Positions 1-64,000 of a stretch of DNA of 64,000 nucleotides are shown one piece after another; within the stretch, counting starts at the first letter, position 1; each line of letters begins with the position of its first letter. Origin of the DNA: Squalus acanthias (taxonomy: Eukaryota). The translations under genes and the position numbers were made by a program. The notes below the pieces were generated by a model. It made no database searches. It had not been told where the DNA came from and saw only the letters and a list, made by a program, of their open reading frames with translations. The stretch covers positions 2,480,001 through 2,544,000 of the forward strand of contig CM059441.1 in NCBI GenBank assembly GCA_030390025.1. Direction: 5' to 3'.

Positions 1-409
1 GAATTTCCAGCTTGTAGTGATGGTAAGGTTCAACGATGAAGAAGATAGCTGGCAAAACGTCAAACGATTCATTCTAAGGATAGTTCTTAACAATTTCAAA
101 GATCCGCACTTTGAGTAAAACATATAAGCACTTGGTAAAGTTTATGCCTCAATATCAGCACCAAAATGCAGAGGGGTCAGCACTGGGAAAATGTGAGATT
201 TAGGATCAAAAGGAGTGAAACAGATGGCAGACCCATTAGTCTTTATTTCCAAGAGTGAGATACAGCAAAAATAATTGACATTTTTTAAAAATGTATTTAT
301 TTTTATTTCTCTCCTGAAGCACCAACCCCTTGCCCGCCAGCACCTTACCAAAGTGACAAATGTTAATGTGAGCCTAGACACTGAGTAACGGCACATTATT
401 TTACTGCAA

Positions 410-590
410 GGAGCATCGCGGCAAGCCTCATCTTGTCCTGATCTGAGCTCCAGACACACGCAGCCTCCAGCAGGCATCACCAGATAGCGACCAGAAGCAG
501 AAACCTTGGCTGATTGACATCAGGTAACTCCGCACAGAACCTGGGGCCATGCCTGTCTGTATGGCTAAGCTACTAACCATGTGAACATAA
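410..590 (-). repeat. Degraded SINE-like interspersed repeat
   Basis: Reverse complement shares blocks (..gctatctggtgatgcctgctgg..caggacaagatgaggcttgccgcgatgc) with 21340-21690 and 2720-2890. Confidence 0.45.
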
Positions 591-1019
591 TTGAATCATC
601 CGAGACCCCGGGTTGCATTTTAAAACCAAAAATGAGCAAGTATCACTCCAAATGAATGATAATTGATAGTTCTGTACGGTAAACTGGATACATTGTATGA
701 CCTCCCCAGCAGAGAGGTTAGTGCCTCAGGGACAAAGCATTATGTTTTGGTGATGGAGAAGTAGTCATTTATCTGGCATTTCTGATGGGTACGGCTACAG
801 CAAGTAACATATATTTCTTGCACAAGCAATGCACATCTCCCATAAGGGCTAAAATCGAATGCCGAGGTTTTGGCTTTGGTCACCCTAACGTTCATGAATA
901 TTCAGAAAGCTTAAATTTAATCCCAATAATGCAAGTGTGCTATTGTAAAGCTCTGAGGTAAGATGCATAGAATTGTTACAGACCATTTAGCTAATTGTGC
1001 ATGTCGACTCTCTAAAAGA

Positions 1020-1590
1020 GTTATCCACTTACTACCATTCCCCTGCCCCTTCCCCGCACACTTTTAATGTTTTTCTTTTTTAATTATTTATCCACTTCCT
1101 TTTAAAAGCTGTTTCCTATCGGGCATTCCATGTCCTAACCGTCTCTGTGTGAAAAAACAATCTCCTAACTTCTCCCTTTACTCTTTTAATATTCATGTTC
1201 TCTAATTACAGAATCATCGACCAATGAAAATACTTTCTTTCTAATTAGCTTATCAAAGCTCCTCATAATTTTGAATACCTCAATCAGGTCTCCTCTTAAC
1301 CTGCTTTATTCTAGTGAAAAACAGCCCTAGTGTCTGTAGTCTCTGGGGCCTTAGTTTCTCTGAAGCCTCCAAGCAGGCATCATCTTAGTGAATCCCCTTT
1401 ATAGCCTTCTCAATGCCTTGACAGTTCTCCTAAAGTAGGGCATCCAGATCTAGACACAATATAATATCTGCAAACTAACCAATGATTTGTACAGGTTTCT
1501 CATTACCAGTTTGCATTTATATTTTATGCCCCCGTTTATAAAACCTTGAATAACATATGCTTTTTTACAGCTTTATTAATTGTCTTGACC
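1020..1590 (-). mobile_element. Old CR1 LINE 3' fragment
   Basis: tttgaatacctcaatcaggtctcctcttaacc resembles the reverse complement of the RLRGDLIEVFK-coding 3' region of the other CR1 copies. Confidence 0.65.
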
Positions 1591-2719
1591 CCCCACCCAG
1601 ACTCTCTCCGTCCATTGGGTGGGGGGTTAAAATCGAGGCCATTGTTTCCGCAGATTCGTTTTGAACTTACCTCCCTTCTAGTGCAGGCCATGCCCTCTGG
1701 TTTTACTGTCCTGGACATGGGTGAATTACTGATGTAGAATCAGTATCTAAAGAATGGCTTTATACCAGTTTCTCACCACAATAGGTCACCTTTCAGTGTT
1801 TCCATTGGACACTTGAAAATTACGCTGGATTCATATCAGTTCAAAGTCCCCTGCATTAGTGGGGATAAAATAAAAATCTTACAGGAGTACCACGTTTGTG
1901 ACTGATTCCAATCCATTGTACTTCAGAGTCTAGCTGCTAAAGGGTGTAAATAAAATGTTTGTTTAAGCTCACTGGCAATGAGCAGCCATTTTCTCTCTAT
2001 GAAACTTGTACAGCAATTCCCTCTGGTTCGCAACAGAAGTGACTTGTTATATCTGGACCACTTATTGAATGACCCCATTGTTTTTGACTACGCACACATT
2101 TAAATAAACTAAACTGCAATTAAACTTCGAGCCAAGGGTCTTCACAGATCAGGTTCCCTTTTTTCCAATACGTAACCAATTCATTTAATTCTAATTTGCC
2201 TGCAAAGAAAACTGAAATGCGCAGCTGTGCAATTTAAATCACATTAAATTAACTCAAGCAGGTTTTAAATTGAAAACACTGAGATTTTTCAAACTTTTAG
2301 CAGGTTGAAGTTGTGAAGTGAAGCAGAGAAACACGTGAATGTTGCATTCATCAGAATTATTCACAGCAACACAAAATGCTTATTATCTGCTGTTGTGGAT
2401 CTAAATATTTCATTTTGCCAATTTTCATGAATCTTCAGAATCTCATTCTCAATAAGCTGCTGATCAATTTCAGAATTAATGTATGTATTTAAAACAAACT
2501 ACAATTCCTACATTTTCAGCTTGTTTTCAAAACTGGATGATCACCAAATTAACGGATAAGAAATGGGCACCTGTACATTTATTTTCTGAAAGTATTTCAC
2601 ACCCGCTAAAAGCCCTAGTAATGGAGATAAATGCTTTCCTTCCTCCTCTTTTTCTGCTGGTTTTTCCCCCTCCTGTCCTCCTTTCCTGAACGTATTGACT
2701 TTGTACCGATGTACAGTTC

Positions 2720-2890
2720 CACAGGCACTGTTCACCCTCGGCTACTCTACCATGTGGTCATCCTTCATGTGTCACCGTAGACAAATATAGCCAGCAGGTT
2801 ATTAGACTGTGGGGTATTACAGTTGAGCCCAATCTTGTCCACACTGAATGTCTACTTCAAGCAGGCTCAATAGATAGCAATCAGCAGCAA
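2720..2890 (-). repeat. Degraded SINE-like repeat, same family as 21340-21690
   Basis: acagttgagcccaatcttgtccac matches the reverse complement of gaagacaagattgggttcagctgt near 21555-21580. Confidence 0.45.
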
Positions 2891-3546
2891 GACTTGAAAT
2901 TGTAACATACTTTAACCCAATTATCTCTGGAGAAATATTATAAAGTAACAGCTACATTATTAATCAGAGGCAATCTGTCTAAGTAACACCAAACTCTCCT
3001 TCCCAATAGAAAATTCAGCTCACGGCACACTACATAATCCAAATGATGCATTCGGTCTCCATTAACTCTTATCTGATTAATTGGTCTCAATTGCGAGCTC
3101 ACATGCAGGTACATGTGGCATTTTGCTTGAAGCTCAGCAAAAATGAATAACAATGTGCAAGGTAGTCCAAGCTCCACTGTACATGCCGTGTAGCATTTCA
3201 GGCTTTTATTTGGATGAGCTATGCTTTAAAAAAAAAAAATTGCTACTTCAATTTTGCGATATCAGCTTGTGCAAATGATTTTTCCTGTAAACTTGCCCCT
3301 CTGAGCCAAATGTTCTCTGGTAGTTGCAATGTTATGCATTTAATAGTATTAATTGCTAATGTTCTCACTCAAAACAAATCTTCTTCTGTGGCAACTGTAC
3401 GGAGGATATATCTTGCAATGTTAAACCTAATGGTTCTTGAGTGTACAGAGAGACCTGCAGAATAAGCACTGAAGCAGCAAAAGGTAAGCCGGGACTTTTC
3501 TTAAGTTTGTGCACAGCTAGCAGTGGGAGACAGTAACATCTGATTT

Positions 3547-3740
3547 AACAACAGAAAACGCTGGAAAAACTCAGCAGGCCAGGCAGCATCCGTGGAGAGG
3601 GAAACAGAGCTAACGTTTCAGCTCGAAGACCTTTCGTCAGAACTGGAAAAAAGCAGGAAATGAAATAGATTTAAAGCAAGTATAATGCTGGGAAAAGGGG
3701 GAGGGGATGAAAGAACAAAAGGCAAGGTCAGTGATTGACT
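3547..3740 (-). mobile_element. Penelope-like family A, 3' terminal fragment
   Basis: Closely similar to 28183-28360 (aacaacagaaaacgctggaaaaactcagcaggccaggc...), the end of the RT/GIY-YIG element. Confidence 0.85.
3608..3644 (-). ncRNA. Minimal type I hammerhead ribozyme motif (PLE family A)
   Basis: Minus RNA: AGUU-CUGACGA-A-AGGUC UUC GAGCU-GAAA-CG-UU-AGCU; core intact, one mismatch in stem II, palindromic AACGUU in place of stem III. Confidence 0.75.
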
Positions 3741-4559
3741 GATTGCTTCTAACAACCTTCAATCCCAATGTCCAACCTCTTGGCTCATACTGACAACTTC
3801 CAACCTCGGTGAAAAAAGCCTGAATTTTCTTATAAAATGCTGACAAGCTGACACATGGATAAAAATGTTGGCCCGGAACCTCCTGAAATCTTGTATCATA
3901 CCTCCACCCCCACAAAAGTTGAACAGAGAGACAACAAAGAAGGGACAAGCGGAAATGAAATGAGAGCAAACCCAAGGTGCAGGCATGAATCTGCCGGCAA
4001 CTGTCAATGCAGCCTGAGCACCTGAGCTCTGCTTGATGACTGAAGCGCCTGCATGAGGTGGTTGCATGGAGGGTGGTTTTCTTTGCCACTCTATGACATC
4101 ATCCGCATAGGTTAATATTGCAGCCTATCCGCAAGGGGCGGAGCAGGTTGGACACCACAGCTGACCAGTACTATCACAGGCTGTGTCAGTCCTCTGCTGC
4201 ACGTTAGCTGCAGGTGGCCTTGAAGCAGAGGCCACAGTTCTGCATCTGCCTCTCTGCTGACCCACGTGCTGTGAAGTCAGTTCCTTATGGTTAGCTCAAA
4301 GTTGGTGCAATAATGCCTCCAGGTAGTAGCATCTTGGGGGGTGAGGTCACTGAAAGCATGACATATATTGTGATTAGGGTGCTTCCAAGGGACCATCCAT
4401 TGCTATGGTTACTGAAGCATTCCATTTCTCACTTATGCCATTGGTCTGCTGCCCAAGATTCCTTTGGAACTAGCAGCCTCTGCCTATACTAAACATCTAC
4501 CAATACTAGGTCTGCTCACCTCTGTCTACATATGCGGGCGTACAAGGACTATGCGATGG

Positions 4560-4680
4560 CCTCAGAGCACTTTGCATGCAACCTGACCTGCCTGGAATAT
4601 CTTGGTTGGACCACCTCTTCTTGCCACTGCCTCCAATAGGGTCCTGACACAAAGGCCCATGAGAACCCAAGTGCCAGAAC
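4560..4680 (-). pseudogene. Harbinger Myb/SANT-like gene remnant
   Basis: Decayed ALGFS...RTLLEAVARR resembles the start of the Myb domain at 41854. Confidence 0.35.
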
Positions 4681-5005
4681 AATAGAATAAAAATGATTAC
4701 GAATGAGTGAAATATATTTAGGCGAACATTACTGTTTCCTTTCCATGACCGTGCACCATTATCACATGGATGTGATTACAAATGAACATCCTGCTTGCCA
4801 GCATGTCAGGATCTAATCAGAATATCTGAACTGCCGGCCTAATGTGTTGCAGATAAACTCTGGTGATCTAATTGGGAAGCTTTTTCATCCCCAAAGGTGG
4901 CTTCATTGTTCATTTCAGGGCCGTCATGCACTGTGGATAAGTGACCGCTGATACACAGATTGCTGCAGGATAAATTACTAGTTTATTATTCCTATAAATG
5001 CTTAC

Positions 5006-5032
5006 CGTGTGCAATATTACAGATCTCTATAA
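5006..5032 (-). other. Candidate 27-nt phase-1 microexon (xIEICNIAHx)
   Basis: Pyrimidine tract of more than 50 nt, then cctgccag acceptor and G|gtaagc donor; only one frame is open. Confidence 0.4.
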
Positions 5033-7042
5033 CTGGCAGGTTAAAAAAAAAAGATAATGAAGCAAGGAGAGAACAAAGAAGACTGAAGAACTAGCACAAT
5101 GGTGCTGTGCTATGGAGTGGTAGATCATGGGGCCTTCACAGCAATTTCCCCCACACTGAGTTTCCAATTGTAAATGTGTCATCCAAGAGAAGTGGGAGAA
5201 AAAGCTAGAATAAAGTCCGACAGGGAAGAGACTGCACGCTATCACTTGCTGAATGGAATGTGTCCTTTTCAGAGCCATTGAAACGCTTGAGATAGATGCG
5301 TTCAAACTTATGCTGTCTGCCTCTGTCCGAGTGTGCTTGTAGGAAAATCCATGGAGATTTTGAAAAATACTGCGAAATAAAAGTAAAAATGAAAGATCGT
5401 AAATTGTGAAATGGGAAAAAGGCTACTCAGTTCGTTGAGCCTGGTCCCTTCAGTGCACCATGTAGAATCTGCAATGCAACACGTACAATTTACACTCTCA
5501 GCAATTTCTTCAACCCTAAGGAAGATGAATAGCAACAGGTAAAACATACAAGAGAAAACTCCATGAAATTTTACACTGGCCCTTGAAAGTAATTGAAAAT
5601 TCCAAGATATCCATCTCGCATCATTTCTACCGTACACAGATGATGTTCCCAGCATTCCAACAGGAGTCACAGGGATTGGAAATCTAATCAGAGAATCGGG
5701 CACAGAGGTCTGCAATGTGCCCAAAGTGACCAGCTCAGCCCGAAGTGGGCAGCCAGCATGAAGAGCGCCGAGAACCTGCGCGCAGGCTGTCCTCAAGGCT
5801 CCTTGGGCCTCTGAAAAAATATAAAAATTAGGGGGCTGTCCCATAATAGCACTGGAGCACACAAACAGCTGAATGGTACTGAAGGAGCACGCCACTGAGA
5901 AAGACAAAAGAAATGGTACTCTTGCCTAGTTCCAGTTGCCACCATGCCCCCATGTCCAGTGCTACCCTGCCCTGTGACATGAATCTGTCATTCATGAAAG
6001 AAAGACTTATGAAATAATACTGAGTGGCCTGCGGGTGGCGCTGTCCAGGGAGAGTATAAATATGCGGGCATGGGCCCAGCTTGCGCAGGACATTCTTAAC
6101 AGGAACTAGTGAAGGACACAACTAGACCTCCATGTTGTAAAACATTTGATTAAAGCTTTGTTTAACGCTTAGACCAAGTGCCTAGTAGTTTTCTTACATC
6201 ACCCTGTTTATCACCTGTGCCCCAATTTATCTGGTAAGGTCAGTTCCCTCTTGCACAGGCACAGGTAGCACTTGAACAGCATCCGCACATTGCGCTATAC
6301 AGGAGGTTGTATTATCGGTTCCATAATGCCCACAGGGTATTTGAATATCTATATCTGTACTTAATCTTGTGACCATTAATCCCTTTCACAAGTCTAGGAA
6401 TAAGAGGTTGAAATTGCTCTGTGCACCATTAGCAAGGAATGTGTTAATCCAAGATTGAAACAGAAAAATTTCACACAAACATGTTAAAACATGCTACTAG
6501 TATCATACGGTCTGACTTCAACCCCAAGATCCCTACAATCACTCCTTTTAGTTTTTGCTCATGTTGAATAATGGCACTGTTCCTTCTGCCAGACAGGGTA
6601 TTAACATACTTAGTATTGTAAAACTCGGAAATGCACCTTTGCCTGTACCGACAGTGTGACCCTGCTGTGACAATTAAATATGCCTCAAAGTTATTTAAGC
6701 TCACTGCTGTGCTATAAAATTACTGGTAAAATTGATTCCATTGTAACGTGCGTTCACTATGACAGAGAAAATGTAATGAAGTGTGTTACATTTTAACATT
6801 TTATGCCAACCATCATACTCGGGTACAATGTCACTGACCACTTCAGTAAGTGAACCTCACATGCCCTATAATCCGGAGTGTGCTCCGATCTGCCCAATAT
6901 TTAGATAAATAGTAACAGGACGCAGGAATCTAACAGAGAATCTTTGTCACTCCAAACCAGTTACTGGAATGCATTACATGTCATCCCATGTTGTTTCCCT
7001 CTCTTCAGGAGGTGGATGGAATATCCACTGTATGAGACCAAG

Positions 7043-8776
7043 GGGGGAATTTTTTGGGGGGTCAGAGGGTGCATTTGCTGGTGGGTTGGCTGGGAAAAAA
7101 ATGTTTTTGACAGCGGGTAGGGAACCCGCTGTCAATCCACCTCCACACTAGTCTCCCAGATATCGGGTCTGCCATTGCTGAACAGACACAACACCAAGCG
7201 GCGGGCGAGGCAATTTAGATTATTAATAGCTTGCTAACAGGCACTTAAAAACTATTTTAAGCTTACCTATAGATTTTTATAGTTTGCCAACAGCTTTCCC
7301 ACTGCTCAGGGATCATGTCAGGTAAGCAGGTCGGGTGTTGTGTCACCATGGGATGATTTCTAAACTTGACAGCTGCAAATGTACTATAAAAGCTCCCATC
7401 TCACAGCTGTTCACTTTCCAAGGTTAGAAGCTGTTGCTTACTGCAGTTGGAAGACAGATTGAGCTTTATGCAGCTTGCAAGTGTTTGGAGCAAACTCTCA
7501 TTGGAACAACCTCTCTCACCATTGACAGATCACTTCTGTCATCTCAACCTCACCTGCCATCTATTCCATTAGCATCGGTGCCCTTGAAACTATCTCACCT
7601 TGGTCCTCAGAATCCCACCGCGATCAGCCCCAACACCAGCAGCACCAGGCACACCAGCAGCACCAACAACTACACCAAACTTCTCCGCAATCAGCTGGTG
7701 CTGCACAGGACACAGGGCATCAGCACCCAACCACATTGCTGCCCGGGACCATGGCCAGATATACTTCACTTGACGCTGTATACCCTGGCTGCCACAAGAT
7801 GCACCAGGTTGGCACCACCCCACACCAACAACATAAAGCATCCCTACAATGCCCGAGCCATTCCTTTCACACTCATCGCCATTGCAGAGGGTACCGTTAT
7901 GTCTCACCATTCACTGCAACTCACTAAGCCATTTCCAAAGGTGCACACAAATCTGTCCAAGAACACAAAGTGTCAAAAATAAAGATTTCAATGTTTGACA
8001 GCACATTAACAGAAACTTCACATGAACATTGGCTAAAACACACAAGTGCCTATCCTTGTGTGTTGTTAGTTGGTATGATTAGACTAGGATGAGGGTGAGT
8101 GTGAGAGGTGGCTACTGAAATGGGGAGGGATGGGTGGAGGTGCAAGGTAAGTTGGTGTGAGTAAGGATGTGCAGGAGTAGGGTAGGGAAGGCAGAATGAT
8201 GGGGATGTTATGAATGGCACAGCAGGATGAGGTTGAGTGTGGCTTTGCAGTAACGTTTCGTGATCTACTGAGATCATTGAAAGATTTGCGCCACTGCAGC
8301 CTGGTCCTCCTGATGACATCCCTGCTTGTGCCCTCCTGTGCAATGTGCAACCAGGCTGTGTTGGTCTCCTGGGGACGTGTCTTCTGTCCATTGGAAGGGA
8401 AGAGAACCTCCCTGTGTGCTGTGACTCCCTTCATAAGCATATGGAGGGAGTCATGGGAGAGCCTGGGTGCAGCTGTGCACCTCTGTGCAGTGATTGTCAG
8501 TGTTTGCAGCACCTCAATGCTGTAGAACCCTTACAGCACAACTGTCAAAATCAATTTGCGCATGATCCCTTTAAGGAAACCGGCTGATGACGCGTCATCA
8601 AGTGACGTCATCAGACCCACTTCCTTCAGTTGGCTGGGAAACACGCTGGGTGGGGCTTAACAAGCCCAATCAATGTAAGATCACTCTACAGAGTGGGCTG
8701 GAGCCAGCGGCAGGGTTGCACCCCGCCACCGACCCCAGCCGCACCAGACCCGCCTAGGTAGGCGAAACTGCAGCCC
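7043..8776 (-). mobile_element. Non-autonomous PIF/Harbinger element carrying a Myb/SANT exon
   Basis: GGG-starting imperfect TIRs, AAG flanks at 7040-7042 and 8777-8779; homologous to 41647-42605 and 11466-12455. Confidence 0.75.
8250..8490 (-). pseudogene. Myb/SANT-like DNA-binding domain of Harbinger ORF
   Basis: APRLSHDSLHMLMKGVTAHREVLFP...AWLHIAQE...RRTRLQWRKSFNDLSRS. Confidence 0.7.
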
Positions 8777-10264
8777 AAGACTCAGTCCACAAACCAACAG
8801 ACAATTTATTTAATCAAAGCAGGTAATGGAACAGAACTCAGTGCCAAACCGCATATGTTGCAATAATTACAAACGTTTGTATCCTTTTCAACATATCAAA
8901 ATGATAGTTACATCTCCTTGAGCTATCCCTCTGTATACTATGAACCTTGAAAACTGATGATCACTTCTCACGTGGTCAACCACTACCAAAGAGTCAATCG
9001 TAGACTGACTAACTAGGCTCAACTAGGCTTAATCCCTGTGACGCCCAATTGGAGGTTTCTGACCAAAGGACTGCAAATCAAAGAGATTAGAGATCATCTT
9101 TAACCCTATCCCTTTCACAGGTGTCAGACAACTGTCAGTCAAAACCATCACTTCAGGGTTCTTGATCCTTTGATCTGTGACAGATAACTGGAACTAACAT
9201 GGTTCAAGATCTGGGCCATGTACTTTGAATACCTGCGAGGGCTGGCAATTTACAAATTGTCTAGCTATCTATCAAGAACACAGTCAAGACACCAATGAGT
9301 CTGCATTCAATTGACATTAGCATATTAAATACTCCTTTGACCAAAATCAAGGCCCAGTCGCAAATGAACAGATCTTGCATGAAATCTGTGCCTTGCCAAA
9401 ACAGCACCTGGAAACCATCATTAATTCTATGTGTACTGTTGCCAGTAATATTAGTAATCTAATACAGAAAAAAATACATTCTTGTCACATCGTAACACAT
9501 GGTGTGATGGTGGCCGTTATACTCATACAGCTTGCATGAAGCAAATTTTAAAATGTAGCATGTAAGTAAATGCAATGATCATGTTGAAAACGTTATTCCT
9601 TTTACAGCATCAATACTGATTTTGTAAAAAATTGGGGAAAAAAAGTACCTTTGTATGTATTAAGCTACTTAACATCTGGTCAGTAAGTAAAACACATTTG
9701 CTGGTACAGTTCAAGTGGTGCATAAATGTTTATCCAAAAACAGCTGGGGCTAATCCTATGAATTCACATTTCTGGCTAAGAAGGGCCCAGGCTAATGAAA
9801 GTGAACCAATAAGCTTCCAATCCTCAGGCACTGGATGTGACAGAAACAATATCACTCATCTTTTTTAACTCTTTTCAGTCTTGATGGTACCTTTCGGTAC
9901 GGGAATCAGCCCTTCTTCTAAGTTTCTCAATTAGGAAAAAAGATTAACCATTCTGTAGATATCTTTCATAAGTATTATAACTGTTTACTGTCCAATTAAT
10001 CTGCTGGCAAAAAGCTTATCCAATTATGGACTTTAAAAAGGAGACGCTATCATCTGAATCTGTTCTAGTTCCTGCAAAGTGCTAAAAGTTGTTGCCTTTT
10101 TTCCTTCATGAAGTCCTTAAATATTAGATTTTTAAAAAATATTCCACCTTTCTTTTAGAAACCAGGCATTTTCCATCTATTTGTAGACTGTTATGATTCA
10201 TCTCACCCTGTGTTCCAGTCAGAGGACTACCCCACATTCCAAATGAGCCAAGGAAGTGGGAACT

Positions 10265-10510
10265 TTAGGTTTTAAAAATGGACAAGACTCTGTCCATGTG
10301 GATAGGCTATTTGAATTACATAGGTCAGAGAAAACAAGGGGTCATGCCTATAAGTTATGTAAGCATAGAATTAGGTTGGACATCAAGAGGTTTTTATTAG
10401 CACAGAGGCCATCGACCGTCGGAACAAGTTGCCAGCTTGTGCAGTGAGTGTGGCTTCACTACAAGTGTTCAAATGTGAACTGGGCGAGTTGGCTAATTCT
10501 GATATCACTG
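10265..10510 (+). mobile_element. Old CR1-like LINE 3' fragment
   Basis: TRGHAYKL...RLDIKRFLLAQR, CR1 ORF2 C-terminal motif. Confidence 0.65.
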
Positions 10511-11149
10511 CATAAAAAAAGGTGGGCGAGATGCTGGGTGATGTGTCTCACTGTGGTGTCCTGGAACTCATTTTGATCACCATGAGGAGTCGGAGAGGAA
10601 TTTCCTGGAATTCTTTTTTTCACACACACTCTCTCCCATTGTGCTCCACTCCCTATACGTACACTTTCGCTCGCTGTGCTCCAACAACAAGGAAACACAG
10701 AAGACACTTATATGAAGAAACACAGTCCCCAAGATCCTGAGGCATCTGTTTTTAATTTCTAATATCTGCATGCGATCTTTCTGAAACAATCTTGCTAATT
10801 TAACTGGAGGATTCAGATTGTAAATATAATTCTCGTAACACTGAAAACTAGAGTAGCTTTGGGGGGAACAAAATTGCCTTAACTTCTGAGGTTTATTTTT
10901 GCCAATTTTATCAATAAAAATGTAGAATTTTCCTGATACATTCATAATCACTTGTTCCTTCATGAATTATCTTGTGCTCAGTATTTTCAGCCAAAGCAAT
11001 TCATTCAACCCAATGTTAGAATTGTTCATTGCTCTTCAGGGCTTCAGTGTGCTTTTAAGATATGTAAACCTGCCCAAATGTATATTGAAACCATGAACAT
11101 TAGTCACTCATTTCTTCATAGCTTTATTCTATTTTGCCTAAATCCAGCC

Positions 11150-11465
11150 CGGTTCCATTCTTATCTATCCAGTTGTAGCCAGAGAATCGCCTGCAATGGC
11201 TTCCCTTCCTGCTCCTACATCTGGTGTCCCCCAAGGATCTATTCTTCATCCTCTCCTATTTCTCATCCACATGCTGCCCCTTGGCGACAGCATCTGAAAA
11301 CACAACATCAGGTTCACATGTACACTGATGACACTTAGCTTTACTTCACCACCATCTCTCTCAACCCCTCCACTGTCTCTAATTTGTCACACTGCTTGTC
11401 CAACATCCAATATTGCATGAGCAGAAATGTCCTTCGACTAAGGATTGGGAAGACCGAAGTCATTG
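11150..11465 (+). mobile_element. L2 LINE RT fragment
   Basis: Homologous to 50620-50950 on the minus strand (GVPQG, HMYTDDT, LRIGKTEVI). Confidence 0.75.
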
Positions 11466-12172
11466 AGGGGCATTTTGCGTGGGTCAGCGGGCGCAATCGG
11501 TGGTGGGTCGGGTGGAATTAAAAAAGCCGCCTCCAAGCTAGTCTCCCAGATGTCGGGTCTGTCATCGCTGAACAGACCCGACACCAAGCGGCGGGGGAGG
11601 CAACTTAGATCATTAGAGAGATTGTTAAGAGGCACTTAAATAGTATTTTAAGTTTACCTTTCAATTTTACATGTTCCCCCATGGCTTCCCCACTGCTCGA
11701 GGATCACGTCAGCTCAGCATGTCGTGAGTGGATTCAGCACTGAATTATCTGATTACCTGACAGCTGCAAAAGTTGTATAAAAGCTCCCATCTCACAGCTG
11801 TTCACTTTCCAAGCTCAGAAACTGTTGCTTACTGCATTTGGAAGACAGATTGAGCTTTATGCAGCTTGCAAGTGTTTGGAGCCAACTCTCTATCCAGTGA
11901 CACCTCATTGGAACAATCTCTCTCAGCTGTTTATTTTTCCACAGCGGGTCGGGACCCCGCTGTAAACCCGCCGCCACGTGCCTTTCCCAAATGTCGGACC
12001 AGTCATCGCTGAGCAGACTCGACACGCAGCGCCAGGGGAGGCATTTCAGGTCATTATGACCTTGTTAACAAAGGATTAAGAAGAACTTGAGATGACAGAA
12101 GCAATCTGTCAATGGTCAGAGATGTGAGAAGTCGCACAACACCAGGTTATAGTCCAACAGCTTTATTTGAAA

Positions 12173-12209
12173 TCACAAGCTTTCGGAGCGCTGCTCCTTC
12201 GTCAGGTGA
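12173..12209 (-). ncRNA. Minimal hammerhead ribozyme motif (PLE family B)
   Basis: UCAC-CUGACGA-A-GGAGC AGC GCUCC-GAAA-GC-UU-GUGA. Confidence 0.8.
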
Positions 12210-12312
12210 AGTGAAGAGATGCATATAGGCATAGCATATATAGTCAGAGAACACTGCCAGATGATTACAGTTAATCTTTCTAACTGCCCTATATGCATCT
12301 CTTCACTTCACT

Positions 12313-12349
12313 TCACCTGACGAAGGTGCAGCGCTCCGAAAGCTTGTGA
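12313..12349 (+). ncRNA. Minimal hammerhead ribozyme motif, opposite polarity
   Basis: UCAC-CUGACGA-A-GGUGC AGC GCUCC-GAAA-GC-UU-GUGA, one stem II mismatch. Confidence 0.75.
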
Positions 12350-13620
12350 TTTCAAATAAAGCTGTTGGACTATATCCTGGTGTTGTGCGACTTCTCACAT
12401 TTGTCCACCCCAGTCCAACACCGGCATCTCTGCATCATGGTCAGAGAGGTTGACCACTGGAATTTGGGCATTCTGTTTGGGTACATATTTTCCTCATAGT
12501 CTCCAATTTAAGCAACACTTGGTGTATAAATGGCTTTTACTGCCTTTTATTTAATAGTGATATAAATTCTGTTATATGAAAATGTTGCTCCCATTCTATA
12601 GTATTTTCTGAAATAGGTATAAACACTTTAAATTAAATAATGATCCATATTTCCACATAATCGTTACCTGCATATGGTTCTCTTTTCTTCATATCATCCT
12701 CTTCAAGTAATACCAAAGCAATTGTTGTCCCAAAGAATTGCAATGAATTTTATTGCTAGCAAAATGTATTGCTGCTTCAGTTTTTTTTTAATATGTTTTG
12801 TGCTCATCAAGATGAGGGATCCTAGTGCTGAAGAATTGGGCACTTTCTGTTTCAGGGCCTGCACTCTAACATCGGATATGGCACACTTTGGGCTGGATTT
12901 TGCCAATGGGGAGCTTTTGGAGGCGGGACTCCCACTTGTCGGGTTTTAGTCCCGCCACCATCGACTTCTGGCCAACCCACACTATTTTCCCTTGATTGAC
13001 CTTGTTAAGCCCGCCCGGGCATAGCAGGCCAATTAAGGGGAAGCCGGTTACAGAGAACGTCAACGTATGATGTTTCATCTGTCAAAAATTTTTGACAGAT
13101 GAATTGTCATCGTTTGACAGCTCTGTGAAGCTGTCAAACACTGTCATTCTCTGTAGTTTGATGAGTTCTTGTATTCAAGACCTCATCAAACCTCTTTCTT
13201 TAGCAGAAATTAGATGGTTGTTGCATTGGAGAATGCGAGACTCTTCGCATCCCCAACGATTGAAGCCTGCAGGAAGAAACAAAGGTAAGTAAACTTTTTC
13301 TAACACTTTTCACTCACCTCATATACTCACCTCTCCACACTTGCACCCATCACTTACCTTCACAGCGCTCTTTTCGATCCCTCTCACCCCCGCAGACCCA
13401 CTGCTCGCCTCGGTGACCCTGGCGGGGTTTGCAGCCTTCGGGAAGCCCGCACTTGTGTGGGTAAAACGGGGATGATCCTCTTATCTGCCTGTTAACTACC
13501 TGTTAACAGGCAGTTAAGTGGCTGTAATCCCCTTCCCGCCTCCAAGAGATGGGACCCGGCGCGGGTTGGCTACCCGCCTCCTGGGAAGATGGCACGGAGG
13601 CGGGTTGGGGGCGGGATGGG

Positions 13621-16155
13621 CCTGGTATTGTGCAACGAGATAGGATTAATTAATGACCTCATAGTGAAGGCGCCCCTAGGTAGCAGCGATCATAATATGA
13701 TTGAATTTTACATTCAGTTTGAGAGAGAGAGAAGAGTGGGTCCAAGACTAGTATTTTAAACTTAAATAAGGGCAATTATGAGGGCATGAAAGCAGAGCTA
13801 GCTAAAGTGAACTGGCAAATTAGGTTAAGGGATAGGTCAATAGAGTTGCAGTGGCAGACATTTAAGGGGATATTTCAGAATACACAGAATATATACATTC
13901 CAACAAGAAAGAAAAATTCCAAGGGGAGGACCCACCATCCGTGGTTAACTAAAAAAGTTAAATATAGTATTAAACTTAAAGAAAAAGCATATAATTGCGC
14001 AAAGATGGGTGGTAGGTCAGAAGATTGGACAGAATATAAAAAACAGCAAAGAATGACTAAAAGAATAATAAGGAGAGAAAAATTAGAGTACGAGAGAAAG
14101 CTAGCTAGAAATATAAAAAAAGATAGTGGGCCAAAAATTCGGCACTTGCCAGGTGCAAGGCCTCCTGAAGTGTCGGTTTCCTGCATGCACTGCGCATGCG
14201 CGGGAAACCGGAACTTCCGGTCTCGTGAAGGGAGGGGTTGAGAGGTGAACCGCGTGCGCGGGAGAGGCTGCGCGCACGCAGCTAACTTAGGTTTTTTTCA
14301 GGTTTCTCCGGGAAGGTAAGTATTGAAGAAGCTGCGCTTTTAAAAAGGAGGCGCAAGACCCGTTTTTAACAAGGTAAGTGGTTAATTAATTACAATTAAA
14401 AAAAATTTCAACAGGTTTATCTTTTTTAGATACTTTAAAGAAAGGTAAGTTTATTTTTAGCACTGTTAAAAAGTATTTTAATTTTTTCAAAAATTTAAAT
14501 TTTTGTTTAAAGTAGTTAATTTATTTAACTTATAGTTATTTTAAAAATGTGATGTTTAAAAAAAAAATATTTGAAGTTTAGGTGTTGTTTTGGGGCCGAT
14601 TTCAATTCATAGATTTGACAGGTCTTCCTTTCAAATCTATAAATGAAAGATGGTCTGCTGCCATTGGCTCTCCATGGCCCATGTGATCCCAGGGGACGCA
14701 TTGCACTAACTACGCCCCTGGGATACACAAGCACTGCGCGCCGGCAGCTGCAGGAGGCCCAGGAGCTGAAGTCCCCGTGGGCCCAGAGGTCAACGGCAGG
14801 CGCGGTAGGTAGGTGCGTGCGGGATCCTTGCACCCGTGGGAAGCCAGGGAGCCGAATTTCTGGGCCATTAAGAGTTTCTATAGATATTTAAAAAAGAAAA
14901 GAGTTAACAAAGTTGGTCCTATAAAAAGTGAGTCTGGGGAATTAATAATGGAAAATAAGGAGAATACAGTTGAATTGAACAGGGATTTTGCATCGGTCTT
15001 CACTATAGAGGATACAAGTAACATCCCAGAAATAGCTGTAAATCAGGAAATGGAAGGGAGGGAGGAACTCAAGAAAATTATAATCACCAGGGAAGTGGTA
15101 CTGAGCAAATTGTTGGAGCTGCGGGCTGACAAGTCCTCGGGTCCTGATGGACTTCATCCTAGGGTCTTAAAAGAAGTGGCCAGTGAGATAGTTGATGCGT
15201 TGGTTTTAATTTTCCAAAATTCCCTCGATTCGGGGAAGGTTCCATTAGATTGGAAAATAGTGACTGTAACTCCTTTATTCAAAAAGGGAGGGAGTCAGAA
15301 AGCAGGAAACTACAGGCCAGTTAGCTTAACATCTGTCATAGGGAAGATGTTAGAAGTTATTATTAAACACGTTATAGCAGGGCACTTGGAAAAGTTCAAA
15401 GTAATCAGGCAGAGTCAACATGGTTTTGTGCAAGGGAAATCATGTTTAACCAATTTATTGGAGTTCTTTGAGGAAGTAACATGTGCTGTGGATAAAGGGG
15501 AACCAATGGATGTACTGTACTTGGATTTCCAGAAGGCATTTGATAAGGTGCCACATCAAAGGTTATTGCGGAAAATAAAAGCTCATGGTGTAGGGGGTAA
15601 CATATTGGCATGGATAGAAGATTGGCGAGCTAACAGAAAACAGAGAGTAGGCATAAATGGGTCATTTCTGATTGGCAAGATGTAACGAGTGGTGTGCCAC
15701 AGGAATCAGTGCTGGAGCCTCAACTTTTTACAATTTATATAAATGACTTGGATGAAGGGACCAAAGGTATGGTTGCTAAATTTGCTGATGACACAAAGAT
15801 AGGTAGGAAAGTAAATTGTGAAGAGGGCATAAGGAGGCTACAAAGGGATATAGGTAGGTTAAGTGAGTGGGCAAAGATCTGGCAAATGGAGTATAATGTG
15901 GGAAAATGTGAAGTTGTCCATTTTGGCAGGAAGAATAAAAAAGAAGCATATTATCTAAATGGTGAGAGATTGCAGAGCTCTGAGATGCAGAGGGATCTGG
16001 GTGTCCTAGTGCATGAATTGCAAAAGGTTACTATGCAGGTACAACAAGTAATTAGGAAAGCTAATAGAATGTTATTGTTTCTTGCGAGGGGAATTGAATA
16101 CAAAAGTAGGGAGGTTATGCTTCAGTTATACAGGGCATTGGTGAGACCACATCTG
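13621..16155 (+). mobile_element. CR1 LINE ORF2 fragment (end of endonuclease plus RT), truncated at both ends
   Basis: LGSSDH, GPDGLHPRVLKE, NYRPVSLTS, DFQKAFDKVPH, KFADDTK; frameshifted; stops at LVRPHL. Confidence 0.95.
14128..14866 (+). mobile_element. Harbinger-type MITE inserted in CR1
   Basis: TIRs GGGCCAAAAATTCGGC and GCCGAATTTCTGGGCC (14/16); 3-bp flanks AGT/ATT; removal restores gatagtaagag as seen near 57008. Confidence 0.85.
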
Positions 16156-17850
16156 TTTGTAGATTCTGCCATTTTCCCAGCAGTCCCGCCTCCAAACCCG
16201 CCTCCCCAGGGCTGGCAAGATCGCGCCCATCGATAGAGTGAAGCGCCCTCCATTCTGCCCTAACCTCAGGAGCACACCTGTGCTTGCTATTGCACTAATA
16301 TGACTTCTTTCCCTTTGCTACTCCAACCATACTGTGGCCTGTCCAGGAGAGATGTCATATAATGGCATTCTTTGTGTGCAATGTCTACTTAGAAAGAAAT
16401 TGAAACTGCTTAAACTCAAGTCACATAAGATCCTCAATGCCAGCAAATGGAGGAGATTTTCATCCCATCGGTTCAGTGCCGATTCAAACCCTGTTTCATA
16501 AGTTAAAGGCTAGTATCTGACCCACTGCATCACCCTGTATATATTTTATTCTTCCTTCATATTTTTTCACATGACTTCCTGTTTCATCTCACAGGCTCCC
16601 ATCTCCATTTCACAGCCTTCTAATGAGGATAGTGGTGTTTGAATTCTTGGACCTAAGAGCTGATCGAGGTTAATTAGTTGTGTAAATCTTTTATTGATTT
16701 GGCAAGCTCATGGAATTTATTATTGATAGTTAAGTTTTTTTTTTCTCCAGTCTTTTTTTTTTAAAGGGTTGAGCTATCTCTTCATTCATGCCTGACCTTT
16801 CACTTCTAATTTTCTGCGACATGTTCGGTGGCAATGCAATCCCGTGAGGTCTGTTTTTGTTGTTTTCCATAATTTTTGCTGTGATTTGGAGTGCCTATCT
16901 CTGGTAACAAAGCATCCTGTCCTTCTGTTGTTTAAGAGCTTCATCTGCCAAACCTAAAGGATGTTGGGGGATTAAACGCAAGTGTCACAGAGTTCAATAG
17001 ATTCACATCTATATCCGCGTGACTCCTGCTTTATTATTGCTTTTGTACTATTTCCTCTTGGAAAATGTCCTTTACTCTCAGATCAATTGAGTTGCATTAA
17101 TGCAGACAGCGCACTGTTTAAAAAATGTCACATCACACTCAGTGTTGGCGTTCCACTATTCACAGAACTGATGAACCAGTTCACGAACTGTAACTCTAAG
17201 ATTGAACTGGTGCTGCACAAAGCAATTCTACACTTGTACAGTGGTAGAATCCTGTAATCCATCTCTAAATAACCATAACCTTAGAAGCAGAACACAGCAA
17301 GCCTTGCTGACCTAACAAAACCTATTTCTATTGCTTACAGCTTCAGCATTTCCTCTTCCAGAGATTTCTCTGTCTTTGTCATTTTCCGTCTGAAATTGAA
17401 AATTATCAAAGCAATATTCTATGGGCTTGTTCTCTCTGCATTGTTAAGTAAGGATGAAATTCATTCCTATCTCCAAACTTCGTTGAATTAGACCGATTCA
17501 GATTGAATTATTTTTTCCCAAGCTAGCTTTGCGGATGTATATTTTGATAGATTGTATTTGAAGCTGGTTATAAGAACACAAGGCGCAATTAAGAAATCTG
17601 ACTCTAAGCTTGGAATTCAGAGATATGAAAATGGGATTTTTGATATTCTAATGTAAAATTCAGACTTTAATGACGTGCACAAGCTGAACAGGATGTACCA
17701 TTACTGTGCCGCTTGGTGATTTGAGGAAGGAAAAAAACATAATGAATACTAAAAATGAATTCCTTTCAATTTTTTGAATAGATTTTAATATAGATGTATA
17801 ATGCATTAGAACATATGACAATTCTGCGTATGCATAACTGTAAATATATA

Positions 17851-18558
17851 GGGCTAGAAATTCGGTGCATTTGCGCCTCTTGGGCGTGGCGCTGCTAACG
17901 ACACCTGCTAAATTCAGCGTGTTTAGCGGCGGCGGATACCGGTAACGCCCCGCTCCGCTGCACAGGCGATGACAATGTAATCACTATGCACAGCGCCCAT
18001 TTTTGCCCCGCCTGCAAAATTGGCCCGCAGCCTCTGAATCTGCGCCAGTCGATGCCAGCGACCAATTCAGGGGGTGGGAATGGAGCGGCAGAAGGCTCGC
18101 GGGGCGCTAAGTAAAGGGGAGGTGGCGGGCGGGGGGGAAAAGAAATCGGCCACTTACTTGTCGTGGCCCATTGCGTCTTTGAACGTGGGGTCCGTGCCGC
18201 GATCTGGCAGCCCGGCACTCCTCGAATGCCAGGCTGCTGGCACAGCACCCCGCTCCCCGGTGGTCCAGGTAGGGCCCCGCAGAGTTGTGGGCTTGGACCC
18301 TCCCCTTTAATGAGGGGAAGAGTCCTTCCATGCGGCAGCGCTACCTGGCCCAGTGTGTAGCGCTGCAGAACGCACCGCCCCGATATTCGGGGTTAGCGCT
18401 CTAACAAGGAAGTGTAGCGCTTGATTTAGTGCTCCACCTCCCTCTTGGGGCACTAAAACTGAAGTTAGCGATCGCCGGCGCTATTTTCTGCCAGGCGTTA
18501 AATTTAGTGCCCAGGCGATATTAGCGACCCAAAATGGTCGCTAACAAATTTTTCCCCC
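17851..18558. mobile_element. GC/CpG-rich Harbinger-type MITE
   Basis: Ends GGGCTAGAAATT and AATTTTTCCCCC with ATA on both flanks; GC-rich island in AT-rich DNA. Confidence 0.7.
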
Positions 18559-19198
18559 ATATACTTTTATTGGACTGTTTTACTTGGATTTTGGTTTTAG
18601 ATGTGAAGGTGGTAACTGCCAAGCCCTACAGCTTTCTCTAATTTAAATTCTAAATAGCAGGCAGAGAAAATCCATATTTCTAGCAAATACAATGCACATT
18701 ATAATTACATAAATATGATTCTTCAGTCATCTGTAATTATCAATGTAAAAAACCAACACTTACCCAATTTCTCAGTTGGCTATTTATCTGTTACTCCAGC
18801 TACACATGAACCATCTGTGTTATATACGCTTGCATAGGCTACCCACACTTAGAAATTAACTTGCCATCTATTGTGCCCTTATAGTCTCAATTATTTCCTC
18901 TCTAATAATTTGTTTATGAATAGTAGGCCTCCAGCTCCCAAATCATGCATTAATTGACAAACATATATAAACCCACAATGAAACAGATATATTTAAACTA
19001 TGTTCGATTATTTTTGAGATAATGTAAGTTGAATATATATTTTATTGTTAAGATAATTCTGTTGATAAGTAGATTGAAGATGTAACGTAAATGTGTACTT
19101 TTTCTATATATAAATAATGTTCACTTGTCAATCTCTCGTGGTGTCAAGATGGGGAGTCAAGACCATGTGTAGTCTTCAGGTGAAATAGGGTTAAAGAG

Positions 19199-19341
19199 TG
19201 GGGGATAATTGGATCAGGATGCACAGACATAATTCAGTCTCCATTGAAGTCCATGGAAATAAAAATCGGGAGAGATGTAAAACGGGCGGTCGATTCACTA
19301 TCACCCGTTTTACACTATTGCACAAAGTCAAAATCTATCCC
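19199..19341. mobile_element. Small putative MITE
   Basis: GGGGGATAATT start, AAAATCTATCCC end, central cattgaagtccatg quasi-palindrome. Confidence 0.4.
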
Positions 19342-19430
19342 ATGCACTCTGACCTTATTTTTATATAATATTTTGATTTTATATTATTTATCGTAAAAAT
19401 GCACAACTTATGGCAATTTGGGAAGCAGGT

Positions 19431-20840
19431 TACATAAGAACTTAAGAAATAGGAGCAGGAGTAGGCCATTTGGCCCCTTGAGCCTGCTCCGCCATTCAAT
19501 AAAATAATGGTTGATCTTCTACCTCAACTCCACTTTCTGCACTATCCCAATATCCCTTGATTCCCTTAATATTCAAAAATCTATCGATCTCCGTCTTAAA
19601 TATACTCAACGACTGAGCCTCCACAGCCCTCTGGGGTAGAGAATTCCAAAGATTCACCACCCTCTGAGTGAAGAAATTTCTCCTCATCTCAGTCCTAAAT
19701 GGCCGACCCCTTATTCTGAGACTGTGACCCCTGGTTCTAGACTCCCCAGCCAGGGGAAACATCCTCCCTGCATCTACCCTGTCAAGCCCTGTAAGAATTT
19801 TGTATGTTTCAATGAGATCATCTCTCATTCTTCTAAACTCTAGAGAATATAGGCTTAGTTTACTCAATTTCTCCTCATAGGACCATCCCCCCATCCCAGG
19901 AATCAGTCTGGTGAACCTTCGTTGCACTCCCTCTATGGCAAGGTAAGGAGACCAAAACTGTACACAATTCTCCAGGTGTGGTCTCACCAGGGCCCTATAT
20001 AATTGCAGCAAGACGTCTTTACTCTTATACTCAAATCCTTTTGTAATAAAGGCAACATACCATTTGCTTTCCTAATTGCTTGCTGTACCTGCATGTTAAT
20101 TTTCAGTGATTCGTGTACAAGGACACCCAGGTCCCTCTGAATGCCAACATTTCCCAATCTCTCACCATTTAAAAAATACTCTACTTTTCTATTTTTCCTA
20201 CCAAAGTGGATAACTTCACATTTCTCCACATTATATTCCATTTGCCATGTTCTTACCCACGCACTTAGCCTGTCTATATCCCCTTGAAGCCTCCTTGCAT
20301 CCTCCTCACAACTTACATTCCAACCCAGCTTTGTATCATCAGCAAACTTGGATATATTACATTTGGTCCCCTCATCCAAATCATTGATATAGATTGTGAA
20401 TAGTTGAAGCCCAAGCACTGATCTTTGCGGTACCCCACTAGTTACAGCCTGCCAACCTGAAAATGACCCGTTTATTCCTACTCTCTTTTTTCTGTCTGTT
20501 AACCAATCCTCAATCCATGCTAGTATATTACCCCCAATCCCATGAGCACTAATTTTGTTTAATAACCTATTATCGAATGCCTTCTGAAAATCCAAATACA
20601 CCACATCCACTGGTTCCCCCTTATCTACTCTGCTAGTTACAACCTCAAAAAACTCTAACAGATTCGTCAAACACAACTTCCCTTTCATAAATCCGTGTTG
20701 ACTCTGCCCAATCCTATTATTATTTTCTAAGTGCCCTGTTACCATGGCTTTAATAATAAACTCTAGCATTTTCCCTACTACTGATGTCAGGCTAACTGGT
20801 CTGTAGTTCACCGTTTCTCTCTCCCTCCTTTCTTAAATAG
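19431..20840 (-). mobile_element. 5'-truncated CR1 LINE with 3' UTR and short-repeat tail
   Basis: ORFs 19984-20811 and 19496-20011 (KFADDTK, RRMRDDLIETYK, FFTQRVVNLWNSLP). Confidence 0.95.
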
Positions 20841-21339
20841 TTAAGAGTTCGTTGGAACATTGGGCTTTCTCTGCAGTCCAGGCTGAGGAGTTGGGAGATG
20901 CAAAACTGAGGCAGTCCAGCACTACCCCTGGCAGGAGGGTGTGATTAAAGCATGACCAGCTGACATAGCCACTTTCTATTACAAATGTGGACATAGGTGT
21001 TTATAATGAATCTCACACTGACATAAGCTTTTTAACATATTATATATAGTTGTTTCTGTCACCAAAATATTCTAGCTACTTTCTGCAGAAACTTCTACCA
21101 AATACTCTGGTGTTTATAGATATATTTTTTTTTTAATTACCACTAAATCAAAAGACCATGACATATTATTAGATAGACTAATTATGGGACTCCCACTCAC
21201 AGAGTACTGTGTTGTAATTTCTATGGAATTCTATATAAGAGTTTACATTAAAAGAATAGATACATCCCTCAACATAGGCAGCCAAGTTCACACAGCTAAG
21301 TCTTAAACCTTGAATTCTTCCTCATAAAATTCTGAAGTC

Positions 21340-21690
21340 AGAATAGCTCAGTGAGGTTATCCAGTGATTAGTTGAACCATACCAATTGGGTAGGAGCCAA
21401 GTTCATTCCCCAATCTGTGTTTAATTAGCTGATCTCAGCCAGAGAGTCAGTAAGGATCTTGCTGAATGCCCCTAGATTAAGGAGGAGAAAGTTGTCCCAC
21501 TTCTGACACTATCCAGTGCGTTCCCAGTACTGAACATGTGCGGATGCCAGGTGAAGACAAGATTGGGTTCAGCTGTGATGCGTTCAACTGGTCTGCTGAT
21601 ATTTATTGTCTAGGTAAATGAGGAATAGCTGCTTGGGTGAGGTACTGGAGGGGAAACAGCATCTGTAGAACTGTTCCCTGGAAAGGAGTT
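21340..21690 (+). repeat. Old SINE-like repeat
   Basis: tagctcagtga A-box-like head and aagttcattccc B-box-like segment; related blocks at 410-590 and 2720-2890. Confidence 0.45.
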
Positions 21691-23587
21691 AACTCAGAGA
21701 GTAGCAGAGAAAGAAATTTGACAAGAAAGGAGGAGAGCTACTGAAATAGGGAACTCCACTCGAGCCCAACTCCCAACTCCCAACTCCCACTACTACTAGA
21801 TGGATCAAATCACCATATGCAACTACTATTTTCCTCCATGATGTTATACATCATTAAAGGATAGCAAAAAGTGGAAAGCAGGCGTGCTCTTCCATTTCTC
21901 CAATATTTATTATTTAAATAAATGCTTGAAAACTAAACTAAAATTACTTAAAGGGGAAGGCGACCAGTATATCATGCAAGTTAACAAAGGAACTCTGCAA
22001 CTTTTATGCGCCTGTGCAACCTATTCTCATATACTATGGTCCATGCCAACAAGGAGTATGGTTTCTCTCTGTTTTCTTGCAATAGAATTGTTTCACTAAA
22101 AGTAGGAACAATAAGATCTGTGCTCACTTCTTTCTCATGGTGTTCTTGTGGTCTTCTCCTTCTTCAAATTTGTAAGGTGATTCGCCTCTGGTGAGTACCA
22201 CGATGATGGTGGGCTGTGTTGATGCTGTGGCGCTGCTTGGACTGCTGGATCCTTGGGGATGATTCTAGGCTGATGGTACCTGAAATATTGTGCTTTGTGA
22301 CCAGCAGGATGTCTTGGGATCCTAATAGTAAAGTGTTGGGGAGACACTGTGATTTGGGAGAACTGTATCGTACCTCCCATAACCACTACTGGCAATAATT
22401 CTTGGGATGCTTGTGGCCCCCCTGAAGCCTGTCTTGCCCCTTTCATTGCCCTAATTATATATGCACCTTGATATAAGCAGCACACATCCAATAACCTGCT
22501 CCTTTCAGGCTTTTCCCAACAACTGCTACCCCAGTCACATTCCTGACACATCATCTGGATCAAGGAGTACCACTGCAAATCAAAACAAGAACATTTCTCT
22601 TTTAATTAAGTTCTATGTTCCTTCTGGTAAATTTTGCTATCTCACATAGCAGCAGAGTACACAGCCAGTAAAGGAGCATTCCAGAGTTCTCGGGCTCTGA
22701 ATTGGCTCTCAGGGCTGTCTGAATCATGCCCCCTGTCATTTCCAATGGACCAAACTCCTCACGCCACCACTCAGCTCAGAAATTGGCATTTTACAAAAGA
22801 ATAACATCAGCCCAGATTCCCGTGAATATATGTTCTAAATAGGAAGTACTTTGAACAAAAAGTACTCTCCCAGTGAGGTGCCACATTAAACAACATGTGG
22901 ACAACGCACTTGCAATTTCATCACTCATGTGTTGTGCGTTTGGGTCAATTCATTGTATAAAAGCAATATCACACCAGGAGTTCTGTCATATTCTCTGTGG
23001 AATTAGATAAAACATTTCTTCAGTGATCATGCTCATATACATAATGCATGGACAACCGACAAATTACACTACAAGTTAATGCTTCTCTTGCCATATGCAG
23101 ACTGGAAATAAACAACAGCTCATACAGTTTGGTTATGATGATTATTTAGTTGCCAAGATATGTTTTGCCTAGATAGCAACAATGCTTGAGGCAGGTACTT
23201 ATCTATAATGAACTGTAGTACAGCACAAAAATACTGGAATGCATTGCTTTGCCCATTGCCTAATTGGGACAAAGTTGGCTCTTAGACCTAGTTTTTCCAT
23301 TTACTTTATTGATCTATTAATTTCAATCATTGATATCAAAGTGCAGCAACATAATCTACTTCCTAGTTGTATTTTTTACATTACCAACTATCACATTTGT
23401 AATTTGCTTTAATTAAATTGATTTTTTTTAAAGACACTATTCCGTATCCCTTAAATGTTTCTGATTTCTCTTAAACACAAGTTGCTGATATTTTTAGATT
23501 ACTTCCTTCGCTCCCCCACCTTTATTTGCCAACTGTGGCTCAGAAAAGAACAACATGCTCTCAAACTCCATTAATGTTGCTGTAATG

Positions 23588-23990
23588 TCACTCCCTCCAC
23601 CACCGGCGCACCGTGGCTGCAGTGAGTACCATCTACAAGATGCACTGCAGCAACTCGCCAAGGCTTCTTCGGCAGCACCTCCCAAACCCGCGACCTCTTC
23701 CACCTAGAAGGACAAGGGCAGCAGGCGAATTGGGAACACCACCACCTCCAAGTTCCCCTCCAAGTCACACACCATCCTGACTTGGAAGTATATTGCCGAT
23801 CCTTCATCGTCGCTGGGTCAAAATCCTGGAACTCCCTCCCTAACAGCACTGAGGGGGTACCTTCACCACACGGACTGCAGTGGTTCAAGGTGGCAGCTCA
23901 CCACCACCTTCTCAAGGGCAATAAGGGATGGGCAATAGATGCTGGCCTTGCCAGCGACGCCCACATCCCATAAACGAATTTTTTAAAAAG
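23588..23990 (+). mobile_element. 3' end of a LINE (CR1/L2-group-like ORF2 C-terminus plus UTR)
   Basis: Near-identical to 25889-26288; A-rich end. Confidence 0.85.
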
Positions 23991-24954
23991 ACAACTGTTA
24001 GAAGAAGCTTTGTGATGATGCTCCCTCTAATTACCCCTCGTCCTTTTGGTTGGTGGCTGGCCCCTCCTTGCATGCCCCATTGCAGCAGCGTGGTTGAGAT
24101 TAACAATTCAGCAGTTTAGCGAACTGTAGGTAGCAACCCATATCCCACCGCTCCATGGTGCCACATGAAGACCAAGCCACCGTTGTTAAGATCTTGTTAT
24201 AAAACTGTGCTGCATGTCACGTCTGCATTTTCGGCAGTGATTGAGAGTTGTACTGGCTGAAGGTACTGCAGTTTAAACCGGTAAGCAGTAGTGATAACAT
24301 TAAAGAAATGTAAAAATAATTGGATCAAATTGAAAAGCAGGCACCATTTTAAATAGTCAACTCCTGCTGGTTTATTTTAATTTGTGTTATAAAAAATTCA
24401 ATTGGCATTCAAGATAAAGACACGCTAATGGCATTTCCAGCAGAGTAGACAAAGAAAAACACTTGACAGTCACTTTAAAATATGATGCTATTATATTTTC
24501 TTCAGCCCTCAATATATTTGATTTTATACAAGGGTGATAGATCACAGCAATGCAGAAAATAACTTTGTCCTCCTTACCCAAGGTAGGGTACAGCATCAGG
24601 CAATCAAGATATTCTTGCTAATGATAAAAATAATACTTGCACTTATATGTTGCATTCCACATTGGAACGCCTTATTATGCTTCACACAACAATTTACTTT
24701 TGAGATCCAGTGGCCTTGGATTGCGCGCGATCCCACTGTAGCACAAGCTGCAATGAGGCTGCATCAGGACCAGAGCCAATGGGCTCCTATACACCTGGAT
24801 CGTTTCAGTGTACAGGGCAGCCGACCAGTTGTAATGTATTATCACATGGTTTGGTATGAGCATGCTCAGTTCGCTCTGTAAATAAACAAGCACATGGACT
24901 AGCAACTAATACCGTCTCTGTCCTTCATTTGTTCTACGCACGTATCTTACATTT

Positions 24955-24972
24955 TGGCGACGAGGATGGGAT
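24955..24972 (+). promoter_or_regulatory. Primer binding site, tRNA-Ser(GCT)
   Basis: TGGCGACGAGGATGGGAT is complementary to the 3' end of vertebrate tRNA-Ser(GCT). Confidence 0.85.
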
Positions 24973-25798
24973 CCCAAAGCCATTTTCAGGGATCAAAGAA
25001 GGACACAGTGTTCAACCTTCGAGTGGACAAGTTTAAGATGAATCTGTGACACCTAAACTGAATTTTTGCGATGGTTTACCGTTAATGCTGATGCAGAATC
25101 ATCTGTGTTTCGCCTTCGCATGTAAGTATACTCAGCAACAGTGGCGTTGATTCGTACAGGTACACAGGTAGCGTGCTGAATCACTGTTCGACAGGATCGG
25201 GACAATCATGGCCACACCTCTGGGATTCATCAGAAGCCTCGGCCTGTATGACCGAGCTCGCGAACCATTCAGTTCTTACATTGAGCGGATGGAGATGTTT
25301 TTAAGGTCAATAACATTATTGAGACCGAAGGTGCAGATGAGAATGTTCAAGCTCAAAATAAAGTAATTAATGAATAGAAAAAGCAATTTTTCTAATGGAG
25401 ACTGGGCCAGATGTCTACAGAACGTTGACAAACCTACTCGTGCCAGGGAAAGCGAAGGATGCGTCGTTTGAAGACATTGTCGAGAAACTCGAGGACCATT
25501 TCGACCCAAAGACATTAGAATTAGCAGAGAGCTATAAGTTTCATAACAGAAACCAAAAACAAAGTGGAACCATCAGTGAGTACATTGTAGCTCTTAAGAA
25601 CCTGTCTTTGCATTATAACTTCGGCACATTTTTGGATTGTGCGTTGCGCGATAAGTTTGTGTGTGGACTGGTGGATGAGCGTACACAGTCCAAGTTACTG
25701 AACACTCCGAACCTAACATTTGACATAGCATGCAAAATTGCCCTATCTATAGAGATGGCGTCTAAGAATGCTAGGGAGCTCCGTCCAACTCAAGTGAC

Positions 25799-26288
25799 TA
25801 GTGCAGCTCCAACAACACGCAAGAAGCTCGACACCATCCAGGACAAAGCAGCCCGCTTGATTGGCACCCCATCCACCACCTTAAACATTCACTCCCTCCA
25901 CCACCGGTGCACCATGGCTGCAGTGAGTACCATCTACAAGATGCACTGCAGCAACTCGCCAATGCTTCTTCGGCAGCACCTCCCAAACCCGTGACCTCTT
26001 CCACCTAGAAGGACAAGGGCAGCAGGCGCTTGGGAACACCACCACCTGCAAGTTCTCCTCCAAGTCACACACCATCCTGACTTAGAAGTATATCGCCGAT
26101 CCTTCATCGTCGCTGGGTCAAAATCCTGGAACTCCCTCCCTAACAGCACTGTGGGAGTACCTTCACCACACGGACTGCAGCGGTTCAAGAAGGCGACTCA
26201 CCACCACCTTCTCAAGGGCAATTAGGGCTGGGCAATAAATGTTGGCCTTGCCAGCGACACCCACATCCCATACACAAATTTAAAAAAA
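25799..26288 (+). mobile_element. LINE 3' fragment nested in Gypsy gag
   Basis: KKLDTIQDKAARLIG..SLHHR; same family as 23588 and 40096; aagt(t)ga at both junctions. Confidence 0.85.
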
Positions 26289-27393
26289 GTTGAGGTCTAC
26301 AGTCACAAAGACACCGCCGAACCCAAAGCTGTGAGTCCGAGTCAAAAGCATGTCGGTGAGAGCGGTTCAGTGAATTGCTACCTCTGCAATGAAAATCACT
26401 CACCACAGTCCTGCCAATACAGAAATGCGAAGTGTTTTCACTGCCAGAAGCAAGGCCATATTTCAACAGCTTGCGGAGCTAGATCGAAAGCATGAAGTAA
26501 GAACCATTCTAGTGGCAATGCAAAACAGCGACAACAAAAGGGAGGAGTTCACAATATTAAAGTGAACACACCTGATGTTGAAGAACTAGGCATCTACAGT
26601 ATTTATGCCACGAACGGCAACGCTAGCAGTCGTGATAAAGACTTACATATAAAACTTTTGATCAACGAGCAATATATTGATATGTGTATCGACACGGCAG
26701 CGGACTGCTCTATCATGAGTAAGGACATATGAGAGTAAGTTTAATCAAGTACCACTTACAAAGAGTACCATAGAGTTAAAAACCTACTCCGGAGAAATCC
26801 TAGAGACATGTGGACAAATGGAATGTACAGTTCAACACAATGGCCAGTCAGTAAAGCTGCCTATTATTGTAGCGAGCTACAACAACAGGCCAACCCTCAT
26901 GGGCACAGACTGGTTGAGAAAGTTAAAACTAGACTGGAAAAACATCTTCAGTGTAAATACTTCATAGAAGCGACTTGACACAATGCTGAACAAGTATGAA
27001 AGCGTGTTCACAGATAGTTATGAGGGCATCACTGGGTATGATGCGCATAGCCGCATCAAGTACAATGCGAAGCCTGTCTATTGTAAGGCCAGGCCGGTCC
27101 TCTATGCGTTGAAAAGTCAGGTGGAGGAAGAACTAGCGAAAGTCAGAGAGAACGGAGTGCTGGTAAAAACTGACAAAAGTGAATGGACTACCCCGATTGT
27201 GGTTGTGCCCAAAGCAGACAAGACTGAACACTTGTGCGGTGACTACAAAGTTACTATCAGCCAATCAGTTGACGATGAGCAGTACCCGTTACCTACATCG
27301 CAAGATTTGTATGCAGCACTCTCTGGGTCAAAGGTTTTCTCTAAGCTTGACCTGTCACACGCTTATGCTCAGCTGAATGTTGACAAAGAGAGT

Positions 27394-27833
27394 CATAGAA
27401 ACATAGAAACATAGAATCTAGGAGCAGGAGTAGGCCATTCGGCCCGTCGAGCCTGCTCCACCATTCAATACGATCATGGCTGATCATCCAAATCCAGTAC
27501 CCTGTCCCTGCTTTTTTAATCCCCACAGTACACATATCCCACCCTACCCCCGTAACCCCACGTATTTAATTCCCCCTAACATATCCCATCCTATCCCCAT
27601 AACCCCACATATTTAATCCCCCCCTAACACTAAGGGTCAATTTATCATAGCCAAATCAACCTAACCCGCACATTTTTGGACTGTGGGAGGAAACCGGAGC
27701 ACCCGGAGGAAACCCACGCAGACACGGGGAGAATGTGCAAACTCCACACAGACAGTCACCCGAGGTCAGATTCGAACCCGGGTCCCTGGCGCTGTGAGGC
27801 ACCAGTGCTAACCACTATGCCACCGTGTTGCCC
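27394..27833 (-). mobile_element. HE1-type V-SINE nested in Gypsy RT
   Basis: tRNA head (GGTTCGAATC B box), V-domain GGGTTTCCTCCGGGTGCTCCGGTTTCCTCCCAC, CR1-like tail and (TTTCTATG)n end. Confidence 0.85.
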
Positions 27834-28179
27834 ACAGTATCAACAGTATCTCACCAACAACACACATAAGGGATTGTACTCATAAAGCTGCCGTATGGTG
27901 TAAAGACCTCCCCAAAAATCTTCCAGGCTACGATGGATAAGATTTTGCAAGGATAAGATTTTGCAAGGAGTTCCAAATTGCTTATGCAATCAAGACGATG
28001 TGCTGATCGTAACAAGCGGCGAGGAAGAAAATCTAGAAGTGCTAGATATAGTGCTTCAAAGGTTGAATGCCCACAACATCAAATTGAAATGGAGCAAATG
28101 TGCTTTTGTGCATTGAGTTTGTGTACCTTGGTCTGAAAGTTGATTCAAATAGCTTGCAACCAGTGAAAGAAAAGGTTGA

Positions 28180-29929
28180 AATAACAACAGAAAACGCTGG
28201 AAAAACTCAGCAGGCCAGGCAACATCCGTGGAGAGAGAAAGAGAGTTAACGTTTCAGGTCGAAACCCTTCGTCGGAACTGAGAGAGCAAGAAATAAACAG
28301 ATAAAAATGCAAGGGGGAGGCTGGGGGGAGGAATAAAAGAACAAAAGGGATGGTCTTTAGTGAGTAGAGACATTGAGAGATGCTCAAGGCAAGACGAGAT
28401 GGTAATGGGACAGGTTGAGAAACAAAAGGTAAGGTGTGAAATGCTAGCAGAATCAGAGACAGCTGCCGTGGGGGGAGAGAGAGAAAAAAAGGAAAAAGGC
28501 ACGGACCAAAAGAGTGGATAAAATGTATACGTATGTGGTAGGGGCCGGGGTTATGATCTGAAATTGTTGAACTCGATATTGAGTCCGGAAGGCTGTAAAG
28601 TGCCTAAACGAAAGATGAGGTGCTGTTCCTCGAGCTTACGCTGAGCTTCCGTGGAACAATGAAGAGGCCGAGGACGGTGAGGTCTGAGTGAGCGTGGAGG
28701 GGTGAATTAAAATGACAAGCGACCGGAAGCTCGGGGTCACCCTTCCAGACTAAACGGAGGTGTTCCGCAAAGCGGTCACCCAATCTGCGCTTGGTCTCCC
28801 CAATGTAGAGAAGACCACATCGTGAGCAGCGAATACAGTATACTAGATTGCAAGAAGTACAAGTAAATCGCTGTTTCACCTGGAAGGGGTGTTTTGGGCC
28901 CTGGAGAGTGGGAAGGGGGGATGTATAAGGGCAGGTGTTGCATCTCCTGCGCTTGCACGGGAAGGTGCCAGGGTGAAGGGGAAGGGGTGCTGGGGGTGAT
29001 AGAGGAGTGGACTAGGGTGTCTCGGAGGGAGCGGTCCCTACGGAATGCTGAAAGGGGAGGTGAGGGGAAGATGTGTTTGGTGGTGAGATCACGTTGCAGG
29101 TGGCGGAAATGGTGGAGGATGATCCGTTGAATGTGGAGGCTGGTGGGGTGAAAGGTGAGGACAAGGGGAACTCTATCGTGGTTCCGGGAGGGAGGGGCCG
29201 GGGTGAGGGCAGAAGTGCGGGAGATGGAACGGACACGGTCGAGGGCCGTGTTGATCACGGTAGTGGGGAATCCTCGGTTGAGGAAAAAGGAAGACATGTC
29301 GGAAGCACTGGTATGGAAGGTGGCATCGTCGGAGCAGATACGGCGGAGACGGAGAAACTGGGAGAAGGGAATAGAGTCCTTACAGGAGGCGGGGTGGGAG
29401 GAAGTGTAGTCCAGGTAGCTGTGGGAGTCAGTGGGCTTGTAGTGAATGTTGGTCAATAACCTATCCCCAGAGATGGAGACGGAGAAGTCGAGGAAGGGGA
29501 GGGAAGAGTCGGAGATGGACCATGTGAAGGTGAGGGAAGGGTGGAAATTGGAGGCAAAGTGAATGAAATTGTCTAGTTCAGGGCGAGAGCAGGAAACGGC
29601 ACCGATACAGTCGTCAATGTATCGGAAAAAGAGGTGAGGGAGGGGACCCGAGTAGGACTGGAACAAAGAGTGTTCCACATATCCCACGAAAAGGCAGGCA
29701 TAGCTAGGACCCATGCGGGTACCCATAGCAACACCTTTGATTTGGAGGAAATGAGTGGAGTCAAAGGAGAAGTTGTTCAATGTGAGAACAAGTTCAGCCA
29801 GGCGGAGGAGGGTGGCGGTGGATGGGGACTGGTTGGGCCTCTGTTCAAGGAAGAAGCGGAGCGCCCTCAGGCCATCCTGGTGGGGGATGGAGGTGTAGAG
29901 GGATTGTACGTCCATGGTGAAAAGGAGGC
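28180..29929 (-). mobile_element. Penelope-like element family A (Neptune-like), 5'-truncated, nested in Gypsy pol
   Basis: RT DVQSLYTSIP, GVAMGT, RYIDD; GIY-YIG NLVYCIRC..LYIGET in a shifted frame; 12-bp TSD AGAAAAGGTTGA at 28168-28179 and 29930-29941. Confidence 0.95.
28244..28279 (-). ncRNA. Hammerhead motif with core substitution (CCGACGA)
   Basis: AGUU-CCGACGA-A-GGGUUUCGACCU-GAAA-CG-UU-AACU. Confidence 0.65.
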
Positions 29930-31982
29930 AGAAAAGGTTGATCCTGTCATCAATGCTCCAAAGCTACAGAATGTGTCCGAGTTAAGATCTTTCCTTGGAA
30001 TGGTCCAGTACTATGCACGTTTCTTACCTGAGTTAGCGACCATGTTACCTCGATTGCATGAGCTCCTCAAGAAGGATGTCCAGTGGAAGTAGACAAAAGC
30101 GCAACAGGAAATTTATGACGCTTGTAAGAGAAGTCTCTCTAGTGATGCTCTACATGTGCACTACTACACAGAGCGTGAACTTAAGTTAGCGTGTGATGCT
30201 TCTAGCTACAGTGTGGGAGCTGTCATAAGCCATGTAATGGATGATGGCAAGAGAAACCAATAGCGTTCGCATTGCGAACCCTCACAAAGAGCAAAAGAAA
30301 CTACGTGTAAATTGAAAAGGAAGCACTCGCCATAATGTTTGGAATCAAGAAATTCCAACAGTTCCTGATCAGCAGAAATTTTACCCTGATAACCGATTAC
30401 AAACCGCTCCTAGCAATATTGGGGCCCAAATCTGCCATCCCTGCAATGGCCGCATCGAGAATGTAATGTTGGGCAGTGTTGTTGTCACAATATGACTAAA
30501 CGATTGAATATCGTACTTCAAAGCAAAACGCAATCACAGATGTCTTGTCCAGGTTGCCACATGAGGACTCGTGTTGGGAGTGAAGGGGCAATTTTCACGC
30601 TAGGTGCAGTTGACAAAAACTGCACCTGAGATAGCAGATGAGACTCAAAAGGACTCAGTACTGAAAAGAGTGTATGAAAACACTTTGAATGTATGGACGA
30701 TCAGTGTATAGACACAGAATTGAAACCATTCCATAACCGTCATACTGAATTGTCCTGTGAGCAAGGTTGTATCAAGTGGGGAAACAGAGTGGTGGTACCT
30801 TCTTCTTTGAGAGATAGAATTCTGGCTGAACTTCATACTGAACATCCAGGGATCGTCAGTATGAAATCAATTGCAAGAAGGTTTTTTTCCTGGCCTGGAT
30901 TGGACAGTGATCGTGAATCACTTGTCAACAAATGCAACGTTTGCCAAAATTGCAGAAACAAACCACCTAAAACTCCACCACAGCCCTGATCATGGCCAAG
31001 TAGACCTTTTCAGAGAGTACATGAAGACTTCTGTGAGAAAGCAAATGATTATTTCCTGGTACTTGTAGATAATCACTCAAAGTGGATTGAAGTGAAACAC
31101 ATGGGTTCAAATACTGCAACTGAACATACCAATGATGAGCTGAGGTCTATCTTTGCATGTCATGACTTGTTCCTGACAATGACCCTTAGTTCTGTTCTGC
31201 TCTATTCCAAGAATTCATGAAACGGAATGGTATCATCAAGCTTCAAATGGAGCAGCTGAAAGGTCAGTTAAAATAGTGAAAGAAGCTCTCAAAAAGCAAG
31301 TGTTGGAGGGTTGTTCAGGACTCAGCATGAAGCAACATTTGGATAATGTCTTGCTGAAGTACAGAACTACTCCGCACACTACAACTGGACATACCCCAGC
31401 AAAACTCTTGATGAAGAGGAGATTGAGAACACAATTGAGTCTGGTTCAACCGAATTTTGCCTCATGAGTTGAACAGAAACAGTTGAGTCAGAAATGTTAT
31501 GACAGCAATCAGAAAGAACGCAGTTTCAAACAAAACAAGTGTGTTCGTGTTCTCAGTCCCCCAGGCAAGTCGAGTTCACACAAATGAAACTCTGGTGATA
31601 GATCTGACAGCTTTGCTGAGTGCTCAGACTGCTGCCATCATGGCTCTGAGGACTAGCATCTCAAGTTTTCAATCCATGAAGGAGATCATGGATAGGAGTG
31701 TGGAGAGCATGAATGTGGGCTTCCAGAGCATCACTGCACTCCTTCACTCTATTCTCATGCAAAGCAGAGGGAGTGTGAAGGCGCAGCCCCATGAGAGTGG
31801 CTTGAGCTCCATGGAGAGGCTGCCTCACACAGGATTCTTCAGCGACCCTGGCAGCTGCCATTGAAAGGTACATTTAATTAATGAAAAAAAAAGTTAATGT
31901 GGAGCCAGGAGCAGCAGGAGTGGCGATCACCTAACCCCCCTACCCCATAACCCATTCAATTCCACCCTCCTGGGATTTACCC

Positions 31983-32155
31983 GAGTCAGAAGGTTGTGGG
32001 TTCAAGCCCCACCCAAAGGACTTGAGCACACATTCTAGGCTGACACTCCAGTGCAGTACCGAGGGAGTGCTGCGCTGTCGAAGGTTCCGTCTTTCAGATG
32101 AGACGTTAAACAGAGACCCTGTTTTCCTGTTCAGATGGAAGTAAAAGATCCCTGC
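31983..32155 (+). mobile_element. Partial SacSINE1-like DeuSINE
   Basis: Aligns to 36552-36722. Confidence 0.8.
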
Positions 32156-32247
32156 TGGAAATGTGAGCTGATAACGGTGTGGCCAGGTCAACGGGGCATC
32201 TGGAGCCTCATGAACATCGGGTTTATCTCCTCAACCAATGACATTTA

Positions 32248-32435
32248 TGTGAGAAGTCGCACAACACCAGGTTATAGTCCAACAGCTTAATTTGAAATCA
32301 CAAGCTTTCGGAGCGCTGCTCCTTCGTCAGGCTCCGAAAGCTTGTGATTTCAAATAAAGCTGTTGGACTATAACCTGGTGTTGTGCGACTTCTCACATTT
32401 GTGCACCCCAGTCCAACACCGGCATCGCCACATCG
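32248..32435. mobile_element. Second palindromic Penelope family B mini-element
   Basis: 68-bp arms 32247-32314 and 32331-32398, same tail as the 12.1-kb copy, TSD ATGA(C/A)ATTTA. Confidence 0.9.
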
Positions 32436-32445
32436 ATGAAATTTA

Positions 32446-32947
32446 AGGATTGAGAAAGAAACAGAGTGGACAACAGAGAAGGAAATAGGGTGAATTAGAG
32501 TCAAATTAGATACAGAAAGAGTGGATTAAGATCTAAAATTTTTCAAACTTCTCGGAGCAATTTACTACCTGCGGGAGTGATATTCCACAGGCTCAGTGTT
32601 CCCTTTCTGGGCCTCCAAGGTTGAGTGGAATGTCAGGACGATAAATCACATCATTAGCAAGGTCCTTACGACTTGAATTACTAGCCCTAAATGGCTGTTG
32701 CCAGATTCATTCATATTAACCACACAAATCCAGCAATTGCATGACACATAATGGGGAGGCTCACGATGAGCTGGTAATTTATGGGTTTTGGCGAGGATAA
32801 CAGCGGAGTGGCGCAAATCGTCCAGAAGTTTGTGGCAAAGTGTTTCTCATGGCATATCTCTTCTTCGCCACAGATTGCTGGGTTTTTATATACTAATAAT
32901 AGCGGGTGCTGTGAACGCGCGGTTATTTTTCCAGCAATTTCTGGGCC
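32446..32947. mobile_element. Harbinger-type MITE right half, related to 53730-54263
   Basis: Purine-rich block, similar body, ends GCAATTTCTGGGCC. Confidence 0.5.
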
Positions 32948-33712
32948 ATCATCACATTTAGGGAAGGAATTCTGTTACACAGTTGGAAGAATGTGTACTC
33001 CCCATTGGTACAGATCAAAGTCAATAAACTGAATGTGCAGGCAAGCACACAAGAGCTGCAAAGCTCCTTAATCAACTTGCCTGATGTATTGGATTCCCAT
33101 TTATCATGAATTCAGTTACTGCAACGAATACAAACACAGCGTTTCAGTCAGCCACACTGGCAATATAACAGACAAGGGCACTCGCTTACTATTCTTTCAC
33201 TGTTGGTCTTAGTGGTTTAGGTGCTGAAAATAACCTTCCCTGAACCTTGGATTTACTGAAATAAGGCTGGAGGAAGTTGAGGTCTGAATTCTGGCTGCAG
33301 TTCAGGATGGCTTGTCGTCTGTTCTGAGCGAAGACTTGGCAAACATTGTAGGGGTCATCCACACTGGTCTCTGACAGCTAAATACCTGCCTGTTCTGCAT
33401 AATCCAGTTCAAATTGTAAGGAATGAATTCGGCAAGACCTCATGAGATCGCTGATCAGCATCATGGAGGTAATGGTTTAATATCCAACCTATGAATCAGT
33501 TCAAACAAAAAAATTGAACTCTCCTCCAGTGAGACAGAACTATTTTATGTCCCTGAAACAAAAGAAAAAGCCAATGGTACTGACCAGGCAGCCTCAATGA
33601 ATATTCTTTCAAGGTCACAAGATAAATATGGACAAAGAAAGCCTTTTGGCCCATTTTAGTTCATTCACCCAGAATGATCCTACAATTGCCCATTGTGGCA
33701 TCCAACTGTAAA

Positions 33713-34125
33713 TCATTCGCTGGAGTATAGAAGAATGAGAGGGGATCTCATCGAAACATATAAAATTCTGACAGGTCTGGACAAACTAGATGCAGGAAGA
33801 ATGTTCCCGATGGTCGGAGAGTCCAGAACCAGGGGTCATAATCTAAGGATAACGGGTAAGCCATTTAGGACAGAAATGAGGAAGAATTTCTTCACCCAGA
33901 GAGTGGTGAACCTGTGGAATTCTCTACCACAGAAGGTAGTTGAGGCCAAGTCATTAAATATATTCAAGAATGAGTTAGATATATTTCTTAAAGCTAAAGG
34001 TATCAAGGGATATGGGGAGAAGGCAGGTACAGGGTACTAAGTTTGGATGATCAGCCATGATCTCATTGAATGGCAGAGCAGGCTCGAGGGGCCGAATGGC
34101 CTACTCCTGCTCCTATCTTCTATTC
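33713..34125 (+). mobile_element. CR1 3' fragment
   Basis: SLEYRRMRGDLIETYK...KGYG plus 3' UTR. Confidence 0.9.
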
Positions 34126-34269
34126 CAGCAATTTTGCTTCTACTATTTACCCAGGAGTACATTCCATGTATTGATCATCTTTTGTGTGAAGGAGAACTAC
34201 CCAACATTGGCCCTAAGTTTGCCATTAACTAGCTTGAACCTGTGCACCCTGTCCTACTGTTGCAATTTA

Positions 34270-35730
34270 GTTTAAAATAATTTTCTACATCTATCTTTTC
34301 CATACCATTTATTTTCATAATAGACATCTGTAAGGTCACTCCTCACCCTTTATACCTCAGATTCATGATTCAAGGGGTCAGCTTCATGTCTCTTCTCTGA
34401 ATTGTCTCCAAAGCTCAAAAGCCTCCTTTGCATCTCAGTGTCCAAATCTGGACACAATACACAAGATGTAGTCTGACCAGAGCACTATAGAGCTTGAGCA
34501 TGACTTCTTCTAACTTGTATTCTACTATTTTGGCTATATAGTTCAACGTTCTATTTGCTTCATTGATTGCTGCTCTCCAATGATTGGAAATATTGGCCCA
34601 GAAATTAAAGACGGAGCCTTCCTGTGGGGGTAAGGCTTCCCCGCGATATCTCACTGCGCGCCTGCCTTTTCCTTCCGAGCTCACACGAGCTTTAGTTTCA
34701 AGGCTGCAGCTGTGCAGTGTGTGCGTATCCCACAGACGGAGTTAGTTCGTGCGAGCTCTGGGATCACGTGATTCAGTTAGAGCCAATGGCAGCACACCAT
34801 CTTTCATTCATAGTTTTGACAGCAAGGGCTGTGAAAGCTATGAATCTATACCCCCCCAAAAGAACAGCTAAACCTCAATTAAATTTAAAAAAAAGCCATC
34901 ACATTAATAAAATAAGTATAGTTAAATAAATTAACCACTTTAAACAAAAAATTAAATTTTTGAAAAAATTTAAAATCTTTTTAAAAGTTATAAAAATAAA
35001 CTTACCTTTCTTTAAAGTCTCTAAAAAAGATATACCTGTTGAAAAAAATTTAAAATAATTCTTAATTAACTACTTACCTTGTTAAAAGAGGGTCTTACGC
35101 CTCCTTTCTTTATGTGCAAAATCTTCCATGCTAACCTGCGCGTTCAAAGCACTAAGTGCACTGAGTGCGCGCAGCCTGTAGCGCGCACGCGGTTCACCTA
35201 GGAACCGCCCCCTTTTGAAATCACCAAGTGCCGGTTTCCCACGCATGCGCAGTGCATGCAGAAAACCGGCAATTGGAGACAGAATACGCGAGAGTACACA
35301 GTGCGTACTCTCGCGTACTGAGACTAGTTTTTGGGCCATTGAGTAATAAGTCAACCTGCCTCAGTTTATCTCTTTCAACTTCATTGTTAGCTATTGAGAC
35401 ACTATTTGAGGAGTGCATGTGTTGTCCATTTTTCTTCTTACGTGTAGTGCTGTATTACATTTCCTCTGTCATTATTCCACCTTCTCACATATTTTATCCA
35501 ACTCATTTTGTATTTGCTGAGCTGCCTACTCAGATTAACTGCTTGTCTTAATTTGGTATCATCTGCACCATATGAAACCTGGACATTGATTAAATTAGAA
35601 ACTGTAATAATCCCATAACAGATCTCTGGGAGCACCACTCAACACTTCCCTCGACCCTGATAGAACTCCTAAGTAATCATTCAGAGTACTAACTATCTTA
35701 TGGTCATCTTCCATTTCTGCCCTATTTACA
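34270..35730 (-). mobile_element. Old CR1-like fragment split by a MITE
   Basis: EVMLKLYSALVRLHLVYCVQIW and ADDTKL motifs on either side of the MITE. Confidence 0.6.
34595..35337 (-). mobile_element. Harbinger-type MITE related to 14128-14866
   Basis: GGCCCAGAAATT and AGTTTTTGGGCC ends, ATT TSD; 34960-35270 is reverse-complement similar to 14175-14500. Confidence 0.85.
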
Positions 35731-35739
35731 TAATTTATG

Positions 35740-36500
35740 GGGTGGATTTTGCAGGGCCGATGATGGCATACACTCGTAAGCCTTGTAAAAGGCCCCGCAA
35801 GTTTTGGGTTTCCACATGCGCTGCGCAAGCGCGAAAACCCGGAACTTGCGATCTATCAAGGTTCGCCTTGACAGATCATACGAACCGACCCAAAAATCAC
35901 TTTCGCTGGCGCAGAGTTGGGCTATTTGCCCAACTACTGCCCAGCAAACGCCCAAAAAACCCTTACACCTGGTAAAAGCAGGAATCGGGCCTACTTTCAC
36001 CAGCGTAAGGGTTAATATAAATGTTAAATTTAAAATTAAAAAATTAAAAATCATTCACAAACATTTAAAATTAGTTCATGTAAATTTTGGCCCGGACTAA
36101 AATGTTAAAATGTTTTTTTCAAAAAATAATTTTTTTATTGTAAATGCTTCATTAAAGGGTCTTTTAATTAAATTTGAAAATGGGAACATTTATTTTTATT
36201 CCAGTTGTGCAAATTATTTAATTATTTGGGGATTCCTCATATGCTAATGCTGATTCCATTTGGAATTGGAATCCCCATAACCATGATGAGGAATCCTCCT
36301 TTCTGATAGGAGGACCTGGCCCACGTGATCCCTGGAACGCTTCCGAACCACCTGCCTCCCTGGGATCCATGGGCCTTTACACAGGCGTACGCCTGCAGGC
36401 CCAGGACCCGAAGTCTCCGAAGCCAGCAGGTAGGTTTGGATTTTTTTTTCAGGTCGGAGGCATACTTCGGAGGTACGCCCCCGACCACAAATTCCGGCCC
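35740..36500 (+). mobile_element. Harbinger-type MITE
   Basis: GGGTGGATTTTG and CAAATTCCGGCCC ends, ATG TSD; AT-rich core; right arm similar to 14670-14815. Confidence 0.75.
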
Positions 36501-36513
36501 ATGGTTCTCACCT

Positions 36514-36990
36514 GTGTCAGCCGTGGCTCAGTGGGTAGCACACTCGCCTCTGAGTCAGAAGGTTGTGGGTTCAAGTCCCACTCCAGGGACTTGAGCACAT
36601 AAAGATAGGCCGACACTGCAGTGCGGTGCTGAGGGAGTGCCGCACTGTCGGAGGTGCCGTCTTTCGGATGAGACGTTAAACCGAGGCCCCGTCTGCTCTC
36701 TCAGGTGGACGTAAAAGATCCCATGGCACTATTTCGAAGAAGAGCAGGGGAGTTATCCCCGGTGTCCTGGCCAATATTTATCCCTCAACCAACATAACAA
36801 AAACAGATTATCTGGTCATTATCACATTGCTGTTTGTGGGAGCTTGCTGTGCGCAAATTGGCTGCTGCATTTCCCACATTACAACAGTGACTCCACTTAA
36901 AAAGTATTTCATTGGCTGTAAACTGCTTTGAGACGTCCGGTGGTCGTGAAAGGTGCTATAGAAATGCAAGTCTTTCTTTCTTTCTTCTTC
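36514..36990 (+). mobile_element. Full-length SacSINE1-like DeuSINE
   Basis: A box TGGCTCAGTGG, B box GGTTCAAGTCC, Deu-domain-like body, L2-like tail, (CTTT)n end. Confidence 0.85.
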
Positions 36991-38074
36991 TCTGACTGCC
37001 CTCTTTGTTGAAGCACTGAAATAACTTTTATTATCTTCTTTTGTCTGCAGCAATGCTTTTCGCCATGCCTCACTTTGTCCTTCTGACCAGCCTTTTAACA
37101 TGCTTCTCTGTATCCTATATTCATCCACATTATATACCTGGCTCCTGATTCTCTGTATTTCTAAGTCCCAGATCATGTCGAAGACATGTTGAACACAAAT
37201 AGTTGCACTCGAGTTAAACAGAAGCAACTGAGCACATTTTCAGGTCTCACAGTATAGTCCCAGTACATACAACCAACAGGATTCAGCATAAACAACCTAA
37301 TCTGTGAAACAAAATATCTGCATTATTCATTATAGTGTAGTAGTCGCTACAATGTATCTATCTCTATCAATTGATAGCAAGTCAATTTCACAATACACAT
37401 TGCAGCTTCACTTGTGGTTACGCACATTGCGAAATTTCAATTCATTGTTTTCAGTAAAACGGGTTGCATTACATACATCCTTTTGGAACTAGTTATGGCA
37501 GGAGTCGCTAAGCTATTTGCCCATGTGGGCCACTTAGCTGCATATTATGCAGATTTTATGAATTTGTGCTGCTGGAAGGAAAATCTTTTGAGCCCCACTG
37601 ACTTCTATGCCAGAATTACCAATATGTGCTCCTGGAATGCAAAGCTCTGCACAGCAAACATAAATTTGTAAAATCTACCATTTAAAGTTTAATCAATGTT
37701 GCCATTAATTTGTATACATCTCAAGCTGTGGATAAACAAAGCATGCAATCATAGAATGTTACAGCAAAGAAAGAGGTGATTTGGCCATCAAGTCTGTGCT
37801 GGTGTTTATCTCCACTTCTTCTCGTCTATTCCCATGTCCTTTAATATTCCTCTGTTTTGCTTGTTGTATTTGTGCTCTTCTTAGTTTGGAGGGTGGTGCA
37901 GAGGTTTTTTTTAAACTTGACCTTCCTAGTGGCCGGCCTTAGTAAATCCACCAGGTTTTCTCTGGGGTTGCTGCTGACTGCATGAGGCCCACACACCGGG
38001 AGCTGGTGGCATTAACATCGCACCAGCATGATACCTGGACTTCAAGGGTTAAGTTACGAGGAGAGGTTACACAA

Positions 38075-38460
38075 ATTAGGGGTGATCTGATCAAAGTTTT
38101 GAGGATATTACGGGGAACAGATAGGGTAGATAGAGAGAAACTATTTCCACTGGTTGGGGACTCTAGGACTAGGGGGCATAGTCTAAAAATTAGAGCCAGA
38201 CCTTTCAGGAGTGAAATTAGGAAACACTTCTACACACAAAGGATGGTAGAAGTTTGGAACTCTCTTGCACAAATGGCAATTGATGCTAGATCAATTGTTA
38301 ATTTTAAATTGGAGATTGATAGCTTTTTGCTAACCAAAGGTATTAAGGGATATGGGGCAAAGGCGGGTACATGGAGTTAGATCGCAGATCAGCCATGATC
38401 TCAGTGAATGTCGGAACAGGCTCGAGGGGCTGAATGGCCGACTCCTGTTCCTATGTTCCT
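38075..38460 (+). mobile_element. CR1 3' fragment
   Basis: RGDLIKV..TRGHSLKI..VWNSL plus UTR. Confidence 0.9.
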
Positions 38461-38529
38461 AGTAGACACAATATAAAAGCAGCAAATGGCGACACGAGTG
38501 TGGTTAATGACCGCTGGACTTGGCCACAG

Positions 38530-38790
38530 TTGTGCAGAATTGCGTTGGCCTCCCATGTAACTGCTGGTGGCCAGTGGTGGCCAGTGGTGGAAGTGATGAA
38601 GTCCTTGGCCCTACATGATAATATATGTGTGACCTTCTGAATACAGTTGTGGACAACAAACAGACTGGCACTGCAGATTTCCTCAGAGCTAGCCTGGAAG
38701 GGCCTGCATGCATAAAAGTTGAGGCTCAGCTGACTTTGACAACCACAGGCGGCGCTGTACAGATGTTGTATGTTGTCTGAAGATCTTCCT
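38530..38790 (-). pseudogene. Harbinger (HARBI1-like) transposase N-terminal remnant
   Basis: LSLNFYACRPFQ...IC...VHNCIQKVT resembles the ALNFYA.GSFQ helix-turn-helix region. Confidence 0.55.
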
Positions 38791-40095
38791 GAAGGAGCTA
38801 GCTCAGTTCTGTCACCGGCTCCCTGATAAACCTTAGCCTCCTCAGGCACAATTCTACTGCCATTACCAGGATAGTTGTGTCTGGTACTGTGTAGTGGAAT
38901 GGTGGGACTTGAAGGTACACCTAGAAGGTCACGTAACATTAACAACAGCCATTTTTTGCTTTACTTCATTCTCCTCTGTGGTGCACTGACTGCTGTGCCC
39001 TTAGTGTGCAAAAGCTAGAATGCAGAAGATTACAGTAGCTCTGCTTTAAATTAAGACTTCAGCATTGATGCCGCAGCCTTTCCAGCAACATCTGTTCCAA
39101 TTGAACGATATGAATGCATCAAACCAACAAAACAAAAATGTGACACTACCTATCTGCCGCTTTCCAATTAGAATAATTAGCCTGTCCTCAGACAGCAATT
39201 TTGAAACAGGCAACAAAAAAAACAAATGTTATGCCGCACTTCCGACATTATGGGCCACTACTGTACATTCGCTGCCAGCATTAGGCTTAATATCAACAGC
39301 AATTTATCTTTTGTGTCAATGTTTACCATTGCAATTGCTAATGTGAATATTTCCCATTTAATTTTGCTATGGTAACTGTTATGCTGTAGCTGTAGGCTCT
39401 CACCACTAGTTGGCTCTGTGGAGAAGGTTTCTGAAGTTCGATCCCAACCCATCACCACATTAGATATATAAAAAATCACTTCTATTCAACCAACTCTGGG
39501 CAACAACTTGGGTAATGATAACACTTCTTTACTCTTTTGCCAGTTGCAGCATTTATGTGTGTCACCAGTTCAGCACGTTACTATTCCAACAGATGAATCA
39601 TTTTAAATATATCCTAAATAACGCATCCTTAGATATATTCTGCAAGTCCCCATCTTTACAGTGTAATTATATGCAAAATGGAAACGACGCAAGACTTTTA
39701 GGTGAGTAAGTAAAATAAAAACTATAAATGTTTGGTAACAAAGTAGTTATCCTCCAAATTTCTTTTGAAGAGTCTGTTGTATTTTATTTTTTCACCTGAT
39801 TTTACCTTCAGAGCTTCAAAGATGGCTAGCATCTGGGACAATTTCCCAGGTTCCCAGGTATGGTGGACTTTATTACACTATCGTTGATATGCAAAACATA
39901 ACGTCCAATTATGCTAATTTTGGCTTCATGCACATCCTCATAGTTTCAGAATGTGAACACTTTGCCAGAAGCAATCCAGCCAGATGAACGTTTTGCTACT
40001 ATTGGAAGCTGGAGGGTCAGCAACCTTCTTTAAAGGACTGAGCAAAAACGGGGAGAATGGGGGTGGAACAACTGATATAATTCTGATATAAAAGG

Positions 40096-40228
40096 AGCAC
40101 CTTCGCCACACGGACTGCAGCGGGTCAAGAAGGCAGCTCACTGCCACCTTTTCAAGGGTAATTAGGGTTGGGCAATAAATGCTGGCCTTGCCAGCGACGC
40201 CCACATCCCATAAGCGAATAAAAAGAAA
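40096..40228 (+). mobile_element. LINE extreme 3' end (family of 23588)
   Basis: Near-identical to 23855-23985. Confidence 0.85.
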
Positions 40229-40419
40229 ATCAAAAGTGCCATATAATGATTCCTGTCACAAAAAGGCTGCTAATTGATTTAATAGCCAGGTTATTAAACT
40301 CATGAATTGCGTCTGTGTGACTGGGGTCTGCATACTTGACTTGATTCTTACTTGTTGTTTCCCTCGCTACTCATTTGTATTGTTCCATGTTATGAGTGGC
40401 TTGTTTATCTTCCAGTTTC

Positions 40420-40525
40420 CTTTTCTAATAACGGGTCGACACCCAAAACATTAAGGCATCATCTCTCTTTTCAAATGCTGATGACTCTGCTGTGTATTTC
40501 CGGAATTTTCTGTTCATATTTCCAA
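40420..40525 (+). mobile_element. Highly decayed PLE family A-like terminus
   Basis: ctaataa-c-gggtcgacaccc-aaaacattaa...ctgctgtgtatttccggaattttctgtt parallels the reverse complement of 3547-3645. Confidence 0.5.
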
Positions 40526-41646
40526 CATCTGCAGTTTTTTTTTGCTTTGCTGCTCTCATCATCAAAAACTGCTTTCCTGTGGCAGATTATTTTAATAGAT
40601 TCGTCGTGTTTAATAGAAAAAAATGTATACATATCAAAAGTCCTGCCATTTAGCCTCAGTGTAATTCCATTTTATTTCAGCAAACCTCGAAGACCCACAG
40701 TAGAATACTAATGCAATCAAGCTTCTAAGTGATTGATTTTATCCTAATATAGTGGAGCAGCAGCTGGTGAAAGATTGCAGACTCCAACTTGCTGGGTACA
40801 GTGCAAATTCCAGTCCAGCTGATCAACATTTCCTATTAAATGTTGGACACAATGAATCAACAAGCAGATATAGGTTGCCTAATTGGCAGAGGTCTGGCTA
40901 TGAATCCCGACCATGAGGCACATTAAAGCACATCAAGAGAACACTGCTAAAGGGTGTTGTGACTGTTTAGTGATTGCTGGAATGTGTATTTTTTTAAAAT
41001 CACCAAGCAATAATTCCAGGAAAGTTTCTGTTAAACATTCTGTATCATCATAAGATCTCGCAGAAGTAAACTTACTGAATGACAGAGTAATCCAGCAATG
41101 GCTTTACAGCTCAAAATAGGAACAGGAGAACAATTGTTTCCAGCTTTGGTTGATGAGTAGTGCGCCAAGCAACAAAAGCACAAAGCATATGCAATTGAAG
41201 GACACAGCACAAAAGTTCAAACGACAGAGAAAAGATATTGAGATCACGTCATCATTACATACCTTCCCATTTTGTAAGAGGGCTGGCTAGGCAAGTTGTA
41301 CTGGATAATGTTTCACAGGTGACAGATCTTCAAGGATGTCCAAGCGCGAGTTACCACAACTGACAACTGCAATTTTTCATCGAGTACAAGGCAATGATAT
41401 TGTAATTTCCTTCAAACTTTATGCAGGGCAATGAGATGCACACTCAGTCTCACTTTCCATGATTTCCTCCAAATATAAATGAAAACTAAATAGCTGTTCA
41501 AGGTATTAGCCTAGACGTTATTGTTTGCGATGTTAATTTGTATGATATTCCTCTGTCCATGATTTGAATGGAGGGGTTATCTTTTTTACTTTAAATGGGT
41601 TAATGGCTCTGTTAAAATAGCAGAGGAATATCATATGAGCCATTAA

Positions 41647-42605
41647 GGGCTGGATTTTACCAACCTCAGCGGGTCCATGGCGGGTCTCGGCCTTGCTGCT
41701 GGCTCCAGCTCACTGTCCAAAATGATTTTCACCTGATTGGGCTCGTGATGACGCATCATCAGCCGGTTTCCTTAAAGGGACCATGCGCAAATTTAGTTTG
41801 ACAGTTGTGCTGTCAGTGTTCTACAGCATTGAGGTGCTGCAAGCACTGCACAAATGGCTGCACCCAGGTTCTCCCATGACTCCCTCCTCCACAGGGAGTC
41901 ACAGCAAGCAGGGAGGTTCTCTTCCCTTCCCATGGGCGGAAGAGACCTCCCCAGGAGATCAACACAGCCTGGTTGCACATTGCACAGGAGCACACAAGCA
42001 GGAATGTCGTCAGGAGGACCAGGCTGCAGTGGCGCAAACCTTTCAATGATCTCAATAGATCACGAAACGTTACTGCAAAGCCACACTCAACCTCATCCTG
42101 CTGTGCCACTTATCACATCCTCATCACTCTGTCTTCCTTACCCTACTCCTGCACATCCTTACTCATACCTAATTACCTTGCACCTTCACCCACCCCTCTC
42201 TATCTGTATTATCACTTCCCCATTTCAGTAGCCACCCCTCACACTCACCCTCACCCTCATCCTAGTCCAATCATACCAACTAACAACACACAAGGGTAGG
42301 CACTTGTGTGTTTTAGCCAATGTTCATGTGAAGTTTCTGTTACTGTGCTGTGAAACATTGAAACCTTAATTTTGAACACTTTGCGTTCTTGTACAGATCT
42401 GTGTGCACCTTTGGAAGTGGCTTAGTGAGTTGCAGTGAATGGTAAAGAAAGCAAGACTTGCATTTATATAGCGCCTTTCACGACCATCGGACATCTCAAA
42501 GTGCTTTACAGCCAATGAAGTACTTTCAAAGTAGTGTCACTGTTGTAATGGTGAGACATAATGGTACCCTCCGCAATGGTGATGAGTGTGAAAGGAATGG
42601 CTGAC
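41647..42605 (+). mobile_element. Harbinger derivative with Myb/SANT exon (copy of 7855-8776)
   Basis: TAA followed by GGGCTGGATTTT terminus; MAAPRFSHDSL...RRTRLQWRKPFNDL, with a deletion. Confidence 0.85.
42444..42546 (-). mobile_element. SacSINE1-like 3' tail insertion
   Basis: AATGGT at both junctions; empty site visible in the paralogue near 7905. Confidence 0.8.
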
Positions 42606-42789
42606 CCACTGTCAAAATAATGACCAAAGTTTGCAACAGAAGGCTGGGGAAGCAGAAATGACTGTTGGGCAGTTGTAATAGATGGTTCATATGAACATTT
42701 ATGGCACTTTTGAAGTATGTCTTCAAGTAGAGAAATGGGTAGAGGCACTCAAAGAAATCAGCAGAGCATTGGAAGGAGGCAGAAAAGAA

Positions 42790-43745
42790 AAGCACAATGA
42801 AGCCAACTTTCAGACATTCCTGGATGAGATGTTGCAATGAGGAGAAAGACTCCTGGTTGTTCATGGGAGGAAACTTCAAAAAATGTCTCACGTGCCATAA
42901 GGCAATAGCTAAGTGTCATGTCTCTCACCCCCAGAACTGTTGACCAATACCAGAAAAATCTCAATGACCTTACAAGGGCAGGCAAGGTAACAGGCTGGCC
43001 ACTATTTCGTTGCTTCTTTGGGCAGCATGGGCATCAATACTCTGCTCACCATCTAAAATGACTAGCTGCACAAGTCATCCTTCACATTGCACTGTGCTTC
43101 AGAAATTCACTAACCCTGAAAGAGGTGTTGGCAACTTGCCTAACAGGAATTACTGAAATGCACAAGCTTAATACCCCTTCCTCCACTTTAACAGGGTGAT
43201 ACCAGAATACCTATAATCTAAATTGTCTGATGCAATCCCTCATATGTTAGCTTTTTACCTAATCTGCTTAATTTTGTTACAGCACAAACTTGCACATAAT
43301 GCCAGTGAAATGCAAAGGATCAGAGGGCCATTTTGGACATCAGAGAGTTGACCTTTATGAGGAGCAGGCAGTATAGCTGTTGGGAAAGTGCTTCACTCAA
43401 GCCATGGGAGACAGGAAGGAGAGTGGAACAGTGGAGGTTACAGTTTAGTGGGTGCAGAACTTAGACACTCAACATGGCATCCCTGTAAAGCAACAACCAG
43501 CCAGAAGCCTCCCCATTTTCACTGCCTCCTTCATCTCAAGAGGTTATGCTCATCCATTCTTAGCTTATGCCTTCCTTTCCTTCTGGTCTGCCACAGCAAG
43601 ATGAGGCAGTGGAAAATGATTTGGAGGAAGATGCTGATGAAGAGAAGAAGGAAGAAGAGAGAAGGAATTTCTCCCTGGTAGACTATGATGATAATAATGG
43701 TGATGAAGAAGTGGAAGAGGATGATGAGGACCAGGCCACATGAGA
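42790..43745 (+). pseudogene. Intron-containing Harbinger Myb/SANT gene remnant
   Basis: ..RTVDQYQKNLNDLTRAGK|gtaac (42986); ttacag|HKLAHNASEMQR (43283); acidic exon QDEAVENDLEED.. Confidence 0.55.
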
Positions 43746-45039
43746 GTTCCTGGATTAAGATCCTGTCCCATGTTCCTTTCCTCCAACCTCTTCAATATCA
43801 TTCCCTGTATCCCTTGCTTTCTTACTCCAGTGTATCAGATACTTTCAAACGGAAGAATTAGATGGTGCAAGTGAGGATCTACACTGGGTGATTCACAGAG
43901 GACAAGGGAGTCAGAGGAGTGGGAAGTGCATGAGGATGTGTTGGCTTCCAGCAGTGTCAGGGCTTCCCCTGGCTTCAGAACTGTGGGACCCAGATCATAA
44001 GGGTACCCACCTGAAAAGAAGTATGCTTGAGGAACATCACAACTACACGCGGACACTGAGGTCAATCTCTGAGGATGTGCAGCACCGCCTTCATTTGCGA
44101 GAACATCTTGTAAGCTTTTTCTCTGTTACAGGTATCGCTGAAGCATATGGCAGCTTTATTGGAATCTCCTACCTCACAAGTGGCCCAGGACCAGTTGGTG
44201 CCTCCTCCTCCCCAGAAACAGATTAGACAGTACATTGCAGACTTTCTTTCAGGCACTTGGTGATGGGATGCAGGCTACTGTCTCTCAGAAATTTCAGTGA
44301 ATAATACCAACCATTAGGCCATCCATGCCACTATTCAATGGACAAGCATATCCAGAGCCCAGTACAATGGCAATAGCTGGAGTAGAATTGCAAAAGGCTG
44401 CAATTTCTTAGGACAGCAACACATACCAGGCAGTTGGCCTTCCTCCTCAGAGCACCACACAAGTGGCACATAAAAGGCAACAACCTGGATGCCCAGTAGG
44501 TGCTCCGGAGATGCAGCCAGCAGGGGTTACCTCCCAGAATCAAGCTACCATGAGAATAGAGCCACCTCAGCGCATGAAACTTCTGTACCACAGCAGCAAC
44601 CAATCACCTCTTTAGATACTGATGTCAGGTTGCACCTAAAGAAGCACTAGAATAGGAGAAAGAAAGGTATGTTTGGTCACTTAGGAGCATGGTGTGAGGA
44701 AAGAATAGAATAGCTTATGTTCACTTTTGCTTTGATTGTAATAAGAGAGAAAGTGCACTTAATTCTTGCTCAATTATTCATGGAGATTATTGTCATTCGG
44801 GAAAAGGTGCACTTATTTTGTGCTCAGTTATTCTGGCATGTCCACATAGGGCCAAAAAGGTCTGATTGGATGTCAGGTTCTAGGATGGGTATGAGATTGA
44901 AGGAAGTGGAATTTATGTGAAGATAAGAAAAGTGGATTCAAGGCAGTGGTTACAAATGGAGTCTGTTCAACAGACGAGAACACTGTTGATAAATTGAGTT
45001 CAGATGCCCTTTACAGCCATCCCTGAGGAGTGTGCTAAG

Positions 45040-45460
45040 TGATGTTTTTTATGAAGCTCCACACCATGATCTTCTGCCTCCAAAGCCGCTGGAGCCACTA
45101 ACCCCCACCGCCCCCAGGAATCTCCGTATCTCCGTCCAGGCCTTTTGGACTGCAAAGTTGTGCAGAACACAGCAAGCTGCCACTGTGCAGGATATATGCT
45201 TGGAAGGATATTGCAAAGCCCCTCCAGATCCATCAAGACAGCAAACGTGTCTCTTTAAGACCCCAATTGTTATTTTAGATGCAACTCGTTTGGAAAAAGT
45301 TGGCTTATCATAGCCTTCCTTAGCTGCTGTTCCGGCAACTCGCAGATAGGTTGTGATCCACGACAGTAGTGGGTATGCTTTGATGTTCATAAGCTGTCCG
45401 GTTACATCAGATTCTTCAACAAAAAGATCAGGAAGGACAGAATTTCTGAATTTCACTCTT
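45040..45460 (-). pseudogene. Harbinger transposase C-terminal remnant
   Basis: AYPLLSW...IGVLKR..CLDGSGGALQY...CCVLHNFA (HARBI1-like DDE domain). Confidence 0.8.
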
Positions 45461-45664
45461 GCTCCCCCTGGCCCACAAAAATAAGTAACAACTTACCTTT
45501 GGTCTCCTCTTTGGATGGATTGTCAAACTGGGTGGAGCAGGAACGGCGATTAGCAACTGAAGAAATGTTAGCAGGACAGCAATGTGCTCTTTTCACAAAT
45601 AACTGAAGAAAGTTTTAACTTTGTCTGCTCAATTATGATTTCTCTAACAGGAACACCGCTCAGA

Positions 45665-46020
45665 TCAGGAATCATAGCACAGAAGGAGGCCATTCGGCCC
45701 ATTGAGTCCGAGCCGGCTTTTTCGAAGAGCAATCCAGTTAGTCCCACTTCCGCGCTCTTTCTCCGTATCACTGCATTTTTTTCTCCTGCAAGTATTTACC
45801 CAATTCCCTTTTGAAGGCTACTATTGAATCTGATTCCACTACCCTATCAGGCAGTGCATTCCAAATCCTAAACACTCGTTGCATAAAAATGTTTTTCCTC
45901 ATGTCGCCTCTGGTGCTTTTGCCAATCACCTTAAATCTGTGCCCTCTGGTTATCGACCCTCCAGCGATCGGAAACAGTCTCTCTTTATTTACTCGATCCA
46001 AACCCTTCGTGACTTTAACC
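45665..46020 (-). mobile_element. CR1 3' fragment
   Basis: GLDRVNKERLFP..TRGHRFKV..IWNALP plus UTR. Confidence 0.9.
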
Positions 46021-47033
46021 ACTGTTTGTATGCTGTCTCGGATTGAAGTCTGCCTTGAAGATTACAGATCTTAACGTTTTTAAGTATGTCCTTGACACAT
46101 TAGAGTTAAGAGAAGTAATTAGTTGTGATACATTCTTTGATTTAAAAATAATCCTCTGTTGAAAGATCTGAGCTTGGAAGCTTAACTAGCTTTTGGGTTT
46201 TGTATGTGCGACTTGTTCTATTGTCTCACTCCTAACTATATTTGTTGACCTTAAATCATTCAGTCTAAGATGGCAGAAAAAAATGGCATTGAAAAAATAT
46301 TACATCTACAAAAGTGGTCGATATTATTTATTGTTGGAATGTATGTAAATACTAAAGCCTCAGATTCATAGACTGAGCCAGTTTGTTGTTTCAAAATAAT
46401 CAGTCATTCGACACAGCAGGAGCCCATCATAACAGATTATTCCTCTCTTCCAAAACACCCTCCAAAGGTGTCAGTTAAACCCTTATCTTCTGTTGTGTGC
46501 AAGGCAATACACAGAAGAGCAAAGAGTGGAAACAAAAAATGCAGTTTTATTGGACTAACAGATTTAACAGAAGTGGTATAATCTGTCCTCAAAACTAAAA
46601 TACAAATCAAATTGTAGAAATAGAGGATATTATTATTCTACATTATTACTTCCAGTTTTCAGTGAAATACAAATGGTTACTTCTATCTTACTAAGAACTG
46701 ATTGTTTTCATGTTCATTTTAAGTTAAAGCCAGTATCTTACTGAGGCTGCCAGTGGGCCACATTTTTCTGGCATTAGCTTGAATGACAAGTGAGAATGAA
46801 AATCCTGTCCATGATGTTGGTTAAACTACAGGAAATGAACTGCAACCAATTCTATTATCTGTAGAAAGGCTTCAAAGAATTATAGCTTAGAAAATACAGT
46901 GGGCAATACTAGCAGATGTATTAACCCATTCAAAATAAATGGGTCCTGCTACTATCAACAACAGTCATGTCTGGCCTCATATTATTAAGAGGTCGCACAA
47001 CACCAGGTTATAGTCCAACAGTTTTATTTGAAA

Positions 47034-47076
47034 TCACAAGCTTTCGGAGCTATCGATTTGCTCCTTCCTCAGGTGA
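47034..47076 (-). ncRNA. Minimal hammerhead ribozyme motif at the PLE 3' end
   Basis: UCAC-CUGAGGA-A-GGAGC AAAUCGAUA GCUCC-GAAA-GC-UU-GUGA. Confidence 0.8.
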
Positions 47077-47409
47077 AGTAAATTAGATACAGAATCTCCA
47101 AAGCATATATAGATGGAAAACAAAGAATGTGTACTTTACAATTGCAGACCAATAAATTAAATCATCCTGACTATCTGCCGAGGTGTGATAAAGTTAATTA
47201 AGTCAGCCAGGAAGGTACCACATCAAAGACATAGCAAGATACAACTGAGACAATGAGGTGTAGTCGCAGGGGTTCTAACGTGTCAAAAGCTGCCGTCTGT
47301 ATGTAAAACGAAAAGCTTTAACATTTTTTTACTTTTTTACTGGGAAAATTTTTACTTTTTTTACTGGGAATCACATCTGTGAACAAGCTAACGACGACTC
47401 GAGTCCGGA

Positions 47410-49152
47410 TCACGTCATGTATCGTGACATAAACCCAAGATCCCGATTGAGACCGTCTTCATGAGTGCGGAACTTGGCTATCAGTTTCTGCTCGATGATT
47501 TTGCGTTGTCGTGTGTTTCTAAGGTTGCCTTGGAGAACGCTTACCCGCAGATCCGAGGCTGAATGTCCTTGACTGCTGAAGTGTTCCCCGACTGGGAGGT
47601 AACAATCCTGCCTGGCGATTGTTGCGCGGTGCTCGTTCATACGTTGTCTCAGTGTCTGCATGGTCTCGCCGATGTACCATGCCGCGGTGCATTCTTTCCT
47701 GCAACGTATGAGGTAGACAACGTTGGCCGAGTCACATGAGTATGTACCATGTACCTGGTGGGTAGTGTCCTCACGTGTGATGGTGGTATCTGTGTTGATG
47801 ATCTGGCATGTCTTGCAGAGTTTGCCATGGCAGGGTTGTGTGGTGTCGTGGTCGCTGTTATCCTGAAAGCTGGGTAATTTGCTGCGAACGATGGTACTTC
47901 TGAGGTTAGGCGGCTGTTTGAAGGCAAGTAGTGGAGGCGTGGGGATGGCCTTAGCGAGGTGTTTGTCGTCATCGATGACATGTTGAAGGCTGCAAAGAAC
48001 ATGGCGTAGTTTCTCCGCTCCGGGGAAGTACTGGACGACGTAGGGTACCCTGTTGGTTGTGTCCCGTGTTTGCCTTCTGAGGAGGTCTATGCGATTTTTC
48101 GCTGTGGCCCGTCGGAACTGTCGATCGATGAGTCGAGCGTCATATCCCGTTCTTACGAGGGCGTTTTTCAGCGTCCGTAGGTGTCCATCGCGTTCCTCCT
48201 CGTCTGAGCAGATCCTGTGTATTCGCAGGGCTTGTCCATAGGGGATGGCTTCTTTAACATGGTTAGGGTGGAAGCTGGAGAAGTGGAGCATCGTGAGGTT
48301 GTCCGTGAGCTTGCGGTAGAGTGAAGTGCTGAGGTGTCCGTCTTTGATGGAGATTCGTGTGTCCAGGAATGAGACTGATTCTGAGGAGTAGTCCATGGTG
48401 AGTTTGATGGTGGGATGGAACATGTTTATGTTATCGTGTAGTCTTTTCAGTGATCCTTCGCCATGGGTCCAAAGGAAGAAAATGTCGTCGATGTATCTGG
48501 TATACAGCGTTGGCTGGAGGTCTTGTGCAGCGAAGAAGTCTTGCTCGAACTTGTGCATGAAGATGTTGGCGTATTGGGGTGCGAATTTGGTCCCCATGGC
48601 TGTTCCGTGTGTTTGGGTAAAAAAATGGTTGTCGAAGGTGAAGACATTGTGGTCAAGGATGAAGCGGATGAGTTGTAGGATGGCGTCTGGAGATTGGCTG
48701 TTGTTGATGTTGAGTACTGAGGCTGTTGCAGCGATGCCGTCATCGTGGGGGATACTGGTGTAGAGTGCCGATACGTCCATCGTGGCAAGGAGTGTTCCTG
48801 GTTCAACTGGTCCATGGGTGCTGAGTTTCTGTAAGAAGTCTGTAGTGTCGCGACAGAAGCTGGGGGTTCCCTGTACGATGGGTTTCAGAATGCCCTCGAC
48901 GTATCCAGAGAGGTTCTCACACAGGGTTCCATTGCCTGATACGATAGGACGTCCGGGTGTGTTGGCTTTGTGTATCTTTGGGAGGCAGTAGAAGTCTCCC
49001 ACGCGGGGATTACGTGGGATGAGAGCGCATAGGATGTTTTGAAGGTCTGGATCGAAGGTCTTGATCAGTCTATTGAGTTGGCGGGTGTGTTCTTTGGTCG
49101 GATCTGCGGGTAGCTGTCTGTAGTGTTCCTGGTTGTCCAGTTGTCGGTATGC
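47410..49152 (-). CDS. PLE reverse transcriptase / GIY-YIG endonuclease, uninterrupted but lacking its N-terminus
   Basis: YCLPKIHK, GRPIVS, DVSALYTSIP, GTAMGT, RYIDD, CHGKLCKTC linker, NVVYLIRC..WYIGET; frame stays open upstream of the listed start (AYRQLDNQEHY..). Confidence 0.9.
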   Translation of the reverse strand, partial: AYRQLDNQEHYRQLPADPTKEHTRQLNRLIKTFDPDLQNILCALIPRNPRVGDFYCLPKIHKANTPGRPIVSGNGTLCENLSGYVEGILKPIVQGTPSFCRDTTDFLQKLSTHGPVEPGTLLATMDVSALYTSIPHDDGIAATASVLNINNSQSPDAILQLIRFILDHNVFTFDNHFFTQTHGTAMGTKFAPQYANIFMHKFEQDFFAAQDLQPTLYTRYIDDIFFLWTHGEGSLKRLHDNINMFHPTIKLTMDYSSESVSFLDTRISIKDGHLSTSLYRKLTDNLTMLHFSSFHPNHVKEAIPYGQALRIHRICSDEEERDGHLRTLKNALVRTGYDARLIDRQFRRATAKNRIDLLRRQTRDTTNRVPYVVQYFPGAEKLRHVLCSLQHVIDDDKHLAKAIPTPPLLAFKQPPNLRSTIVRSKLPSFQDNSDHDTTQPCHGKLCKTCQIINTDTTITREDTTHQVHGTYSCDSANVVYLIRCRKECTAAWYIGETMQTLRQRMNEHRATIARQDCYLPVGEHFSSQGHSASDLRVSVLQGNLRNTRQRKIIEQKLIAKFRTHEDGLNRDLGFMSRYMT

Positions 49153-49489
49153 TTCATATTATTAAACATCGCTGTATTGTAGGAAATATATTTTTCCATA
49201 GGTGCTGAATTACTCTCAAAGTACAAGCAGTTCATTATATGGCAGTTAACAATTTTACCCTTTTTTAGTGCATTCACAGGAACACCCAACTTTACTCTGT
49301 ATACATTCTGGAAGCTCCAGTGCATTAGGCTGTGTGAAATATGCAGAACTGGGTGTCCATTTGGAAAGAATACTGGTCAAATAGCTGAACAGCCACTTAA
49401 CCAGTATGAATTGTGCACAGCGTAAATCTAGTTGTGAAAGGCACAATCTTTGTGAGAAATGGAAGGCGAATAACAAAGGCATAAATCAA

Positions 49490-49650
49490 GATCCCTAGAA
49501 CAGCAGTGGGAGGGCACAGAGAAATGATCTCCGTCAAATGAAGGGCAAATCACCGCTGCCTGATAGGTGAAGCAGGCATGGGAGGTCATCACACAAGATG
49601 TCAAAGCTGGGTCATGTGCCAAGTGAATGTGGAAGGATACTCAAAAGAGA
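49490..49650 (+). pseudogene. Myb/SANT remnant
   Basis: KQAWEVITQDVKA motif. Confidence 0.3.
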
Positions 49651-49785
49651 ACAGCATCAAGTGAGAAAATAGACTGCCACATAAGGAGATAGCCAACAAT
49701 GACAATCGGAGTAAGTTAGAGGTGTATGATAGGTTTGTTTGAGCACCTCAGTGCACTTAACCCAATTTGATCCAGCAATTTCCTT

Positions 49786-51410
49786 CAACAACAACAACAA
49801 CAACTTGTATTTATATAGCGCCTTTAACATAGTAAAATGTCCCAAGGTGCTGTACAGGAGTATTTTAAGACAAAAAATTTGACACCGATCCACATAAGGA
49901 TAAATTAGGGCAGATGACCAAAAGCTTGGTCAAGGAGGTAGGTTTTAAGGAGCATCTTAAAGGAGGAAAGAGAGGTAGCGAGGTGGAGAGGTTTAGACAG
50001 GGAATTCCAGAGCTTAGGGCCTAGGCAACAGAAGGCACAGCCACCAATGGTTGAGCGATTATGTTCAGGGATGCTCAAGAGGCCAGAATTAGAGAAGCGC
50101 AGATATTTCGGGGGGTTGTGGGGCTGAAGGAGATTACAGAGATAGGAAGGGGCGAGGCAATAGAGGGATTTGAAAACAAGGATGAGAATTTTGAAATCAA
50201 GGCGCTGCTTAACCGGGAGCCAATGTAGGTCAGCGAGCACAGGGGTGATGGGTGAACGGGACTTGGTGCGGATTAGGACACGGGCAGCCGAGTTTTGGAT
50301 GACCTCAAGTTTATGTAGGGTGGAATGTGGGAGGCCAGCCAGGAGTGCGTTGGAATAGTGAAGTCGCGAGGTATCAAAGGCATGGATGAAGGTTTCAGCA
50401 GCGGATGAGCTGAGGCAAGGGCGGAGACGGGGCGATGTTACGGAGGTGGAAGTAGGTGGTCTTAGTTATGCTGCGGATATGTGGTCGGAAGCTCATTTCA
50501 GCGTCAAATATGACACCAAGGTTGCGAACAGTGTGGTTCAGCCTCAGACAGATGTTAGGGAAAGGGATGGAGTCAGTGGCTGGGAACGGAGTTTGTGGCG
50601 GGGACCGAAAAGAATGGCTTCGGTCTTCCCAATATTTAATTGGAGAAAATTTTTGCTCATCCAGAACTGTATGTTGGACAAGCAGTCTGACAATTTAGAC
50701 ACCATGGAGGGGTCGAGAGAAAAGATAGTGAGGTAGAGCTGGGTGTCGTCAGCGTACATGCGGAAACTGACACTGTGTTTTCAGATGATGTCACCAAGGG
50801 GCAACATGTAGATGAGAAATAGGAGGGGGCCAAGGATAAATCCCTGGGGGACACCAGAGGTAACGATGCGGGAGCGGAAAGAAAAGCCATTGCAGGTGAT
50901 TCTCTGGTTACGATTAGATAGAGAAGAATGGAACCAGGCGAGTGCAGTCCCACCCAGCTGGACGACGGTGGAGAGGCGTTGGAGAAGGATGGAATGGTCA
51001 ACTGTGTCAAAGGCTGCAGACAAGTCAAGAAGGACAAGGAGGGATAGTTTACCTTTGTCACAGTCACAAAGGATGTCATTTATGACTTTGATGAGAGCCA
51101 TTTCGGTACTGTGACAAGGGTGGAAACCTGATTGGAGGGATTCAAACATGGAATTGCGAGAAAGATGGGCACGGATTTGGGAGGCAACAACACATTCAAG
51201 GGGGGAACCTTAGAGGAAGTTTGGCCCGGTGGGCTAGGGAAAGGAAGGGAAGTGGCAGAGGCAGCTGAACGGATTGTCTCAATCTTAGAGAAGAAGAAGT
51301 CCATGAGCTTCTCACACTTGCTGTTGGAGGTGAGGGTGATGGAGACAGGGGAGAGGGGTTTAAGAAGACGGTTAGCAGTAGAGAATAGGAGCAACATAAA
51401 TGCAGAGGGA
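49786..51410 (-). mobile_element. L2 LINE, 5'-truncated with internal deletions, (TTG)n tail
   Basis: LQSGF..HSTE, LDLSAAFDTVDH, GVPQG, YADDTQLY, LHWLPVKQRLDFK. Confidence 0.9.
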
Positions 51411-51599
51411 CAGCCATGTATAAAGGAATTGTCAGGACAATGGGGTATATTTTTTTATTTGGTGGGCTTCCCCCTCATCCACTAGCGATAGCATCTAAAC
51501 AGAAAGGTATAGTCACGTGGGTGAAGTCCTTGGTATCCTGTGACTGGAGGTGCTACATTTTTCAAAAAAACAGCCTGTCAGCTTCTGCACTGCTATGTG

Positions 51600-51910
51600 C
51601 TGGAAATGATTCTAATATATTCATTAGCATATCAAAACAGAACATCTGCGATATGGTTAATGCAGCTATGAACCGAAAACAAATTGTTTCTTGCCAAGTC
51701 TCCTGTTGTTGGCCGGAAGAGCAAAATAGTTGATTGCAATCATCACTTTTACTGATGCTGGCAACACAGTGCCAATATTGCCCCTTAGCTGCCCGTCTAT
51801 TTCCAGGGAACAGCACAATTGGTCTATGATTTTCTTGCATAGATATATCCCCTGCACATACTTTTCTCGGTAATGTTGAGTAGATGTGTCCAAAATAAAA
51901 CCTTTTTGTC
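51600..51910 (-). pseudogene. Harbinger transposase N-terminal remnant
   Basis: LPASVKVMIAINYFA...ISQ. Confidence 0.45.
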
Positions 51911-52652
51911 AATGATAGACTGTTTATTGGATTCTGTCACGGATAATGTGTCGATTAGGGTTAAAATTAAATACTGCTAGCTGATTCATTAAGCTGCAGA
52001 AAATATAAATTATGGTCTGAAGGCAGTGATGTTAAGATGTTTACCCACTTGCTGTAATTATTGCTGAATAATTGGCATTTTTTATATTGCTCCTAAATTA
52101 TGAGATGGCCATTATTCTTGGATGTGACCTAATGAGTTTTTCCAAATTATTTGGAACAGATCAAATGTGTCAAGTCATTCAATTCAAATGCAAGCATCCT
52201 AAGGGGATGTTTACAGTACATGTTTGTTTGGCAGCTGTATTGTGTCAGCTATTCAGGTCCTGTCAATGTCTGACCATCTAAATGTAGTTATGAGAAATAT
52301 AGTTTTAATGCCATTCGTTCTAGGATATCGTCAAAGGAAATTGGAGCTGTAGTTTGGGAGAGATTACACAAAGGCCACAGTCAGCCTACAGAGCCATCGA
52401 GGTACAAAGCTCATGAGAGGACTCAAGTGTATAGCACAGGAGAAGTGTTTTTGTTGCTTTTGGTATTTTGAAGAGATTAGTAAAGTTTTTAATTATTAAA
52501 AATGTACTGTTTGTACTCGAAATTAAATTAGAAAAATCAGCTGGACCCAGTTAGATCCTACTGAGTACCAATCATTTATCTACTTAATGTTCATAAATTT
52601 GCCCAGTGGATTTTTTCAAGATTGTGTTGCTATCAGGTATCTTTGAAATATT

Positions 52653-54263
52653 GGCCTGGATTTTGCGGTCAGCGGCGATCGAATGGTGCCAGCTGTTTAT
52701 TACACTTACACTTGCCCACAGACTTTCGATGAGCCTTTGCACTGGAACTTGTGGTGATTAGAAATGCATTTCAGCACGGCGCCCTCTATAGGGGGTCTGG
52801 GACAAGTGTGAACCAGGCAAGTGACTGTGTATCTCCTTAACCAATCAGACTGAAGAATCCTCATTGAGACATGCAGGCGGGAATTTTCCCAGCCCTGGAG
52901 AGGCGGGTATGGAGGCGGGACTGCCGGGTAAATGGCAGAAACTGGGAGTGGGTACCGAACCCGCTCCCAACCCGCCTCCATGCCATCTTCCCGGGAGGCG
53001 GGTCCCCGACTCGCGCAGGGACCCGTCTCCTCGAGGCGGTAAGGGGATTACAGCCAATTACAGGTAGTTAACAGGCAGTTTTGAGGCTTATTCCCATTTT
53101 ACCCCTGCAAGTGCGGGCTTCCTGACGTCGGGAAGCCACGCCAGGGTCAGTGAGGCGAGCAGTGGGTCTGCGGGGGTGAGAGGGATCGAAAAGTCCACTG
53201 TGGAGGTGAGTGATGGGTGCAAGTGTGGAGAGGTAAGTATGAGAGGTGAGTGTAAAGTGTTAGAAAAAGTTTCCTTACCTTTGCTTCTTCCTGCAGGCTT
53301 CAACCCTTGGGGATCCGGAGGTTCCTCATCTCAATGGCAGAGATGACAGAATCGCTGCTGCATTCTCAGATGCAGCAGCCATCTGATTTCTGCTGAGGAA
53401 CTAGGTTTTGGTGAGCCTTCAGTGCAAGGGCTCACCATAGAACAGAGATTGTCAGTGTTTGAAAGCTTCTCTAAGCTGTCAAACGCTGACAATAAATTTT
53501 TGACAGATGAAACGTCATACGCTGATGTCCTCTGTCACCGGCTTTCCCTTAATTGGCCTGCTAAGCCCGCAGGGAAGGCTTATCAAGGGCAATCAAGGGA
53601 AAATAGCGTGGGTTGGCCGGACGTCGTTGGGGGCGAGACTGAAACCCGACAATCAGCAGTCCCGCCCCAACGCGCCCCCATTGACAAAACCCAGCCCGCA
53701 GAGTCTGAACCAGGAAGTATAAGTTAAAATATAAGTATAAGTTAAAAATTCAATGTCAAATCATGTACAGAAAGCAAAATAAAGAGAGCGAAAGAAAGAT
53801 GGGATTTAGAGAGAGAGATAAAAGAGACAGAAAGAAAAAGTTTTAAAAAATTACATCTTTTAATTTTTTTAAGTCTCCAGCAATAATTAAAATCTGAAAG
53901 AATGAGACTTCACTCTTGTAAAAGTAAATTTTCAGTGCCAGGGGGGATGTTTGGCAGCAATTAAGACTTATCACACCATTAAAAATTCACACACTTGAAT
54001 GGACAAGCCCGAACATTTTCTGGCAAGTTTAGTGGGTATCCATCCATCACTTAAGTACAGCAAATTCCTGCCCTTCCATGTATCGGCGAGATACTGTTCT
54101 AGCGAAGCTTCTGGAGGAGCAGGGCAACTCAGACAGCAACATCCTGATTTCTGCATTTAACTGCGCACGTGCGGTCGCCGTATGTTGCTGACCAATTGAC
54201 TCTTTAATAACGCTGAGCGCTGATCGCCTCACCATCGTTAAGTTTACCACAAAATAAGGGCCA
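52653..54263. mobile_element. Harbinger-type MITE hosting a second MITE
   Basis: GGCCTGGATTTTGCGG and CCACAAAATAAGGGCC ends, ATT/AAT flanks. Confidence 0.7.
52876..53697 (-). mobile_element. Intact Harbinger-type MITE (family of 12890)
   Basis: GCA TSD at 52873-52875 and 53698-53700; colinear with the 12890 copy. Confidence 0.85.
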
Positions 54264-54868
54264 ATATATTGTATAAATGGATATAAGTCAAGACATATAT
54301 TAGTTGCTTTTGATTTTATCCAATATTGCACAACTTGGAATGGTTATGGTCTTATTATTACAGCTTCTTCTGTTCACATTAGGAAATCCTTCAAACTTAA
54401 ATTGATTGAAGAGCAGTAATTAGGAGCGGGTGCTAGGAAAGCTAAACAGAGATTCAAGAATGAGACAAGCACAAAACAGAGACAGGTGCATGTAATAGAT
54501 TAGTAAGCCAGGAAAAAGATAGAGATGCTTAGAAGAAAGTGAGTGGCTGTCAGCTAACAAGTCAGTAGTTGGAGATGTGTAGTGATGTTGCAAAATAGTT
54601 CCAGCAGATAAGGTCCATAATTCATTGCTGTAAACCTCTGGGCTGTGTGATAACCCTCTCTTTTCAATGCCACTGTTTGCCTTCACCATTCGCCTCATGC
54701 TTCTTAACACTAATGCAAAATTTCCCTTCATAGTTTTATTTTTCTTGCTTTCTTAAACATTGTGCAATGCATTGCACAGACTCCTTACTCTTTCGAAAGT
54801 ATTTTTTCTAAAAATGTCAAACTTTCAAAGTTTTAACATTAATAATGGAGACGGTAACAGTTATATAT

Positions 54869-55333
54869 AGAAAGAAAAGAAAGACTTGCATTTATATAGC
54901 GCCTTTCATGACCACCAGATGTCCCAAAGCGCTTTACAGCCAATGAAGTACTTTTGGAGTGTAGTCACTGTTGTAATGTGGGAAAGGCGGCAGCCAATTT
55001 GCGCACAGCAAGCTCCCACAAACAGCAATGCGATAATGACCAGATAATCTGTTTTGGTTATGTTGATTGAGGGATAAATATTGGCCACAACACCGGGGAT
55101 AACTCCCCTGCTCTTCTTCGAAATAGTGCCATGGGATCTTTTACGTCCACCTGAGAGAGCAGACAGGGCCTCAGTTTAACGTCTCATTTGAAAGACGGTA
55201 CCTCCAACAGTGTAGCACTCCCTCAGCACTGAACTGGAGTGTCAGCCTAGATTTATGTGCTCAAGTCCCTGGAGTGGGACTTGAACCCACAACCTTCTCA
55301 CTCAGAGGCGAGTGTGCTACCCACTGAGCTACA
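54869..55333 (-). mobile_element. Full-length SacSINE1-like DeuSINE
   Basis: Reverse-complement match to 36520-36990. Confidence 0.85.
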
Positions 55334-55524
55334 TAAGTATCATAGTTATTACATTGATACTTAATTATCTTTAGTTTATGTTAAATAGGTTTCTAATTTG
55401 TTTACACATCTCTCTTTCCAACAGTCTTTTATTTTTTATTTCTCTCAGTAAACCATACATTAGGAAAAACTCATATCATAATGTAAGTCCATAAATAGAA
55501 TAGAGCAGATTGAATGCATTCTGG

Positions 55525-56010
55525 TATGAGGAGGTTTACCAGGATGTTACCAGGAATGAGGGACTTCAGTTATGAGGAGAAGTTGGAAAAGTTAGGACTG
55601 TTCTCCTTGGAACAGAGAAGGTTAAGAGGTGACCTAATAGAGGTTTTCAAGATGATGAGAGGTTTTCATCGAGTAAATTGGGAAAAAATATTCCCTCTGG
55701 CGAGTTGGTTAATAACTAGAGGTCATAGATTCAAAATCATTGGAAAAAGATCTAGAGGGGAGATGAGGAGAATTTTTTTCACTCAGAGAGTTGTGAGGAT
55801 CTGGAACGCTCGACCTGAAAAGGTGGTGGAAGCGGATTCCATAAATAATTTTAAAAGGGAGTTGGACAGGTACTTGAGGAGAAACTTACAGGGTTACGGA
55901 CAAAAAGCGGGGATGTGGGACTGAGCACGACTGCTCTTTCAAAGAGTCAGCACAGGCACGACGGGCCGAATGGCCTCCTTCTGTGCTGTAAGTTTCTATG
56001 AATCTATGAA
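55525..56010 (+). mobile_element. CR1 3' fragment with (TCTATGAA)n tail
   Basis: RRFTRMLPGM..RRLRGDLIEVFK. Confidence 0.9.
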
Positions 56011-56029
56011 TCTCTGGTATCTTTTAAGG

Positions 56030-56560
56030 AACTGAGCGTAGAAATAGACAGGCTCTCCTTAATAACTATAGGAGCTCCTTAAATGTGGAGTAGTACCCAA
56101 GGGAGGAAGATAGCAAATACTATCCCATTATTCAGGAAAATTGAGAGAAATTAACCAGAAAATTATAGATCAATTAGTATAACATTAGAACATTTTACAA
56201 CATGCATCATTGTTCATCTAAAGACCCTTGAAGCCATAAAGAGCAATAAGTGTCATTTTAGAAGAAATTGTTCTTTATGAATCTATTGGAATTCTTTAGG
56301 GAATTAAATGAATTAGTAGATATAATTTACTTGGCGTTTCAGAAGACATTTGATAAAGTTCTATACTTCTGAGGCTTTTAATACAGAAAAGGCCCCATGG
56401 AATCAATGGCACATTAGCTAACTTGATTTAAAATCGTTTTGGTAAAAGTGATAATGCATGGACTAGGTTTTGCCTGGGGTTACTGGTTGAGTTACACAGC
56501 AGTTTCTCTGCTGTTTACATAATTTGGACAATGATATAGAGGAGGGTAATCCTAGAAATA
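56030..56560 (+). mobile_element. Very old CR1 RT remnant
   Basis: Decayed NYRSISIT and FQKTFDKV motifs. Confidence 0.55.
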
Positions 56561-56649
56561 ATGATAGGGTATTTGATTATGTGACCAAACTATATGGCTA
56601 GGTATCCCTGCTCCCCACCCACCCACCCACCCAAGTGAAAGCTTGCATC

Positions 56650-58797
56650 CGCTTAAACAAAGGCAATTATAATGGCATGAGGGCAGAACTGGCTAAAGTG
56701 GACTGGAAAAACAAATTAAAGGGTAAGAAAGTTGAAATGCAGTGGCGGACATTTCAGGAGATATTTCATAACTCTCAACAAAAATATATTTCAGTGAGGA
56801 AGAAAGATTTTAAGAGACGGGAGCAGCATCTGTGGCTAAGTAAGGAAGTAAAGGATGGTATCAAATTGAAATCGAAGGCATACAATGTTGCCAAGATTGG
56901 TGGGAGACCAGAGGATTGGGAATTTTTTTAAACCAGCAAAGGATGACTCAAATAATAAAGAGAGAGAGATGAATTATGAGAGTAAGCTGGCAAGAAACAT
57001 TAAAACAGATAGTAAGAGCTTCTACAGGTATATAAAAAGGAAGAGCGTAGCTAAAGTAAACGTTGGTCCCTTAGAGGATGAGACTGGGGAATTAATAATG
57101 GGGAACGGGGAAATGGCAGAAACTCTGAACAAATATTTTGCATCTGTCTTCACTGTAGAAGACACTAACAACATCCCAATAATGGATAATCAAGGGGCCA
57201 CAGGGAGTGGGGAACTAAAGACAATCACTATCACTAAGGAAATAGTACTCGGTAATATAATGGGACTAAAAGACGACAAGTCCCCTGGACCAGATGGCCT
57301 GCATCCCAGGGTCTTAAAAGAAGTGGCTGCAGAGATAGTGATGCATTGGTTGCAATATACCAAAGTTCCCTGGACTCTGGAGAGGTCCCAGCGGATTGGA
57401 AAACCGCTAATGTAACACCCCTATTTAAGAAAGGAGGGAGACAGAAAGCAGGAAACTATAGACCAGTTAGCCTAACATCTGTCGTTGGGAAAATGCTGGA
57501 GTCCTTCATTAAGGAAGCAGTAGCAGGGCATTTAGAAAAATATACTGCAGCCAAACAGAGTCAGCATGGTTTTAGGAAAGGGAAATCATGTGTAACAAAT
57601 TTGCTGGAGTTCTTTGAAGATGTAACAAGCAGGGTGGACAAGGGTGAGCCAGTGGATGTGGTGTATTTGGATTTCCAGAAGGCATTCGATAAGGTGCCAC
57701 ATAAAGGGTTACTGCATAAGATAAGAGCTCATGGAGTTGGGGGTAATATATTAGCATGGATAGAGGATTGGCTAACTAACAGAAAGCAGAGAGTCGGGAT
57801 AAATGGGTCTTTTTCCAGTTGGCAAGCAGTAACTAGTGGGGTGCCACAGGGATCGGAGCTGGGGCCCCAACTATTTACAATCTACATTAATGACTTGGAT
57901 GAAGGGATTGAGTGTAATGTAGCCAAGTTTGTGGATGATACAAAGATGGGTGGGAAAGCAAGTTGTGCAGAGGACTCAAAGAATCTGCAAAGGGATAAAG
58001 ACAGGCTAGGTGAGTGGGCAAACATTTGGCAGATGGAGTATAATGTGAGAAAGTGCGAGGTTATCTACTTTGGCAGGAAAATTAAAAAAGCAAACTATTA
58101 TTTAAATGGAGAGAGATTACAAAATGCTACCGTTCAGAGGGACCTGGGGGTTCTTGTGCTTGAAACACAAAAAGTTAGCATGCAGGTAAAGCAAGTAATC
58201 AAAAAGGCAAATGGAATGTTGGCCTTTATTGCAAGGGGGTTGGAGTATAAAAGCAGGGAAGTCCTGCTACAACTGTACAGGGTATTGGTGAGACCACACC
58301 TTGAGTACTGCGTACAGTTTTGGTCTCCTTATTTAAGGAAGGATATACTTGCATTGGAGGCAGTTGAGAGACGATTCACTTGGTTAATTCCAGAGATGAG
58401 GGGTTTGACTTATGAGGAAAGGTTGAGCAGGCTGGGCCTATAATCATTGGAATTTAGAAGAATGAGAGGTGATCTTATCGTACATGTAAGATACTGAGGG
58501 GGCTCGACAGGGTAGATGCAGAGAGGATGTTTCCCCTCATGGGGAAATCTAGAACTCGGGGACACAGTCTCAGAATAAAGAGTCGCCCTTTTAGAACTGA
58601 GATGAGGAGGAACTTCTTCTCTCAGAGGGTCGTAAATTTGTGAAATTCTCTGCCCCAGAGAGCTGTGGAGGCTGGGTCATTAAATACATTTAAAGTGGGG
58701 ATAGACAAATTTTTGCAAGATAAGGGAGTGAAGGGTTATGGGGAGCGGGCTGGGAAGTGGCTTTGAGCCCAAGATCAGCCATGATCTTATTGAATGG
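56650..58797 (+). mobile_element. CR1 LINE (ORF2), interrupted in its 3' UTR by the ERV
   Basis: Frameshifted ORF2 pieces 56635-58443; UTR stops at ..tgaatgg where the LTR starts. Confidence 0.95.
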
Positions 58798-59396
58798 TGT
58801 GGAAGTGTATTTTTAGTTGGATATAAAATGGTTTCTCGGATACAATAAAATGGCTTCCTAAGACACAGAATATAAAATCTAAAATGGCCTACACAATGTC
58901 TGTTAGAAAGATTAGCCAATTGTTTATAGTTTCAACCTAATGAAGGAATTTCAGTTTGTAAACTGTTTTAATTGCCCCCAATAAATAATTTAGGATTGTA
59001 GATCAAAGAGGTTGACAAAGCTATGGTGTGAGTACTATCTCCCTTGAATTCTAGATGGTGTGGTGGCAGAAGTCACACGTCCCCTTTGGAGGGATTCTTG
59101 TTGTTTTAAATCTTTATGACCTCAAGAAAGACCTTTCATGTACAGTATATACAAATATCCTTTTAACTTGTTTTATAGGCACTATGCTGTCAATTAATGA
59201 TTTATTACCATGTCATGTGATATAGGAAGCTTGTATTGTTTCTGTGTATAAATTTCGAGCAGTTTTTGTATTTGCAGAGTGTCATCATAGTCTAGTTTTG
59301 ACTATGGTTGCATTCTCCTTGCAGCAAGTAAAATATTAAACTTCCTTTGACGATAACTTATGTTTTGAGTCTTACTCGGAAGTCGAAACTTCGACA
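58798..59396 (+). repeat. 5' LTR of endogenous retrovirus
   Basis: TGTGGAAGT...ACTTCGACA terminal inverted repeat (8/9), TATAAA near 59247, ATTAAA at 59335, followed by the PBS. Confidence 0.85.
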
Positions 59397-59404
59397 GTAT
59401 TACT

Positions 59405-59422
59405 TGGAGGTTCCACCGAGAT
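59405..59422 (+). promoter_or_regulatory. Primer binding site, tRNA-Gln
   Basis: TGGAGGTTCCACCGAGAT, the 18-nt complement of the tRNA-Gln 3' end. Confidence 0.9.
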
Positions 59423-59435
59423 CGCTTGCTACCTT

Positions 59436-59444
59436 TCGGTAAGT
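59436..59444 (+). promoter_or_regulatory. Candidate major splice donor of the ERV
   Basis: TCG|GTAAGT just 3' of the PBS. Confidence 0.55.
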
Positions 59445-60142
59445 CACGGACAAAGGACACCACAAATTTCTAGTGACAAATCCTGAATGGCCACAAGTGA
59501 TGTTTTATCACATAAAAAGGATTTCTCATTAGATACTAAATTGGTGCTGTCTGTTTCTTCCGACAGGGACACAGCGATCTGTAGGACTCGAGTTTTGGAT
59601 TTGAGTTGAATCCTGTAACTTTTGCTTCTTTTATTTCTAATGTTAAGAGGAGGGGGAGGATTTTGGTGGCTCAAGTTTCAAAACTATCGGGCAGAGGAGG
59701 TAAAAAAAAAAAAGTCGGCAGGGTTGTGTCCCGGACTAAAAGGTACCAGGTTATGAGAAAGCGCTAAAAGATTAAAACTGCAGTATCAAGGGTGGGTCCC
59801 TTGAGCCGGAGAAAAGAGTCTCGCGGCAGAAAGGTTTAGATAAGAAACCTTCATATATAGAGTATAAGTTAAATGTTAAGGACCCAGTTTGTAGTGGCGA
59901 ACAACGCAAACTGGGAATTGACTATTTGTTTAGCTTAAAGTATAAGGTTAAATGTTTGATTACTTGATTTGTTTGCCTGTTTGGGTTTTTTTGCGTTACT
60001 TATCATTGTCTTTATTGTTGTTAATTCTTGTTATTGTTTGTCATTTGTGGAGCTCCGAAGGGTTAATAATAATCGTAAAGGGGTAAAGGGTGAAATTTGC
60101 AATTCCGAAGACGAGTGCCTAGTATAACTAAACTTTACTAAG

Positions 60143-61789
60143 ATGGGAGCTTCACAGAGCAAGATCCCAGAAAAAGGAACTCCAGCCTTTTACATCTTCC
60201 AGAACTGTGGTTGGATGTCCACAAGGGATTTGCCTGATTGGTCCAAATGGACCAAGAATGGCAGACACCCGTTCCCCATTGATGGAACCTTTAATGTGGA
60301 TAGAATTACATGTCTGGAGGACTGTCTCATAAGTAGAGACCCACAAAGAAAAGGTAAAAAGTCAGTAAATTGGTCAGCCTTTTCAGACTGGAAAAAGGAA
60401 GCAGAAAGGCGTAAGGACCGTAGTATAGAAGCCAGTAGATCTGAAATTAAAAATAAGAGAAAAGAGCAAGAGCCGAGTGGTAAATTGGCTAAACAAGATG
60501 AAGTTAGACAAATGACTTTAAGACAAACCCCGAAGCCTACCGCTCAAACCTCTCTTTACCCTCCTTTACCCACGTCTCACTCAAGTGATGACGCGGATGA
60601 GGGATGGTACAGAAAACCTCCCGCATATGAAGAGCGACTACAGGGTACAGCGAATAGTGAAGTACCCGACCTCCAAAATGGAGATCAGGGGTCTAGCCCA
60701 GATCACACCACCGTTAACGGAGGTCCAAGTCATTATACCAGATCCCACACAGTCCGCAATATGCATCCGCTCAGACGGTTCCCCAATGTCCACGAGTCTG
60801 ACGGAGATCCAGTCGTTGTCCATCGCCCATGGACAGCTTCCGAGCTACGGACAATAATCCACGAGTTACCGAACCCCTCAGAGGATTTAGAAAAAGCAAT
60901 TAGTGAGCTCAAAAGCACCATTATTTGCCATCAGCCCACTATTGTGGACGTTGACCAGCTACTCAGGGCTTGGTTAAAAGATTCCAGATACCGCCTTCTA
61001 ACAGAAGGCGAAGATAGTTTCAAAGATATTAACGATCATAAAACAAACAGGGGATGGAATCCAGAAACACTACCAAATGATCAATTCTGGACCGAATTGT
61101 ATAGAGTAATGCATATTAAATTCCCAAAAAGAACTAATTGGACAAAAATAATTGAGACAACTCAGAAAAAGGACGAAGACGTTGAGGATTATATAGAAAG
61201 AATAGAAGCAGTTATGGGGCAGCATTCTGGAATGACCAAAGAAAATTACCAGATTCCTTTAATCAATGCCCTTGTAAATGGTCTCAGAGCGGAACTTAAA
61301 GAACCACTGACTCTCGTCTGCCTAGATTGGAGACATAAAACAACTCCTGAGTTAACACAAATTCTAAAAGGAATTCAGGAGAGAAATAGAGACCAAAAGA
61401 ACAAGGTTTCCCTCTTAATGGAACAAGCAGCTTTTGCAGCCCCGACTGCCCAGACAACCATTTATTATCAGGGTCAATACAGAGGACAAGGCAGAGGGAA
61501 TAACAGGGGTAGATTTAAAGGAAGAGGTAGAGGAGGGACAGGCAGAGGCCAGTGGAACGGAGGAGGTGCAAACTCTCCATGTTTTAACTGTGGTCAGATC
61601 GGACACTGGAAGGCTAACTGCCCGTTCCCCAAGCAGCAAAGTCAAGGCTGGGGAGGTGCACCAAACGATGTAGATACCCAAGCCCAGGTTTACACTCGTC
61701 CGCAGGCAGGTTTTACAACAGGGAACCCTTGGGGAGGTCAAAATATGGAAGGACAATTTGGATCCCCATGGCAAAATTATTCAAAATGA
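60143..61789 (+). CDS. gag: Retroviral Gag polyprotein, 548 aa
   Basis: MGASQS myristoylation signal, FPIDGTF, LYPPL and PPAY late-domain motifs, MHR-like QKKDEDVEDYIERI, RG-rich tract, CFNCGQIGHWKANC zinc knuckle. Confidence 0.95.
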   Translation: MGASQSKIPEKGTPAFYIFQNCGWMSTRDLPDWSKWTKNGRHPFPIDGTFNVDRITCLEDCLISRDPQRKGKKSVNWSAFSDWKKEAERRKDRSIEASRSEIKNKRKEQEPSGKLAKQDEVRQMTLRQTPKPTAQTSLYPPLPTSHSSDDADEGWYRKPPAYEERLQGTANSEVPDLQNGDQGSSPDHTTVNGGPSHYTRSHTVRNMHPLRRFPNVHESDGDPVVVHRPWTASELRTIIHELPNPSEDLEKAISELKSTIICHQPTIVDVDQLLRAWLKDSRYRLLTEGEDSFKDINDHKTNRGWNPETLPNDQFWTELYRVMHIKFPKRTNWTKIIETTQKKDEDVEDYIERIEAVMGQHSGMTKENYQIPLINALVNGLRAELKEPLTLVCLDWRHKTTPELTQILKGIQERNRDQKNKVSLLMEQAAFAAPTAQTTIYYQGQYRGQGRGNNRGRFKGRGRGGTGRGQWNGGGANSPCFNCGQIGHWKANCPFPKQQSQGWGGAPNDVDTQAQVYTRPQAGFTTGNPWGGQNMEGQFGSPWQNYSK

Positions 61790-64000
61790 CGCAGAGAAAC
61801 AGCCCCGAATGTTACCCACATTCTTCAGTTACCTTCAGTATCAGTAAATTCTAAAGATGAGCCATACTTATCCATAAAAATGCAGGGCAAGAAAGTTCCT
61901 TTTCTTGTTGACACAGGAGCCACAAGCTCACTATTAACAAAGCAATATTCTAGAAGAGCCCCATGTACAGAAAAGAATGTCACATGTGTAGGACTCTCTG
62001 GCGTCTCACAGACTATGACGTGGTCACAACCACTTTCAATACAAACAGACAATTTTTCTGGTCAGCACATCTTTCTCCTATCAGACGACGCCCCTATGAA
62101 CCTTTTAGGGAGAGATTTGCTATGCAAAATGCAAGCAACAATAATATGTTCCGAAAAAGGACTACAGGTGTACATCCCTACTGATAGATGCACTATGTGT
62201 CCTTCACAAGAATGCTCCCCTCCAGTTATTTCACGAGAAACAGAGCAACTGCTGGATCAAATTCCGCCACAAGTATGGTCTAGCCATTCAAACGAGGTTG
62301 GCAAAATGCTAACTGCTCAGCCATACAAAGTTACGTTAAGACCATCCGTCCGATTGCCCCGTAGACCTCAGTACCCGCTTTCAACAGCAGCCGAACAAGG
62401 AATTCAGCCTGTCATTAACTCTTTGTTACAGCAAGGAATAATAATTCCAACCCAGAGCCCATGCAACACTCCAATTTTGCCAGTCGAAAAGAAGGAAAGT
62501 GGGAAATGGAGACTAGTGCAAGATCTCAGAGCAGTTAACGAATCAGTACTACCAGTTTATCCAGTTGTGCCAAATCCTGCTACCATTCTAACTAGTATTC
62601 CCTCTGGATCAAAGTATTACACTGTCATCGATTTATGTTCAGCTTTCTTCAGTATCCCTATCCACCAAGATTCACAGTTCCTATTCGCTTTCACATTTAA
62701 AGGGACACAGTTCACTTGGACAAGACTTCCACAAGGTTACACAGAGAGTCCCACAATCTTTTCTCAAAGCCTCAAGCGTGATTTAGAGGACATTCTCTTC
62801 ACTGGAGGGTCCACACTTATCCAATATGTCGATGATTTGCTGATAGCTTCGCCTGATAAACAGTCATGTCAAACTGACTCGCTTATTATGCTTCATGCCT
62901 TAGCAGTAAAGGGACATAAAGTATCACGTTCCAAGATGCAGTTCGTGTCAGAGAAAGTACAGTATTTGGGACATGAACTCCGTGCTGATAGCCGCTGTCT
63001 GTCGCAGGGGAGGATCAGAGCAATTTGTGAAGCACCGTTACCTACTACTAAACAGCAATTAAAACATTTTCTTGGCATGTCAGGATACTGTAGACAATGG
63101 ATCATGGGGTATTCAGACCTGGTGCGCCCATTGCTTGATATCTCCATGGAGGAAGACCCTCTTGCTTGGAATCAGAAGGCAAAGGACGCCTTTGAGAATG
63201 TCAAGCAAGCCCTTATATCGGCTCCAGCATTAGGGCTGCCAGACTATCAGAAGCAGTTCAATCTTTTTGTCCATCATAAATTGGGCTTTGCTCAATCTGT
63301 TTTGACTCAAACCCATGGTGATAAACAAAGACCTTTAGCCTATTTCAGTACTCAATTAGATCCTGTTGCACGCGGCCTGCCTGGATGCCTGCCAATTCTA
63401 GCCGCCGCCTATTATGCTGTACAACAGGCTCAAAGTATCACGCTCAATCACCGGACTATTTTATTTGTGCCACATTCAGTCGAAGTACTGTTGACAAAAT
63501 GCGCCACTCAACATCTGACATCAGCTCGCAGCAGTAAATATGAGGTTGAATTATTGTCCAACCCTAATCTCCTAATTCAAAGATGTTCGGTTTTGAATCC
63601 AGCCACACTGCTGCCCACAGAAGAAGATGGAATCCCACATTGCTGCGAGACGGTCACCCAATTGGTGACCAAGCCTCGAATAGATCTATCTGAAACTCCT
63701 ATTTCTAATAGTGACTTAATATACTACGTAGACGGGTCAGCTCTTAGGGATGACAAAGGATCACCCAGAGCTGGCTATGCCATATCAGATGATCATTCAG
63801 TTGTAGAAGCGCTCTCATTACCTCAATCTTTTTCAGCACAACAAGCAGAACTTTTCGCTCTTACAAGGGCTTGTATACTGGCTACTGATAAATCTGTTAA
63901 CATTTATACCGACTCCCGGTACGCTTTTGGGGTCGCCCATGACTACGGACAGATCTGGAAACTAAGGGGATTTCTAACTTCTTCAGGATCGACTATTAAA
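61790..64000 (+). CDS. pol: Retroviral Pro-Pol (PR, RT, RNase H), in frame with gag, runs off the window
   Basis: Manual translation found no stop: FLVDTGA, NLLGRDLL, WRLVQDLRAVN, LPQG, YVDD, YVDGS, AELFAL, IYTDSRYAFG; absent from the ORF track, probably because no stop lies in the window. Confidence 0.95.

Follow-up and report, generated by a model that had tools for sequence, protein, structure and literature searches.

A 314-bp palindrome with hammerhead core letters on both strands, very probably a truncated PLE insertion of a known kind

The window (the whole 64-kb stretch of DNA analysed here) contains, near 12 kb, a palindromic insert of 314 bp that is very probably a dead-on-arrival insertion of an endonuclease-positive (EN+) Penelope-like element (PLE), consisting of two 5′-truncated 3′ ends placed back to back. 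The palindrome is an ordinary one, a further example of a known by-product, and its centre is a copy-specific truncation point; the retroelement family is an abundant one, with very many truncated insertions besides this. That there are two hammerhead motifs follows from the length of the halves, each of which reaches past the motif common to all termini of the family. An earlier note on this DNA had offered such a by-product of truncated PLE insertion as one of two readings, and every test supports it (an ORF-bearing terminus, TSDs and variable junctions).

Anatomy of the insert and its relatives in the window

The insert occupies positions 12123-12436 and is framed by exact copies of the 11-bp TSD ATGGTCAGAGA on the plus strand, the left one at 12112-12122 and the right one at 12437-12447 (chance ~1e-5 for 49 placements); the last A of the left copy may also be the end base of the adjoining arm. 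The two arms run in opposite orientations, one of 108 bp at 12122-12229 and the other of 113 bp at 12288-12400, and they differ by two substitutions, both A>T on the plus arm and not A>G, and by a 5-bp duplication private to that arm. Between them lies an unpaired centre of 58 nt (12230-12287), and a tail is confined to the plus arm, where it covers 12401-12436, or 38 nt if counted to 12438, the end of the family contigs, its last two bases then being shared with the TSD. Sequence comparison bears out the anatomy first proposed (314 bp, inverted arms, asymmetric tail, 11-bp TSD) with one amendment: the 58-nt length of the spacer stands, and its neutrality does not, the centre being the upstream continuation of the tail-less minus arm. 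There are thus two halves. The first is a tail-less, 5′-truncated PLE 3′ end on the minus strand (12122-12294), comprising the arm 12122-12229 and its own upstream sequence 12230-12294, as judged from contig collinearity and from alignment with a PLE at 47 kb. The second is a tailed, 5′-truncated PLE 3′ end on the plus strand, recognised by homology and made up of the 113-bp arm and the tail of 36-38 nt (12401-12438), which is delimited by loose contig ends and is repeated at 32399-32434. The place of the loose ends also suggests that the two halves have in common a 7-nt overlap, CCTATAT, at the inversion junction (12288-12294).

An empty-site paralogue, placed near 7510-7545 in the earlier note, was confirmed at 7509-7547 on the minus strand, within a high-copy host repeat. 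It agrees with the left flank at 35 of 39 positions, has a single copy of the target (with one mismatch) and continues with the 5 bases found behind the right TSD. The form without the insert also occurs in contigs of two DNA runs of organism A, 51 in run X1, from which the window itself may come, and 22 in run X5. The host repeat that served as target (7134-7547, 11524-11930, 11965-12056 and 12083-12122) reaches a summed depth of 200,000-500,000; beside the insertion both of its orientations are found inside a 200-bp stretch, and past the right TSD the flank keeps to the repeat family over just 5 bases.

A second fold-back insertion of the same family is located at 32238-32445. The earlier note had pointed to this second instance on the strength of its outer ends, which are indeed those of the 12-kb insert, yet it has no whole hammerhead motif on either strand. 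Its arms, a tail-less one on the minus strand (32247-32331) and a tailed one on the plus strand (32331-32434, with the tail at 32399-32434), overlap by 1 nt, its centre is different, and its TSD is 10 bp long with one mismatch (32238-32247 and 32436-32445). The right-hand TSDs of both insertions start with ATG (12437-12440 and 32436-32438) and the adjoining tails end in CATC/CATCAT, a match hinting that the target primer pairs with the RNA over 2 bases at the tailed start. At the left ends a single base is shared.

The same terminus is found in a third, ORF-bearing insertion. This is a 5′-truncated, tail-less and non-inverted PLE of a sister subfamily at 46977-49165 on the minus strand, identified by its motifs, by Pfam and by an AT-rich TSD of 12 bp (46977-46988 and 49154-49165). 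Its frame (47410-49158, minus strand) is unbroken over 582 codons, with an RT, a CX4CxxC linker and a GIY-YIG domain, and is followed by a 338-bp 3′ region; its copy of the terminus (46988-47112) matches the palindrome arms over the terminal 95-117 nt at 83-85%. The RT was recognised by Pfam (RVT_1, E 2e-08) and by the motifs YIDD and GTAMG, and the GIY-YIG by the motif VVYLIRC...YIGET and by the domains of relatives, the local Pfam scan having scored the RT only. Among 1564 matches, the closest relatives of the protein are from sharks (91% to Heptranchias perlo), and then from turtle, tick and lancelet. The linker, CHGKLCKTC at residue 443, is of the CX2-5CxxC form found, among 120 proteins examined, in 55 of the 56 listed relatives with the EN-start motif, a form that marks Neptune/Nematis-type PLEs in the available part of PMC8557442; from its sequence, the driver PLE of the 12-kb insertion is probably Neptune-type.

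Since the same terminus ends a frame with RT and GIY-YIG, the arms represent the 3′ terminal repeat of an EN+ PLE, with a shark-like host. The link of the 12-kb copy to RT and EN goes through the sister subfamily at 47 kb and not through an ORF of its own; homology between the two fades ~40 nt into the centre, and the 12-kb copy is therefore assigned to a sister subfamily. In a tblastn search of 120 relatives, no ORF start was located within the terminal DNA. The sole match to this DNA, P0044, was discarded, as it comes from a gene model that reads through the terminus in antisense. What would be expected of EN+ PLE insertions is otherwise present: the link to RT and GIY-YIG, 5′ truncation together with an inverted terminal copy, an optional tail of 36-38 nt and variable TSDs of 11, 10 and 12 bp. 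The three insertions in the window have fixed ends in common, differ in their centres, and have each their own TSD of 10-12 bp.

A 14-17-nt motif is present in the sense orientation in the 3′ region of the 47-kb PLE (47174-47190) and in the antisense orientation in the 12-kb subfamily sequence behind 12294 (consensus of loose ends). It is too long to be put down to chance, so that an inversion may be fixed in the terminal repeat of one of the subfamilies.

The window holds further elements. A second PLE family (28150-29963 and 3515-3633, both on the minus strand) has an RT frame of 395 codons and a GIY-YIG frame of 135 codons in different frames; its hammerhead-like end is of a different kind, and neither copy passes the hammerhead descriptor used here. 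A gag-like frame of 553 codons with a zinc knuckle (Pfam zf-CCHC) at 60128-61789 on the plus strand is probably part of an LTR retroelement or endogenous retrovirus, and decayed LINE reverse transcriptase fragments, which we take to be of CR1/L2 type, are located at 13723-16236, 19496-20832, 56870-58443 and 49905-51209.

Depth and joints in public contigs and reads

Depth was surveyed over 12040-12519 in public contigs and reads from four of 21 runs, with the small-share runs X18-X20 left out. Summed contig depth, which is not a copy number, is 0.4-7 million over the arms and 1.1-1.8 million over the centre in X1 and X5. The arm and spacer of the minus half are collinear in contigs and reads (summed depth ~1.1-1.2 million in X1), and long pieces pass from the left arm into the centre, from which it follows that the centre is the normal upstream sequence of the minus half. 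Family contigs of this half depart from the window behind 12294 (13 contigs in X1 and 22 in X5), and because the plus arm begins at 12288, the two halves would overlap by 7 nt at the inversion. Loose ends with unrelated flanks (agreement ~0.4) gather at 12125 and 12438, the two ends of the family, which are 38-41 nt apart in element coordinates; those at 12438 are represented by 36 contigs in X5, 8 in X10 and 3 reads in X21.

The junction presents a different picture. The bin just past it, 12296-12311, has a depth of 1016 in X1 and 138 in X5, against 14 and 21 for the unique right flank, and the junction bin amounts to at most 0.1% (X1) and at most 0.01% (X5) of the spacer depth, i.e. it is 10^3-10^4 times shallower. 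Contigs fitting both arms were assigned to one of them, so that the low depth over 12296-12327 is in part due to the private duplication of the plus arm; it nevertheless sets an upper bound on junction-crossing contigs. The joints were identified at 90% likeness, their shorter sides being 18-30 letters long. All of the 15 that are listed (of 126) have the left arm on one side and the right arm or the tail on the other, no two of them share a pair of positions, and none of the listed pieces spans the whole 12-kb unit. The idea that the central junction recurs within the family finds no support in this survey, given that 15 of 15 listed joints differ and that the centres at 12.3 and 32.3 kb differ as well. 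An apparent hot spot of joints at 12332-12333 was dismissed, since most of it seems to stem from the placement of variant stem II loops. Two joints, 12172>12404 and 12210>12403, lead directly from the antisense arm into the tail, which would leave a tailed half of only ~35 nt.

These observations bear on the proposal that the insert belongs to a non-autonomous palindromic family (MITE- or retrozyme-like) whose units PLE enzymes copy whole, the junction being inherited. Fixed outer ends and TSDs would suit such a family, though two RT starts account for the fixed ends. The depth of the junction bin is above single-copy and several joints reach a depth of 100-940, so that a few junctions may be multi-copy; in addition, pLTRs alone can mobilise enclosed sequence in trans (PMC3846280, available part), and the opposite orientations of the 14-17-nt motif raise the prospect that an active lineage may once have inherited an inversion. 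Nonetheless, the junction bin is at most the small fraction of spacer depth given above, and neither the two centres in the window nor the 15 listed joints agree with one another. We consider a palindromic family very unlikely, and favor two truncated 3′ ends lying back to back.

The remaining runs contribute less. In run X10, putatively of RNA, depth is 0.2 in the junction bin and 0 in the right flank, as compared with 4,000-134,000 over the arms and spacer; the run was classed as RNA by guess, rare forms are lost from contigs, and contigs cannot show circles or ends. This depth speaks for transcripts or DNA of the family and not for the 12-kb unit. The raw-read run X21 is thin (15 reads of ~10 million) and agrees on the tail end and on the continuity of arm and spacer. 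Exact 26-nt terminus patterns gave 0 matches in metagenome contigs and 0 in viral contigs.

Hammerhead motifs and predicted RNA folds

Minimal type I hammerheads were sought with our own descriptor, in which stems I and II are at least 4 bp each. There are two matches in the 64-kb window and none in 30 shuffled 64-kb sequences. The first is a whole minimal motif at 12173-12209 on the minus strand, in the minus arm of the 12-kb palindrome, with a 4-bp stem I, CUGACGA, an extra A, a 5-bp stem II and GAAAGCUU; its predicted cut is between 12177 and 12176, and in isolation it is predicted to fold as drawn. The second, at 47038-47072, belongs to the 47-kb PLE, whose motif (47034-47076) is also whole and has a longer stem II loop. 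Both have the core boxes, stems I and II, a palindromic 15.2-16.2 and an extra base after A9 that define minimal hammerheads. A complete core had been claimed for each arm of the 12-kb insert, and the letters are there on both strands (CUGACGA, GAAA, AGCU-U and the 4-bp stem I). The claim does not extend to a whole motif on the plus strand, where the one at 12313-12349 has an intact core but is mismatched (U-U) in stem II and is not accepted by the descriptor. At 32.2 kb the minus arm is without the 5′ strand of stem I and the plus arm without CUGANGA, so that just one of the four arms of the two palindromic loci has a whole minimal hammerhead, which argues against selection for two ribozymes. 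Searching Rfam gave no match to a hammerhead family at E<=1, and the ribozyme call therefore rests on motif, descriptor and context. MIR396 was rejected as an Rfam identity (27.4 bits against a gathering value of 80), since what matches is simply the long hairpin.

Both strands of the 12-kb unit are computed to fold as one long hairpin (-207 and -216 kcal/mol), and a read-through RNA is predicted to form a 108-bp hairpin in which the motif is buried. Forcing the hammerhead fold would cost a computed ~57 kcal/mol on either strand. The earlier note had suggested that arm pairing would compete with ribozyme folding and could act as a folding switch. The antisense arm, however, is transcribed ahead of the ribozyme motif on both strands, so that the motif would never be free of its inhibitor, and this order together with the computed cost lends support neither to a switch nor to a viroid-like replicon. 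There is also no second motif on the same strand of the unit with which a dimer could form.

A viroid- or retrozyme-like replicon, with a rod RNA, working hammerheads in both polarities, circles and a switch based on arm pairing, would be consistent with the core letters on both strands and with the rod-like folds, and dual-polarity RNAs of this type do exist. However, each strand has a single sense motif, and in the available part of the survey of Cervera and De la Pena (2014; PMC4209133) single minimal motifs gave no cleavage and dimers gave low cleavage. Moreover, there is no tandem repeat or same-strand pair to free a unit, there is no helix III, one of four arms has a whole motif, and no junction recurs among the 15 listed joints. 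The order of antisense arm and motif and the depth of 0.2 in X10, with the limits given for that run, point in the same direction. We regard such a replicon as extremely unlikely, and the self-propagating dual-polarity family that was the second reading in the earlier note is not upheld, given that the junction is not shared, the 32-kb copy has no whole motif, the plus motif is mismatched and the computed penalty is ~57 kcal/mol. A related possibility is that some back-to-back units, the 12-kb one included, are re-mobilised whole, or that the motifs of their rod RNA are opened and cut with the aid of a protein or through pairing with other family transcripts, in which case they would form a palindromic dual-polarity class of retrozymes. 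This is very unlikely, and we retain it because the junction depth is above single-copy and the inverted motif was seemingly inherited between subfamilies. Dual-strand hammerhead palindromes in DNA or RNA contigs of fish, sharks and reptiles can, we caution, mimic viroid-like replicons.

Insertion mechanism and comparison with known systems

For the preferred reading, in which two truncated 3′ ends of an EN+ PLE lie back to back, the following steps may be envisaged. The RT-GIY-YIG protein would cut both target strands with a stagger of 11 bp, and each target 3′ end would prime its own first-strand cDNA, the top one at the tail-less start and the bottom one at the tail end. Both cDNAs would stop early (at ~170 and ~150 nt), anneal via the 7-nt overlap and be filled in. 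We hold the two-primer step, drawn from two copies, to be moderately probable. Several features of the inserts are relevant. First, one half stops at the tail-less end of the family and the other at the tailed end, 36-38 nt further. Second, the bases added beside the TSD are antisense to the element on each strand, like first-strand cDNA. Third, it is the tail-less half that owns the unpaired centre in both palindromes of the window (58-65 nt at 12 kb and 17 nt at 32 kb), which disfavors fold-back of one tailed cDNA; fold-back of a tail-less cDNA is likewise disfavored because it cannot supply the tail. Short and clean back-to-back units preserve both priming ends together with the place where the halves meet; the location of the unpaired centre favors two separately primed cDNAs, a step left open by the in vitro PLE study.

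The palindrome might also have formed after insertion, through gene conversion or repair with an inverted neighbor, or by fold-back of one cDNA, and both the microhomology at the junction and the near identity of the arms could be taken in this sense. Yet one clean TSD surrounds the whole unit and is single in the empty site, each outer end is an RT-start end of the family, and the centre is owned by the tail-less half, whose cDNA cannot template the tail. These origins are exceedingly improbable, and insertion of two back-to-back 3′ ends remains the better account. It agrees in its two-cDNA form with the PLE of Anolis carolinensis known as PAc, a Poseidon, for which cutting and extension of both strands and two RT starts that bound the tail are reported in the available part of Frangieh et al. 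2024 (PMC11167929). PAc resembles the elements described here in its two fixed ends bounding a tail and in a hammerhead just upstream, and the AT-rich target is shared with the 47- and 32-kb copies; its hammerhead cleaves only with protein and is dispensable for insertion. There are also differences, again as far as the available text goes. In PAc the ORF begins within stem II; here no ORF start was identified in the terminal DNA, and the driver has a CX2-5CxxC linker, which is absent from Penelope/Poseidon.

A literature search, with most subscription papers and Repbase/Dfam outside its scope, found no paper on this shark family by name. The accessible parts of two papers describe insertions closely similar to the 12-kb one: an inverted 5′-truncated copy and a tail of 30-40 bp are typical of PLEs (PMC8557442, Craig et al. 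2021), and an inverted shorter pLTR may overlap a direct one, with a 15-bp overlap at the inversion, an optional tail of 31 bp and TSDs of 8-10 bp (PMC3846280, Arkhipova et al. 2013). With these units, of the Pen2a_Av/D. virilis type, the 12-kb insert shares an inverted truncated copy, a tail at one end, a short overlap, a TSD in the range of ~8-12 bp and microhomology, and it departs from them in that its main copy has no ORF, the unit is only 314 bp and the TSD is 11 bp.

The hammerhead motif has close counterparts too. Most minimal motifs are tied to truncated PLEs, in which dual copies are found 100-700 bp apart on opposite strands (PMC4209133, available part); sharks are not named there, and the supplements of this survey may name shark motifs. 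The 12-kb motif shares with minimal hammerheads of metazoan PLEs the 4-bp stem I, the extra base between 9 and 10.1, the G10.1-C11.1 pair, the palindromic 15.2-16.2 and the lack of a real helix III, and it differs from the Schistosoma motifs in having a stem II of 5 bp and not 7-8 bp.

Finally, animal non-LTR retrozymes are, like the 12-kb unit, non-coding, ~300 bp long, PLE-derived and equipped with a type I hammerhead, and the available portions of two accounts report them in one cartilaginous fish (PMC7229834, Cervera and De la Pena 2020; 10.64898/2026.07.22.740005, Li et al. 2026 preprint). The head-to-tail units with same-strand hammerheads that define retrozymes are not found at 12 kb. 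Retrozymes, as described in the accessible part of PMC7229834, are head-to-tail tandems with motifs on the same strand and give rise to circles, whereas the 12-kb unit is arranged head-to-head with one motif per strand.

Follow-up and report, generated by a model that had tools for sequence, protein, structure and literature searches.

Epsilonretroviruses such as WDSV and WEHV-1/2 carry gag and pol in one frame, with an accessory frame of the orf C type upstream of gag and accessory frames after env. In the MLV group a single CCHC knuckle and the YVDD and LPQG motifs accompany an in-frame gag-pol arrangement, and primer sites for tRNA-Gln occur in mouse endogenous retroviruses (ERVs). The viruses differ in how gag ends. 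A review (PMC13517186) gives UAG for WDSV and WEHV, UAG-G with a downstream pseudoknot for gammaretroviruses, and UGA for SSSV, ZFERV (UGACGA) and RMEV, three unclassified retroviruses of aquatic hosts that are distantly related to the epsilonretroviruses; readthrough is described there as unverified in any epsilon-type virus. The spacer between the terminal CA of the LTR and the primer site is put at 2-3 nt by a review, and PMC12789967 enters the att sites and the target-site duplication (TSD) as unknown for epsilonretroviruses.

Epsilon-like ERVs are also described from non-teleost fishes, namely CoeERV1-1 of the coelacanth and CmiERV II and III of the elephant shark. CoeERV1-1, which is likewise closest to turtle and crocodile ERVs, has a TSD of 3-5 nt, and its copies are mostly deleted (PMC4255032). 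Shark and chimaera ERVs described so far are old or pieced together from fragments (PMC4422223, PMC10699275), and none of the 13 cartilaginous fishes in a 2023 survey of 2004 vertebrate genomes is recorded with an invading ERV (Supplementary Data 8 of PMC10435555).

The locus described here lies in a 64,000-nt stretch of Squalus acanthias DNA (GCA_030390025.1, contig CM059441.1, positions 2,480,001 to 2,544,000; hereafter the window), where an earlier note had pointed out an apparently intact class I ERV. With a probability of roughly 0.75, we read it as a class I retrovirus, represented by its 5′ half and inserted in a CR1 element, likely an epsilon-like shark germ-line provirus that is likely younger than the CR1 and would make Gag-Pro-Pol by UGA readthrough. 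Its features, in window coordinates, are as follows.

56602-58797, + strand: host CR1 LINE, broken ORF2 and 3′ UTR (RVT_1 match, frames, comparison of tail copies)
58798-59396, + strand: likely 5′ LTR, 599 bp, TG...CA, terminal inverted repeat 8/9 (single copy, ends inferred)
59247-59252, + strand: candidate TATA box, picked by position from the three TATAAA matches that the LTR contains
59276-59316, + strand: predicted hairpin, likely start of R (folding prediction)
59327-59340, + strand: candidate polyadenylation signals AGTAAA (59327) and ATTAAA (59335) (motif match)
59397-59404, + strand: 8-nt spacer from the terminal CA to the primer site (sequence)
59405-59422, + strand: 18-nt primer binding site, complementary to the 3′ end of a tRNA, CCA included (sequence)
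59439-59566, + strand: splice donor at 59439, with a candidate leader acceptor whose exon begins at 59567 (sequence and folding)
59786-59922, + strand: four clustered predicted hairpins that may form a packaging region (limits set once the scan had been seen)
60143-61789, + strand: gag, 548 aa, ATG at 60143, stop TGA at 61787-61789 (frame, domains, fold)
61787-61792, + strand: gag-pol junction UGA-CGC, likely readthrough site (sequence)
61790-64000, + strand: pro-pol, 737 open codons, cut by the window end (frames, domains, fold)

The insertion point is defined by the host CR1, whose coding region is split into at least three frame pieces (56602-56931, 56870-57415 and 57256-58443) and whose tail is cut at 58797, with provirus sequence from 58798. 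All four of the other CR1 tail copies that reach the junction point run on into the UTR where the copy ending at 58797 turns to TGTGGAAG, which bears out the proposal of the earlier note that the provirus interrupts a CR1 UTR; one of the four also goes on with TG, so that the junction may lie 2 nt further 3′. Nesting of a class I ERV within the CR1 3′ UTR is thus supported, and because it is nested the provirus is younger than the CR1. The last four CR1 bases, ATGG, are the TSD to be expected should its length be 4 bp. The contrast with decayed neighbours that had been drawn holds for the host CR1 and fails for a neighbouring Penelope-like element, which retains a 582-codon frame. The observed/expected CpG ratio is 0.28 in the CpG-poor host CR1 and 0.51-0.79 in gag, pol and leader; as the provirus is near the window average (0.45) and below the Penelope-like element (0.91), CpG dates little. 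The CR1 tail, SINE and Penelope-like element of the window presumably resemble shark repeats, and the CR1 proteins of the window share no more than 34-47% identity with a fragment of a bird CR1. The CR1-rich content of the window and its GC of 38-51% fit elasmobranch genomes (PMC13343379). On these features a host other than a cartilaginous fish, for instance a turtle or a coelacanth, is improbable; in such a host a turtle-like reverse transcriptase would be nothing unusual. No Rfam family matched within the window, and the searches found no host gene in the repeat-filled region around the provirus.

The ends of the LTR are placed by the CR1 junction together with TG...CA and the terminal inverted repeat. 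Class I ERVs have two LTRs with TG...CA ends and a TSD of 4-6 bp. Elsewhere in the window, searches yielded neither a second or solo LTR nor a related ERV; the LTR claimed earlier stands as a likely one with a clean left junction, represented by a single copy with inferred ends. Within it, AATAAA is absent downstream of the TATA candidate, and the hairpin proposed for the start of R has a z-score of -4.6 over the hand-picked interval and -2.9 in an unbiased scan, with pair probabilities of 0.97-1.0. The sole CA within 35 nt 5′ of the primer site is the LTR-terminal CA. The primer site that the earlier note called perfect does read over 18 nt as the complement of a tRNA 3′ end with CCA, the window holding no tRNA gene for comparison; the isotype is presumably tRNA-Gln, for which the literature examined gave no confirmation, and presumably the primer tRNA of WDSV and WEHV is a different one.

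Directly 3′ of the primer site, GGTAAGT (GT at 59439) confirms the proposed splice donor; since the motif is present in 11% of 2000 resampled leaders, the evidence is its place rather than the motif. A branch-point-like site near 59534-59540 precedes the candidate leader acceptor, and an acceptor of this kind arises in 13% of resampled leaders. The interval 59439-59566 is predicted to fold as a single long rod that pairs the donor side with the acceptor side. Its z-score is -5.35 for a hand-picked interval, a value that 2 out of 118 host windows also reach, and the controls are only moderate; acceptor and rod are leads only. No MLV-type GACG loop hairpin is predicted in the leader. Six AUGs lie upstream of the gag AUG, and the longest ATG-led frame before gag has 44 codons, with no Pfam match for the leader peptides of 38-44 aa. 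The hydrophobic one among these peptides, which sits in T-rich sequence, was set aside, and an in-frame extension of the glyco-Gag type was rejected, the gag frame opening just 5 codons 5′ of the ATG.

The 548 codons of gag and the 737 of pro-pol far exceed the longest frame that 300 base shuffles of the region produced, 201 codons, and together the two genes form 3.86 kb of coding sequence without a break. The order found, gag-pro-pol with retroviral protease, reverse transcriptase (RT), connection and RNase H, is that of a class I ERV. Gag, claimed to be full-length, is indeed complete: it begins with a Gly2/Ser6 myristoylation pattern and carries the late motifs LYPPL (60554) and PPAY (60617), a major-homology-region pattern (61163), an RG-rich stretch and a single CCHC knuckle (61580; Pfam zf-CCHC, E 1e-6, with Gag_p30 below the cut-off), and its predicted structure is a retroviral capsid fold. 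By sequence it lacks a close relative, with two matches at 26% and none among 1.84 billion representatives under E 1e-30; by fold the best viral matches are WEHV-2, WDSV (WEHV/WDSV Gag at E 7e-14 and 8e-13, 16-17% identity), a turtle herpesvirus protein and, ranking fourth, the Rhinella marina ERV RMEV. In pro-pol, where more than 730 open codons had been claimed, the protease DTG (61910), a GRD motif, LPQG (62726) and YVDD (62825) of RT and the connection are followed by RNase H from about 63713, with three acidic motifs in the window and a fourth that would fall beyond its end. The RT model has a pLDDT of 90.9, and the best solved matches of RT are of the MLV/XMRV type (E 1e-142, against 1e-47 for foamy virus and 1e-37 for Ty3; 480 bits, against 165, 132 and less than 100 for HIV and HERV-K). 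Ty3/Gypsy and spumavirus identities were ruled out by score, knuckle and gene layout.

Placement within class I can be narrowed beyond the epsilon/gamma assignment first made. In structural alignment the RT is 37-44% identical to gamma and epsilon viruses, against 17-33% for class II, spuma and Ty3/Gypsy elements, with 38% over 329 columns to the RT of WDSV and WEHV and just 37% to Q2VF30, the top fold match. Among 95 named proteins the closest are ERVs of turtles (Terrapene 60%, Chelydra 58%, Lepidochelys 58%, Caretta 55%, Pelodiscus 55%), which differ from the provirus by at least 40% in RT; shark and skate ERVs are 43-50% identical, and Rauscher MLV 43%. The trees, which span named proteins exclusive of epsilonretrovirus references, of SSSV, ZFERV and RMEV, and of unnamed matches, so that the nearest relative may be among the unnamed, make the provirus a weak sister of the Chelydra ERV (81/88, branch not starred). 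Both trees, in the phylogenetic check that had been proposed, leave it outside the starred MLV-containing clade (100/98 without the query). Approximately unbiased tests reject grouping with a sawshark ERV (p 0.001) and reject neither a position beside the MLV-containing clade (p 0.10) nor one with the catshark/skate clade (p 0.26). A turtle link is accordingly weakly supported. Amar.ERVi.4, an invading 9.6-kb ERV of Actinemys marmorata, is the only one of 12 RT-motif rows to share the flanking blocks when compared by eye (PMC10435555). The resemblance to CoeERV1-1 and CmiERV II/III is one of description rather than sequence, and their described copies are old or deleted where the 5′ half of the provirus is open. 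Because the provirus falls outside the MLV clade and lacks WDSV-type features, ending gag at UGA and having no orf C type frame in its leader, it is probably an unclassified epsilon-like lineage. The UGA stop and the epsilon-type Gag fold are in keeping with this.

At the gag-pol junction, pro-pol continues in the frame of gag behind a single UGA. This could be a nonsense mutation in a once-fused frame, in which case this copy would yield no Pol, and two observations lean that way: no stimulatory structure is predicted 3′ of the UGA (z -0.27, with 77 of 200 shuffles as stable, pseudoknots being outside the model), which sets it apart from the gammaretroviral signal, and readthrough lacks verification in epsilon-type viruses, as noted above. 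We consider a mutation very improbable, however, as the UGA is the sole stop in 1286 codons, sits precisely at the class I position, between the CCHC knuckle and the protease DTG, and recurs in SSSV, ZFERV and RMEV. The ZFERV context differs from UGACGC by one base (PMC13517186). A UGA stop is a shared trait rather than proof of kinship, and no named SSSV or ZFERV protein was among the protein-search matches.

The intactness claimed at the outset holds for the 5′ 5.2 kb, with unbroken gag and pro-pol, and is limited to that part. Nearly half of a 9-10 kb element lies beyond the window, where integrase, env, the 3′ LTR and the TSD would fall, and there is close to an even chance that integrase or env is broken or missing; the provirus would then be dead or limited to copying itself inside cells. 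Defective copies make up most ERVs (PMC10435555), and the CoeERV1-1 copies are mostly deleted; the unbroken coding sequence and a leader structure and cis signals that look preserved speak against this reading. A recent or still active provirus is possible, but an old, fixed insertion that seems intact only through slow host mutation stands at somewhat less than even odds. The open frames allow 0.5-2.0% divergence at 95%, an upper limit that includes zero. The shark rate used in PMC4422223, 2.2e-10 per site per year, turns this into 23-89 Myr, and a rate of 1e-9 into 5-20 Myr. The epaulette shark mutation rate is 7e-10 per generation (PMC10587355), an age of 54-75 Myr was given to elephant shark ERVs whose LTRs differ by 2.4-3.3% (PMC4422223), and the neighbouring Penelope-like element also keeps its long frame; against great age stand the inclusion of zero in the bound and the nesting in CR1. 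Host domestication of gag-pol, with frames held open by selection, would suit open frames in a single copy in the window, but it is hardly credible in a region full of repeats, with no host gene found, where the provirus still has its LTR, primer site, leader and stop.

Under the preferred reading of an epsilon-like provirus, transcription would start about 25-30 nt 3′ of the TATA candidate, and translation of the full-length RNA would begin at the AUG at 60143, the six upstream AUGs implying internal initiation, shunting or splicing of the leader. Ribosomes would mostly terminate at the UGA and release Gag, and a smaller share would continue past UGA-C and make Gag-Pro-Pol. Gag would be myristoylated, bud by way of its PPxY and LYPxL motifs and package the RNA through the leader hairpins. 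Minus-strand synthesis would be primed at 59405 by a host tRNA, presumably tRNA-Gln, and, provided that the LTR end is correctly placed, integrase would have to remove 8 nt at the U5 end instead of 2-3. The donor at 59439 may serve an env acceptor past the window and perhaps also the leader acceptor at 59567. The open frames probably reflect a short time to mutate or a slowly mutating genome rather than host use.

Invading ERVs in the sense of PMC10435555 have open genes, identical LTRs and insertional polymorphism; here the window covers open gag and pro, 737 open codons of pro-pol and one LTR. An extended version of the preferred reading, which we consider unlikely, would make this a complete retrovirus that is at present invading the germ line of a cartilaginous fish, the first such case where the 2023 survey counted 0 of 13 species. 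Its lineage would be shared with turtles through a marine host jump, its Pol would be made by UGA readthrough in the absence of local structure, and it would integrate from an unusually long U5 overhang of 8 nt. Should the 3′ half be broken or the LTRs diverged, the locus would be merely another epsilon-like ERV. The provirus also lends itself to testing two points on which reviews see gaps, epsilon-type readthrough (PMC13517186) and the att sites and TSD of epsilonretroviruses (PMC12789967). A complete young copy, if true, would mean recent retroviral infection of sharks and would add a further case for the proposed fish-turtle transmission hub (PMC6001957).

The provirus (58798–64000, +) carries the class I retroviral features that lie within the window. 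Read directly from the sequence, Gag is a 548-residue frame running from the ATG at 60143 to a stop at 61787–61789, and directly after that stop the same frame stays open for 737 codons, up to the window end; 300 base shuffles of the region produced no frame longer than 201 codons. These frames bear out the full Gag and the more than 730 open Pro-Pol codons of the earlier note. The motifs below have well-established retroviral meanings. Pfam recognizes a CCHC knuckle in Gag, with a sub-threshold Gag_p30 match; in the second frame it detects protease, RT, connection and RNase H domains.

Start of Gag (+), MGASQS motif
60554 (+), LYPPL late motif, Gag
60617 (+), PPAY late motif, Gag
61163 (+), MHR pattern, Gag
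61580 (+), single CCHC, Gag
61910 (+), DTG, pro-pol
62108 (+), GRD, pro-pol
62726 (+), LPQG, pro-pol
62825 (+), YVDD, pro-pol
Within pro-pol (+), three RNase H acidic motifs, the fourth expected past the window end

The AlphaFold model of RT is confident (pLDDT 90.9) and that of Gag mixed (63.6), the confident part of the latter matching retroviral capsids (HTLV-1, MLV, BLV).

Upstream of 58798 lies the 3′ UTR of the host CR1, a broken LINE. At the junction this copy switches to TGTGGAAG, where all four other tail copies reaching that point carry on with UTR, in agreement with the proposed interruption of a CR1 UTR. One of those four also continues with TG, and the junction may lie two bases later; position 58798 is favoured because of a terminal inverted repeat (8/9) between it and the CA at 59395–59396. 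No second LTR or related element occurs within the window.

58798–59396 (+), likely LTR, 599 bp, single copy in the window

The LTR contains three TATAAA matches, the last of which (59247) sits where expected, a predicted hairpin (59276–59316) and two variant polyadenylation signals. The primer binding site previously described is present at 59405–59422, an 18-nt stretch whose complement, with its terminal CCA, looks like the 3′ end of a tRNA. We take it to be of the tRNA-Gln type, an isotype without confirmation in the literature checked, and the window holds no tRNA gene. Eight nucleotides separate the terminal CA, the only one within 35 nt, from the primer site. Because some ERV groups have 5–6 nt there and MLV integrase tolerates longer ends, this spacer is an oddity and not a paradox, and it hinges on the LTR end being right. 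According to a review (PMC12789967), integrase takes off two or three nucleotides, and the att sites of epsilonretroviruses are listed there as unknown.

No host gene was found in the window, which is filled with repeats that presumably resemble shark repeats. Its CR1 proteins are 34–47% identical to a bird CR1 piece, and sharks and rays are described as particularly rich in CR1-group elements (PMC13343379, in part). A host among the sharks or rays is highly probable, and a non-shark one improbable. Further CR1 copies (13723–16236, 19445–20840, 33715–35274, 38074–38458, 55514–55924) are 67–79% identical mutually or to the interrupted copy, and a decayed LINE of another clade, presumably L2-like (49905–51209, −), is ~33% identical to CR1 RTs. 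A 464-bp repeat, which we take to resemble a Deu-domain SINE of sharks, is present as two inverted copies (36523–36985 and 54869–55332, 92% identical) and a further piece (31983–32152). The open frame of 582 codons at 47410–49158 (−), presumably a Penelope-like retroelement, has an RT, a weak GIY-YIG match and a CpG o/e of 0.91, and looks young. A different Penelope-like frame of 395 codons (28776–29963, −), which shares 34% identity with that one, lies inside a decayed, apparently Ty3/Gypsy-like element (25374–31430, +), part of which is duplicated at 23588–23981 with 94% identity.

25374–25994 (+), gag-like frame of the decayed element
near 27046–27396 (+), RT piece
near 29900–30190 (+), RNase H-like piece
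near 30780–31430 (+), integrase

Six AUGs precede that of gag in the leader of the provirus, where no ATG-led frame exceeds 44 codons; the 44-codon one directly before gag (59952–60086, +) is hydrophobic, lies in a T-rich context and has no Pfam match.

59439 (+), splice donor, leader

A candidate acceptor lies at 59567, such a site turning up in 13% of 2000 resampled leaders. The donor and acceptor sides are predicted to pair into a rod (z −5.35, over a hand-picked interval). In an unbiased scan, windows with z < −3 made up 4/18 in the leader, 3/19 in gag, 0/26 in pol, 0/8 in U3 and 8/118 in the host sequence, where two also fell below −5; the rod and the leader folding are therefore a lead only. 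Several stretches in the 5′ part of gag (60143–61030) are strongly folding (z to −4.8) and none in pol, and a 13-bp helix is predicted (probability 0.79) between leader bases 60044–60056 and 60146–60158, just after the gag AUG.

Like the 8-nt spacer and these leader features, the stop codon of gag goes unmentioned in the earlier note; it is a UGA with CGC next to it. According to a 2026 review (PMC13517186), gammaretroviruses use UAG-G with a pseudoknot, readthrough in epsilonretroviruses is unverified, and UGA is listed for SSSV, ZFERV (UGACGA, against UGACGC here) and the Rhinella marina ERV (RMEV). The stop shared with these three is thus of an already known type and speaks against an MLV-group assignment; that it is a nonsense mutation is very improbable. 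No stable structure is predicted 3′ of the UGA (z −0.27, 77 of 200 shuffles as stable) by a model that leaves pseudoknots and long-range pairs aside, and in alphavirus reporters little readthrough came from UGA-C by itself (PMC3159437, in part).

Frames, motifs, the junction and the stop are directly observed, and the element most likely follows the usual class I scheme of replication. The LTR would drive a full-length RNA, with Gag translated from the AUG at 60143 and Gag-Pro-Pol probably made through low-level UGA readthrough; reverse transcription would be primed by a tRNA, integration into the CR1 tail would follow end trimming, and env would come from RNA spliced via the donor at 59439. 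Domestication by the host is a more improbable reading still than a nonsense mutation. Odds only a little short of even attach to a 3′ half, beyond the window, that is broken or lacks env, and an old fixed copy in a slowly mutating genome is nearly as plausible. The provirus is younger than the host CR1, since it cuts it. Some 4–5% of random substitutions would make a stop, and the unbroken 3.86 kb allows 0.5–2.0% divergence at 95%, a range set by the assumed indel rate. This corresponds to 23–89 Myr at 2.2e-10 per year (the rate in PMC4422223) or to 5–20 Myr at 1e-9; the rate measured in the epaulette shark is 7e-10 per generation (PMC10587355, in part). CpG o/e is 0.79 in the leader, 0.51–0.54 in gag and pol, 0.41 in the LTR, 0.28 in the host CR1 and 0.45 over the window, which weakly supports youth. 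The contrast drawn earlier with decayed neighbours holds for the host CR1, whose coding region is broken, but is not general, because the Penelope-like neighbour keeps its 582-codon frame and high CpG o/e. Neither a defective 3′ half nor an old copy touches the classification.

Shark ERVs have been described as old or reconstructed elements (PMC4422223; PMC10699275; both in part), and the available portion of PMC10435555 records no invading ERVs in 13 cartilaginous fishes, attributing such absences to limited data. In the literature searched, chiefly open-access papers, no shark provirus is described as intact or polymorphic. That this copy combines a complete 3′ half, identical LTRs and a polymorphic site is unlikely.

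Gag has no close kin: two matches at 26% identity, 400 matches at E up to 0.001 among 1.84 billion representatives, none under 1e-30, and Atlas neighbours that are Gag clusters. The pol searches gave the best 120 of 660 and best 120 of 143 matches, and RT was compared over 375 residues with 95 of 242 proteins, all with a named non-human organism; matches lacking an organism name, including the two top-scoring ones in one search (54%, 52%), were left out, and for this reason the comparison may lack the nearest relative. The five highest identities among the 95 are to turtles (60, 58, 58, 55, 55%), followed by eel and hagfish (55% each); the five chondrichthyan rows reach 43–50% and Rauscher MLV 43%. 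In a quick tree of 96 rows the query falls among turtle ERVs, in an unresolved position. In the RT phylogeny proposed as a check, a more careful tree built from 53 of the 96 rows, the query falls outside the strongly supported clade holding MLV (labelled gamma-like on one reference), and its sister position to a Chelydra ERV (81/88) is not among the strongly supported branches. AU tests rejected grouping with a sawshark ERV (p 0.001), but neither a union with the catshark/skate clade (p 0.26) nor a place next to the MLV clade (p 0.10). The affinity to turtles thus amounts to a ranking by similarity, which the tree supports weakly. In the RT alignment of PMC10435555 the searched motif occurs in 12 rows. 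Eleven are squamate, and their flanks differ; the twelfth is Amar.ERVi.4, from the turtle Actinemys marmorata, whose flanking blocks look, by eye, the same as those of the provirus. The coelacanth CoeERV1-1 is a precedent for fish–turtle affinity (PMC4255032; PMC4977317), and a survey names ray-finned fishes and turtles as hubs, with cartilaginous-fish retroviruses throughout the tree (PMC6001957; all three in part).

Fold searches stood in for WDSV, SSSV and ZFERV sequences, which the trees did not include. For RT, identity was 37% with the top entry, 38% with WDSV and 44% with a fragment of a bat gammaretrovirus. For the Gag model the best-ranked matches, at low TM-scores, were WEHV-2, WDSV, a turtle herpesvirus protein and RMEV, in that order. 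The third of these, from outside the window, is 'ICP4c' of chelonid alphaherpesvirus 5 (UniProt V5NX06, E 1e-11). Its gene, HP37, directly precedes HP36 (a retroviral-type protease) and HP35 (an ERV envelope-type domain) on one strand (PMC3462797, in part), and because of this adjacency the trio reads as a captured gag-pro-env cassette.

Of the epsilon/gamma assignment in the earlier note, the epsilon-like side is kept. The UGA-C stop and an RT not nested in the MLV clade argue against a gammaretrovirus, and the UGA stop and the lack of an upstream accessory frame against a WDSV-type epsilonretrovirus. The most fitting label for the provirus is that of an unclassified epsilon-like ERV; judging from its sequence, it would work like a simple class I retrovirus.
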